From contig NC_086097.1 in NCBI RefSeq assembly GCF_963921235.1, positions 129,954,001 through 130,018,000 on the forward strand: a stretch of 64,000 nucleotides of DNA, given 5' to 3'. The translations under genes and the position numbers were made by a program. The first letter of the stretch is position 1. Each line of letters opens with the position of its first letter. Below, piece by piece: positions 1-64,000 of the stretch. A model generated the notes under the pieces. That model searched no databases and had not been told where the DNA came from. It was given only the letters and a program-made list of their open reading frames with translations. The stretch is from Mobula hypostoma (lineage: Eukaryota).

Positions 1-1007
1 GACCACCACTAGTCACTGGCAGCCAACCAGAAAAGGATCCTTTTATTTCCACTCACTGCCTCCTATCTATTAGTCAACGCTCTAACCATACCAGTAACTT
101 TCCTGTAATACCATGGTTCTTAACCTGGTAAGCAGCCTCATGCATGGCACCGTCTGAAAGTCCAAATATACAACACCCACTGTATCCCCTTTATCTATCC
201 TACTTGAAATCTCCTCAAAGGTTCGTCAGGCAAGATTTTCCCTTAAGGAAACCATGCTGACTTTGTCCTATCTTGTTCTGGGTCACCCAGTACTCCATAA
301 CCTTATCTCTAACAATTGACTCCAACATCCGTGGTTGGACTAACTGGTCTATAATTTACTTTCTGCTGCCTTTCTTAAAGAGTGGAGTGACATTTGCAAT
401 TTTCCAGTCCTCTGGCACCATGCTCGAGTCCAATGATTTTTGAAAGATCATTATTAATGCCACCACAATTTCTACCACTACCTCCTTCAGAACCGAAGGG
501 TGTAGTTCACCTAGTACAGGTGACTTATGCACCCATAGGTCTTTCAGCTTTTTGAGCGCCTTCTCCCTTGTAATAGTAACTGCACTCACACCTCTTCCCT
601 CACACCCTTCTACATCTGGCAACCTGCTAGTGTCTTTCCCAGTGAAGACTGATGCAAAATACTCATTAAGTTTGTTGGCTATCATTTCCCTGGCTTCATT
701 TTCTAGTGGTCCTATATCCACTCCCATTTCTCTTTTATTTTTTTTTTACATACTTGAAAAATCCAATATCCACTTTGATATCATTTGCTAGCTTGCTTTC
801 AGATTTCATCTTTTTTCTCCTAATGATTCCTTTAGTTGCTCTCTGTAGGTTTATAAAAGCTTCCCAATCCTCTATCTTCCCGCAAATTTTTGCTTTGTTG
901 TATGCCCTCTCTTTGGCTTTTACATTAGCTTTAATTTCCCTTATCAGCCATGATTAAACTATTTTACCATTTGAGTATTTCTTCATTTTTGGAATACATC
1001 TATCCTG
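1..1007 (-). mobile_element. Degraded CR1 LINE ORF2 fragment (RT region and upstream linker)
   Basis: ORF 356-727 has CR1 motifs (LNEYFASVF, KSP..LHP.VLKE, PEDWKIANVTPLFKKG). It is cut at ~1007 where the duplicated block starts. Confidence 0.9.
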
Positions 1008-3960
1008 AGCAATCTTCAGACAAGTTATGAAATGCTCCTGTATCCTACCACATCCCAAAGGTATCCAGGTTGGTACATTATCTGGCCACTGTAAATTGCC
1101 TCTGATATATAAATGAGACGGAATTTGGGGCAAAATTGGGAGCAAAATAGCAGCATCAAAATGGTCCACTAAAAAGTAACTGAGCACAACTTGATATTTT
1201 AGGGGAGCAGAGATTCTAGCCTCATAAAATGAATATTTTGAAATGATGTAAAGTTTCTCACCACTTGAAAGTAACTGATCTTCAAGAACACTGCCCTACC
1301 TAGTTGATCATAAGACAATGGAGCAGAATTACGCCATTTGGTTTATCGAGTCTGTCATGGCTGAGTTATTATCTCTCTCAACCACATTCATCTGCCTTCT
1401 CCCCGTTATCTTTGATGCCCTTACAAATCAACAATCTATTAAACTCCACTTTAAATATACCTAATGACTTGGACTCCACAGCCATCTGTGGCAATGAATT
1501 CCATTGATTCTCCACCCTCTGGCTGAACAAGTTCTTCTTTATCTCGGTTCAAAAGGGAAGACTTTGTATTCTGAGACTGCGCTCTCTCATCTTAGACTCC
1601 TTCCATTTTAGGAAACATCCTCTCCACATCCACTCTATCTAAGCTTTTCACTATTTGATAGGTTTCAATGCGATCCGTGCCTCATTCTTCTAAATTTCAG
1701 CCCACAGCCATCAAATGGTCCTCTTAAATAATCCTTTTATTTCCGGGACCATAATTATGTAATTTGCATCCACTGCTTTAATTTAAAATCTGGTGCTATG
1801 CAGACACTGTCATGCTAAGAAATTGTTGCAGGGTCTCCTAAAACACACTTGCTGATTTGGTCATATATAGATTTGTTCCTGTAATTTGCAGGAAAAATCT
1901 TTCTCAGAACACCATTAGCGTTTCTCCATGCATTCATCTAGTAAGTCTTTAAAATTAATGCCATTAAAATTTCTTGTCAAAACAATTACTTCAACGACTA
2001 CTGTCCTGATGAATTGTACCATTTTGTGATCAGCTGTGGTGTTTCTTTAGATGACTATATTTCATGGGTTTAATTTTATGATCTATAAATAAAATGTACT
2101 CCTGTAATAAATCACAGTTTGCATTCATTTAACATGTATAGAATCACTGCACTTGTATAAATAAATGGATTAATAATTGGAAATTAAATCACAATGTAAT
2201 ACATGGCTTCGGTTGTATTCATATAGAAGAAGATGATTCAGAGCATTATTCTCCAGATCTAATGAAGCTTGAAGCATTTGTTTTAAGGTTATTAACAAAG
2301 GAACAAGAAGTAGTATGAGAAATCGGTGGGAATGGATGATCTATACTACGCTGAGTGAAAGGGCGGTTAGTAGCAAACTTAAAGATTCAAGGAAATGGAA
2401 AAGTATTTGATGTCCACCAGACAAAATGGTGAATTGCAGGGGAGTGGAACTTACTCAAAACTCTTTCAACGTGCACACAAACTTGCTACAATTAGATAAA
2501 TCAGAAAATTAAATCAGTTCCAGCTGCAGTAACCTAGGTCATAACTCTTCCTATCACCTATGATAATAAGAATTTGCATACAGAACCCTTAATGCAGCAA
2601 AAAATTTCTCAAGGGCCTTAAAGATAAAGACTAACACTGAGCCAGAGAAATCAAAGTTTTGACAAAGCTTGCAAAAAGATAAGGTTCTAAAGTGAACAGA
2701 AAGAAGTGGAGAGATTTAAGTAGAGAATTCTAGTAATTACAGAGGAGGCTACTGAAGGCATGCGTAGTTAACTGTAAAGTCTACCCCAAATTCATCAACT
2801 ACATAAAACTTTTGTTTGTTTTTCATGGGGGGGGGAGGAAATTGATTCCCTTAAGGAAACCATGCTGACTTTGTCCTATCTTGTCCTGTGTGACAAAGTA
2901 CTCCATAATCTCATCCTTAACAATTGACTCCAGCATATTCCCAATCACTGAGGTCAGCCTAACTGGTCTACAATTTCCTTTCTGCTGCCTTCCTCCTTTC
3001 TTAAACAGTGGAATGACACTTGGAATTTTTCCAGTCCTCTGGCACCATGCCAGAGTCCAATGATTTTTGAAAGATTGTTGCTAATGGCTCCACAATCTCT
3101 ACTGTTACCTTTTAGAATCCTAGGGTGCAGTTCATTTACCCTTAGGTCTTTCAGCTTTTTGAGCACATTTTCCCATGTAATAGTAACTGCACTCACTTCT
3201 CTTCCCTCACCCTTCAACACCTGACTGATGCAAAATACTCATTTAGTTCATCTACAATCTCCTTGGTCCCCGTTATTATTTCTCCAGCCTCATTTTCTAC
3301 TAGTCCTATATCCACTCTGATTTCTCTTTTATTTTTTTTTTTACATACTTGATAAAGCTTTTACTATCCACTTTGATATTGTTTCCTAGTTTGCTTTCAT
3401 GGTTTATCTTTTCCCTCCTAATGATATTTTATCTACTCTCTGTAGGGTTTTAAAAACTTTCCAATCTTCTATCTTCCCACTAATTTTTGCATTGTTGTAT
3501 GCCCTCATATTTCCTTTTACATTAGGTTTGACTTCCCTCCTTAGCCATGGTTGTACTATTTTGTCATTTGAGTATTTCTTTAAGTTTTTGGAATACATCT
3601 ATCCTGCACCTTCCTCACTTTTCCCAGAAACTCATGCCATTGCTGCTCTGCTGTCATCCCTGTCAGCATCACCTTCTAACTTACTTTGGCCATCTTCTCT
3701 CATACCATTGTAATTTCCTTCACTCCACCGAAATACTGCCACATCAGAATTTACTTTCTCCCTATCAAATTTCAAGTTGAAATCAATCATACTGTGATCA
3801 CTGCCTCCTAAGGGTTCTTTTACCTTAAGCTCCCTAGTCACCTTCGGTTCATTACATAACACCCAATCCATAATACCCCTTGTAGGCTCAACTACACACT
3901 GCTCTAAAAAGCCATCTAGTGGGCATTACCAAACTGATTTTCCCAATTGATCTGCACGTT
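1008..3960 (+). repeat. Segmental duplication copy A (partner ~55172-58625)
   Basis: Colinear direct similarity over non-TE sequence (e.g. caagttatgaaatgctcctgtatcc at 1021 vs ~55183) and shared deletions inside the embedded CR1. Confidence 0.93.
1308..1745 (-). mobile_element. Old CR1 3' end fragment
   Basis: Typical CR1 3' sequence (ggagcagaatta...ctgtggcaatgaattcca...caccctctggct). Also present in the duplicate at ~55470-55890. Confidence 0.8.
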
Positions 3961-4282
3961 GAAATCTTCCCTTACAATCATAACGTTGCCCTTTTGACAA
4001 GCCTTTTCTATTTCCCATTGTAATCTGTGGTCCACATCCTAGCTACTTTTGGAAGGCTTTTATACAACTGCCGTCAGTGTCCTTTTCACATGTGCAGTTT
4101 TGAAACTCAACCCACCAGGTTTCAACATTTTCTGATCCTACACCACATCTTTCTGCTCTTTTAATGTAATTCTTTACCAACAGAGCCACGACACCCCCTT
4201 TGCCTACCTTCCTATCCCTCTGATGCAACATGTAACCTCAGACATTCACTCCCAAATAGAAGCATCCTTCAGCCACGATTCA
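2846..4282 (-). mobile_element. Degraded CR1 ORF2 fragment (APE endonuclease to start of RT)
   Basis: Fragment ORFs carry DWVLCNEP, EPLGGSDH, RDRKVGKGGVVALLVK and PWLRREVK motifs. Confidence 0.9.
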
Positions 4283-4979
4283 GAGACATGATTGGCAGTG
4301 ATCAGCAATCCCACTTCATTCTGATCTCAAGTTTTTTAAGGCACCCTAATGTTGTGCTATCCTAGTCTTCGGTGGCCTTTCAGTTTCCCCAACATATATG
4401 TTTTGGCACGGTGATAGAGGTATGGAGTACGCAACTCCCTGACACCGTTCTTTAGGTCCTCTAGGTGCCACTTTGCTTAGCTTTTTTCAAATTAAGTCCT
4501 CATTTTTTGCATTAACTGGACATTATATTTTTGGCAAATTCATCTGAGCTTTTCAGTTAAGCTGACCACACATTCCTAAAGAGGGTCTGGCCTAAAAAAA
4601 ATGGACCAATCAGAACAGGGCTAATTCAATAACTAGTCAGGAACAGGCAATTCAGATCCAGCCACTCACGATCAAGCATTCAGCCCTGCCCATGTCCTGC
4701 TCAGTCAAGAGGGTATTTGAGGAGCTGTCTCGAAGGTGACTTGTCATTTGACTAACGTGCCTAAGAAGATGGTTGGGTTTACTTTTGAAACATTGCAATC
4801 AGTATCCGTAGGTATGTGACCATTAAGGCCAAAGGATAGTATGGATAGATTTGATAGCCAGTCACAACGCTTCTGTAGACTTTAACGATATAGAAACATA
4901 GAAAATAGGTGCAGGAGTAGGCCATTCGGCCCTTCGAGCCTGCACTGCCATTTATTATGATCATGGCTGATCATCCAAC

Positions 4980-7900
4980 TCAGAACCCCGCCTCAGCCTT
5001 CCCTCCATACCCCCTGACCCCTGTAGCCACAAGGGCCATATCTAACTCTCTCTTAAATATAGCCAATGAACTGGCCTCAACAGCTTCCTGTGGCAGAGAA
5101 TTCCACAGATTCACCACTCTCTGTGTGAAGAAGTTTTTCCTAATCTCGGTCCTAAAAGGCTTCCCCTCTATCCTCAAACTGTGACCCCTCATTCTGGACT
5201 TCCCCAACATCGGGAACAATCTTCCTGCATCTAGCCTGTCCAATCCCTTTAGGATCTTATACGTTTCAATCAGATCCCCCCTCAATCTTCTAAATTCCAA
5301 CGAGTACAAGCCCAATTCATCCAGTCTTTCTTCATATGAAAGTCCCGCCATCCCAGGAATCAATCTGGTGAACCTTCTTTGTACTCCCTCTATGGCAAAG
5401 ATGTCTTTCCTCAGATTAGGGGACCAAAACTGCATACAATACTCCAGGTGTGGTCTCACCAAGGCGTACAACTGCAGTAGTACGTCCCTGCTCCTGTACT
5501 CGAATCCTCTCGCTATAAATGCCAGCATACCATTCGCCTTTTTCACCGCCTGCTGTACCTGCATGCCCACTTTCAATGACTGGTGTATAATGACACCCAG
5601 GTCTCGTTGCACCTCCCCTTTTCCTAATCGGCCACCATTCAGATAATAATCTGTTTTCCTATTTTTGCCACCAAAGTGGATAACTTCACATTTATCCACA
5701 TTAAATTGCATCTGCCATGAATTTGCCCACTCACCCAACCTATCCAAGTCAGCCTGCATCCTCTTAGCATCCTCCTCAGTGCTAACACTGCCACCCAGCT
5801 TCGTGTCATCCGCAAACTTGGAGATGCTGCATTTAATTCCCTCATCCAAGTCATTAATATATATTGTAAACAACTGGGGTCCCAGCACTGAGCCTTGCGG
5901 TACCCCACTAGTCACCGCCTGCCATTCTGAAAAGGTCCCGTTTATTCCCACTCTTTGCTTCCTGTCTGCTAACCAATTCTCCACCCACACCAATACCTTA
6001 CCCCCAATACCATGTGCTTTAAGTTTGCATACTAATCTCCTGTGTGGGACCTTGTCAAAAGCCTTTTGAAAATCCAGATATACCACATCCACTGGTTCTC
6101 CCCTATCCACTCTACTGGTTACATCCTCAAAAAATTCTATGAGATTCGTCAGACATGATTTTCCCTTCACAAATCCATGCTGACTTTGTCCGATCATTTC
6201 ACTACTTTCCAAATGTGCTGTTATCACATCCTTGATAACTGACTCCAGCAGTTTCCCCACCACCGACGTTCGGCTAACCGGTCTATAATTCCCCGGTTTC
6301 TCTCTCCCTCCTTTTTTAAAAAGTGGGGTTACATTAGCCACCCTCCAATCCTCAGGAACTAGTCCAGAATCTAATGAGTTTTGAAAAATTATCACTAATG
6401 CATCCACTATTTCTGGGGCTACTTCTTTAAGCACTCTAGGATGCAGACCATCTGGCCCTGGGGATTTATCTGCCTTCAATCCCTTCAATTTACCTAACAC
6501 CACTTCCCTACTAACATGTATTTCGCTCAGTTCCTCCATCCCACTGGACCCTCTGTCCCTTACTATTTCTGGAAGATTATTTATGTCCTCCTTAGTGAAA
6601 ACAGAACCAAAGTAACTATTCAATTGGTCTGCCATGTCCTTGCTCCCCATAATCAATTCACCTGTTTCTGTCTGCAGGGGACCTACATTTGTCTTTACCA
6701 GTCTTTTCCTTTTTACATATCTATAAAAGCTTTTACAGTCCGTTTTTATGTTCCCTGCTAGTTTTCTCTCATAATCTTTTTTCCCCTTCCTAATTAAGCC
6801 TTTTGTCCTCCTCTGCTGAACTCTGAATTTCTCCCAGTCCTCAGGTGAGCCACTTTCTCTGGCTAATTTGTATGCTTCTTCTTTGGAATTGATACTATCC
6901 CTAATTTCTCTTGTCAGTCACGGGTGCACTACCTTCCTTGATTTATTCTTTTGCCAAACTGGGACGAACAATTGTTGTAGTTCATCCATGCAACCTTTAA
7001 ATGCTTGCCATTGCATATCCACCGTCAATCCTTTAAGTGTCATTTGCCAGTCTATCTTAGCTAATTCACGTCTCATACCTTCAAAGTTACCCCTCTTTAA
7101 GTTCAGAACCTTTGTTTCTGAATTAACTATGTCACTCTCCATCTTAATGAAGAATTCCACCATATTATGGTCACTCTTACCCAAGGGGCCTTTCACGACA
7201 AGATCGCTAATTAACCCTTCCTCATTGCTCAAAACCCAGTCCAGAATAGCCTGCTCTCTAGTTGGTTCCTCGACATGTTGGTTCAAAAAACCATCCCGCA
7301 TACATTCCAAGAAATCCTCTCCCTCAGCACCTTTACCAATTTGGTTCACCCAGTCTACATGTAGATTGAAGTCACCCATTATAACTGCTGTTCCTTTATT
7401 GCACACATTTCTAATTTCCTGTTTAATACCATCTCCGACCTCACTACTACTGTTAGGTGGCCTGTACACAACTCCCACCAGCGTCTTCTGCCCCTTGGCG
7501 TTACGCAGCTCTACCCATATCGATTCCACATCTTCCCGGCTTATGTCCTTCCTTTCTATTGCGTTAATCTCTTCTTTAACCAGCAACGCCACCCCACCTC
7601 CCATTCCTTCATGTCTATCCCTCCTGAATATTGAATATCCCTGAACGTTGAGCTCCCATCCCTGGTCACCCTGGAGCCATGTCTCTGTGATCCCAACTAT
7701 ATCATAATCATTAATAACAATCTGCACTTTCAATTCATCCACCTTATTACGAATGCTCCTTGCATTGACACACAAAGCCTTCAGGCGCTCTTTTACAACT
7801 CTCTTAGCCCTTATACAATTATGTTGAAAAGTGGCCCTTTTTAATGCTTGCCCTGGATTTGTCGGCCTGCCACTTTTACTCTTCTCCTTAGTACTTTTTG

Positions 7901-8009
7901 CTTCTACCCTCACTTTACACCCCTCTGTCTCTCTGTACTGGTTCCCATCCCCCTGTTGTGAACTAACCTCCTCACGCCTAGCCTCTTTAATTTGATTCCC
8001 ACCCACCAA
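4980..8009 (-). pseudogene. CR1 ORF2 (APE endonuclease + reverse transcriptase) with one internal nonsense codon
   Basis: ORFs 6918-8009 (NARS, ITETW, MGDFN, GKSDH) and 4980-6656 (YLDFQKAFD, GVPQGS, FADD) are in the same frame. The 87 codons between them are open; the only break is TGA at 6918-6920 in PW/*LT. Confidence 0.93.
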
Positions 8010-8014
8010 CTATT

Positions 8015-8950
8015 CTAGTTTAAAGTCACTTCAGTAGCCCTCGCTAATCTCCCTGCCAGGATATTGGTCCCCCTAGGATTCAAGTGTAACCCATCCTTTT
8101 TGTACAGGTCATGCCTGCGCCAAAAGAGGTCCCAATGATCCAAAAACTTGAATCCCTGCCCCCTGCTCCAATCCCTCAGCCACGCATTTATCCTCCACCT
8201 CATCGCATTCCTACTCTCACTGTCGCGTGGCACAGGCAGTAATCCCGAGATTACTACCTTTGCGGTCCTTTTTCTCAACTCCCTTCCTAGCTCCCTATAT
8301 TCTCCTTTCAGGACCTCATCCCTTTTCCTACCTATGTCATTGGTACCTATATGTACCACGACCTCTGGCTCCTCACCCTCCCACTTCAGGATATCTTGGA
8401 CACGATCAGAAATATCCCGGACCCTGGCACCAGGGAGGCAAACTACCATCCGGGTCTCTGGACTGCGTCCACAGAATCGCCTATCTGACCCCCTTACTAT
8501 CGAGTCCCCTATCACAACTGCCCTCCTCTTCCTTGCCCTACCCTTCTGAGCTACAGGGCCAGACTCTGTGCCGGAGGCACGGCCACTGTCGCTTCCCCCG
8601 GGTAAGCTGTCCCCCCCAACAGTACTCAAACAGGAGTACCTGTTGTTAAGGGGCACAGCCACCGGGGTACTCCCCATGACCTGACTTTTCCCCTTCCCCC
8701 TCCTAACCGTGACCCACTTGTCTGCCTCCCGTGGCCCCGGTGTGACCACCTGCCTTCCACTCCTCTCTATCACCTCCTCGCTCTCCCTGACCAGACGAAG
8801 GTCATCGAGCTGCAGCTCCAGTTCCGTAACGCGGTCCCTTAGGAGCTGCATCTCGATGCACTTGGTGCAGATGTAGATGTCCGGGAGGCTTGGAGACTCC
8901 AGGGCCTCCCACATCCGACACCGAGAACAGCAAACTGCCCTCTCACTCAT
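8015..8950 (-). CDS. CR1 ORF1p: N-terminal Cys zinc-finger-like/coiled-coil region + SGNH esterase domain
   Basis: CCSRC...CTKC, heptad LELQLDDL, and esterase motifs IGDS, HIGTND, DGLH. Likely start is the ATG at ~8950 (MSERAV); the open frame extends to 9052. Confidence 0.9.
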   Translation of the reverse strand: MSERAVCCSRCRMWEALESPSLPDIYICTKCIEMQLLRDRVTELELQLDDLRLVRESEEVIERSGRQVVTPGPREADKWVTVRRGKGKSQVMGSTPVAVPLNNRYSCLSTVGGDSLPGGSDSGRASGTESGPVAQKGRARKRRAVVIGDSIVRGSDRRFCGRSPETRMVVCLPGARVRDISDRVQDILKWEGEEPEVVVHIGTNDIGRKRDEVLKGEYRELGRELRKRTAKVVISGLLPVPRDSESRNAMRWRINAWLRDWSRGQGFKFLDHWDLFWRRHDLYKKDGLHLNPRGTNILAGRLARATEVTLN

Positions 8951-8959
8951 AATGCCCCT

Positions 8960-9170
8960 CTCCTCAAATAACAACAGAAAATGAATGTCAAACCTTCCTC
9001 GCCTCGCCCGCTTCGCCGAAGCCCTTAGGTCTTCACCCTGCTCCTGGCTCACTCCGCCGCCCGCAAACTACGCTGCCCGCTCTATGAGGCTTTGTTCCTT
9101 TTAAATCTGCCGCGCTGCACTGCCCGACGTCACACGCCTGTGCAGTCCCGCCTCTCAGAACGCCGTTGGA
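8960..9170 (-). promoter_or_regulatory. CR1 5' UTR / putative internal promoter
   Basis: CpG-dense in a CpG-poor background, with a CRE-like TGACGTC core at ~9126-9132, directly upstream of ORF1. Confidence 0.5.
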
Positions 9171-9404
9171 GAAAAAAAAATAACCAAAATTTCAAAATAT
9201 TTATCATCTGCTCCTATCCATGTCCTTGTCCTTGTCCAAGTGTCATTGAGAGATATGGACCAAACACAGGCAAATGGTAATCTTGATCAGCGTGGACCAG
9301 TTGGGCCAAAGGGCCTGTTTCTGCACTATATGACATTGTGGTTATATTAATTGGGAGGGAGGGGAATTGATAGGCATGCTCTTGACAATTTATTTTTAAT
9401 TTTT

Positions 9405-9682
9405 AAAAAATTTATTTGGAGATACAGTGTGGAATAGGCCCTTCCGACTCAACGAACGCCCCTTTTTAAACACTTGCCTAATCACGGGACAATTTACAAT
9501 GACCAATTAACCTACCATGCTCTTGGACTGTGGGAGGAAACCGGTGCACAAGGAGGGAACCCACACCGTCATATAGGGAGAACATATGAACTCCTTACAG
9601 ATGGCACCAGAAATTGAACTCCAAGTGCCCCAATATCCTGAGCTGTAACAGCGTTGTGATAACCACAATGCTACCATGGCCT
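9405..9682 (-). mobile_element. tRNA-derived V-SINE/HE1-like SINE
   Basis: V-domain-like core (ggactgtgggaggaaaccgg...acccac...gggagaac), tRNA-like head near 9680, CR1-like tail near 9420. Confidence 0.75.
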
Positions 9683-10269
9683 CCTGTGGTTGTATGGGAG
9701 TAGCCTCGGGGTTAAGGTCAGCTGGTTCATTCAAAGGAACAACTGGCCTCCTGTGTTATAAGAAAATATGAAAAACAAATACAAGATACCTTGGCACTCA
9801 GATACTACTGAACTGCATAGCAATGAGCGCAAGATGGAAACAGTTTTAAACAGGTGTTATAAAGACCACTCAGCATGAATTTCTAGTTTACCATTCAGTT
9901 CAAGACCTCATCAACCTGGCTGAAAATCACCTCAAGTCATCACAGATGGAGAAAGGGCCATTATAAATGAAATGTCTTTCAGTGGTTTAATTTGTTTGAG
10001 TAACATTTGAGCTATTTTTACATATTCTTATTTGCCACCTCTTTAAAAATCAGAACATATTCAAATGTCATCAAAAAAGGCTGACAGCACCGGTAGTTAT
10101 ACAGACTGATGGATTTGGACTAAAACTATCAGTGCTCTTCCTATGATTACCAAAAGGTAATTAAGAATAATTGAGGAGCTTTAATCAAATGGTCTGCAGA
10201 AGCAGAGTGGCCTCAGTAACAACTGAGAAAGGGAGAGGCTGGAACAATGCCTGTATTTAACATCAATCT

Positions 10270-11560
10270 GACCAGCTCCTTTATAGTAGGGTATTTGAAT
10301 TACTCCAACAGAGCAGAAGCTCAAGGTGTGAAAATGTATATCTGAACTGAACAAGGCATCCCAAGGCTCTTCATAGAAATATTACTAGATAACTTCTGAC
10401 CCCAAACAGACCGAATACCAGTTTGCAAGGCAGTTCTCTGCTGATGATCAGCATCACCATAGAGCCTATAAAGATTGCCCTTCTCAGACAATCTGCTGAC
10501 TCCCAGCCAACGGGAGCAGTAGGGTGTCTGCAGCTGTCCAGGAAGACCAGTGGAAGTTACATTTGTCAAGAGGTTCTCGGTTTTTTGATCACGAAGTACG
10601 AGGATTGGACTGATGAGAGTGATTGTGAGATTGAAGAAATGTGAGGCTTTCTTGGATCAGAAGCTCCATCTTTCTTCAAAGCAAAAGAGATAGCCAGCTC
10701 ACTGAGAACCAATACAGAGGTGAACTTAACAAGGAGAGACTGTCAATGTGCATAACTCTGTCCTTGATTTGACAGCTCATCACTACAACCCGCAGCAGCC
10801 TATTTGGTTCAGACTATTTGGTTCAAACTGAACTAAATAGGCTGCCGTGGGTTACATTTTGACTCTTCATATCTAGGACAAATTCAGGGCTTCAGGAACA
10901 GGCTGTATCCCTGCTGAAATTCTACCATTTGTCAATGAAGAACATCAATTAGGAATCCCTAATCTCATTGTTCACTCTGTGGTAGAGGAGGATATACCAC
11001 GGAACTTCAGAGATCCTGTTATTATGGCAACCATAGAAAAAAGGCCTGCTGGACTGTGGTAACTACAGAAGGATTTCCTATTCTGTTACAGGGAAAGTCA
11101 TTGTCAGGGTTCTCTCTGAATACCTTCTCCTATTGGTTGAAGAGCTGCTGCCTAGACTACAGCATGGATTCTGCCCATCCAGAGTTGAACATGATCTTCA
11201 CCATGTGACAACTCAGAAAAGTAGTTTAAAAAAAAATCTTTAGGGAGCAACTTTATGTGGTATTTGTTGACCCTTCATGAACTATGAAGAACTATTGAGC
11301 ACTGTCCTCAAATTCCAGGATAAATGTGTCTCAATTTTATACTTGCTCCATGATGGTCTCTGAGCCATGGATATTAATCAAAAGGTCTACAATGGGTTTT
11401 CAAAGATGTACTCAAAACCTCCCTGGAAAATCGCAACATCGCCACTAGCGCAGAATCTCTCAAAAAGCAAAGGAAGCATTTGTGATGGTATTGAGAAGTC
11501 TTTGTCAGAACGACAGAGAAGCTCAATATAAGTGGTAGAAGGCACATACAACCTTACAAA
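10270..11560 (+). mobile_element. Highly degraded RTE-clade LINE
   Basis: Remnant translations LGF..KYEDW.DE.D.EIEE, DCGNYR.IS, TGKVI.RVL, EELLP..Q.GF.P and MIFT match RTE ORF motifs. Confidence 0.7.
10787..10853. repeat. 67-bp hairpin (26-bp arms, 15-nt loop)
   Basis: aacccgcagcagcctatttggttcag / ctgaactaaataggctgccgtgggtt: 23 of 26 Watson-Crick pairs. Confidence 0.9.
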
Positions 11561-12016
11561 TTAACCGCCTACTGTGCCATCTGCAGAGCAGTGCAATCGT
11601 CCCATATCGCCTTGTCAATCACCTGAGAACCCACAATACTGGAGTGGAAGCAAGTTATCCGCGATCCTGAGAAAACGCTGAAGAAGAAAACAGCAGTGCC
11701 ATCCTTGTCAAATACAAACTCCAAGGTCTCCGGGCAAATTTCAGTGACTCCCAATGATCGTTTCCTCCTAACAACACTACCTCCCCTGGCTGAGAATAAT
11801 GACTTTGCCTAAAACCGCTATTTCCATAAGCTGAAATTTATATCCCAGCTGGACCCAACCCAAGCACTTATAAAGTTTTGGAAACCTGATCTGAACCAAA
11901 CCTAACAAAGATGGTCTAATTCTACTGGTCTTGAGTCAGGAGGCCAAGTTTTTCCACCATACAGCCCTCATACTGTCTGAAAATCACATTTAAAAGTACT
12001 AACATGTTAAACAAGG

Positions 12017-12198
12017 CATACAGAATGCTGGAGGAATTCAGCAGATCAGGCAGCATCTATGGGAAGACATAAATGGTTGATGTTTCAGCCTGAAACCCTG
12101 ATTGCTCATTCCTTTCCATTGATGCTACCTGACCTGCTGAGTACCTCCAGCACTTTGTATGTATTAGTCAGGATTTCTAGCATCTGCAGAATCTCTTG
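12017..12198. mobile_element. Fold-back Penelope terminal-repeat fragment
   Basis: atgctggaggaattcagcagatcaggcagcatc followed by its inverse gatgctacctgacctgctgagtacctccagca. Confidence 0.75.
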
Positions 12199-12904
12199 CA
12201 AGCACATTAGACAATGCTGCTCATTATACAGCAAGGAAATCATTATCCTATCCTTGAATATTGTTATATTACTCCTCCCCTCCACCTCTCCCACCCTCTC
12301 AGCTTCTACTGCATTTTTAGGGAATGCATATAGAACTCCAACTTAAAATAGTAAATGCAGAAAATGCTCAGCAGACCAGTCCACATCTATGGAGAGAGAA
12401 AAACAGAACTAACATTTCAGGTTGGCAAGCTTTTAGTAACTTTGATAAATACACCTGACCTGAGCATTTTGAGCTTCCTTTGTTTTTATTCCAGAATTTC
12501 ATATCTCACTGCATAGGCAGTTTTTTCCTGATGAACCTTAAGGTGCCTTTGTCAATTATTTTTACATACGTGTCCCTTGGTAACTGACCCACCTATCAGT
12601 AGAGCCTGCTTCACATTACTCATTCCAACAGAACTTCTGTTCCCTTGGGCTTTCCAGCACGGACCAGAACTCAGAATGTTAATGGCTACAAAAAAAGTAT
12701 GTGCTTAACATGTTAACAAATACAATAAAAACAAAGGTTACAGAATTCTCAATGTTGCAAAGATCAGGCATGTTTCCAATAGATCAAAAAAAAAATTCCA
12801 AGGTCTTCAAGATTCATTGTGGAATCCAGTTCCTGAACCTATGCTTTGTAAAGATTCCCACAACAGTCACACTCAAAGATGAAAGACAAGGCTTCCCTCA
12901 CAAG

Positions 12905-13480
12905 AGCACCATTGAGAGCGTCCAGACAAGCTGCATCTTCATCTAGTCTGGGAGCAGTCGAACATTGGACTGGAAGTCCCTACAAAGGACCGTGAAAAGA
13001 GCTGAGAGGATCATAGGGGTCTCCCTACCATCCATTGGGGACTTTTATCAGGAGCACTGAGTACAAAGAAGCCTTAGTATTATTAATGATTCCACTCATC
13101 CATCCAGCAGCCTCTAACTTTTTACCATCAGGCAAGAGATTCCAATGCATAAAATCAAGAACCGTCAGGATGGGAAACAGTTTCTTCCCTGAGGGCATTA
13201 GGCTTCTGAACTCCCTCCCGCACTGCATTCAAAGTGTCACTGGTTAATCTGTTCTGCACTTTACAATATTTAATATATGCACTTTAGTTTGTTATTTATA
13301 TGTGATTCATCTGTAGATTTTATCCTTACCTTCATAAGTTATCGTGCATTATGTGTTCTGTGTGTACTACTGTGCTTTACACCCTGGTTAGACAAATGTT
13401 GTCTTGTTTCTATATGCATTATATCGTTATATATGTTATATACATGGATATAGTTAAATAACAATAAACTTGACTTTACT
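12905..13480 (+). mobile_element. Rex1/Babar-like LINE 3' fragment
   Basis: TIES...SCI..W remnant, LPSGKR...RMGNSFFPE.IRLLN, and a 3' aataaacttgact tail. Confidence 0.8.
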
Positions 13481-14029
13481 TGAAGAGGAGATATCTGCAA
13501 CACGTCTGAGTTCAAGTAACAAAGACTACAGTGCCAATTTTAACCTATGAAGCCAGAGCTTCAGATCCCAGCTACTTCTCACTAACCAATAGACCTCAAG
13601 ATCAATAAGGTAAAATGGTCAACCTGCAATCTATAACTTTCTGGCTAGTGCACTTACTAGAACTATGATTTGTGTATGTGGAATTCACAGGACATAACAG
13701 GCTATTCCAATTCTAGAAAGCCGTTTTAATACCTACATTATTAACAATACTGCAACATTTTTTGTTTGTCACATCAACTAATGAAAAAGGAGTACTGAAA
13801 AATCTCTTGTCTTTGAGAACACATGGTTTAAAATGAATTCTAATGAAGAAAGCTTAATGCTTTTCAAAGTCAAAATAGTAACATGCATTTCACTGTATTT
13901 TTAACGCAATTAAAAATCCTCCATGTGTGATCAAACAAAAATCAATGCCAAGACAAAGAGAAAAATATAAACTGCCTGTAACTATTGATTTTTCATGGAG
14001 AGTCTTCAAGGAGAAAAAAGCAAAAGATT

Positions 14030-14184
14030 GAGAGAAAGAAATTGAGGGGGAGGGAGAGTGCAGGGGAGAGCAAGCAAGCAAGCAGGAGAGAGACAGAGTG
14101 CAGGAGAGAGACAGAAAAGGAGAAAGAGGGAGATTGAAGGAGTGAGATTAAGGGAGAAATAAACACATCTGGGAGGAAGGGAGG

Positions 14185-14220
<36 letters not shown>

Positions 14221-14290
14221 GAAAGGGAGGGAGAGAGGAAGAGATCAAGGAAATTAGATAGAACAACAGAAAGTGAGAAAGAGTAAGTGA
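14030..14290 (+). repeat. Purine-rich tract including a (GA)n microsatellite at ~14188-14217
   Basis: Seen directly in the sequence. Confidence 0.9.
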
Positions 14291-14924
14291 TGGGTCATTG
14301 TGAATTCAGGCGAGGCGACTTGGGCCTAGACAACTGGAAGCAAAAATGTTATCATAGGAGATCGGAGGATCACAGACAAGATGGAGGAACACTAACATCT
14401 CAGAGTGCTAAAGGAAAGGCTAGATTAAAGAAAGCAAAGAATAATGTTGCAGCTGCTAATTACAACAACATGAACACCCAACCCAACAAGGTTGCTTGTT
14501 TCAATTAGTCCTTTCATTGTGCTTATCTCAATGAAGGTCATGCAAGCAAAGCCTTGATTGTTAGCATCTTAGTATAAGATGGCACTGAGTTGATTCCCAA
14601 GGACTTCAGAATAAACCTAGGCTATAACATCCAGTGTAGTACAGAAGACATGCTGTATTGTTAAAAGTGCTGTCATGTGCTAAACTCTGTCACACTCTTA
14701 TGTTGACATGAAACCTGTACCGCCAATTTGATAAAAAGCAGTCGAGATTTCCAACTAACATTTGCCTTTCATTCAACAGCCATTACGATATTTGTGTTGG
14801 TGGGACTTAAGAGTTTTCAAACTACCGAGGCACTACCATGCTGTCCACCGCTGGGAAGATCTGGCTATTTGTCTTGTTTCTTGAAATTCAATAGAGACTT
14901 CAGAAAGGGAAACTCAAGCTAACA

Positions 14925-15570
14925 CACACCAGTCCTCATTGAGGTGTCAGTTGTAGAAAGGGTAAACAGCTTCAAGTTACTGGGCGTCAATATCTCAGTA
15001 TCTATCTAGGGCTCACCAGCAGCTAAACTTCAGTCGGAGCTTGAGGAGATTTGGTATACTACCAAAGAGTCTGGTGCTTCAGTAGGAGCTTGAGGAGATT
15101 TGGTATGCTACCAAAGAGTCTAGTAAATTTTACAGATGTATGGTGGAAATACATTCTGATTGATTGTACCATCGTCTCACATGGAGGCTCCAACAGGCAA
15201 GATCAAAAGAAGCAGCAGAGGGCCATAGATTCAACCAGCTCCATCACAAGCACATCCTCCCAATCACTGAGGACAGCTTCAAAAAGTGATGCCTCAGGAA
15301 GGTGGCATCCATCTTTAAGGGCACTCATGTGCCCTCTCCTTATAACTATCATCTGAGAAGAGGTTCAGAAACATGAAGACCCATACTCAATATCTTAGGG
15401 ACAGCTCCTTTCCCACCACCACCAGATTTCTGAACTAACACTACCCCACTATTCTTTTTTTACACTATCTATTGACTGATTGCAACTTACAGTAAGTTTT
15501 ATGTCTTGTACTTCTGCCACATAACAACAAACTTCATGACTTATGCCAGTGATAATAAACCTGATACTGA
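14925..15570 (+). mobile_element. Rex1/Babar-like LINE 3' fragment with a ~37-bp internal repeat (15036-15072 / 15085-15121)
   Basis: VERV.SFK.LGV, LRRFG motifs and a gataataaacctgat tail. Confidence 0.8.
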
Positions 15571-16269
15571 ATTGAGGAGATTGACACTGGCTGAAATAGT
15601 TTCTTGTATTCTATAAAAGGAAAACCTTTCAGGGACATTTAGCAAAAGCAAGGGAGCAGTACCACTGGGGCAACTCCTTCAAAGAACAGCAGGGTCAAAA
15701 TGGCACAATAGCCTCCTTCTGTACAATAATGAACTCTGGTACATGCAATGTTTGTGAAAGGTGCTTTAAAAATTTAAATCTATCTTTCCTTAAAATAATT
15801 TTGGCACAAAATCTTGAATGGCAGTGGAGAATTTAATGCATCGGCCTATTGGTTCAAGACTTTGCTGATGTAGATGCCAAGTTCCAATTTACTAACATAA
15901 TTTTGGACTGTTTTTTTTGTTTTTTGTTTTATCGAAATTGGATTGAGAAAGAGGATCAAGCAGTCAACCAAGTGCAATTCACCAAAATATGACAACATTA
16001 GAAATAGGAGCAAGTGGACTGTATGACCTTTCAAGCCTGCTCTGTCATTCAGTGAGATTGCAGCTGATCAGATCTTGGTCTCAGCTCTGTAACATGATAC
16101 TGCAATGTTTTATCACATTAGAACTGCTTTACATATGCTTGTAACTATCAATTTATGTAGTAAGGGGCTTTCTTTAAAATTTAGTTTCCTTAACACCAGA
16201 CTCCTTGTCAATCTAAAATTCTGCCTCAGACTTGAAGGTAATCAATGAATCTGCTTCCCTGGAGTAGAT

Positions 16270-16730
16270 GTGCCCACCACTGAGCACAACTACAAGGAGC
16301 ACTGCCACATGAAAGCAGAATCCATCATCATGGGCCCCCACCATCAACGCCATGTTCTCTTCTTGCTGTGGCCATCACAGGGTGGTGGTATAGGAACAGT
16401 TATTACCCTTTAATCATCAGGCTCCTCAACTGGTGTGGATAACTTTACTCACCCCAACATGGAGGAACTGATTCCACAACCTATGGATTCACTTTCAAGA
16501 ACTCTACAACTCATATTCCTAGTTTCATCTACCTATTTAGTTATTTATTATTATTTGTTTTTATTTGTATTTACACAGTTTGTCTTCTTTTTCACATTAA
16601 TTGTTTGTGTTTGGTTTTCCATTAATTCTATTGCATTTTTTTATTCTACTGTGCATGCTTGCAAGAAAATGAATGAAAGGGTACTATACAGTGACATATA
16701 CATACTTTGTTAATAAATTTACTATGAACG
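16270..16730 (+). mobile_element. Rex1/Babar-like LINE 3' fragment
   Basis: aaagcagaatccatcatca...ccccaccatc...aataaatttact tail. Confidence 0.7.
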
Positions 16731-17599
16731 TTATACTGTTCTATAGAGGAAAGAAATTTTCCTCATTTCTGCCCTAAATGCGTGACCCTCACAAAGGAAA
16801 CCAATCTCTACACATCTTTGTCAAATCCCTCAGAAAACTACATCGTTCTATAAGATCACCTTTCATGAAATGCTGCACTCTAGTCTCTTGAATGAAATGT
16901 TAAACTTCTCAAACTTTTTTCTCAAAAAATACGATAGATATGTGGAATAAGCTGCCAGAGTAAGTGGTAAATCATGTACAATAGCAGTTGGATAGAAACG
17001 TGGAGAGGAAAGATTTAAAAGATTATGCCGCGACTGCTGGCAAATGGAATGAGCTTGAATGTGCATTTTGTCAGCATGGATCAGTTGGGTTGAAGGGAAT
17101 TTCCATGCAGTTTGACTATGACTTTAGCTGCAACACTATTAGTTGAATTCCATTACATAACAAAAATATCATGCGATCCCAGTGAAAAAGACATTGTCCA
17201 AGGTCTCTTGAAGCAAGCACGATGACTCACATTGGATCACTCTGCACTTGTTTTGAAAATGAAACACTGCTTTCCACTCTGAGTCATTCCATTGCCCACT
17301 TCTAGACTGAGCACACACTGTGATTATGCACAAGCTATCATTTCTGAGATTAACTTCAGCGCAACGAGAATTGTGCAAAGATGGAAACTTCATTTTGCAG
17401 TCCTCACGAGAGTGGACCCAAAACACTGGGTGATGACTGTAGGCAAGGGATAATGCCACACATTGAGGTCAAGCCCTGATAGAAAACAACAAGGCTACTT
17501 TTGAACTCATGGTCAAACAGGCAATGAAGCCTCAATGACAAAACCATCCAATAATCGGAAATTTCAGCCAACTCCAACACACCTTGGAGTCAAAAGAAA

Positions 17600-17895
17600 G
17601 GTTTGTATTTATATAATGTTCAGATCTCTTTCAGTATATCCAATTGTCAATTACTGTAATTACTGTTCAAGTGCATTCACTGTTACAATGACCTGCAAAA
17701 CTATTGGTTCGTAGCAAGCTCCCACAAATAGTGATTTGAACATGACCAGATGACCCATGTTGCTCGAGGGCTAAATACTGACCACTGTACTGGGTATAAT
17801 GCTACTATTCCTATTCTTATGACCAGCTGAAACAGTAGTAGCTGTGGCTTCTATTTAACAATTTATCAAGGGACATTTCTGACTGTGCAGCATTC
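17600..17895 (-). mobile_element. Ancient Deu-domain SINE (SacSINE1/AmnSINE1-like) remnant
   Basis: agcaagctcccacaaa, atgaccagat, gagggctaaata and gactgtgcagca resemble the reverse complement of the Deu-SINE core as recalled. Confidence 0.55.
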
Positions 17896-17959
17896 AAGAG
17901 TTATAGAGAGCTGCGTCACAGAAATTGGAACTTCTGCTCACTGAGTTTGTGCTGACCAA

Positions 17960-18240
17960 AAACCATTGATGTACAGAAATCCTAACATTTATCTCATGTT
18001 GCATTCTTCCTATATTCTCATCAACTCCCCTTATATTCAACCACTCACCCACAAACTAAGGACAAGTTACCGCAGCCAGTTCATCTTCCAACGTGCCTGT
18101 CTTTGGAACAAAGGAAAAACCTGAAGTACCCGGAGGAAAGCCATGTGGCCAGACTCCACACAGATATAGCACTGAGAATCTGGATTGGACCCGTGTCCCT
18201 CCAGGTGCGAGGCTGCAGCTCTACTGGCCATGTCACTCTG
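17960..18240 (-). mobile_element. V-SINE/HE1-like SINE
   Basis: ggaaaaacctgaagtacccggaggaaagcca...actccacacaga core. Confidence 0.65.
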
Positions 18241-18934
18241 TTGCTCATCTCCCTCAGCATCAACCTGGAGATGAACCTGACTGAAGGGCACCTGTGCCAT
18301 CAAGTAAGATGGAGCAGACACTGCAACATTTCTTGTCAGGAAAGCTAAAGATTGGTTTAGCATTTGTGATAAGTTAACTTAGTATGCGAGCCAGAGATGA
18401 GGTTTTCCCATAACACGATTGCTACTAACTGTTTAGACAGCGTGTGAAGCAGGTGACGGAGCAAACTTTGTGCAATGCTGTGTAGATCATCCATACTTAA
18501 GAGACAAAATGTGGTAGTAATTGGGTGAATAGTTAGTGTAATGACTGAGTGCCAAACAGTGAATGGCAGTAGCAAAAATGAAGGAAACGCTTGGCAGGTT
18601 TGGCAGCATCTGTGGAAAGAGAAACTGAGGTTTTGTTTCTAATCCGAGACCTTTCATCAGAACAACTATGTCTCAGAAGATTCTGAACTTCCCGAGCTCT
18701 GGCATTGTCGAGAGTGTTGTATCACACTCCTGACTTGAAGCCAGTAGAGAATTGAGCTCTGAGGGATCAAGTGATGACTTCCTTGCTCACATTCGCAGAC
18801 TCTGACTTGATTTCACAGATGCCACAGAATTTACACAAAGTACAGTGCTCAATAAATGTTACAAATAGTATTAATATAAAAAATTAATTGAGTTGTCCAG
18901 TATGTGAAGGAGGTTTACAATATCCACAAACACA

Positions 18935-19870
18935 ACAAGTTCCTCTTATTCTTACCTACCACCCCATGGACCTCCGCAACCTCTGCCATCTTCAAAGGTA
19001 TTCTACCACCAAACACATCTTTACATCCCCTCTACTCTCCGCTTTCCACAGGCATCACTCTCTCTGTGATTCCCTTGTCCATTCGTCCCTCCCCGCTAAT
19101 CTCCCTCCTGGCACTTATCACCATGCCTGCAGGCAGAAGAAGTGCTGCACCTGTCCATTTACTTTCTACCTTAGCTCCATTCACGACTCCAACCAGTCCT
19201 TCCAGGTGAGGCACACTTCACCTACAAATCTGTTGGGGTCGTCTACTGTATTCAATGTTCTCGATGAAGCCTCCTCCACATTGATGAGACCCAATGTAGA
19301 TGGGGGGAGGGGTCACTTTGTTGAGCATCCCCGCTTTATCTGCAACAGGCAAGAATTCCTGGAGGTCAACCATAGTCCAACCCCCACTCCTATTCCAATA
19401 TGTCATTTCATGGCCCCCCACCTCCCATTGCCCCAAGGAGGCCACTCTCAGTTTGAAGGAGCGAGACCTCATATTCTGTCTAGGTAGTCTCCAACATGAT
19501 GGTATTAACATCGATTTCTCCTTCCAGTAAATTTCTCCCCTCTCCTCTTCTTCCATTCTTCTCTCTGGCTCCCTTCTTAACTCTTCTCTTCTCCTTACCC
19601 GCTTATCACCTCACCCTGGTGCCCCTCTCCTTTCCTTTCTCCCATGGTCCACTCTGCTCTCCTATCAGATTCCCCTTAGCTTTTTCACTTATCACCTCTC
19701 AGTTTCTCACTTCATCCTCCCTCCCCACCCCCCCCATGATGTTTTGGCTTCTTCCCACTTCCTTTCCAGTTGTGATGAGGGTCTCAGCCTGAAACAGCCA
19801 ATGTTTATTCCTTTCCTTTAATGCTGCCTGACCTGCTGAGTGTGCCAGCATTTTGTATGTGCTACAATAC
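18935..19870 (+). mobile_element. Penelope-like element 3' part (GIY-YIG region + terminal repeat with degenerate hammerhead)
   Basis: VPLILTYHP, HFVEH, LIFCLGSLQ..G.NIDFS motifs, a pyrimidine tract, and gtgatgagggtctcagcctgaaac near 19772. Confidence 0.85.
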
Positions 19871-20534
19871 CCACACAGCCTGGGCAAAGCAATATAAAAG
19901 GTGAAAAACTTGTGGAGGAGGGGAGCATCATTAGAGTCTGTGCTAGTGTGCGTCTCAGATCAAACTTTTGTCTTTGTTTTCTACAGTTCGAATAATGTAG
20001 CCTCAGGTGAATAACTGTCCAAATACTTTACATTTTGCACAACCCCAATTTTCATTTGGTTTCCATTGAAATTTAACTAACCCTGCCATTGACTTCAACT
20101 GCCAAGGCTCCAAAAAGTTCTGAAATTACTCTAAGATGTTTATTTAAATCTCCTCTCCTTCAACCAAGGTACCTGGCATCTCCTTATGTGGCTTAGTGCC
20201 AAGTTTTGTTTGGTAGTGTTCCTGGGAAAAGCTTAGGGGTTTGCTACCATATAAGTACAAGTTACTAATGTTACTTCATCCAAAGAGTAAGACAAACTTT
20301 TATAATCCTGCTCAACGGGTACCCTCATCTTTCAGATCACGTACTTAGAGATTTATGTCAAAGGACTTGAATACAAATTATACACACAGTCACAGGGCAG
20401 AGCTGTCGGTATTCAATGATGTATTTGGTAGGAACCTGTTATCACTTCTTTATTATGAGTATTTTGAATGCCGATTCTTTTCTTAAAGGGATAACTGCCT
20501 TCAGTATAATTCAAACATTGCTCTCCAACTTCTA

Positions 20535-21135
20535 GCCAGGTACAGAGTATTGATTATAAACGATGTTTTGATGGAAAACTCTGCCATCTTCATCAGGGAT
20601 AATACTTGGGCATGTCTAATCTGGTGGTATTTATACCCTCGTAGTCCATCCCTCCTGATTGGTTAGTCCTCACCCGATCAGTTTCTGCTCTCCCACTTTG
20701 TTTACAATCGAATTCGAGTTCTTACTTACAGCGAGACCTTTGTCTTTGTTAAAATTCTTTTCTTCTAGTTTTTCTCCATTGGCTTCCTTTACCAGGCAGT
20801 TCCAACAGCCATTGGCGTGGCACTGTAGTTTTGTGCCGTCAAAGTCAATCCTATGGCTATTGTGAATGCAGTGTTCTGCTACCGCTGATTTCTCCAGGTA
20901 ACCCAAATGCTCCTCGATGTGGGTTTCCACCATACGTCCCACCTTGCTGATATATGCTGGAAGGAGCACAGGAGGTGTATCCGCTTGGGTTACCTGGTGA
21001 AATCGGCGGTAGCAGAACACTGCATTTGCAATGGCCATAGGATTGACTTTGACGGCACACGACTACTGTGCCATGCCAATTGCTTTTGGGACCGCCTGTT
21101 AAATGAAGGCATCGAAATCAAACTAGAGAAGCAGC
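20535..21135. mobile_element. Second Penelope family fragment (GIY-YIG C-terminus) with an inverted duplication
   Basis: Opposite-strand ORFs both encode KSAVAEHCI.N.HRIDFDGT.L.CHAN. Degenerate hammerhead at ~20570-20600 (-). Confidence 0.85.
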
Positions 21136-21604
21136 GTATATTGGGCAGACGGGACACATGGCGGAGACCCGCATCAGTTACTGAACCGTACGAAATAAAA
21201 ATCCCCAAGCCCAGATGAGACAAAAATGTCTCCAGTGGAAAAAAACTCTGAGCAAAGATAGTGCCAAGTAATAGTGCTACCCCCTTCAAGATAGAACCTA
21301 TCACAGCAAGATACCATCCCAATCTATGACTTTCACTTATACTTCCAACATACCAGGACCATTTCATTTAGAGTTCCGACACAGTCTCTCCCCACTGTCC
21401 TATTTGGATGCATCACTTCTTGGTATGACAACTGCTTTGCATGAGACCGCAAGAAACCTCAAAGAGCTGAGGACACAGTACATCACAGAAAATTTGAGTG
21501 CACTCCACAGATTCTGTTTGCACTTCTCGCTACATAACAGAAGGCTGAAAGACACCTTCTATTCTGCTGTTATAATACTAGCAAACAGTCCTCTAGTACA
21601 ATAA

Positions 21605-21705
21605 ACAACACACATCAAAGTTGCTGGTGAACGCAGCAGGCTAGGCAGCATCTCTAGGAAGGGGTACAGTCGACGTTTCAGGCCGAGACCCTTCGTCAGG
21701 ACTAA
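21605..21705 (-). mobile_element. 101-bp Penelope-derived insertion with 14-bp TSD (CTCTAGTACAATAA at 21591-21604 and 21706-21719)
   Basis: Perfect direct repeat flanks. The content matches the Penelope terminal repeat seen elsewhere in the window. Confidence 0.9.
21667..21704 (-). ncRNA. Minimal type I hammerhead ribozyme motif
   Basis: Minus strand UAGUC-CUGACGA-AGG(GUCUCGG)CCU-GAAA-CGUC^GACUG: full catalytic core, stem I UAGUC/GACUG, stem II AGG/CCU, loop-less palindromic stem III. Confidence 0.85.
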
Positions 21706-22519
21706 CTCTAGTACAATAAGATGGTCTTGTGACCTTACAATCTATTCCGCTATGGCCTTATACTTGCACCACACTTTTTCTGTAACGGTGAAATTGTATT
21801 CTGTGTTTTGTTATCATTTTTCCTTGTCAATGAAATGACCTGAATGGATAGCATGCAAGACAAGTTTTCACTGTCCTTCAGTACATGTGACTTCGTGACA
21901 ATAATAAACCAAATTTACCAATTAATTTGCAGTTTTTCTCTCTCTCTTTCATGCACACATATATAGACACAGGATTTGCATCAGGCACCATTTTAATTAA
22001 TTTTCACACATCCACTCTGCATTGCTGGAGGACCTATGGTTTCTGCCTACAACAGTCTTCCTTTTCCTGTTCAGTTTGCTTTGATTTCCCCAGAGTTTTT
22101 TCGACCTCTCTTATAATTTTGATCTCTAATCTGAAAAGCCAGCCCATCCGCTTTCAATACGTTAACGCATTTCAATGTGACTCATTGTGCCTGAAGTGCT
22201 TTGGTGTTTTCTGAGAAACTGGGAGATAGTATATGAATTAGAACCTCCAATTCAATAGGATTTCACTGGATACAAAGCTCTTTGGGACTTCAAGGTTTTG
22301 AAATATGTTATTTCAATCTTTTCTTCTTCAATGAAAGGCTATGTCCTTCTTTTTAATTTGTTCTCCCATGAAAAATATACATTTTTTTTAATTTTAATTC
22401 ATTTTTTCTTTTCATCTCAATTTTTAACCACAGAAATATAACTTAGTACCTATGACATGAAATGAACTGCAGGAGCTGGTAAGTATATTGTGGTGCCAGT
22501 TTTTCACAATTTATTTTAC

Positions 22520-22860
22520 ATCTTGTTACTTTAGAAGTAGAGGCCATTGAGCCCACTGAGTTTATGCTAGCACTCAGAACAACCCCATTCTTCTATTCAT
22601 TTCTTACATGCACATTTACTCACATACACACACTCATTACTTCACCCTGATTCAACTACCACTAATTTAGTAATCAAATAACCTATGAATCAATGTGACT
22701 TTGAAATGTGGAAGGAAACTAGAGACCCCAGGAAAAACTCATGGTGTTACAGGGAAATGGTTAAACTCTACAACGACAGAGCTAGAGGTCAGGATTGAAT
22801 CTGTTGTTGCTGGAAGTGTAAGGCAGTAGCTCTGGTTGTGGGGTCACTGTACACCACATA
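22520..22860 (-). mobile_element. V-SINE/HE1-like SINE
   Basis: ttgaaatgtggaaggaaactagagaccccaggaaaaactca...acagggaa core. Confidence 0.65.
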
Positions 22861-23941
22861 TGCTTTCATTAGAACTACTTTTTGTTTGTTAATGTTGTAG
22901 TTTTCTTATGATACTCAAGAAATCAAAAACAAATGAAAGGGAAAGCTGTCTTTGTTCTTTTGCCATCTTCAGCAGTGCCAGGGTTGTCTCTTAAACAGCC
23001 TTCCCCAGTTCAGGAGTAATGAGAGATGGACAATAAATTCCAGCATTGTCATCGATGTCTGCTTCCTATGTATAGGAAAATCAAAATACCCAAACAGTAA
23101 CACACAAGTGATGCTCAAATAATAAATACTGTTGGGTAAGTTATTCTATATATGCAGTTTCAAGTGTAGTTATAATGAGTAGAGCAGGTACCAATGTGTT
23201 AACGGGAACGCTGCATATAGGTGCATATTCTTGCCCATGAATGTTATGGCAATTATTTCGCAAAACAGAATTGTTAGACGCCTGGTATGGAAACAATCCA
23301 GAAGAAGCATCAGAAATTAGGGACAGATTAGTCAGAAGGGTGTATTATGGAATGGATGCAAGTTATATAATGGACATAGATGCAGAACAGAATCACCCCT
23401 TCAGGCATACTTACTTTTAACATTAAGCCAGTGATCACACCAAATTATCCTGCAGTTCTTTTGTTAATATGACATAGTATCAATGCCTAGAGCATTAAGT
23501 AACACCATTACATACAAATGCATGAAGTAGGAGCAAGATTAGTCACTTAGCCTCTTGGCGCCTACTCCACTGTTTGGCTAGGCCATGACAGATCTGATTG
23601 TAGCTGCAACTCCATATTCATCTACCTTTGGTAATCTCACCCCTTCCTGATCAAGAATTTAACTACCTCAGTGACTTTGATTCCCTTTGATGGAGAAAGA
23701 ATATTTTGTCTCATCTCGCTCTTAAACAGGTCACTCTTCATCTTTAACATGTGATTTAACATCTGAATTATTTCTATTATAAGAATTTAAGAAACAAAAG
23801 TAGAAATAGACCATATGACTCATGACAAATCTTGGCCTCAGCTCCACTTGCTTATTTTTACTCCATAAAACTTGACTCTCTTATTAACCAAAAATCTACA
23901 TATGCCTTAAATACATTCAATTATTTTAAATGCTGCTACTC

Positions 23942-24232
23942 AAAGTTCAAAGTAAATTTTATTATCAAAGTACATATACGTCACCATATACAACCCTGAG
24001 ATTCATCTTCTTGTGGGAATATTCAGTAAATCTATAGAATCATAACTGTAAACAGGATCAATAAAAGGTCAACCAGAGTGCAGAAGGGAACAAACTGTGC
24101 AAATGCAAATATAATAGCAATATGAGATAATGAGATAAAGAGTCCTTAAAGTGAGATCATTGGTTGTAGGAAAGATGGGGCAAGAGAGAGCAGTTATCCC
24201 CTTTTATTCAAGACCCTTATTGTTGAGGGTTT
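23942..24232 (-). mobile_element. Rex1/Babar-like 3' UTR fragment
   Basis: aaagttcaaagtaaatttttattatcaaagtacatatacgtcaccatatacaaccctgagattc is the reverse of the family tail. Confidence 0.65.
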
Positions 24233-24947
24233 AGTTCAACATCCTCAATTCCATCTTAAAATGGGTGATATCTGTTTCTGATACTTTTTTAAAAATTCAA
24301 ATTCGATTCAATTTTAAGTTTGCTGTTCAATACATTACAATTAAACTATAAAAAATTAATCCCTGAACAACTGCTTTTAAATCCACCTCTCAGAAGTAGC
24401 TCATTTGAGTTTTCATTAAAGTCACACATTGGCAATGGTTAATTAAAATAAAACCAAAGCATTTTGAACATGAGGATAACAATCAAATGCTTGCAACATA
24501 ATGATATCGCAACTGTCAGTGTTCATTGTCATTTCAAAGTGGAGGCCCATGCCTTGAAGATCATATATTGAGTTTGCCCTGCCATTCAAAAAGAATGTGG
24601 CTCTTTTTTACCTCAGCGTTCAGATATTTAGATTTTTGGAGTATTTATTTCTGTTTTAATCCTTCATCTATTATTTTCCTGAATATCCAAAAATCTATAG
24701 ACCTCTCTCTTGATCAACTGGAATTTTATGGGCAGCATTCTTCAAGGAAAGCATCAAGCAATATCTAGGTTAATTAGTTAAACTAGCACACAGAAATGCC
24801 AAACTAAATATTAAGCATGAATAAAAATTAATCTGCTCATATTTTTTCCCATTAAAACCTGAATGTAAAATATCTGACACATTAATTTTTTTTTAAATAC
24901 TAATTATGAAGAGTGAGTTATTTTATTAGAAACAAATAGCTGATTAT

Positions 24948-27400
24948 AAATACACACAAAATGCTGGAGGAATTCAGGTCACACAGCGTTAATGGAAATG
25001 AACAAATAGTTGATGTTTTGGGCTGAAACCTTGCTTCAGGGCTGGAAAGGAAGTGGGGAAACGCCAGAATAAAACGGTGGGAGAGAAAAGGAGGACGAGC
25101 TGGAAGGTAACAGGTGAAACTAGGTGGGTAGGAAAGGTAAAAGGCTGGAGAAGAAGGAATCTGATAGGAGAGGAGCGTGGACCATGGAAGAAAGGGAAGA
25201 GAGGGGGCACAGGTGAGAAGAGGTAAGAGGGCAGAGTGGGAAATAGAAGCAAAGGGAAGAAGGAAAAAAATTACTGAAAGGAGAAATCCATATTCATGCC
25301 ACCAAGTTGGAGGCTGCCTAAAAAGAATGTGAGGTGTTGCTCCTCAACCTTGAGAGTGGTCTCATTGTAACAAAAGAGGCCATGGGTTGACATGTTGGAA
25401 TGGGAATTAAAATGTTTGGCTACCGGGAAATTCTGCTTTTGGTTGATGGAGCAGAGGTGTTTGACAAAACTGTCTCCCAATTTACATCAGGTTTCACCAA
25501 TTTAGAGGAGGAGGCTGCATCAGGAGAACTGGATACAATAGACAAAATCAACAGATTCACAGTTGAAATTTTTGCCTCACCAGGAAGGACTGTTTGGGGT
25601 GTTGAATGGAGAAGAGGAAGGAGGTGAATGGACAGATGCATTACCTCTGTCACTTGCAGGGATACGTGCCAGGAGGGAGATTAATAGAGAGGGACAAATA
25701 GACAAGGGAATCATGGAGGGTGAAATCCCAGTGGAAAGTTGGGGATGGGGGTAAAATGTGTTTGGTGGTAGGATCCTGTTGAAGATGGTGGAAGTTGCGG
25801 AGGCTCATGCGATTGGTAGTAGGTGAGGACAAGAGGAACTCTACCCCTGTTAAGGCAGCAGGAAGACAGGGTGAGCGCGGATGTCCGGGAAGTGGAGGAG
25901 ATACAGGTGAGGGCAGCATCAATGGTGGAGGAAGCAAAACCGCATTCTTTGAAGAAGGAAGACATCTCTGATGTCCTGGAAAGAAAAGCTTCATCCTGAG
26001 AACAGATGCGGCGAAGGCAAAGGAACTGATAAAAAGGTTTTAACAAGGTTAACAAAGTTTTTACAGGGTGGGAAGAGGTATAATTAGACGAAAGAACTGA
26101 GAATACAGAACAGCATTTTTACAGGAGACAGGGTGCGAAGAGTATAATCTTCATGGGGATCAGAAGGCTTATAAAAGATGTCGACAGACAGTTTGGCTCC
26201 AGAGATGGAGAGAGAGAGATTGAGAAAGGGGTGAGAGGTGTCAGAAATGGAGCAAGTGAATTGAAGGGCAGGGTGGAAGTTGGAGGCAAAATTGATGAAA
26301 TTGATGAGCTCAACATGGGTGCAGGAGGCATCACCAATGCAATCGTCAATGTAGCACAGGAAGAGTTGTGAGAAACTTTTGAGGGCGAGGACCAGTTCTG
26401 CCAGATGGAGGAGGGTGGTGTTAGAGGAGAACTGGTTTGGTCTTTTGTTGAGAGAGAAGTGGAGAGCTTTTAGGTCGGAGGGAATGGTGAAGACGTGGAT
26501 TAGAGGAGGAAATAGAGAAGAGTTGATGGCATCAGAGGGTAGTGTGAGGGTACAGAGGGAAGGTAGGGTGGGAGGAAGATGGAGGTTCAGAGAACCCAAG
26601 AGTTGACACGGTAGCCTGAGAAACCCAGGGTTGGAGAGTGATGATGGAGGAAAGGAAGCCCAGGGGCTAATCACCAATGGGGAAGATCTCCTGGGGATGG
26701 TGGCAGCTGAGGTCCAGAGCTAGAGGCTACATAATTCACAGTATGAAAGCTTCCGGGTCATTAGAGCTGGAGTTGGAGGTGGTGGGATATGTGGTCTGGA
26801 GGCACCTGGCGTCATAGAGCCGCAGATTATGACGATGGTATCCATGGTCTGCAAGTATGTAGGGCCATCGGAAATGGAGCTGGAGAAGGCAGGATCTGCA
26901 GTCCGGAGGGGTCCAGGCCCATCAGAACCAGAGATGGAGGAGGCAGGATTCATGGTCTGGAGACAGGAGATTTTCCCATCCTCCTGGACATGAGAAAGGT
27001 GAAGAACTGGTGATTGAAGGTGTGGATCCAGCAGAGGTCGAACTGTCAGGGAGATCCATGACAGTTAGAGGAGAAAGAGGCCCAAGGCTGTGAAAGAGAC
27101 TGTGACATAGCCTGCAGGTATCTCCGCATAACCAAGAGGGTAGTGTGTAGATTTGAGAGGCGGCAGGAGAAGCAGTCGATCAAACATGGGTACTCGGCAT
27201 CCTCTGTGGCTCCTGAACACTGAGCTGGAAGCCATGTGGAACAAGACAAGCTTCCAGGGAGGGTAAGGTCGTATTAGCAAGTCTGGGTGAGTACATGGTC
27301 GAAGAGTCGGAGTGCAGCAAAGATCACAGAAGGGAAGCAGTGAGAAACAGTTTCACTGAACTCCCATTGAAGAGACGATTTAAACTTCTTCAGGACAGGC
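24948..27400 (-). mobile_element. Degraded, internally deleted Penelope-like element (RT + GIY-YIG)
   Basis: YIDDCIG (RT), NFHPALQFT, QFLCLRRICS, VPLVLTY and GDSFVKHL...VAKHFNS motifs. Terminal repeat at 24948-25060. Confidence 0.88.
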
Positions 27401-27429
27401 ATACTTTTACAGTGGAGCAGCAAATCATA

Positions 27430-27775
27430 AACACAAGTGATTCTGCAGATGCTGGAAACCAGGGCAACACACACAACATGCTGGAGGAACTCAGCATGTC
27501 AAACAGCAGCCATGGAAATGAATGAACAGTCAACTTTTCAGACCAAGAGCCTTCTTCAGGACTGGAAAAAATTACCGGAAGGAGAAATCAATATTCATGC
27601 AATCAGGTTGAGACTATTGTGGCGGTTGCTCCTCAACCCTGAGAGCGGTCTCATCATGGCAAAAAAGGTGGTCATGGACCAACATGTCGGAATGAGTATG
27701 GGAATAGGAATGAAAATGGTTGGCCACCAGGAAGTTCTGCTTTTGGTGGATGGAGCAGAGGTGCTCAACAAACAG
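27430..27775 (-). mobile_element. Adjacent partial Penelope copy (partial tandem) with a near-intact hammerhead at ~27527-27564
   Basis: Repeats the 24950-25470 sequence. Minus strand CAGUC-CUGAAGA-AGG...UCU-GAAA-AGUU-GACUG. Confidence 0.8.
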
Positions 27776-29254
27776 TACATAAACATATTTGGATTACATT
27801 GGATCAAATCTTGAAACAAAAGAAAGTAATATGTGCAGGGGGAGATAGAGAGGGAACAAAGTCTTTGATCTTTGCAGTACAGAGAAATACTTTAGAAGAT
27901 AAGCATGTTTTGATTACATGTAACTTTGGTGATTACTGGCAAAGAGAAGCTAGAATCAATAAACCTCAATTAACCTTGTCTAAGAATGGTACATCATTAT
28001 AATCAATCTGCAAAGATTCATAATAATTAAAAATGAGGTCAAAAGCACTTGCAGTACTTTATTATACAAACATTTAAGTAACAATATTTTCACTCAAAAT
28101 ACTTAATTAGTTGCTGTAAAACAAACTGCATATATTTCTTTCCAGCAAAAAATATAGGAACTGTTGCATGCAAATGTTTTTATCAAATACGTCCTAAAGC
28201 ACAGCAATATTTTCTAACTGTACCATTCATATTTAAGAATATGTCTCTTTTGGTGCTTAATATACAGGTCCAAGATCAAAGAAAAAATACAGAGAATACC
28301 AGACAGATCAGAAAGCATAGAGAGTGCAGAGGAGAGAAAGAGAGGGTAAGGGAAGGGGAGGAGGAAGGTTTGGGACTAGGAGAGGAGGGAGAGAAGTGGG
28401 GAGGAGTTAAAAGAGAATGGGGAGAGATGCAGGAGGTACGTAGGGAGGGGAGGAGCTCAAGGTGACAGGGTAAGAGTGAGAGGAGGACAGAGGTGCAATT
28501 TTCTGTCAATAACAGCATTAGCACTGACAACCTCCCTAACCTGCAGTGTATTTTCAGTGCTTCCTTTTTTAAGCCCTTAATCAGTTCCCTTAGCCTGCAT
28601 CACCAGAAACAGCTTTTTTGTGCAATTCTTATGCAGACTCTTGTCTTTGGAGGTGTCACAATTTTCCTGATGTCATGAAGAGAATGAGTTAAGCTGGCTA
28701 GTTCTCAAGTCCCCATTTCAAGGCAACAAATATACTGCACTGGCTGTTGTGCAATGCGTCAAGAAGAGAGTGTTTGAGGCATACAGGAGCAGCATACCTT
28801 TCTCTCTTGTTTTCTCTCCGTCCTACTTCCCCAGGTGCTACCTGACCTTCTTTGATTTTGATATTGTGACAAGAGCAAACCCACACCACCATGTTCAGGA
28901 ACAGCTACATTTCTACATCCATTAGGTTCTTGAACTGACCTGCACAACCCTAAACCTATAGATGCTGCCTGACTAGCTGAGTTCCTCCAGCATTTTGTGT
29001 GTGTTATTTTGCACTCTATTCTTTTCTGTCTTGTGTAATTTATGAATGATATGTTCTGTATGAATCTACATGCCCACTGCAAGCAAAGTTTCCAAAGTAT
29101 CTGTACTCCACTGTACTTATACATATGAAAATAGTCACCACTGCCGAGGTTTTGAATTTGATCATTACTTACAGCAACTTTCAGAAACAAAAGCTCCTGT
29201 CCATAATACAATACAAAGAAAACATACACGAGAAATGGGGGGGGGGGGGGGCTA

Positions 29255-29510
29255 GTGCTTCAATAAGACAGCACTTCAAGGAGGTGGTATCCATCACTAA
29301 GATGTCCACTCAATAATATAGGAACAGCTTCTTCCCCTCCTTCATCAGATTTTGGAAAGGTCCATGAACACCGTGTCGTTATTCCTCTTTGTTTGAACAA
29401 TTTATTTATTTTTAAAATTTATAGTAATTTTGTGTCTTTGCACTGTACTTCTGCCACAAAACAATGAAATTCATATTATTTAAGTCTCTGATAATAAATC
29501 TGATTCTGAT
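29255..29510 (+). mobile_element. Rex1/Babar-like 3' fragment
   Basis: ggaacagcttcttcccctcc...gataataaatctgattctga tail. Confidence 0.7.
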
Positions 29511-31682
29511 TGATCATTGGTCAACAATCTCTCAGTTGAAATGAGAAACATTAGAAACAAGTATTTTATCGTTCTGATTACCCAGTACCAACATTAAAAC
29601 TCTGCAGTTTAAGTGTGGATTGATGTCACTTTTACTCCATTAGCCAACTTCCATTTTTCACAGAAGTAATTTTAAGGGATTTTGAATCTAGTTTCAAATT
29701 AAAGGTAATATTGTTGCCATAAAGGCTTTCAGCTAGAACTTAGGCAGAAATCATAGTGAAATTGCAAAATAGTTACTTAAGCAATTTATTATTGAAATAC
29801 AATGGAAAATTTAGAAACTTTTGAGAAACAATTATCTTCGTGGGAACAGATTATGAATCTGGGAATCTTACATGAATGGAGCTAAAATCACAAAAATTCA
29901 ATTGGCCTGACATTGTTGATATAGAAGGGGAATTTAATATCAAGAGAAGTTGAAAAATTACAAGAAAGGCATGTCTTAAGTTGCAGGATAAGAGGATGGG
30001 TGGAAAGTTAAATTCTTCAGTCTCTCTTGGTCTGTATCCTCCCACAGTATTTTGGCTCAGTTTCTCTTCTTTCAGTTTGTGAAGTCTGACATGCTAGGTA
30101 TGTCCCACAGCTTTATCATTTGCAACACATTACACTGGCTGAACAAAAAGGTTAATCTGCCAATTAACTGTCACATTAGCCTATTTGGTCTCACCCTACC
30201 AAATCTACTCCATTTGTTTTATCTATACTTCTTTCATGTTCCCTGCAAGTGAAAATTAATAAGTACTCTCTCATTCTCAATTCTGATGAAAAGTTTCAGA
30301 CCAGAAACATTGACTCTTTCTCTTTCAATGATGCTATATGACGTACTGGATGTTTCCACATTTTTATTTGGTATTGTGCCTTTGAAAAACAGAGGCTCAC
30401 CAAATGTATGCACCACTAAAATATTACAGTGCATTGTTCATGCATAGATAATAACAGTGCAACAATTAAGATGTTAATAATGGAAACACAGTAGAAAACT
30501 TCGAATCATTTAGCCCAGCAACGAGTGGTCTCAAAACATTTATAACCTGGATGGACTGTACTTTGAAGTTTCACTTATTTCCAGTGGAAATTAACCAGTT
30601 TGGTCTTGGATTAGAAATGCTACAACAGAAGGAGTACAGCATTCAGTCCATTTCATCTGTGCTGGGATTCTTAAAGATCTCTACATTTAAAGTAAATTCC
30701 TTGTAATAATAAATCAGCTCACACATTTATCCACAACCAACCCTCCCATTAAAAGGTACTTATTGAAAAATAGAGTCATACAACATGGGAGCAGGCTCTT
30801 CCGCCTAACAGGTCCATACTGATCAGCATGCCCACTCAAATACTGCCATTTGGCCCATAACCTTCTAAATATTTGACTATCGATGTATCTATTTAAGTGG
30901 CTTTTAAAAGTTGTTACTATACTTGACACAATCACTTCCTCTGGCAGTTCTTTACACTTTACACCTTTTGCATAAGAAAATTATACTCTTTTGTTTATGA
31001 ACTCCAAAAATAATGATTTAAGAAGCCACAGATTTAATGACAGGAAATGTATTGGCAAGGGAATATGTGATTTTAAAAGTAAATATGTTTTCCAGAAAGT
31101 CTCATCCAAGAAAGATAACGGTATGCTATGAAATCTGTTTCCATGGTTTTTTTTTGCTATATGCTAGGCAACAGCTAAGTATAGATCTCAAACTTAAAGC
31201 TTCCATTCTAAAGATTTTGATAACATTTAATCTTTGAGCATTCCTTAAAAATAAAATAGACATTAAACTCTTATTCCCGCTGATGGTGAAAAATGGTGAT
31301 TTCTTTTTACTCACTTACAGATGGAAATTTTGACATGAAGGTCAGAAATTATTGCTCAATTCCAATTCTTATGCACTGAATGCTGGCAATTGACCATTAG
31401 TTTGGTCAGTGTGCTTGCTTTTACTCCATGGCTCTCCTTGTGCATTAGACCCATGGAATTTTACAGCAGAGGAGGCCATCGACTTGGGTTACTGTGGCTT
31501 TGTTGATCTGGTAAAAATTACAATTTCCAAATGTCAGGTAGACATTTGGTCTTTAAGTCTATGCTGGCTTTCACAGGATTCCCTGTAATTTCAATTTTCC
31601 CTGTAAACTATTCTCCACACTTACGCACATCCTACCACTTACCTATATACCAGGGGCAATTGACAGCAGCCCATTAAAATCT

Positions 31683-32128
31683 TAAGACATAGGAGCAGAA
31701 TTAGGCCATTGGTCCATGACTGAGTCATTCCACCATTCAATCATGGCTGATTTATTTTCCTTCTCCATCCCATTCTTCTGCCTTTTCCCCATAACTTTTG
31801 AATCCCTTACTAATCAAGAATGTATCAACCTCTGCATTCGATATACCCAATAACTTGGCTTCCACGGCCGTCTGTGGCAATGAATTCCATAGATTCACCA
31901 CTCTCTGGCTAAAGAAATTCTTCTTCATCTCTTTTTTAAAAGGACTTCCCGTGATTTTCAGGCTGTCCCCTCTGGTCTTGCACTCTGCCGCTATTGGGAA
32001 CATTCTCCTCGTGTTTACTCTATCTAGGCCTTTCAATATTTGGTAGGTTTCAATGAGATCCCCCCTCATTCTTCTACTCTCCAGTGAGTACAGATCAAGA
32101 GCCATCAACCGCTCCCGATACATTAACC
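31683..32128 (-). mobile_element. CR1 3' end inserted within a V-SINE-like element (SINE parts ~31555-31680 and ~32165-32345)
   Basis: ORF 31752-32138 encodes the CR1 ORF2 C-terminus (RRMRGDLIE, FFSQRVVNLWNSLP). Confidence 0.85.
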
Positions 32129-32769
32129 CAGTATACAAAGTAATCTGGCATCGGAGTTAGAAATTGACAGGAATGATATGTGGACATCATTAACCCATCA
32201 ACATGTATGCCTTTGAAATGTGCACGTAAACTGGAGCACTTAAGATCATCCACCTGGCCATAGGGAGAACTTGCACACTCCAGATAGTTAGTGCCAGAGG
32301 TCAGCATTAGACCTGGGTCTCTGAAGCTGTAAGGCAATTAGTTCCATGCATTTTTCTTTGCAATCCTGCAAATTCCCCTGCTTTAAGTTTTTTTTTATTT
32401 TCTATGCACTAAGCACTCAAAGTTGTGATGTGAGTATTTTGAAATGCGTTTTGAAATTCAGTCTCACTGACTTCAAAGAACAGATCAGTGGTTTACCTCA
32501 TAATCCGTATAGTGTATACTCCACAGGACAGTACACACGCTACGAAGAGTGCAAAACTTAACCTCGGTACCAGTAGCCTCTGAACCAATGGCCTTCAAAG
32601 TCAAAGTGAAACTTCACTTCTGCGAATTCATAAAGTGGCAGGTTTGGTGGAAGCTTTTAAGGAATTCATTCATCAGAATTACTGAGGTTCAAAGCAAAGA
32701 CAAAATTAAACTTTGAGCAAATGGTTGATATGATGGAAGCTTTTAAGCCACAATTAGTGTTGGCGATAT

Positions 32770-33057
32770 CTCCTTCCTCAAAGGGCACCCTGGACATGGC
32801 CTTTTCTTGTTACCACAATCAGGGAGAAAGTACAGGAGTCCAAAGACCCACAATGAATGATTCAGAATCAGCCTCACCCCCTCCACCATCAAATTTCTGA
32901 ATGGTCTATGAACCCACAAATACTACCTCAATATTCCTTTTCTGGGCACTATTTATTTTTGTAATTTATAATAATTTTTACGTCTTTGCACTGTACTTCT
33001 TCTGCAGAACAACAAATAGCACATCTCAGCAGTCAGTGATAATAAATGTGATTTCTG
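32770..33057 (+). mobile_element. Rex1/Babar-like 3' fragment next to the exon donor site
   Basis: atcagggagaaagtacaggag...ccctccaccatca...gtgataataaatgtgatt tail. Confidence 0.75.
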
Positions 33058-33082
33058 AAGCAAGAACAAGGTGCAACCTTAC

Positions 33083-33294
33083 CTAAGAACTCTGCCCGTC
33101 AAGCTTCCTTCACTGGATGATGATTTTGGCCTTGTTTCCATTTCGGTCTTCACACTTTCTGTTGCTCCAGGTTCTGGTCTCAGCTCTTCTTGCTTTTGCA
33201 CCTCCTCTTGGGGCTGTTCAACCTGCTCCTTCACCTTCTCTTCCTTCTCAGTCTCACTTTCATTGTCACTGTCTTCTCCCAAGATATCATCCAC
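33083..33294 (-). CDS. CTDP1: Internal coding exon of RNA polymerase II CTD phosphatase FCP1 (penultimate coding exon, acidic C-terminal region)
   Basis: Encodes VDDILGEDSDNESETEK...SSSSEGSLTGRVLR, resembling recalled vertebrate FCP1 (KE)VDDILGEGSDDSDSEK...SSERS...GPR(GHKRK). Acceptor ttttacatttcaaccccatatggcag|GTG and donor AG|gtaagg; phases 0 and 2. Confidence 0.85.
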
Positions 33295-33699
33295 CTGCCA
33301 TATGGGGTTGAAATGTAAAATTAAACCATCGGAATTGCTCTTCAGCAGCCACACAATCCAGCAGATTGATAATTGTAGAATTTTTTTTTAAAACTGCAGA
33401 TGATGGAATTCTAAAATAAAAACAGAAAATGCTAGAAGCTCTCATCAGTTCAGGCAGCATCAATGGAAAGAGAAACAGTTAAGGAAACAGGTCTGTGACT
33501 TTTGTTAGAACAAATACTGATTTAGTTTTCATTTTTTTTTACATTTAGTTCCTCCTTTTCAACTCTTTATTAACTTCCTCTATCCATCTACAATCAGCCT
33601 GTCAAGCAATCCAAGTGCCAAGGAAAGATTAACCTGATCCATCTTACATCCGATTAAGCACTTCTGTAGGTACTTGTGTCATGAATTCTGTGTTCTTGC

Positions 33700-34180
33700 A
33701 TTCTGGGAGGAAAAAAAAATTCTTCTGAATTCTATACTCAGACTATTAGTCACTACCATAGCTACTGCATCCAATCTCTCCTCTATGCTGAAAGCAATTT
33801 CTCAACGTCTCCTTCATCAAACCACTTCAGAAGACCACCATCAGGCCAATTATCTTCTAGTGAGAAGTACACCTCCTGTATTCCCAAGTCTCTTTGCACT
33901 TGGAATTTTTGAATTTTCTCTCCATTTAGAAAATAGTCTGTGCTTTTATTCCTTCTACCAAAGAGTATGTCCATATACTTCCCTGAATAGTATTCCACTT
34001 ACCACTTGTTTGCTCATTTTTTTATCTGTCCAAGTCCTTCTGCAGCCTCCCTGCTTCCTCAACACTTCTTGGCCCTCCACCTATCTACTTCCGCAACTTG
34101 GCCACAAAAACATCAACTCCATCATCCAAGTCATTGACATACAACTTTAAAAGAAGTGGTCTCAACACCGACCCCTTGAC
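33700..34180 (-). mobile_element. Degraded CR1 RT fragment
   Basis: DYFLNGEKIQK..VQRDLG in ORF 33783-33998. Confidence 0.7.
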
Positions 34181-34739
34181 TATCTGAAAATGCCCAGCTT
34201 TGACATCCTGCACATTTGGAGATCCTCGTAGGTGAGAAATTAATATTAAAAAGTTCACAAAACTATTAAACTCAATGACAAATGAACTTAAAGATTCTGA
34301 TATTGCTTTTCATTCATTTCATTGAAGCTGCCGCTTTTAAAACAGGTTTCACCCAGTCTGGAATGTGGGAGACCTGCGGATGTATTGCGTTGGAGGACTC
34401 CATGATGAGTTGACCAGTCCGCTGTTTCAGCCCAGGTGTCCAGAGATCAGTTTAAAGCAGGAAGCTGCATTTTAGTCTGTGCTTGGCATTCCTGCACTTG
34501 CACTCGGTAAAGTGCTTAAAATCTGCTAGATACAGAAGCTTTTATCTTGAAAATCTGGGCCACTGAGTGCGGACCAAATGCATTATCCTCCTGCTCTTTC
34601 AGGCCAACACTGGAGTGCTGGACTAAACCCCACAAGCTTTTATAGATATGCTGTGAACTGAGCCACAGCCACCACTCACAATGTTAACTACACTGGATGA
34701 TTAGATAGCACACAAGCATTAGGATTCCCCCTAGTTCTC

Positions 34740-34980
34740 CGGTAATTGCATGTAACAGTGAAGAGCTTTCGTCTGCATGCTATCCAGACCGAGCATTCCA
34801 TACAAAATTTTTTAAAGTAAATTTTAAAAATGCAGAGAAAATGTAGGACAAATAAAGTGCAAGGGCCATGGTGAGTTGGACTGAGAGATCAAAAGTTCAT
34901 TTTTATCTTATAAAAGATCCATTTAAGAGTCTTAAAACAACAGGATAGAAACTGTCCTTGAACCTATTGGTACGCCTTCT
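34740..34980 (-). mobile_element. Rex1/Babar-like 3' fragment
   Basis: agtcttaaaacaacaggatagaaactgtccttgaacct is the reverse of the sequence at ~21540 and ~41720. Confidence 0.6.
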
Positions 34981-35769
34981 CATTTAAGAAATCTGTTGCA
35001 GTTGTAAACCATTGTTAACTCATTGTTGTGAGTATTTTGAGACAAAATTAATGAACTAATTTATACACGGCTTATAAATTACCTCTCAGAATTTACAAAA
35101 AAAAACTCAGTTATATCTGTCAAGTCTACAAAGCCAATTAGCTCTTCAAATACATTCTACCACAGCCAGCTGGGTACCAGTAAGCATACCATCCTAGCTG
35201 TCTCAAGAACATCAAAGAAATTTTAATTGTATCATTAACAAAATCAGTGCCTTAGGGGATTTGAAAATGTAACAGATTTCGAGAGGGGATGGGGGTGAGC
35301 CAGAAGGGTAAAGCAGACTATCTGGTGATAATCAGTGTTGCTCGTCAGTGTTTCCCTACAATTGGTTGCCATGTTTTCTACACTGCAACAGGTCTTTAGG
35401 GCCTTCCTGTCAGAAGTCAAAAAGGTATTATGTAACCACAGTTCTTTTCATTCCAAAGTTATCTAAATTCAGCCCAGAATTTGACAATGTTTTCTGAAAC
35501 TCAGCTGAAACTGGGCTTCCAATGTGGAAATCCCATTGTCTACAGTATATGGTTCAGTTTACCACTTTGTTCTATCCTGCTGTGTTTGTGCATATGAGCT
35601 GCAAAACAAAGGTTATGCCCTGGGCCCAGTACTCTTCCGTTGTTTCATCATTAACTCACCTACAATCAGGTAGTCAATGGGAATGTTTAATGTTGATTGC
35701 ACAAGGTGCAGTTCCATTTGTAACTCTCTAGCAAATGAAGTAACCCATTCCTACTTTCAGCAAGACCAA

Positions 35770-36505
35770 AGCAACACTAAAGCATAGGCTGATAAGTGGC
35801 AAGTTCCATTGATACCAGGAAATGATAACCTCTGTCAGAATGGGTAGCCACCTTCCCATGACATTCAAAAGCATGACTACAATTGAGTTCCACCATCAAC
35901 ATTCTTGGAGGTGACACTTTTAACTAGGAACTGAATTGGTACAGCCACATAATTATTATGGTTTCTAGAGCAGGTGCAGAAGCTGCGTATCCTATGGCAA
36001 GTAGCTTGTTTCTCATATACCGAAGTCTTTGCACCATCTAAAACACAGAAGAGAGGAGTGTGATGAAATATCCTCTACTGGCCCGGAAGAGTGTGGTTTG
36101 AATATTAAAGAAGCTTGACATCTTGACTGAAAAACAGCCATTTGATTGACCTCTTCCTCTTCCTAAATATTAATTAGCATTATCAATGGCATACAGTGGT
36201 TGTAGTGTGTTAAAATTCTTGAATCGACTCAGACAGCACCTCCAAAATCAGTGACCTCCATCACCAAGGAACACATGGGCAGCACCACCACCAACTGCAT
36301 GGGCTCCTCCAAATAGCACACCATCCTGACTTGCAAGTATCACAGTCCTGGTTGGATCTATATCCTGAGGCTCCCTTCCCCACAGTATCACGGGAGAACC
36401 TTCACCAGAAGGGTAAGAGTGGTTTAAAAGGTGGCTCACCATCACCTTATCAGGAGATGGCCCATAAATAGTAGACAAGCCAGTGATGCCCAGATCTCCA
36501 AATAT
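35770..36505 (+). mobile_element. Old CR1/L2-clade LINE 3' fragment (distinct family)
   Basis: ADKWQV-like start, TINILGV-like motif, and a ggctcaccatcacctt...gccagtgatgccc 3' end. Confidence 0.55.
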
Positions 36506-36699
36506 GCATCAATTTAAAAAAAAGTCACACAATGAAGAACATCGTACAACTTCCAGCTAGTTTTGACAAGATTTATTCATAGATGATAGGTGGGTTCTCA
36601 AGCATTAGGGAAGCAAATGAGAGGCTGGAAAGTGATATAGGAGAAAATAACAGCATGTTTAATAGACATGACAGACGTGAATGGCCTGGAGCAAGGAAC

Positions 36700-38835
36700 A
36701 TCTATTGGATTAAGTTGCACTTATTTCAATGCAAGAGATCTGACAAGTAAGGTGGAAGAACCAAGGGCTTGGATTGCTACTTGAGTCTGAGATATTATAG
36801 TCAGTACAGTAACATTTCTAAGGAAGGGACAGGACTGATAGCTTAATGTTCCAGGGTACAGGTGCTTCAGGCAGGATAGAGGCAGAGGAAAGAGAGGAGG
36901 GGAAGTTGTATTTGTGGCTAGAGATGAAATTACTGAAGAAAAATCCACTGCGGCTTTACGAAAGATGCTGAGGCATGAGAAGGGGAAGATCACATTTTTG
37001 GGGTTGTACCAAAGCTCCCCAACTAGTCCCCAGGAATTAGAAGAATGAAGGAGAGCAAAAAGAGGGTGTGAGGAAACTTTGGTAGAGAAGGTTAAGGAAA
37101 ATCAAAAGAGATTTTAAGTATATTGAGGAAAAAAGGGTGACTAGAAGGAGAATAGGGCCCCTCAAAGACCAAAGAGGACACCTTTGTGTGAAGCCAATGG
37201 AGGTGGGCAAGGTCTTTCATGAATAGTTGCCCTCTGTTTTTACCATGGAGAAAGGCATAAAGAGTTTGGAACAAGGAAAGGTAAATGGGGAGGTCTTGGG
37301 GATAGTCTGCTTTACTGTAGAGGTGGTGCTGAATACTTTGAAAGGTATGAAGGTCGACAAATCTCTGGGACCTGATTAGGTTTATCCAAGAACACTTTAG
37401 ATGACTAGAGAAGAAACTGCAGTCACCCTGGTTGAGATACCTACATTATTGCTAGTCGCAGGCGAGATACTGGCAGAGTGGAGGATAGTAAATTCTGTGC
37501 CTTTATTTAAGAAGATACGCAAAGAAAAACTTGGGAACTACAGGTCAGTAGGTCTAACATCTGTGATAGGCCAGCTAATGGAAAGGATTCTGGAGGATAA
37601 GATATACATATATCTGGAAAGACAAGGACTAATTGTGGGTAGACAGCATGGCTTTGTGCATGGGAAATCACATCTTGGGAATTAGACTAAGGTTTTTAAT
37701 GAGGTACCAAAAAAGCTGATGAGGGCAGTGCAGAAGATGTGGACCAATAAGGCCTTTGAAATGGTTTCACATGATTGTCTGTTCTGGAAGGTCAGATCAC
37801 ATGTAATCCAGGAAGAGCTGGCTGATTGGATGCACAATTGGATTGATGATAGAAAGTAGCGGGCAATGGGAGGCAGTTGTTTCTTAGACTGGGTGCCTGT
37901 CTCTAGTGGTTTGCCTCAGGGGTCAGTGTCGAGCCAATTGTTGTTTGTCATTTATATCAATGATTTGGATAAGAATTTACAGAGCATGATTAGTAAGTTT
38001 CCAGACAACATGACAATAGGTGGTATAGGGGAGAATGAAGCAGGTCATCAAAAATTACAGGGGATCTTGAACAGCTAAATAAGTAGGCGAAGAAATGGCA
38101 AATGAGCTTAATTTGGATAAATGTGAGGTGTTCCATTTTGGAAAGTCAAATCCAATTAGGACTTTCATAGCGAACAGGAGGACCCTGGAGAGTACTGTAG
38201 AACAGAGGGACTTTGGAATACAAGTAAATTGTTCACAAAGCCGAGTCACAGTTAGAAAGTGGGATGAGGAAAGCTTTTGACACACTGAACCTTTTAAACC
38301 AGGGCTTTGAGTATAAATGTTTGGAAGCTGTGGTACAGTTGTACAAGCCACTGGTAAGGCTACACTTGGAGTAATGTTTTTAGTTTTGGTTGCCCTCCTA
38401 TAGAAAAGATGTTACTACACTGGAAAGAATGCAGAAAAGATTTACAATGATGCCTGGAGGACTCGAAGGACATACTTATAAGGAGAGGTTGGACAGGCTA
38501 GGACTTGACTTCTTAGAACCTAGAAGATCTTATGGATGTGAATGAGATCATGATAGGGCTAGAACGTATACACTCAGTCTTTTTCCACCAGAGTTGGGGA
38601 ATCATGAACTAGAGGGGCAATGTTTTTTTTTACACAAAGGATGGTGTCGATGTGGAACCATCTGCTGCAGGAAGTGATTGAGGCAGCTACCATAAAAACT
38701 TTTAAAAGATAGTTGGAAAGGGTTAGAAGGTTACGGGCCAAACTCTAGCAAATGGGACCAGCATGCTTTGGGGTATCTTGGTTGGCCTGGGCCACTTGGG
38801 CTGATGGGCCTGTTTCCATGTAATATGATTTTCTG
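36700..38835 (+). mobile_element. Degraded CR1 ORF2 with 3' end
   Basis: YFNAR, NYRSVGLTSV, QHGFVHGKS, SGLPQGSV, INDLD motifs with many stops. Confidence 0.88.
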
Positions 38836-38964
38836 AACACACTAAGTGAAACTAACTGCCATGAATGCATCTTACCAAGCCCCCCTCCCCCAGTTGAAAT
38901 GGTAGGAGAAAGGAAAGGTCTCACAATTAAGAAACATTGGCTGCAATATAGAGTATCATGCACA

Positions 38965-39290
38965 AATTAAAGCTGAAATGCCAGAGCAGTACTGAGGAAA
39001 TGCTGCACAGTCTGAGGTGCCATCTTTTGGCTATGCAGTGAAACCAAGACCCACTCCACTTTCAAGTGAATATTATAGCCCCATGACACCATCCTGAAGT
39101 GTACAACAGTTAAAACTGATGGCTTGGGCAACAGTGTCCCTGGAGCAAATAGATTACTTGCTCATTTGCTCATTACTCCCTCTGGGATCATGCTATGCAC
39201 TAGCAGTGGCCATGTTTCCTACAGAACCATCTTTGGCTGAAGAAGGCTTGGGACCCCTGCAGTAGTGAAAGGCACCAGACAAGTCTAAAT
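38965..39290 (+). mobile_element. Ancient Deu-domain SINE (SacSINE1/AmnSINE1-like)
   Basis: gcagtactgaggaaatgctgcacagtctgaggtgccatcttttgg...tgtttcctaca...gtgaaaggc matches the Deu core as recalled. Confidence 0.65.
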
Positions 39291-39829
39291 TAGGAAAATT
39301 AACTCAAAAATTTCAAACTTTTCAACAGCACAGATACTACAGGGACCAAGTATTCACACCAGCAGTGTGAACGATTAATTAAATATACCCAATATTTGGC
39401 TTACATAAATCAGTGCCTCTTTTAACAATATTTCTTTAAGGTTTTACAATAGACTGCAATTACATCCGACAGCTTCGCAGCACTTCTGTTTAGACTTCCC
39501 ATTCAAAATAACGAGTCATCATTTTATTTGGAATCTGCAAAATTCACACAGAAGCAAAGTTTACTGTAAATTTCCTAGTCCTTGCTGCTGGCTAACTGAC
39601 TCAGAAAACAGCAGGGATTGAAGGTTTAACATCAGGTAATATGCTGACCATCAAATGTCCTTGTCCTGGTCATTGCAACATGGTGCAGCTGTCCTATTTA
39701 TTTGTACCGTTTCTGCTGGAGAGAACTATAAATAGATATTTTTTGCCTTTTCCCTGAAAAAAATAGCAACTTGAAGCACTGTTGCCTTGTAGAATGCACT
39801 TGAACTGTATAAAACATTCGCTAAGAACA

Positions 39830-40712
39830 ATCGAACATAAGAAGTGGGAAATGCAGGCTTTTAGGCTCCTCAAATCTGAGTCATCATTCGACATGATCAG
39901 TGCCAAGCCCCTCCTCAAGCACCATTTTCCTTTCTCTTTTGATTCCTTTAATAGCTAGAAATCCAAACTCCATTTTGAACTTGAGATTCTACAATGTCTC
40001 CAAATAGAAAATCCCAAAGGCCCACCATGCTCTCAGTTAACAAATCTCAGTCATTAATGGACTGTAATCGGTAGTTACAATCTCTTTAGCAGAGCACACA
40101 TTCTCCTCACACCTACCTTGTAAAGCTGCCAAACTATTTTGCATGCTTCAAAGAGGTCAGCTTTCAACTTACAAGAACAAATTGGGTCAACCAACTCAAT
40201 GTTTTCTCATTCCAGTAATCATTCTGGTAAATCATTCTGGCATTCTGGTTTAGTATGTACAGCTCTCTTAGGAGAGAGGACCAAAATTGTACACAGTACT
40301 CCAGTTCTGGCCTTACTAAGGCTCTATGTAATTGCAGGAAGATAAAATGAGAGGAGTTTATGCAGTTCTGGTCAGCACTTTACAGAGGGAATGTGGTAAC
40401 ACAAGTGAGGGTGTCAAGAAGATACACAAGGACATTGCCTGGTTACCAGGTTGACAGTGTTGTATTTGAAAAGGACTAACTGAGATCCATAAGATTATGG
40501 GAGGCCCATGCTGGGCAAAGGGTGTCCTAAGATACTGACCTTATGCAGATTTACATTTACATGTAGTTTAAAAAGCACTTAGAAAGAAGTATGAACAAGC
40601 GGGAAATGGAGGGCTAGAGACCTTAATCAGGCAGCTTAAACTGACATCATGGTTGGTGCAGATATTGTGAGCCAAAGGGCCGGTTCTTGTGCTGCACTGT
40701 TCTGTAAGATTC
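39830..40712. mobile_element. Two old CR1 3' fragments, back to back (minus ~39830-40340, plus ~40345-40712)
   Basis: gaccaaaattgtacacagtactcca (minus) and tgcagttctggtca...gccaaagggccggtt (plus). Confidence 0.6.
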
Positions 40713-40734
40713 GCAGCTTGGTATGGCAAATGCT

Positions 40735-42295
40735 ATGCCCAAGATTTTAAGAAATTGCAGAGAGTTATGAACATAGCCTAGTCCATCACACAAACCAACC
40801 ACCCCTCCATTGACCCTGTCTAGACCTTCTACTGCCTTGGGAACACTCAATATAAAACATAATCAAAGACTCCTTCTACCCCAGTCATTCTTTCTTTTCC
40901 CCTCTCTTCATTCAAGCAAACTCACCTCCAAGCTCTTAGACCTTGGACTCAACACATCCCTTTCAACTGGACCCTTGACTGTCTGACTCACAGACCGCAA
41001 ATCAGTCAGGACACCTCCACCACAATCATTCTCAACACTGTGGTTCCAGAAGGCTACATCCTCAGCCCCCTTCTCTACTCCCTATGGGACTCATAACTGT
41101 GTAGCCAGATTCTGCTCTTATTCCATCTATAAGTTTGCAGATGACAACACTGTAGTGGGCCATATCTCAAATAACAATGAATCAGAGTACATGAAGGAAA
41201 CAGAGAGCTTGGTGCCATGGTGCAGTGACAACAACCTTTCCCTTAATGTCAGCAAAGCAAACAAGCTAGTCATTGATTACAGAAAGTGGGGCAGCGTACA
41301 TGCTCCTAAGTTGAGAGGGTTGAGGGAGTCAAGTTCCTAGGAGTGAACATCACCAATTGCTTGCCTTGGTCTAACCATGTTGATGCCATGGCCAAGAAAG
41401 CTCAAAACTCTGCTTCCTCTGCTTCCTCAAAAGGCTCAAGAAACGTGGCATGTCTCCTTTGACGCCCACATATTTTAATCAATGGACCGTAAAAAGCATT
41501 CTACCCGAATATGGCAACTGTGATCACAAATAAACTGCTGAGTGTTGTGGTCACAGTTTAGCACATTATGGAAACCAGCCTCCCCTCCATAGACTCTGTT
41601 TACACTTCTTGCTGCCTCAGTAAAGCAGCCGGCAATATCAAAGATACCTTTACCCCAGTCATTCTTTCCTCCCCCCCTTTCATTGGAAAGAAGATACAAA
41701 AGCCTGAAGCATATTCCACCAGATTCAAGGAAAACATCTATTGTGTTGTTATAAGACTATTGCACAGATCTTGAGTACAATAGATTGGATGCTTGATCTC
41801 AGTCTAACTTGCTATGACCTTGCATCTTATTGTCCACTTTTTATGTAATTGTAACACTTCATTCTGCACTCTGCTATTTTTTTACCTTGTACTATTTCAA
41901 TGCACTGCTGCAATGAATTGATTGGTATGAATGGATGGTATGCAAGACAAGGTTTTCACTGTAGCTTGGTACATGTGATAATAATGAACCAGTTTACCAA
42001 ATTACCTATTATCTCATTGGGCAGAAGATACAAAACCTTGAGAACACGTACCACCAGGCTCACGGACTGCTACTATCGGCTCTGTATCAGACCTCTTAGA
42101 TGCTAAAAGATGAATTTTTAATCTCTCAATCTACATTGCTGGAAACTTGCATTTTATCTATTTGCACAGCACTTTCTCTGTAACTATAACAACATATTCT
42201 ATACTCTGTTTACATTTTTACAACCTTAAGGTACTTGTGTATGGAATAATCTGTCTGATGGCACGCAATCAAAAGCTTTTAATTCTATTTCAGTA
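40735..42295 (+). mobile_element. Cluster of Rex1/Babar-like LINE fragments including RT core
   Basis: LNTG.P.G..LSPLLYSL, IYKFADDNTVVG.I and WCSDNNLSLNVSK motifs. Confidence 0.85.
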
Positions 42296-42297
42296 TA

Positions 42298-43818
42298 TAA
42301 TACTGTGCAAAAGTTTTAGGCACCCTAGATTTTTTAATATAAATTTTGTTTTAGATATTTATTTTTTGTTTTCTGCATTCTGTGTCAGAAGAAAAGAGCA
42401 AATTTTACATGTCCAAACATTCATTTTCCAAAAGATTAAATGTGAGAGAAATTTTGGTATTTTGTTCAAACATGTAACATTAAGTAATAGACCACATTTC
42501 AAATAAAAACTTGATTACTTTGTAGGTAAATAGTCCAGTGTATGATTAAACAAAGATAACCAATAGGTGCTAATGATCAAAGACATAATGAGTTGAATGA
42601 GCTAAATTGATTAACTGAAACAGAAATACACATAGAAGGAATCAATCTGGGTGAAGGACAACCAAACTAAAAGGTGAGGGTGTGGCAGATGTGACAGTTT
42701 AACCTTTAAACCATCAATCCTTACACCACGGCAAGAGTAAGCACAGCAACAAGACAGAAGGTGGTCATCTTGTATTAGCAAGGTCCCTCCCAAGCAGAAA
42801 TTTCATGGCAAACAGGAGTTTCAATATGTGCTGTCTAAACTCTCCTGAAGAAGCACAAGGAAACAGGCAAGGATGAGAACCAGAAACTGAGTGCAGGAGA
42901 TAAGAGAGTCATCAAATCAGAAAATGTCTATCACTGCTATCAGCACTGAACTCAGAAACCACAGGAACTCAAGTACACCCCTCTACAGCCCAGAGAAGTC
43001 CTGTCAGAAGTGGTCTTCATGGAAAAGCTGTTGCGAGAAAGCCATTCCTGTCAAGTGGAAACAAAGCTAAGAGACTCACCTATGCACCAAATTAAGACTG
43101 ATGTGCTGAACAATGGCAGCAAGTGCTCTGGACTGACGAGTCAAAATTTGACATTTTTGGCTCAAACAGGAGGCAGTTTTTCTGTAGAAAAGCTGGAGAA
43201 CACTACATGGATGAGTGGCTACAGCCATCAGTGAAGCACAGTGGAGGATCCCTGCCTCCCCTCCGGAGTTGGTGATCGGGTCAGAGTTAATGGAATCCTC
43301 AAAACTGAGAAGTACAAGCAGATTTTCATCCATCATGCAATAACATCGGGGGGTGTGGAGGGGGCTCTGATTGGTCTCAGTTTCATTCTGCAGCAGGACA
43401 ATGACACCAAACACATGGCCAAAGTCATAAAGAACTAACTTCAACGAAAAGAAGAACAAGGAGTTCTACAACAGATCCCAGATCTCAACATCATCGAGGC
43501 TGTCTGAGATTATCTGGAGAGAAAGAAACCTGCAAGACAGCCAAAGTCTGCAGAACTGTGGCAAGATCTCCAAGATACTTGGAACAACCTACCAGTCAAT
43601 TTTCTTATAAAACTGCACAACAGTGTACATTTGTACATAACAGAATTAATAGAGTTTTAATGGTAAAGGATGGTCATACCAAATGCTAATTTGATTTAGA
43701 TTTTTTTTACTGTTTACTGCTCTTTATAGTAATTTTTTTGATATTTAGAAACTTTTCATTATTTCTTCACTTTACATAATTTTTTTTACATGTGCCCAAG
43801 ACAGTTGCACTGTACACT
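42298..43818 (+). mobile_element. Tc1/mariner DNA transposon, degraded transposase
   Basis: Imperfect TIRs tactgtgcaaaagttttaggcac / gtgcccaagacagttgcactgta. Transposase remnants WTDESKF (~43130), KHSGGS, FILQQDND.KH, PDLNIIEAV (~43478). Confidence 0.88.
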
Positions 43819-43964
43819 ATGTGACAATATAAACCAAACAAAATACCTGGTTAGGCAGGGATATTTTTTCCTCAATGAGTGGTATGGATCTGGAACTCAC
43901 TATTTGGAGGATATTAGAGGCAGAAGCCCCCTCTGGATTTGAAAAAAACACAGTTAAGTATAAT

Positions 43965-44355
43965 TGGTAATATCTACACAAGATGTTATCCCAAGAAGGC
44001 AACATCTGTCATCATAAAAGGTTACACTTTTCAGGCCATGCCATCATCTTGCAGCTACCATCAGACATATGGTACAAAAGTCCCACACCAGCATGTTCAA
44101 GAATATCTACTTCCCTTCACCTATTCTATACATGCACCACGCTGCACGATCAGTAACTCAGCATTGCAACACTATGACCACTTTGCACTACAATGGATTT
44201 TTTAAAGTATGACTTTTGTTTTATCTTGTATAATTTTTTTGTGTGAATGTGTGTCTCTAATTCTATGTACCTATGATGCTGCTACAAGTAAGATTTTCAT
44301 TGTACCTGTGCATACATATACTGATGCACATCACAGTAACCTTAACTTTGACTTC
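43965..44355 (+). mobile_element. Rex1/Babar-like 3' fragment
   Basis: IYTRC..KKATS.I motif and family 3' UTR. Confidence 0.6.
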
Positions 44356-47300
44356 CTAGAGCTATAAACTACAGGGTGAGGGACCAAGAGCCAGGCAGTG
44401 GGATTAATCTAAAATCCATTGTATTATATGGGTTAAAGAGTTTCGTTATGTGGTGGATATTTCTTTGATTCTAGGATCCAGGATTAGAGTCACAGTTAGT
44501 CCCAGGATGGATAAAGTTTCACTTCCCTGAAGGATATTAATGAAGTAGCTGCATTTTTAAAAATATTGCCAGAAGTTTCAAGGTGATCTTTACCAAGTCT
44601 TTTATATATTTCAGCCAGCATATATGAAAGGAAAATAATTCTGAATTCAAATCTACAATTGAGTCTGTCATTCTCTCCACTCAGAGCATTCAATTTGGCA
44701 GACTGTTAAGAGTGTATTAGAATCCAAATTAGACATTCAAATAGCCAGTCTGTGAGATGTGTAAGCTTTATGAGAATCTCATGAAATGGCAAAGGTGATG
44801 CATTGTTCAGTCACAGAATTTCTTCCTGGATCTGACTCAGTTTTATCAACTTTACTTCATTGTAAGTTTTCTACACATAATTTGAACAAAACAAAACTAA
44901 CGCCTGATAGGAACATGTTTATTGCTTGATAATAAAACAAAACAATTACAGAGAAAAATAGGAGCAGAAGACACCCAGTTGGTCTTTCAAAATCATTCTG
45001 ACTGATTTTCTATCTCAATATCAAATTCCAGCTCTTTCTCCATACTTTTTGGTATCTTTTGTATCTTGAATACTTCTCCTTAAATATATTTGGTGACTTA
45101 GCCACTGCAACCTTTTGTGGTAGAGAATTCCACGGGTTTTGGCACCTCAGTCCTAAACATGAGGAGACATTAGATTGCTTGGAGGTAGAGAGAGTTTAAA
45201 CGGAGTAAGTGGGGGCGATTGGCATGTTTTTGAGTGCCATAGTCCCAAGGAGACACCAAGTTGCTTGGAGGAAGAGTTTAAAAGAAGCGAATGGGACAGT
45301 CGGCATATTTTGTGTGCCACAGTCCCAAGGAGACATTGGATTGCGCAAAATTAGGCACTTGGCAAGGACAAATAAAAAAAAATTAGGTTTAGATGGAGTG
45401 GTTATCGTGGAAGCCCCAATGTGTGAGTGGGCCAGTGCTGGAGTGGGGAGTTGAGGTTTTGTTTCATGAAAGCTTTGCAGAAGAGAGGCTAGGCCATAGG
45501 TAGATCTTTTTTGTTATTTATTCTTTCTATATTCCTTATTGCACATTTAGAGCATTGGGGATGCCAGACAGAATACTGGTAGGTCCTCTTGTGGGATGTG
45601 GGAAGGTAGGGAGACCTCCAGTGTCCCTCAAAACTACGTCTGCAAGAAATGCATCCAGCTGCAGATTCCGTGTTAAGGAACCGGAGCTGCAGCTTGACAA
45701 CCTTCAGCTCATAGAGAAGGATAAGGAGGTGACAGATAGAAGCTACAGGGAGGTAGTGACTCCTAATTTGCTGGAGGCAGATACCTGAGTGACTGTCAGC
45801 AGAGGGAAAAAGAATAGACAGCCAGTGCAGAGGACCCCTGTGGCCGTTCCCCTCAACAATAAATATACTGCTTTAGATACTGCTGCAGGAAACAACCTAC
45901 CAGAGAAAAGCTGCAGCAAGCATGCCTCTGACACTGAGCCTGACTGAGAGGGAAGCTAAGAGAAGAGACAAGCTGTACTGATAGAGGATTCATTGGTTAG
46001 GGGAACAGAAAGGAGATCCTGTGGATGAGAACAAGATTCCAGGGTGGTTCCTGGATGCTAGGGTCAGGGATATCTCGGATCAAGTCCACAGCATTCTTAA
46101 GAGGGAGGGTGAGCAGCCAGAGGTCGTGGTCCCAGACAGTACCAATGGCATGGGTAGGATGGGTGGCGAGGTCCTGAAAAGTGAGTTGGGAAAGTTAGGA
46201 GCTAAGTTAAAGGACAGGATCTCCAGGGTTGTGATCTCAGGATTGCTACCTGTGCCACATGCTAGTGAGGCTAGAAATAGGAAGATCATATAGTTTAACA
46301 CATGGCTAAGGAGTTGGTGCAGGAGGGAGGGCTTCAGATTTTTGGATCACTGAACCCTCTTCCAGGGAAGATGTGACCTATACAGAAAGGACAGTTTACA
46401 CCTGAACTGGAGGGGGACTAATTTCTGAGAGGAAAAATTTGCCAGTGTTGCATAGTGGGGAGGGGAGGGGAGGTGGGGCGGGGGCAGGTTAAACCAGAGT
46501 TGCAGTGGGATGGGAACCAGAACATCAGAATAGATAGTGAAGTGATTACAGGGAAAGATCTTGTTAAGCCTACCTACAAAGTCAGGGATCAAAAGACTGA
46601 GCATACTGGGACTAATGTTCTGAGCTTCGTATATTTCAACGGAAGGAGTATTGTAGAAAAGGCGGATGGGCCAGAGCATGGATCAGCATGTGGAATTTTG
46701 ACATTGTTGCCATGAGTGAGACTTGGTTGCAGGAGTGGCAGAACTGACAGCTCAGTGTTCTGGGTTTCCATTGTTTTAAATGTGACAGAGATGGAGGGAT
46801 AAAAGGAGGAAGCATAGCATTACTAGTCAGGTAAAATGTCATGGCAGTACTCAGTCAGGACAGACTGGAGAGCTTGTCTGGTGAGGCTTTATGGAGAGAA
46901 CTGAGGAATAAGAAAGGGATGATCATGTTAATAGGATTATATTATGGACTACCCAAGAGTACACAGGATTTAGAGGAGCAAATTTGTAGAGAGATCAAAG
47001 ACCGTTACAAGTAACATAGAGGTTGTGATAGCAGGTGATTTTAACTTTCCACACATTGACCTGGACTCCCATACTATGAAAGGGTAGATGGTAAAGAGTT
47101 TGTCAAATGCATTCAGGAAAATTCCCTTAATCAGTATATAGAAATCCCAACTACAGAGAGTGCAATACTAGATCTATTAGGGAATGAGACCAGGCAGGTG
47201 ACAGAAGTTTGTGTAGGGGAAAGCTTTGCCATTGGTTTCAAGCTATTATGGAAAAGAATATGTCTAGTCTCAGGTTGAGATTCTAAATTGGAGAAAGGCC

Positions 47301-48753
47301 AATTTTAATGATATCAGGAAGGACCTGGAAAGTGTGGATTGGGTCAGGTTGTTTCCTGGCAAAGACGTACTTGAAGAAGGCCTTCAAAAGTGAAATTTTG
47401 TGAGTATAGAGTAAGTATGTTCCTGTCATAATAAAAGGCAAGGATAACAGGTTTAGGGAACCTTGGTTTTTGAGAGATTCTGAGGCCCTTTTTAAGTGAA
47501 AGAAGAAGGTGTATAGCAGGTATAGGCAGGCAGACATCAATGAGATACTTAAGGAGTATAAGAAATGCAATAGAACACTTAGGAAGGAAATCAGGAGTGC
47601 TAAAAGACACAAGGTTCCTCTTACAGACAGGGTAAAGAAGAATTATAAGAATTTCTACAGAAATATTAAGACAGCATGAGATAAAATTGGTCCTCTGGAA
47701 GATCAGAATGGTAATCTACGCTTGGAACCGGAAGAGATGGGGGAAGATCTTAAGTGGATTTCTTGCATCTGTTTTCACTTGGGAGATAGACACAGCATCT
47801 GTAGATGAGAGGCAATGTTGCAATGAGGTCAAGGACCGTATTGAAATTAAAGAGGAGGAAGTGCTTGCCGTCTTGAGGCAAATTAGGGTGGATAAGTCCT
47901 CAGGGATAATGTGTCCCTTGAACCCTGTAGGAGGCTAGTGCAGAAATTGCAGGGGCCCTAGCAGAGATATTTAAATCATCCATAGTCACAGGTGAGGTGC
48001 CAGAGGATTGGAAGATAGCTAATGTTGCTCCGCTATTTAAGAAAGGCTCTAAGATTAAGTCAGAAAATCATAGGCCGGTGAGCTTGACATTAGTAGGGGG
48101 AAAGTTGTCGGATGGTATTCTAAGGGACCGGATATGTAAGTATATAGATAGACGGGGAGTAATTTGGGATTATCAACATGACTTTCTGCATAGTCCGTGG
48201 TGTCTAACCAATTTTAAAGTTTTTTGAGGAAGTTACCCAGGAAAGTTAATGAAGGCAAGGCAGTGGATGTTGTCTACGTGGACTTGAGCAAGGTTTTCGA
48301 CAAAGTCCCACATAGGAGGTTGGTCAAGAAGATTCAGTTACTTGGCATTCAAAACGAGGTAGTAAATTGGATTAGACACTGGCTTTGCAGAACAGAGTGC
48401 TTGTCGATGGTTGCCTCTCTGACTGAAGACCTGTGACTAGTGTGTACCGCAAGAATTGATGCTGGGTCCACTGTTGTTTGTTATCTATATTAACAAAATG
48501 GATGATAATGTGATAAACTAGATCAGGCAGATGTCATCAAGATTGGGGACATAGTGGACAACAAGGAAGACCATCAAAACTTGCATTGGGATGTGGACTA
48601 GCTAGTGATATAGACTGAAAAACAGCAGATGGAATTTAATGCAAAGGGTTGCACTTTGGAAGGAGTAACGAAGGTAGTTCTTTCATGGTAAGTGGTAGGG
48701 CACTGAGCAGCGTGGTAGAAAAGAGGGTCTGGGAACAGATCCATAGTTCCTTG

Positions 48754-48892
48754 CAACATACATAAAAGTTGCTGGTGAACGCAGCAGGCCAGGCAGCACC
48801 TCTTCCTAGAGATGCTGCCTAGCCTGCTGCGTTCACCAGCAACTTTTATGTGTGTTGCTTGAATTTCCAGCATCTGCAGAATTCCTGTTGTT
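48754..48892. mobile_element. 139-bp fold-back Penelope terminal-repeat insertion with 14-bp TSD (TCCATAGTTCCTTG)
   Basis: TSD at 48740-48753 and 48893-48906. ~46-bp inverted arms at 48753-48798 / 48813-48858. Confidence 0.9.
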
Positions 48893-49795
48893 TCCATAGT
48901 TCCTTGAAAGTGCTGTCACAGGTAGACAGGGTTGTAAAGCAAGCTTTTGGCATATTGGTCTTCAGAAATCAATGTATTGAGTAGGAATTGGGATGTTATG
49001 TTGAAGTAATATCCCAACTCCTGATCACAGTTCCAACACCATCTATAAATTTGCTGACAATACAACTATTGTTAGCAGAATCTCAGATGGTGACGAGAGG
49101 GCGTAGAGGAATGAGATATACCAGCTGGTTGAGTGATGTCGCTGCAACAACCTTGCACTCAATATCACTAAAATCCATTGAAGATCTTCCCCCATCTCTT
49201 TCTGTTCCACGCATAGATTACCATTCTGATCTTCCAGAGGACCAATTTTGTCCCATGCTGTCCTTCTGCTCTTAATATTACTGTGGAAGCCCTTAGGATT
49301 CTCCTTCACCAAAGACCAAAGAACTGGCTACGGACATCAAAAAAGGTAAGACGAGGTGAGACACACCAGTCTTCAAAGAGGAATTCAGAAGTGGAGAAAG
49401 TGAGAACTTTCAAATTCCCAGGTGTCAATATCTCTGAGGACCTAACCGGGACCCAATATTTTGATGCAGTAATAAAGAAGGCAAGACAGCAGCTATATTT
49501 CATTCAGAGTTTGGTAAGATTTAGTATGTCACAAAAAACACTCACAAATTTCTACAGGCGTACTGTGGACACCATTCTAACTGGCTGCATCACTGTCTGG
49601 TATGGGGGGGGGGGGGGAGGTGGGACTACTGCACAGGATCGAAGTAAGCTGCAGAGTGTTGTAGAATTAGCCAGCCCTATCATGTGCACTAGCCTCCATA
49701 GTATCCAAGTCAACTTCAAGGAACAGTGCCTCAGAAAGGTGGCATCCATCATTAAGGATCTTCACTACCCAGGACATACCCTCTTCTCATTGCTA

Positions 49796-52700
49796 TAGAC
49801 AATAGGTGCAGGAGTAGGCCATTCGGCCCTTCGAGCCAGCACCACCATTCACTGTGATCATAGCTGATCATCCACAATCAGTATCCAGTTCCTGCCTTAT
49901 CACCATAACCCTTGATTCCGCTATCTTTAAGAGCTCTATCCATCTCTTTCTTGAAAGCATCCGGAGACTTGGTCTCCACAGCCTTCTGGGGCAGAGCATT
50001 CCATATATCCACCACTCTCTGGGTGAAAAAGTTTTTCCTCAACTCCGTTCTAAATGGCCTACCCCTTATTCTTAAACTGTGCCCTCTGGTTCTGGACTCA
50101 CCCATCAGCGGGAACATGCTTCCTGCCTCCAGCGTGTCCAATCCCTTAATAATCTTATATGTTTCAATAAGATTCCCCTCTCAGCCTTCTAAATTCCAGA
50201 GTATACAAGCCCAGTCGCTCCAATCTTTTGACATATGACAGTCCCGCCATCCCGGGAATTAACCTTGTGAAACTACGCTGCACTCCCTCAATAGCAAGAA
50301 TGTCCTTCCTCAAATTTGGAGACCAAAACTGCACACAGTACTCCAGGTGTGGTCTCACCAGGGCCCCGTACAGCTGCAGAAGGACCTCTTTGCTCTTATA
50401 CTCAATTCCCCTTGTTATGAAGGCCAGCATGCCATTAGCTTTCTTCACTGCCTGCTGTACTTGCATGCTTGCTTTCAGTGACTGATGTACAAGATCACCT
50501 AGATCTTGTTGTACTTCCCCCTTTCCTAACTTGACTCCATTTAGATAATAATCTGCCTTCCTGTTCTTACCAGTGGATAACCTCACATTTATCCACATTA
50601 AACTGCATCTGCCATGCATCTACCCACTCACCCAGCCTGTCCAAGTCACACTGCATTATCATAACATCCTCCTCACATTTCACACTGCCACCCAGCTTTG
50701 TGTCATTGGCAAATTTCCTAATGTTACTTTTAATTCCCTCATCTAAATCATTAATATATATTGTAAACAGCTGCGGTCCCAGCACTGAACCCTGCGGTAC
50801 CTCACTGGTCACCGCCTGCCATTCCGAAAAGGACCCGTTAATCGCTACTCTTTGTTTTCTGTCAGCCAGCCAATTTTCAATCCATGTCAGTACTCTGCCC
50901 CCAATACCATGTGCCCTAATTTTGCCCACTAATCTCCTATGTGGGACTTTATCAAGGGATTTCTGAAAGTCCAGGTACACTACATCCACTGGCTCTCCCT
51001 TGTCCATTTTCATAGTTACATCCTCAAAAAATTCCAGAAGATTAGTCAAGCACGATTCCCCTTCGTAAAGCTGTCTGTATTTCCTGAGGAGACTGAGGTC
51101 CTTTAACATCTGCCAGACGATGCTGAGGATGTTCTACGAGTCTGTGGTGGCCAGTGCGATCATGTTTGCTGTTATGTGCTGGGGCAGCAGGCTGAGGGTA
51201 GCAGACACCAACAGAATCAACAAACTCACCCGTAAGGCCAATGATGTTGTGGGGATGGAACTGGATTCTCTCACGGTGGTGTCTAAAAAGAGGATGCTGT
51301 CTAAGTTGCATGCCATCTTGATCAATGTTTCCCATCCACTACATAACATACTGGGTGGGCACAGGAGTACATTCAGCCAGAGACTCATTCCACCGAGATG
51401 CAGCACAGAGCATCATAGGAAGTCATTCCTGCCTGTAGCCATCAAACTTTACAACTCCTCCCTTGGAGGGTCAGACACCCTGAGCCAATAGGCTGGTCCT
51501 GGACTTATTTCATAATTTACTGGCATAATTTACACTACTATTTAACTATTTATGGTTCTATTACTATTTATTATTTATGGTGCAACTGTAACGAAAACCA
51601 ATTTCCCCCGGGATCAATAAAGTATGACTACTACTACTACTACTACTAAATCCATGCTGACTCGGGCCAATCCTGTTACTACTATCCAGATGTGTCATAA
51701 TTTCATCTTTTATAATTGACTCCAGCATCTTTCCCACCACCGACGTCGGGCTAACCGGTCTATAATTCCCTGTTTTCTCTCTTCCTCCCTTCTTGAAGAG
51801 AGGGACAACATTAGCCACCCTCCAATCCACAGGAACTGATCCTGAATCTATAGAACATTGGAAAATGATTACCAATGCGTCCACGATTTCTAAAGCCACC
51901 TCCTTAAGTACCCTGGGATGCAGACCGTCAGGTTTCGGGGACTTATCAGCCTTCAGACTCAACAGCCTGTCCAACACCATTTCCTGTCTAATATAAATTT
52001 CCTTCAGTTCATCCATTACCCTAGGTCCTTTGGCCACTATTATATCTGGGAGATTGTTTGTGTCTTCCCGAGAGAAGACAGATCCAAAGTACCTGTTCAG
52101 CTCATCTGCCATTTCCTTGTTCCCCATTATAAATTCTCCCGCTTCTGTCTTCAAGAGCCCAGTTTTGGTCTTAACTATTTTTTTTCCTTTTCACAGAACA
52201 GAACTAAAGAAGCTTTTACTATGCTCCTTTATATTCTTGGCTAGTTTACCTTCGTACCTCATTTTTTTCTCCGCGTATTGCCTTTTTAGTTACCTTCTGT
52301 TGCTCTTTAAAAGTTTCCCAATCCTCCAGCTTCCCACTTGTCTTTGCTATGTTATACTTCTCTTTTATTTATATACTGTCCATTACTTCCCTTGTCAGCC
52401 ACAGCCTCCCCTTACTCCCCTTAGGATCTTCCTTCCTCTTTGGAATGAACTGATCCTGCATCTTCCGCATTATTCCCAGAAACACTTGCCATTGCTGTTC
52501 CACTGTCATCCCTGCTAGGGTATTGTTCCATTGAACTTTGGCCAGCTCCTCCCTCACTGCACCATAGTTCCCTTTGTTCAACTGTAATACTGACACTTCC
52601 GAGTTTCCCTTCTCCCTCTCAAATTGTAGATTAAAACTTATCAATATTATGGTCACTACCTCCTAATGGCTCCTTTACCGCGAGGTCCCTGATCAAATCC

Positions 52701-52931
52701 GGTTCATTGCACAACACTAAATCTAGAATTGCGTTCTCTCTGGTAGGCTCCAGTACAAGCTGTTCTAAGAATCCATCTTGGAGGCATTCCACAAATTCCC
52801 TTTCTTGGGGTCCAGTACCAACCTGATTCCTCCAGTCTACCTGCATGTTGAAGTCCCCCATAACAACTGTAGCGATATGCCAATTTTAACTCTTGATTCA
52901 ACTTACACCCTACATCCAGACTACTGTTTGG
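49796..52931 (-). mobile_element. Young 5'-truncated CR1 (part of APE + RT + 3' end), a few frameshifts
   Basis: Successive ORFs 52631-52861, 52369-52656, 51564-52154, 50567-51109, 50164-50619 and 49878-50141 closely parallel the 4980-8009 protein. Confidence 0.95.
51070..51646 (+). mobile_element. Young 5'-truncated Rex1/Babar-like LINE with (TAC)n tail inside the CR1
   Basis: Open C-terminal ORF (LYFLRRLRSFN...SFLPVAIKLYN), ccccgggatcaataaagta followed by (tac)n, flanked by TAAA at 51066-51069 and 51647-51650. Confidence 0.9.
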
Positions 52932-54154
52932 ATTAGGAAGGAGGTACAGAAGCCTGAAAGCACACACACAATGAGTCAGCTTCTTCCCCTTTGCCATCCA
53001 GTTTCTAAATGGACATTGAACCCATGCACATTACGTCACAACTCAAAATTCCTCTTTTTTTTGCACTAATTTAACTATTTAATATATACTTATTGTAATT
53101 CAGTTTTCTTTCTCTCTCTATTATCATGACTTGCATTGTACTGCTGCCACAAAGTTAATACATTTCACAACTTATGCCGGTGATATTAAACCTGATTCTG
53201 ATTTTGAGTTGTATAAGATGTTTGTGAGGCCTAACTTAAAAGTATTGTGTGCAGTTTTGGTCACCTATCTACATAAAAGATGTAAATAAAATTGAGAGAG
53301 TGTGCAAATAAAATTTGCAAGCATGTTGCCAGTACTGGAGGACCTGAGTTATTGGGAAAGGTAGAATAGGTTAGGAATTTTTTCCCTAGACTGTAGAAGA
53401 TTGAGGGGAGACTGGATAGAGGATTACAAAATTATGAGAGGTATAGATAGGGCAAATACAAGGAGGTTTTTTCCGCTGAGGTTGGGTGAGACTAGAACGA
53501 GATGTAATGGGTTAGGGTGAAGGGTGAAAGGTGAAATATTTAAGGGGAACATGAGGGGAACTCCTTCACTCAGAGGATGGTGGGAGTGTGGAACGAGCTG
53601 CCAGAGCAAGTGGTGGATGCAGGGGCGATCTCAACATTTAAGAGAAATTTGGTTAGGTACTTGGACGGGAGGGCAATGGAGGGCTATGGTCTGGATGCAA
53701 ATTGATGGGACTAGGAAGATTAAAGGTTCAGCACGGGCTAGATGGACCGAATGGCTCATTTCTGTCCTGCAGTGTTCTATTACTCTATGATTCTAAACAT
53801 CTCGTCCTGTGAGCAAGCAAATCTTAAGGTTGTATAATTTATACATTCTTTGATAATAAATGTACTTGAATCTATATTCTGAGACTCACAGGTGTAAAGG
53901 CCAATTTTAAAAAAACCCTGAACTTATGTGGCGTCTGTCACATCACAGACCTTCAGACATTTTCAATGGGCCTTACAGCCACTGAGGTATAGTCAAGGAT
54001 ATAACACAACAAGTTTTATTTGTAAAGCATCAAAAATTTCATGTGACGCTTCAAAGAAACAATATCAAACAAAAATAATATTTGATACTAGGAATTTTAA
54101 GGACAGTTGAACAATATCGTGGGCAAGCAGTGGGTTTTAATGAGATACTTGGGA

Positions 54155-54575
54155 GTCATAGAGATGTGCAGCATTGAAACAAGCCCTTCAACCCAATTAG
54201 TCCACGTTGACCAAGATGTCCAATTGATCCAGTTCCCTTTGCCTGCATTTGGCCCATACCTCTCTAAATATTTCCATTCAGGTAATTACTTAAATGTTGC
54301 AAATATACCCAGCTTCCCCTGCCAGCTCTCTCCATTACCCACCACTCTCGGTGTGTCAAAGTTTCCCCTAGGTCTCTTTCATTAGTTTTTCCTCTCATCT
54401 CACACCTATGCCCTCTAGTTTCAAACTCCACTACTCTGGGACAAATAGTCTGCAACAATTTACCTCATCTACGACCATCATAATTTATACAACTATACAC
54501 TTTGGGTGGAAAAAGCCCCAGCCTATCTAGCACATCCTTATAAGTCAAACCCTCCAGTCCTAGCAACATCCTGAT
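54155..54575 (-). mobile_element. Old CR1 3' fragment
   Basis: ETRGHR motif; cctgcatttggcccatacc 3' UTR. Confidence 0.65.
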
Positions 54576-54874
54576 GATTAGTGGAAAGAATGGTAGAAAA
54601 GAGGAGAGGATGAGGGAAGGAAATTCAGGATTTTAAATGCTGAAGGCAAGGCTGACATGAAACTAAACACTGAAGGAAAAGTTCAAAATTAAGACAACAG
54701 TAAATTTAAAAAATGGATACAGGTAATCTGAAAAAGAAAACAACCGAAAATACTGAAAACACTTAGGTGGTCTCAGTGTCTCAGAGTCACACATCACAGA
54801 ATCAGGTCCACTGAGTCTACACCAAATACCAAGCACCCAATTATACTTTTTTTTTAATATACTTACATCACTGT

Positions 54875-55075
54875 AATCTCCCAATTTCTACTGGAGCAAT
54901 TACAATGACCAATCAACCTACATACCTAACTGATGTTTGGATTGTGGGAAGAAAGCAGAGCATCTGAGGAAAGCCAGGTGGTTAGAGGAAAAACATGCAA
55001 TCTCCACACAGACAGCACCAAAAGGTCAGGATTCTTTGTTGCTGGCAGTAGTGAGATTAATTACCCCACTGTCCC
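54875..55075 (-). mobile_element. V-SINE/HE1-like SINE
   Basis: caattacaatgaccaatcaaccta...ttgggattgtgggaagaaagcagagca core. Confidence 0.65.
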
Positions 55076-55171
55076 ATTCCAAACGTGGTGTGGTCACCAA
55101 CACTTAAGCTGCAGTACTAAGGAGATATTGCACTTTTCAAAGGGATGTTCAAAAAAGGATCACAAATCTGT

Positions 55172-58100
55172 GCAATCTTCAGGAAGTTATGAAATGCTCC
55201 TGTATCCTTCCACATCCCAAAGGTATCCAGGTTGGTACATTATCTGGCCACTGTAAATTGCCCCAGATATATAAATGAGACAGAATTTGGGGCAAAATTG
55301 GGAGCAAGACAGCAACATCAAAATGGACCACTAAAAATGTAACTGAGCACAACTTCATATGTTAGGGGAGCAGAGATTCTAGCCTCATAAAATGAATATT
55401 TTTAAATGATATAAAGTTTCTCACCACTTGAAAATAACTGATCATCAAGAACACTGCCCTACCTAGCTGGTCATAAGACAAAGGAGCAGAATTATGCCAT
55501 CGAGTCTGTCCCTTCGTGGCTGAGTTATTATCTCTCTCAACCACATTCATCTGCCTTCTCCCCATTACCTTTGATGCCCTTACAATCAACAATCTACTAA
55601 ACTCCACTTTAAATATACCTAATGACTTGGACTCCACAGCCATTTGTGGCAATGAATTCCATTGATTCTCCACCCTCTGGCCGAACAAGTTCTTCTTTAT
55701 CTCAGTTCAAAAGGGAAGGCTTTGTATTCTGAGACTGCGCTCTCTCATCTTAGACTCCCTCCATTTTAGGAAACATCCTCTCCACATCCACTATTTCACT
55801 ATTTGATAGGTTTCAATGAGATCCATGCCCCATTCTTCTAAATTTCAGCCCACAGCCATCAAATGATCCTCTTAAATAATCCTTTTATTTCTGGGACCAT
55901 AATTATGTTATTTGCATCCACTGCTTTAATTTAAAATCTGGTGCTACACAGACACTGTCGTGCTAAGAAATTGCTGCAGGTTCTCCTAAAACACACTTGT
56001 TGATTTGGTCAAATATAGATTTGTTCCCGTAATTTGCAGGAAAAATCTTTCTCAGAACACCATTACCGTTTCTCCATGCATTCATCTAGTAAGCCTTTAA
56101 AATTAATACCATTAAAATTTCTTGTCAAAACAATTACTTCAACGACTACTGTCCTGATGAATTGTACCATTTTGTGATCAGCTGTGGTGTTTCTTTAGAT
56201 GACTATATTTCATGGATTATATATGGCTTTGGTTTTATTCATATAGAAGAAGATTCAGAGCATTATTCTCCAGATCTAATGAAGCCTGAAACATTTGTTT
56301 TCAGGTTATTAACAAAGGAACAAGAAGTAGTATGAGAAATCAGTGGGAATGGATGATCTATATTACACTGAGTGAAAGGGCGGTTAGTAGCAAACTTAAA
56401 GGATCAAGGAAATAGAAAAGTATTTGATGTCTACCAGACAAAATGGTGAATTGCAGGGGAGTGGAACTTACTCAAAACTCTTTCAACGTGCACACAAACT
56501 TGCTACAATTAGATAAATCAGAAAATTAAATCAATTCCAGCTGCAGTAACCTAGGTCATAATTCTTCCTATCACCTATGATAATAAGAATTTGCATACAG
56601 AACCCTTAATGCAGCAAAAAATTTCTCAAGGGCCTTAAAGATAAAGACTGACACCGAGCCAGAGAAATCAAATTTTTGACAAAGGTTGCAAAAAGATAAG
56701 GTTCTAAAGTGAACAGAAAGAAGTGGAGAGATTTAAGGAGGCTACTGAAGGCATGCATAGTTAACTGTTCAGTCTACCCCAAATTCATCAACTACATAAA
56801 ACTTTTGTTTGTTTTTCATGGGGGGGAGGAAATTGATTCCCTTAAGGAAACCATGCTGACTTTGTCCTATCTTGTCCTGCGTGACAAAGTACTCCATAAT
56901 CTCATCCTTAACAATTGACTCCAACATATTCCCAATCACTGAGGTCAGCCTAACTGGTCTATAATTTCCTTTCTGCTGCCTTCCTCCTTTCTTAAACAGT
57001 GGAGTGACACTTGGAATTTTTCCAGTCCTCTGGCACCATGCCAGAGTCCAATGATTTTTGAAAGATCATTGATAATGGCTCCACAATCTCTACTGTTAAC
57101 TTTCAGAATCCTAGGGTGCAGTTCATCTACCCTTAGGTCTTTCAGCTTTTTGAGCACCTTCTCCCTTGTAATAGTAACTGCACTGACTTCTCTTCCCTCA
57201 CCCTTCAACATCTGACTGATGCAAAATACTCATTTAGTTCATATGCCATCTCCTTGGCCCCCGTTATTATTTCTCCGACCTCATTTTCTACTAGTCCTAT
57301 ATCCACTCTCATCTCTCTTTTATTTTTTACATTTTTGATATTGTTTCCTAGTTTGCTTTCATGGTTCATCTTTTCTCTCCTAATGATTGTAACGGGGTTT
57401 CGACTTTTATGTTACTGCGGAGGCTAATTAAAATGGCGCCTTTGTTATGTTGATCTGGGGAATGCGGCTTTGTTGTGTTAAACGCTGAGAAAGTTTGTGC
57501 TAGCAGCTTGTTTTGGTTTAGAGTGTGATAAGAGGGTACTATTAACCAATTGGGATAGTTGTTATGGTTTCGGTGTATTTGAAGATACTGTATGCGCGGG
57601 GTTTTGGGGAGAAGGAGGGAGAGCGAGACAGAGGATGGACGAGGTGCTGTGATGTCCGCTAACGGGGTCGGACCCCGAGGAGGGCGTTCGGCGAGGAGAC
57701 GGAGACGGACTAGGGTGGAGCGTCTGGTCGACCACCATTGTTGGTCCCAGGTGGCCAGTCGAGGTGGTCCAAGGGGTCGCAGGGTGAAGAAGAAGGACCT
57801 TGAGCTCCAACTGTTTTGTGCACGAAGAGATTGAACTTTCATAAGTGTGGCGCCTTTTATTTTCCTTTCATATTTTATTCTCTCTTAATTATATAGTTCC
57901 AGTAATATCTATAAACTGTAAATCATTTAATTGCATCTGGTGTATTGCCTGTTATTTGGGCGGGTTGGGGTACCTCACACAGCATCCACACAAACTATTA
58001 CCCAGTTTGGCGGGGCCGAGGACTGTTTCCCTAGACGACAGCGAGCCAAGCGACTCTGAGGGTGGCCAAGGGGGGGCTACATGATATTTTAGTTACTCTC

Positions 58101-58625
58101 TGTAGGGTTTTAAAAGCTTTCCAATTTTCTATCTTTCCACTAATTTTTGCATTGTTGTATGCCCTCTCATTTGCTTTTACATTAGCTTTGACTTCCCTCC
58201 TTAGCCATGGTTGTACTATTTTGCCATTTGAGTATTTCTTTGTTTTTGGAATACATCTATCCTGCACCTTCCTCACTTTTCCCAGAAACTCATGCCATTG
58301 CTGCTCTGCTGTCATCCCTGTCAGCATCACCTTCTAATTTACTTTGGCCATCTCCTCTGTCATACCACTGTAATTTCCTTCACTCCACCAAAATACTGCC
58401 ACATCAGAATTTACTTTCTCCCTATCAAATTTCAAGTTGAAATCAATCATACTGTGATCACTGCCTCCTAAGGGTTCTTTTACCTTAAGCTCCTAATCCC
58501 CTTTGGTTCATTACATAACACCCAAACCAGTATAGCTGAACCCCTTGTAGGCATAACTACACATTGCTCTAAAAAGCCATCTTGTAGGTATTACCAAACT
58601 GATTTTCCCTATCGATCTGCATGTT
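55172..58625 (+). repeat. Segmental duplication copy B (partner 1008-3960)
   Basis: Same colinear sequence. Lacks ~140 bp found at ~2070-2200 and carries an extra LTR. Confidence 0.93.
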
Positions 58626-59995
58626 GAAATCTCCTATGACTATCATAACATTGCCCTTTTGACTCGCCTTTTCTCTTTGTAATCTGTGGTCCACATCCCT
58701 GCTACTGTTGAAAGGCCTGTATATAACTGCCACCTGTGTCCTTTTACCCTGGCAGTTTCTAACTCAACCCACAAGGATTCAATATCTTCCGATCCTATGT
58801 CACATCTTTCTAGTGATTTGATGCCATTCTTCACCAGCAGACGTACGCCATCCCCTCTGTCGACCTTCCTATCCCTCCAATAAAATGTGCAACCTTGGAC
58901 ATTCGGCTCCCAAATACAACCATCCTTCAGCCACAATTTAGTAATGGCCACAATATCATAACCAACCATCTGTAACAAAAAGTGCAACAAAACCATCCAC
59001 ATTATTTCTTTGACTCCGTGCATTGAGATATAATACCTTGAGTGCTGCATTTGCTACCCTTTTTGACTCTGCATCCCCAATGCACTGATACTCATCCTGC
59101 TGGCTGTAGTTATGTCCTATCATCTGCCTGCACTTCCTGTCAGTCTGCCTGCACGCTATCTTTGCTTTTTTACCATCTGTCCTATCCTGAGTCTCTTCGC
59201 ACCCATTCCCACCCCCTGCAAAATTAGTTTAAACCCTCCCCAACAGCTCTAACAAACCTGCCTGTGAGAATACTGCTTCCCCTCGGGTTCAGGTGCAACC
59301 TGTTGCTTTTGAACATGTCATACCTCCCCCAGAAGAGATCCCAATGATCCAAGAACCTGAAGCCCTGACCCTTGCTCCAGCTTCTCAGCCACACATTAAT
59401 TTGCCAAATCATCCTGTTTCTATCCTCACTGGTGCGTGGCACAGGCAGCAATCCAGAAATTACTACCCAGGAGGTCCCGCTTCTCAGCTTTCTACCTAGG
59501 TTTCTAAATTCTCTTTTCAGGACCTCTTTGCTTTTCCATATTTTACCATTATGTACCAAGACATTTGGCTGCTCTTCCTCCCTCTCCAAAATGTTGTGGA
59601 TGTGATCTGAGCCATCCCTGATCCTGGTAGGCAATATACCATCCAGGTGTCCTGTACACGTCTACAGAATCTCCTGTCTATTGCCCAGACTACTGAGTCC
59701 CCAATCACTACCACCCTCTTCTTTTCCCTTTATCCCTTCTGCACCACGGACCTACGCTCAGTGCCAGTAACCCGGTCTCCGTGGCAATCCCCTGGGAGGT
59801 AACCCCCCACAACATTATCCAAAGCTATATATTTACTTTTGAGGGGAATGGCCACAGGGGTGCTCTGCGCTAACTGCCTATTCATATTTCCATTACTCCT
59901 GACAGTCACCCAGCTACTCGCCTCCTGCAGCTTCAGGGTGACTACTTCCCTGTAACTCTGATCAATTATCTCCTCACTCCCCCATATGAGCCGAA
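56836..59995 (-). mobile_element. Degraded CR1 (ORF1 esterase ~59224-59990, APE, start of RT; 3' part missing)
   Basis: VVIGDS, VVISGLLPVP, FLDHWDLFW, LHLNPRG, LYLNARS, YDIVAIT motifs. Confidence 0.9.
57388..58081. mobile_element. 694-bp solo LTR (Gypsy-like by its 4-bp TSD)
   Basis: Ends TGTAAC...GCTACA; TSD TGAT at 57384-57387 and 58082-58085. The empty site taatgatatttt is at 3419-3430. CpG-rich. Confidence 0.9.
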
Positions 59996-60139
59996 TTGGT
60001 ATAAATCCTGTAATCCCAAGATGATGTCAAATCTGGATAAAATTTAAGTGTCAGAGTTCAGTATGTGTTTGCATATAAAGTGAAAAATGCAAGAATTTGC
60101 AAATCTCAGTTATAAGTCCAATTAATTTAAAGATGATGT

Positions 60140-60785
60140 ACTTAAAGGAGATTTGATAGACGTATACAAAATTCTGAGGCATATTAATAGGGTAAATGCA
60201 AGCAGGCTTTTCCCACTGAGGTTGGGTGGGTCCACACACCAGAGGTCATGGCTTAAGAGTGAAAGATGAGAAGTTTAAGGGGAACATGATAGGAATCTTC
60301 AACATGGACCTGACCTGATGTTACCTGGATTGGAGGGCAAACCTCATGAGAGTAGTTTGTGTGTACTTGGACTTTTCTCCTTCGAGCAACAGAGGATGAG
60401 AAATGACCTGATAGAAGTAAATAAGACAATGAAAGGCATTGATTGTGTGGATAGTCAGAGGCTTTTTCCCAGGGCTGAAATGGGTAACACAAGGGGGCAT
60501 AGTTTTAAGGTGCTTGGAAATAGGTACCGAGGGGATGTCAGGGGTAAATTTTTCCACACAGAGAGTGGTGGGTGCGTGGAATGCACTGCCGGCGGCGGTG
60601 ATGGAAGCAGATACAATAGGATCTTTTAAAAGCCTCTTAGATAGGTACATGGAGCTTAGAAAAATAGAGGGCTATGCACTAGGGAAATTCTAGGCAGTCT
60701 CTAGAGTAGGTTACATGGTCGGCACAACATTGTGGGCCAAAGGGCCTGTAATATGCTGTAAATTTCTATGTTCTATGTTCTAAAG
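60140..60785 (+). mobile_element. Two CR1 3' fragments; the second (60305-60785) ends in a (TTCTATG)n tail
   Basis: RMRNDLIEV, TRGHSFKV, TQRVVGAWNALP motifs. Confidence 0.85.
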
Positions 60786-61168
60786 CCTATGTATCGCCCA
60801 ACTGTTCTAGTCACTGCACCACAGCCAAAAATCAGGAGACCATCTACATTCAAGTTTAAGTCTACTAACAGAAGTGATTTGCAGGATTATCTTTTTTAAC
60901 ATCGCTCGCACTCTCACATGAGATGCTAGATGATAATTTCCTTGAATATTTAGAAGATTAATATTGTATCCTTTTGATCAGTTCTTGTGGGGGGAGGGGG
61001 GGAGACAGGGTTTAAACGCAGCTGCAAGGCCCATAAGAAATAATAGCCGTGATCAAAATTTTCCAATGTCAACTGAAACACAAATTATCCTTCCTCAGAA
61101 CTGAAGACAGGTCTGCATCAATCCATTCAAATTAGTGAGCAAGGTTGGTTGCCAAAGCCTTCCTTGAC

Positions 61169-61650
61169 AGGCACAGCTGGTAGAGCAGCTGCCTCACAGC
61201 ACAAGGGATCTGAATACAGTCCTAACTTCTGGTGGTCACTCTCTGGAGTTTGCTGGTTCTTTTTAGGCCGCGTGGGTGTCCTCCGCTTCCCAAAGATGCT
61301 TGTGTTGCAAGATTAACTGATGCTGTAAATTGCCCCTTGTGTGTTGGTGAGTGGTAGAACTTGGGGGAATTGTGGGAAGAATAAACTATAACATCAGTTT
61401 AGATTGGTGCTTGCACTCTCTGGAGTTTGCTCGTTCTTTTTATGCCGCGTGGGTGTCCTCCCACTTCCCAAAGATGCTTGTGTTGCAAGATTAACTGATG
61501 CTGTAAATTGCCCCTTGTGTGTTGGTGAGTGGTAGAACTTTGGGGAACTGTGAGAAGAATAAACTATAACATTAGTGTAGATTGGGGAACTGTGGGAAGA
61601 ATAAACTATAACATTAGTGTAGATGGTGAAGGGTGGGCTGAAGGCCTCTT
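61169..61650 (+). mobile_element. tRNA-derived V-SINE-like element with internal tandem duplications
   Basis: Head ggcacagctggtagagcagctgcctcacagc. A ~177-bp unit is duplicated (61237 / 61414) and a ~42-bp unit is repeated again at 61584. Confidence 0.8.
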
Positions 61651-62704
61651 TACTTCTTTTATAAAAAGGTTACTACATGAAGGAGAAAGTGTTACATTAC
61701 ATTAAACTCTTGTACCCTGTTTTGTAAAAGTTAAAGATCAAAGTTATTTGTCAACCACAGACTAGCAGAGCTCTGAAACCAACTTCAAGTAATTCCTGCA
61801 TAAAGCCTTTCATTAGGGATTGTTACCTGAAAGATGAGTGACAATAGGATGCAAAAACTACAACAATTTTGAGATTCTTGAATGTACACGCATCCTTTTG
61901 TGCCATCAGGACATTTCCATGGTCAACAAATCACCCTTGAAGCTTACAGACTGGTATGGTGCAGGCAATACCACCACTGATTTGCACCAGGAAGATCCTA
62001 CAAGCTGAAAAATTATAATAGCAGCATAATGGGAATAGAAGCTCGACAATGACCGAAAAGGAAGATGAAGACGGCGCAAATCAAAACCAAAACTGTAGAT
62101 GCAAAAGGATCTTGTGCTTTCCGGTGCATATGACAGATAACTTCTTCTCAGACTTCCAGCTGGATACAGGTACTCGGTCGGAAGCCTGAGAAGAGATCAT
62201 TCGTCAAAACTGCAGATGATGGAAAGCTGAAATAAAAGCAGCATCTCTGTAAAGAAAGCTAGCATTTCAGGTCCGAGACCTATTATCAGAAATAGGAGAG
62301 AGAGAAGACAAGTTGATTTCCAGTCGCAGAGAAAGTGGGCAGGGATAGGTTAAATTGCAATGATTCCAAGTGAGAAGATGGAATACCTTTTTTTAAAACA
62401 CATTTCCCCCTTCTCCTCCCAGGCAGTTACTTCCATTGGATAAGAGGTTCCATCGGCTTTGCATACTTGTAATAAGTCATGGCTTATTTCCTGAATCTCC
62501 ACCAGCAGTTGCACTTAGTGAGCTATGGAGCAAGATCAACAGGAAGATGGAAGGTGGGGTAGGGAGTTGCTAGAGAAGTGTGGGGAAAGGAAAATTAAGG
62601 ATCTGGACACTTAACTGAGTGCCAGTTATTGGGGCAGGGACTCAGGTAGCTTACAGAAGTCATAGAGCAAGGAAACAGGACCTTAAGCCCAGTAAGTCTG
62701 TGCT

Positions 62705-63650
62705 GATCGTCAGATGTACCGTGGGGAGCATTCTAACTGGTTGCATCGCCTTCTGGTATGCAGCGGCCATCATACAGGATTGGAAAAAGCTGCAAAAGGT
62801 TGAAAACTCAGCCAGCTCCATCATGGGCACTAGCCTCCCCAGCAGAGGATGTCTTCAAAAGGCGATGCCTCAAAAAGACAGCATCCATTATTAACAACCA
62901 GGACATGCCCTCTTCTCACTGATTGCTACCATCACAGAGGAGGTACAGGAGCTGAAGACAAATACTCAAATGTTTTAGGTACAGCTTCTTCCCCTCCACC
63001 ATCAGATTTCTGAATACAGAATTGGACAATGAACCAACCCATGAACACCACATCACCAAGGACCTCACATGGTCTGGACACACCACCTATGTGGTGAAAA
63101 AGGCACAACAGCGCCTCTTTCACCTCAGACGCTTGAGGAAGTTTCGTATGGGCCCCCAAATCCGAAGAACTTTCTACAGGGGCACAATTGAGAGCATTCT
63201 GACTGGCTGCATCACTGCCTGGTATGGGACCTGTACCTCCCTCAACTGCAGGACTCTGCAGAAAGTGGTGCAGATAGCCCAGTGTATCTGTAGTTGTGAC
63301 CTTCCCATGATTCAGGACATTTACAAAGGCAGGTGTGAGAAAAGGGCCTGAAGGATCATTGGGCACCTGAGTCACCCAAACCACAAACTGTTCCAGCTGC
63401 TACCTTCCAGAAACCGGTACCACAGCATAAAAGCCAGGACCAACAGGCTCCGGGACAGCTTCTTCCACCAGGCCATCAGACTGATTAACTCACACTGATT
63501 TGAGTGTATTTCTATGTTACATTGACTGTCCTATTTATTATAAATTATTATAAATTACTATGATTACACACTGCACATTTAGATGGAGATGTAACGTAAA
63601 GATTTTTACTCCTCATGTTATGTGAAGGATGTAAGAAATAGTCAATTCAA
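62705..63650 (+). mobile_element. Two Rex1/Babar-like 3' fragments (62705-63045, and a younger one at 63050-63650)
   Basis: KKAQQRLFHLRRLRKF, TIESILTGCITAWYG, RLRDSFFHQAIRL motifs. Confidence 0.88.
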
Positions 63651-64000
63651 TGATCTCACCTCAATCTATCCACAATCAGAGATCCTTGTAACTAAAACCA
63701 AAGCAGCTTGCTTCAGTGATCATAGATTCAAATATGCTGTTAGATTTTGTTCAAATGACATCCAGAATTTGTGCACAAGTCTGCCCCATAACCATTTATG
63801 TTCAGCAATCTGGATTTGATTCAAATCCACTTCCTAGCCCACTTTGATTTTGTTGTGTCCATTGGCTAGGATGCTGCCCTACTACTGTTTCAAATAGAGA
63901 AAGATCCACTGTCCAGGGTACTGGTGAGGCCATACCTAGAGTATTGCGTGCAGTCTAGTCTCCTATTCAAAGGCGGCTTTGGAGGCGGTACAGAGGGGAT

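Follow-up and report, generated by a model that had tools for sequence, protein, structure and literature searches.

A conserved U_UUA_AAC heptamer at the ORF1 stop of CR1-type LINEs suggests −1 frameshifting into ORF2

Translation of the second open reading frame of LINEs is a long-standing open question, and several recoding systems outside the LINEs offer points of comparison. The coronavirus ORF1a/1b signal (IBV type) consists of the heptamer U_UUA_AAC in phase with the upstream frame, with the polymerase frame at −1, a strong pseudoknot 5-7 nt downstream and a 0-frame stop that is not fused to the heptamer. In Rous sarcoma virus, an LTR retrovirus, the gag-pol site is A_AAU_UUA, the gag stop UAG follows directly, pol lies at −1 and a large pseudoknot is present; the product is a Gag-Pol fusion. 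PEG10/Edr and the Gag-Pol of LTR retrotransposons (G_GGA_AAC type) show a retroelement-derived two-ORF layout with an X_XXA_AAC site in Ty3/gypsy-derived elements or genes, and in arteriviruses (nsp1-beta with poly(C)-binding protein) and cardioviruses (2A) the 3′ element is 10-14 nt away. Among LINEs, human L1 (unconventional initiation) and SART1 (UAAUG coupling) pose the same problem, that of the second ORF of a bicistronic RNA (PMC3708506 and PMC5009743), and the former paper calls the mechanism of LINE second-ORF translation “not clear”.

The CR1-type element described here shares with the coronavirus signal its heptamer, the phasing and the −1 polymerase frame; unlike the coronaviruses, it has a G tract at +10, and no downstream structure was found. 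It resembles Rous sarcoma virus in being a retroelement in which the stop of a capsid-like ORF adjoins the heptamer and pol lies at −1, and differs from it in the heptamer itself, in the large pseudoknot of the virus and in being a LINE rather than an LTR retrovirus. It likewise differs from the PEG10/Edr type, as CR1 is non-LTR. L1 and SART1 make a separate ORF2p and have no slippery heptamer, whereas the CR1 element has no conserved AUG and its ORFs overlap in the −1 frame. Its downstream element, at about 10 nt, is further away than usual, as in the arteriviruses and cardioviruses, but it is a run of G, not a C-rich motif or hairpin. These systems serve as a working analogy only.

The element lies on the minus strand of the window, that is, the whole stretch of 64,000 nucleotides of Mobula hypostoma DNA that was analysed. 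Its first ORF comprises the following features.

8015..8950, minus strand: ORF1, with 311 codons counted from its first ATG (8950-8948), and its stop TAG at 8017-8015
about 8515-8069, minus strand: esterase domain of ORF1 (Pfam Lipase_GDSL_2)
8018..8024, minus strand: slippery heptamer T_TTA_AAC, in X_XXY_YYZ register with ORF1, coding its last two residues, Leu-Asn

From stop to stop, the ORF1 frame covers 9067..8015 (−) and ends ...ATEVTLN. The minus strand reads GTG ACT TTA AAC TAG at the junction, which bears out the original prediction of a TTTAAAC at 8024-8018 that is in register and directly followed by the ORF1 stop (8017-8015). The ORF1 protein is 95% identical to a named ray protein, has a Cys-rich motif at its N-terminus and contains a GDSL/SGNH esterase domain (Lipase_GDSL_2, E 4.9e-17, above the curated Pfam cut-off; residues 185-333 of the stop-to-stop frame).

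The next long frame after ORF1 is the −1 frame, open over 8009..6918 and then 6917..4980 (−), with the ORF2 stop TGA at 4982-4980.

8031..8033, minus strand: TGA closing the ORF2 (−1) frame two codons before the heptamer
8010..8012, minus strand: ORF2-frame TAG, which breaks the window's copy and is the minority state
7767..8009, minus strand: ATG-less ORF2-frame linker, from the shift site to the first endonuclease motif LCVNARS (N at about 7766-7764)
7158..7730, minus strand: apurinic-type endonuclease domain of ORF2 (Pfam Exo_endo_phos, E 3.9e-12; Exo_endo_phos_2, E 7.4e-11)
6918..6920, minus strand: second in-frame ORF2 stop of the window's copy, from frame reading
5655..6308, minus strand: reverse transcriptase domain of ORF2 (Pfam RVT_1, E 1.2e-33)
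4893..4979, minus strand: 3′ untranslated tail with short TTCTATG-like repeats at its end and no poly(A), placed by eye, end point approximate

The open-frame positions place ORF2 in the −1 frame relative to ORF1, as had been proposed, and this frame reads TTT AAA CTA GAA TAG(8012-8010) TTG GTG GGT GGG AAT CAA, exactly as first written. The two ORFs overlap by 16 nt, bounded by the TGA at 8031..8033 and the ORF1 stop.

We class the element as a young CR1-type LINE from its domains, its 3′ end and the presence of ORF1. ORF1 encodes an esterase, and ORF2 an apurinic-type endonuclease followed by a reverse transcriptase. By eye, the tail terminates in ...ttctatgtttctata, lacking poly(A) and carrying short direct repeats, as expected of the CR1 type; it was judged CR1-like against what we take to be the CR1 3′ repeat consensus. 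According to PMC13343379, CR1 is the dominant retrotransposon of many vertebrates. The same paper states that chondrichthyan L2 elements lack ORF1, and this favours CR1 for the window's element.

The window's own CR1 copy is dead, with two stops in the ORF2 frame. The first, the TAG at 8012-8010, had been read as a TGG>TAG mutation, and the comparison agrees: 27 of 30 copies of the family have TGG, 27 of 30 are open in the −1 frame past the site, and at place 8011 T>C, which restores TGG, carries nearly all the contig depth in runs of four organisms. Upstream, the −1 frame is open for just two codons before the heptamer in 28/30 family copies, and in 8 of 15 metagenome relatives a stop closes it 1-5 codons ahead of the heptamer. 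Downstream, the linkers of 13 sequences contain no stop codon in the ORF2 frame, against 38 in the ORF1 frame and 69 in the third. In six relatives no stop interrupts the −1 frame over the 363-402 codons up to the end of the locus, and the endonuclease match lies in this frame.

This frame starts with no evident initiation codon. The original prediction was right that no ATG precedes the first endonuclease motif, but not that the first Met lies about 135 codons in; it is codon 140 counted from the heptamer in the window's copy. In 20/30 family copies the first ORF2-frame Met is at codon 215, which is 129 codons past the first endonuclease motif (codon 86), and neither the family copies nor the metagenome relatives have a conserved AUG upstream of the endonuclease domain. 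Current CR1 ORF2 gene models start at internal Met codons or leave the N-terminus out. An ATG inside TAGAATGG was considered as the ORF2 start and rejected, since by eye it is in the +1 frame and runs into a stop after 8 codons.

The heptamer was compared among copies within four ray families, all of which keep the motif. It is intact in 28/30 copies of the family of the window's element, and the exact heptamer is found in 23/30 and 5/21 copies of two further families; in the fourth, 15 of 18 resolved ORF1 ends read NNT TTA AAC TAA. Two other diverged CR1 copies in the window had been said to show the same junction. This is true of the copy at 59233-59224 (−), which reads GGT TTA AAC TAA, but not of the copy near 46488-46498 (+), which reads GGTTAAACCAG, with one T and the stop missing. 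The latter belongs to an old family, in which, of 21 aligned copies, 5 have the exact TTTAAAC, 3 more TTTAAA and 6 GTTAAA. Contigs of four organisms hold no variant at a level of at least 10% across 8015-8027, and flanking positions vary. The junction 10-mer itself is not rare, with 10 matches in the window versus 7.2 expected when one mismatch is allowed; the signal is the position and conservation of the motif, not its mere occurrence.

A more distant set comprised the 17 metagenome relatives in which the end of ORF1 could be resolved, some of them bird-like, some annelid-like and some unplaced, with 23-39% protein identity to the ray sequence; their closest named proteins are from hummingbird (52-66%) or the tubeworm Ridgeia (60-76%). 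In 13 of the 17, ORF1 ends in NNN TTA AAC plus a stop, the preceding base being T in 12 of these ends and G in one, and two more relatives keep TTTAAAC plus a stop with the frame locally lost. Conservation of TTTAAAC-stop together with an open, ATG-less −1 frame, which had been put forward as a check of the original prediction, is thus upheld across the ray families and the distant metagenome relatives. The second check, for free synonymous variation of the Leu-Asn codons, found none: all 13 Leu-Asn ends use TTA AAC, whereas in the same sequences another invariant Leu is encoded by six different codons and a conserved Asn by AAT ten times and AAC four times. On these comparisons, the heptamer is conserved as nucleotides beyond coding needs.

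Selection on the ORF1 protein would offer another account, in which the esterase needs a C-terminal Leu-Asn and the heptamer is a by-product. About two thirds of ORF1p homologues do end in Leu-Asn (80/120 homologues of the ray ORF1p and 81/120 of the annelid-type ORF1p), and these span rays to hummingbird and tubeworm. Under such selection, CTN or TTG could also encode the Leu and AAT the Asn, yet none of these occurs among the 13 independent Leu-Asn ends, and the codon before them, itself variable, ends with T in 12 of the 13. The residue before Leu-Asn is indeed not fixed: the annelid set has only S, F, Y, C or L there, each with a T-ending codon, and the ray set has E twice. We regard this account as very improbable.

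The conserved block is better explained by −1 programmed frameshifting that yields an ORF1-ORF2 fusion, which is the probable reading on the comparative evidence. The heptamer is in X_XXY_YYZ phase with ORF1, the downstream ORF lies at −1 with a short overlap, and conservation is at the nucleotide level. U_UUA_AAC counts among the heptamers on which mammalian ribosomes shift most readily (Atkins et al. 2016, PMC5009743). Most ribosomes on ORF1 would terminate at the UAG, releasing ORF1p, the esterase protein. A minority would slip back by one base, with tRNA-Leu and tRNA-Asn on U_UUA_AAC re-pairing to UUU AAA, and would then read CUA GAA UGG UUG GGG... on through the endonuclease and reverse transcriptase. 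The product would be a Gag-Pol-like fusion of ORF1p and ORF2p, predicted to read ...T-L-N|L-E-W-L-G-G-G-N across the junction, and the Gag-Pol-like fusion proposed for CR1 from the single copy thus gains support from the comparison. We infer the slippage itself from the arrangement and conservation of the site. If this reading is correct, CR1 LINEs use a retrovirus-like Gag-Pol strategy in which the enzyme is tethered to the RNA-coating protein, which would bear on cis-preference in LINEs, on how the ORF1p:ORF2p ratio is set and on the annotation of CR1 ORF2. A slippery site fixed as nucleotides in ray, bird-like and annelid-like elements turns the LINE question into a simple reporter experiment.

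Termination-reinitiation could produce ORF2p from the same layout. Ribosomes would end ORF1 at the UAG, and the 40S subunit would remain on the transcript, possibly retained by the G tract 10 nt downstream, and start again at an AUG or near-cognate codon close by in the −1 frame, giving a separate ORF2p, as has been proposed for human L1 and SART1. This mechanism is discussed, along with stop-start coupling, for other LINEs in Odon et al. 2013 (PMC3708506). Frameshifting needs no stop touching the heptamer, yet in every lineage the stop adjoins the motif, which fits a termination-linked mechanism as well, as does the fixed distance of the G tract. Possible starts are also present in some of the 17 lineages: in the −1 frame, the fifth codon is ATG in three, GTG in two and TTG in one, and one further lineage has ATG at codon 4. 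The candidate start is not conserved, however, since codon 5 elsewhere is TGG, TCG, GCA, GCG, GAC or GAA, and a start codon overlapping the ORF1 stop or within a few nucleotides of it, as in stop-start coupling, is represented by an in-frame ATG (codon 4 or 5) in 4/17 lineages and in none of the ray families. Nor would reinitiation account for the fixation of TTA out of six Leu codons, of AAC out of two for Asn and of the preceding T while other codons drift, and the 7-mer that is kept is a top-ranked slippery heptamer, correctly phased, with ORF2 exactly at −1. We consider termination-reinitiation unlikely.

Downstream of the site, the only conserved feature is a run of G.

7998..8007, minus strand: G tract, GGTGGGTGGG in the window's copy and GGGGGGTGGG in most family copies, starting 10 nt after the heptamer

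In contigs of four organisms, A>C predominates at place 8005. A run of four to six G begins exactly 10 nt past the heptamer in 13/17 lineages, and a run of at least four G begins within 7-12 nt in 17/17. As a check, the original prediction had suggested folding the downstream sequence for a pseudoknot, hairpin or G-quadruplex. In 16 lineages, minimum free energy folds of the 100 nt after the site are no more stable than those of mononucleotide shuffles (z-scores of −1.7 to +1.1), and no hairpin or pseudoknot conserved across lineages, such as a stimulator 5-9 nt downstream, was found. The Rfam search for frameshift elements gave only two chance-level matches to unrelated families, and a two-layer G-quadruplex was predicted in only 4/16 lineages, with none conserved. 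Small hairpins seen by eye (UGUG/CACA around the G run in locus L083, CCAGGC/GCCUGG in some bird-like loci) were set aside, as they are not common across lineages.

Without a stimulator, the heptamer is expected to shift weakly, and because no strong structure stands behind the site, the efficiency of slippage is expected to be low. We infer some help from the adjacent stop codon and from the G tract 10 nt downstream, and a G tract at a fixed distance may be a new kind of frameshift stimulator. The lack of a frameshift-stimulating structure, together with conservation of the block as nucleotides and not just as protein, would also suit another RNA-level role for the TTTAAAC-stop-G-tract block, such as a binding site for ORF1p or a host protein or a packaging site, with ORF2 reached by an unrelated route, e.g. 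internal entry. Such a role would leave unexplained both the X_XXY_YYZ phasing of the block with ORF1 and an ORF2 frame that opens 1-5 codons before the block (8/15 relatives) and then stays open and ATG-less, and it seems to us quite improbable.

If frameshifting is taken as the preferred reading, a broader and more tentative scheme can be drawn. CR1-type LINEs from annelid to bird might share one ancient recoding module (U_UUA_AAC, stop, 7 nt, about five G), with ORF2p made only as the ORF1p-ORF2p fusion. The unstructured G tract 10 nt downstream, rather than folded RNA, would promote the slip through a trans-acting factor (possibly ORF1p, giving feedback) or through ribosome contact, and in sister lineages G_GGA_AAC or A_AAA_AAC would have taken the place of the heptamer. 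This scheme is possible, but we would sooner doubt it than rely on it.

CR1 was first described, reportedly, by Haas in 1997, Kajikawa in 1997 and Kapitonov and Jurka in 2003. An earlier mention in these descriptions is possible, but in the literature searched we found no statement that CR1 uses frameshifting, nor any canonical −1 signal described for a non-LTR element. By term look-up, PMC5009743, PMC3708506, PMC1965478, PMC13343379, PMC4316615, PMC3905857, PMC4255032, PMC1925062 and PMC4120745 make no mention of CR1 frameshifting.

ORF1p relatives ending in Gln-Gly-Asn, known here from proteins alone, would fit G_GGA_AAC. DNA coding for relatives ending in Gln-Gly-Asn or Lys-Asn was not present among the relative loci examined; a search of genome contigs returned only bacterial hydrolases and one unrelated LINE, and a search of viral contigs gave no matches. 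In the genome itself, the best matches belong to another Leu-Asn family. Not all LINEs with an esterase-type ORF1 have this layout. Of the 114 cluster representatives that extend into the C-terminal region of ORF1p, 57 have LN at the end and 43 have none of LN, GN, KN and SN, in a search whose profile alignment was built mostly from LN-ending proteins and favours LN enders. An unrelated LINE, L127, has ORF2 in the −1 frame and no slippery heptamer at its ORF1 stop.

Motifs of the TURBS type lie upstream of a stop codon and are complementary to 18S rRNA. By eye, UGGGA in the ray families is located downstream of the ORF1 stop, not upstream.

The minus strand carries a nearly full-length LINE with an esterase ORF1, an ORF2 whose product combines an apurinic-type endonuclease with a reverse transcriptase, and a 3′ end of TTCTATG-like repeats without poly(A), an architecture typical of esterase-type CR1 elements.

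Features of the CR1 element in the window
~9170-4893, minus strand: nearly full-length LINE with esterase-type CR1 architecture
8950-8015, minus strand: ORF1, 311 residues, GDSL/SGNH esterase domain
8017-8015, minus strand: ORF1 stop TAG, directly after the heptamer
6920-6918, minus strand: second in-frame stop of ORF2 in this copy

The junction reads GTG ACT TTA AAC TAG, with the heptamer TTTAAAC at 8024-8018 (minus strand) in X_XXY_YYZ phase with ORF1. The -1 frame, TTT AAA CTA GAA TAG TTG..., is the one that encodes the endonuclease and reverse transcriptase, so that both the sequence and the frame of the domains bear out the original prediction of a slippery heptamer ending ORF1 with ORF2 in the -1 frame. 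On its own the motif is no rarity: the window contains 10 near-matches, where 7.2 are expected. The same junction had been proposed for two further copies; it is exact at 59233-59224 (GGT TTA AAC TAA), whereas at ~46488-46498 it has decayed to GGTTAAACCAG. Diverged CR1 fragments of several lineages crowd the window on both strands (5-1675, 2847-4287, 31776-38706, 45584-48652 and 49881-60675), sharing 30-82% protein identity with the young copy; these include an ORF2 remnant at 49881-52873 (62-82%).

The junction of the young copy has at least 1,840 candidate matches in the genome, and the 40 that were scored are 97-100% identical, which marks the family as young. The protein nearest to its ORF1 product (ORF1p) among named entries is a ray protein, 95% identical. 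Thirty junctions, including the window's own, were fetched for the counts below.

Junction features in the young ray family (30 copies)
Heptamer TTTAAAC intact: 28/30, the remaining 2 reading TATAAAC
ORF1 stop TAG: 30/30
TGG at the site of the window's TAG: 27/30
TGA closing the -1 frame two codons 5′ of the heptamer: 28/30
NARS, the first endonuclease motif, at -1-frame codon 86: 25/30
-1 frame without a stop over all 541 codons fetched: 3/30

Since the upstream TGA and the ORF1 stop delimit it, the overlap permitting a productive shift is 16 nt, most of which is taken up by the heptamer. The TAG shortly past the site in the window copy had been read as a TGG>TAG mutation; the family majority agrees, as does TGG at nearly all contig depth in sequencing runs of four organisms. 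In contigs from these runs, no variant reaching 10% occurs at 8015-8027, while flanking positions do vary. The layout recurs in an older ray family (~88% identity to the window copy at 59233), with TTTAAAC in 23/30 and TAA in 29/30 copies, and in a fourth family, reached via an unrelated query, where 15 of 18 resolved ends read NNT TTA AAC TAA. A much older family (~78%) retains the exact heptamer in 5/21 copies, with TTTAAA plus another last base in 3/21 and GTTAAA in 6/21.

Distant relatives were sought by scanning metagenome contigs with an ORF1p alignment, which yielded 44 loci with protein identities of 23-55%. The ORF1 end, placed by protein homology alone and blind to the motif, lay beyond the fetched DNA in 12 loci, had no C-terminal match in 15 and was resolved in 17. 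Thirteen of these 17 ends read NNN TTA AAC plus a stop (TAG in 12, TAA in 1), the base before TTA being T in 12 and G in the other; L081 and L108 carry TTTAAAC plus a stop with the frame lost nearby, and L092 and L117 lack the motif. None of the 17 spells Leu-Asn with other codons. Control codons were read in 15 sequences (the 13 motif-bearing ends and two window copies), a motif-selected set in which the control columns alone count as evidence: they drift freely, an invariant Leu being written with six codons and a second Leu with five, while for a conserved Asn AAT occurs 10 times and AAC four times. The nearest named protein is a hummingbird ORF1p for six loci (52-66%), proteins of the tubeworm Ridgeia for L082 and L087 (60-76%; the two compared of the five-locus L082 group) and, weakly, a turtle protein for L113 (48%); no named protein exceeds 40% identity to L084. 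Relative to ORF1, the endonuclease match falls in the -1 frame in 7 loci; in 3 more the match is broken, with its first segment in that frame. This frame is open for 363-402 codons up to the locus end in 6 relatives and closed 1-5 codons 5′ of the heptamer in 8. Separately, L127:1-3357, on a contig assigned to a Sedimenticola MAG and presumably host DNA, is a eukaryote-type LINE within a bacterial genome bin; its long ORF1-like frame ends CAG TAG, a stop without a slippery heptamer, with the endonuclease ORF in the -1 frame.

The Leu-Asn C-terminus is found in 80/120 homologues of the ray ORF1p, those bearing it coming from rays, sharks, coelacanth, frogs, turtles, squamates and a hummingbird, and in 81/120 homologues of an annelid-type ORF1p. 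Most of the remainder are truncated or chimeric gene models, and a few are one residue off (IN, VN, FN, SN). The preceding residue varies, but in the annelid set it is limited to S, F, Y, C and L, all with a T-ending codon; the ray set has E there twice. The simplest account of the junction, and the probable one, is -1 programmed frameshifting on U_UUA_AAC, which would yield an ORF1p-ORF2p fusion. Termination-reinitiation, its main rival, is rather improbable: it would account for the fixed stop, but leaves the fixed Leu and Asn codons and the fixed T before them unexplained. A stop adjoining the heptamer is unnecessary for frameshifting; Rous sarcoma virus gag-pol offers a precedent for it.

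Judged by sequence, the linker from the ORF1 stop to the first endonuclease motif appears to be translated. Across 13 linkers, three of which belong to a single ray family and one of which (L108) rests on a doubtful motif match, the ORF2 frame contains 0 stops, the ORF1 frame 38 and the third frame 69. An ORF2-frame ATG lies close to the ORF1 stop in only 4/17 lineages. The first Met had been put about 135 codons into the ORF2 frame; it falls at codon 140 in the window copy and at codon 215 in 20/30 family copies. As the family's first ATG thus lies 129 codons beyond the first endonuclease motif, a Met-initiated product would be without the N-terminal nuclease motifs, which in the APE family bear catalytic residues. 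Reinitiation explains neither this want of a conserved start nor the X_XXY_YYZ phase. The ATG in A ATG G after the ORF1 stop of most family copies (8010-8014, minus strand) was rejected as an ORF2 start, being in the +1 frame, where it opens a frame of only 8 codons.

In the 100 nt 3′ of the site, no conserved fold was found across 16 lineages (z-scores -1.7 to +1.1), nor any Rfam frameshift element, and a G-quadruplex is predicted in only 4/16. A G tract of four to six residues (window 7998-8007, minus strand) begins exactly 10 nt past the heptamer in 13/17 lineages and 7-12 nt past it in all 17. Codon 7 of the -1 frame is GGG in 14/17 lineages, and codon 6 ends in G in 15/17 whether it encodes Leu, Gln, Lys, Arg, Ser or Gly; the tract, too, looks to be under selection at the RNA level. 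Reinitiation might perhaps also account for it. The tract is farther from the shift site than the usual stimulator, and recalls a minority of frameshift signals that, according to PMC5009743, lie 12-15 nt away and can be linear RNA with trans-acting factors. The same paper lists U_UUA_AAC among the most shift-prone sequences for mammalian ribosomes. In the literature searched, among it a recoding review from 2016 and CR1 surveys from 2014 and 2026, no mention of CR1 frameshifting, overlap or a slippery site was found. Frameshifting of the -1 type is a known kind of mechanism; new would be its use in a non-LTR element, how deeply it is conserved and the G tract.

When 1.84 billion cluster representatives were searched with a profile, 150 proteins were listed, of which 36 were dropped because their match ends before profile position 309. 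Among the 114 with a match extending into the C-terminal region, 57 end in LN, 10 in GN (9 of them QGN), 2 in KN, 2 in SN and 43 otherwise, counts in which LN is favoured by a profile derived from mostly LN-ending proteins. The Leu-Asn layout is therefore not universal among esterase-type ORF1 LINEs. The QGN (P0293, P0116, P0298, P0309, P0316, P0322, P0325, P0340, P0364) and KN (P0321, P0367) proteins form a second class, for which we predict that codons CAG GGA AAC and NNA AAA AAC, if present, would fit the classic sites G_GGA_AAC and A_AAA_AAC. Three annelid-type gene models (P0150, P0180, P0189) join esterase and endonuclease in one protein that includes the -1-frame peptide FKLVSQGGYTEK. 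These models appear to derive from copies with junction indels or from models bridging the junction, and were rejected as frameshift evidence. Public names appear to be wrong for P0021, P0025, P0064 and P0067: an 'SGNH/GDSL hydrolase [Pseudomonas aeruginosa]' from a 4-kb contig shares 61% identity with the ray ORF1p, and a sawfish '40S ribosomal protein S24 isoform X2' and manta ray 'transmembrane protein 204' isoforms are wholly or partly CR1 ORF1p.
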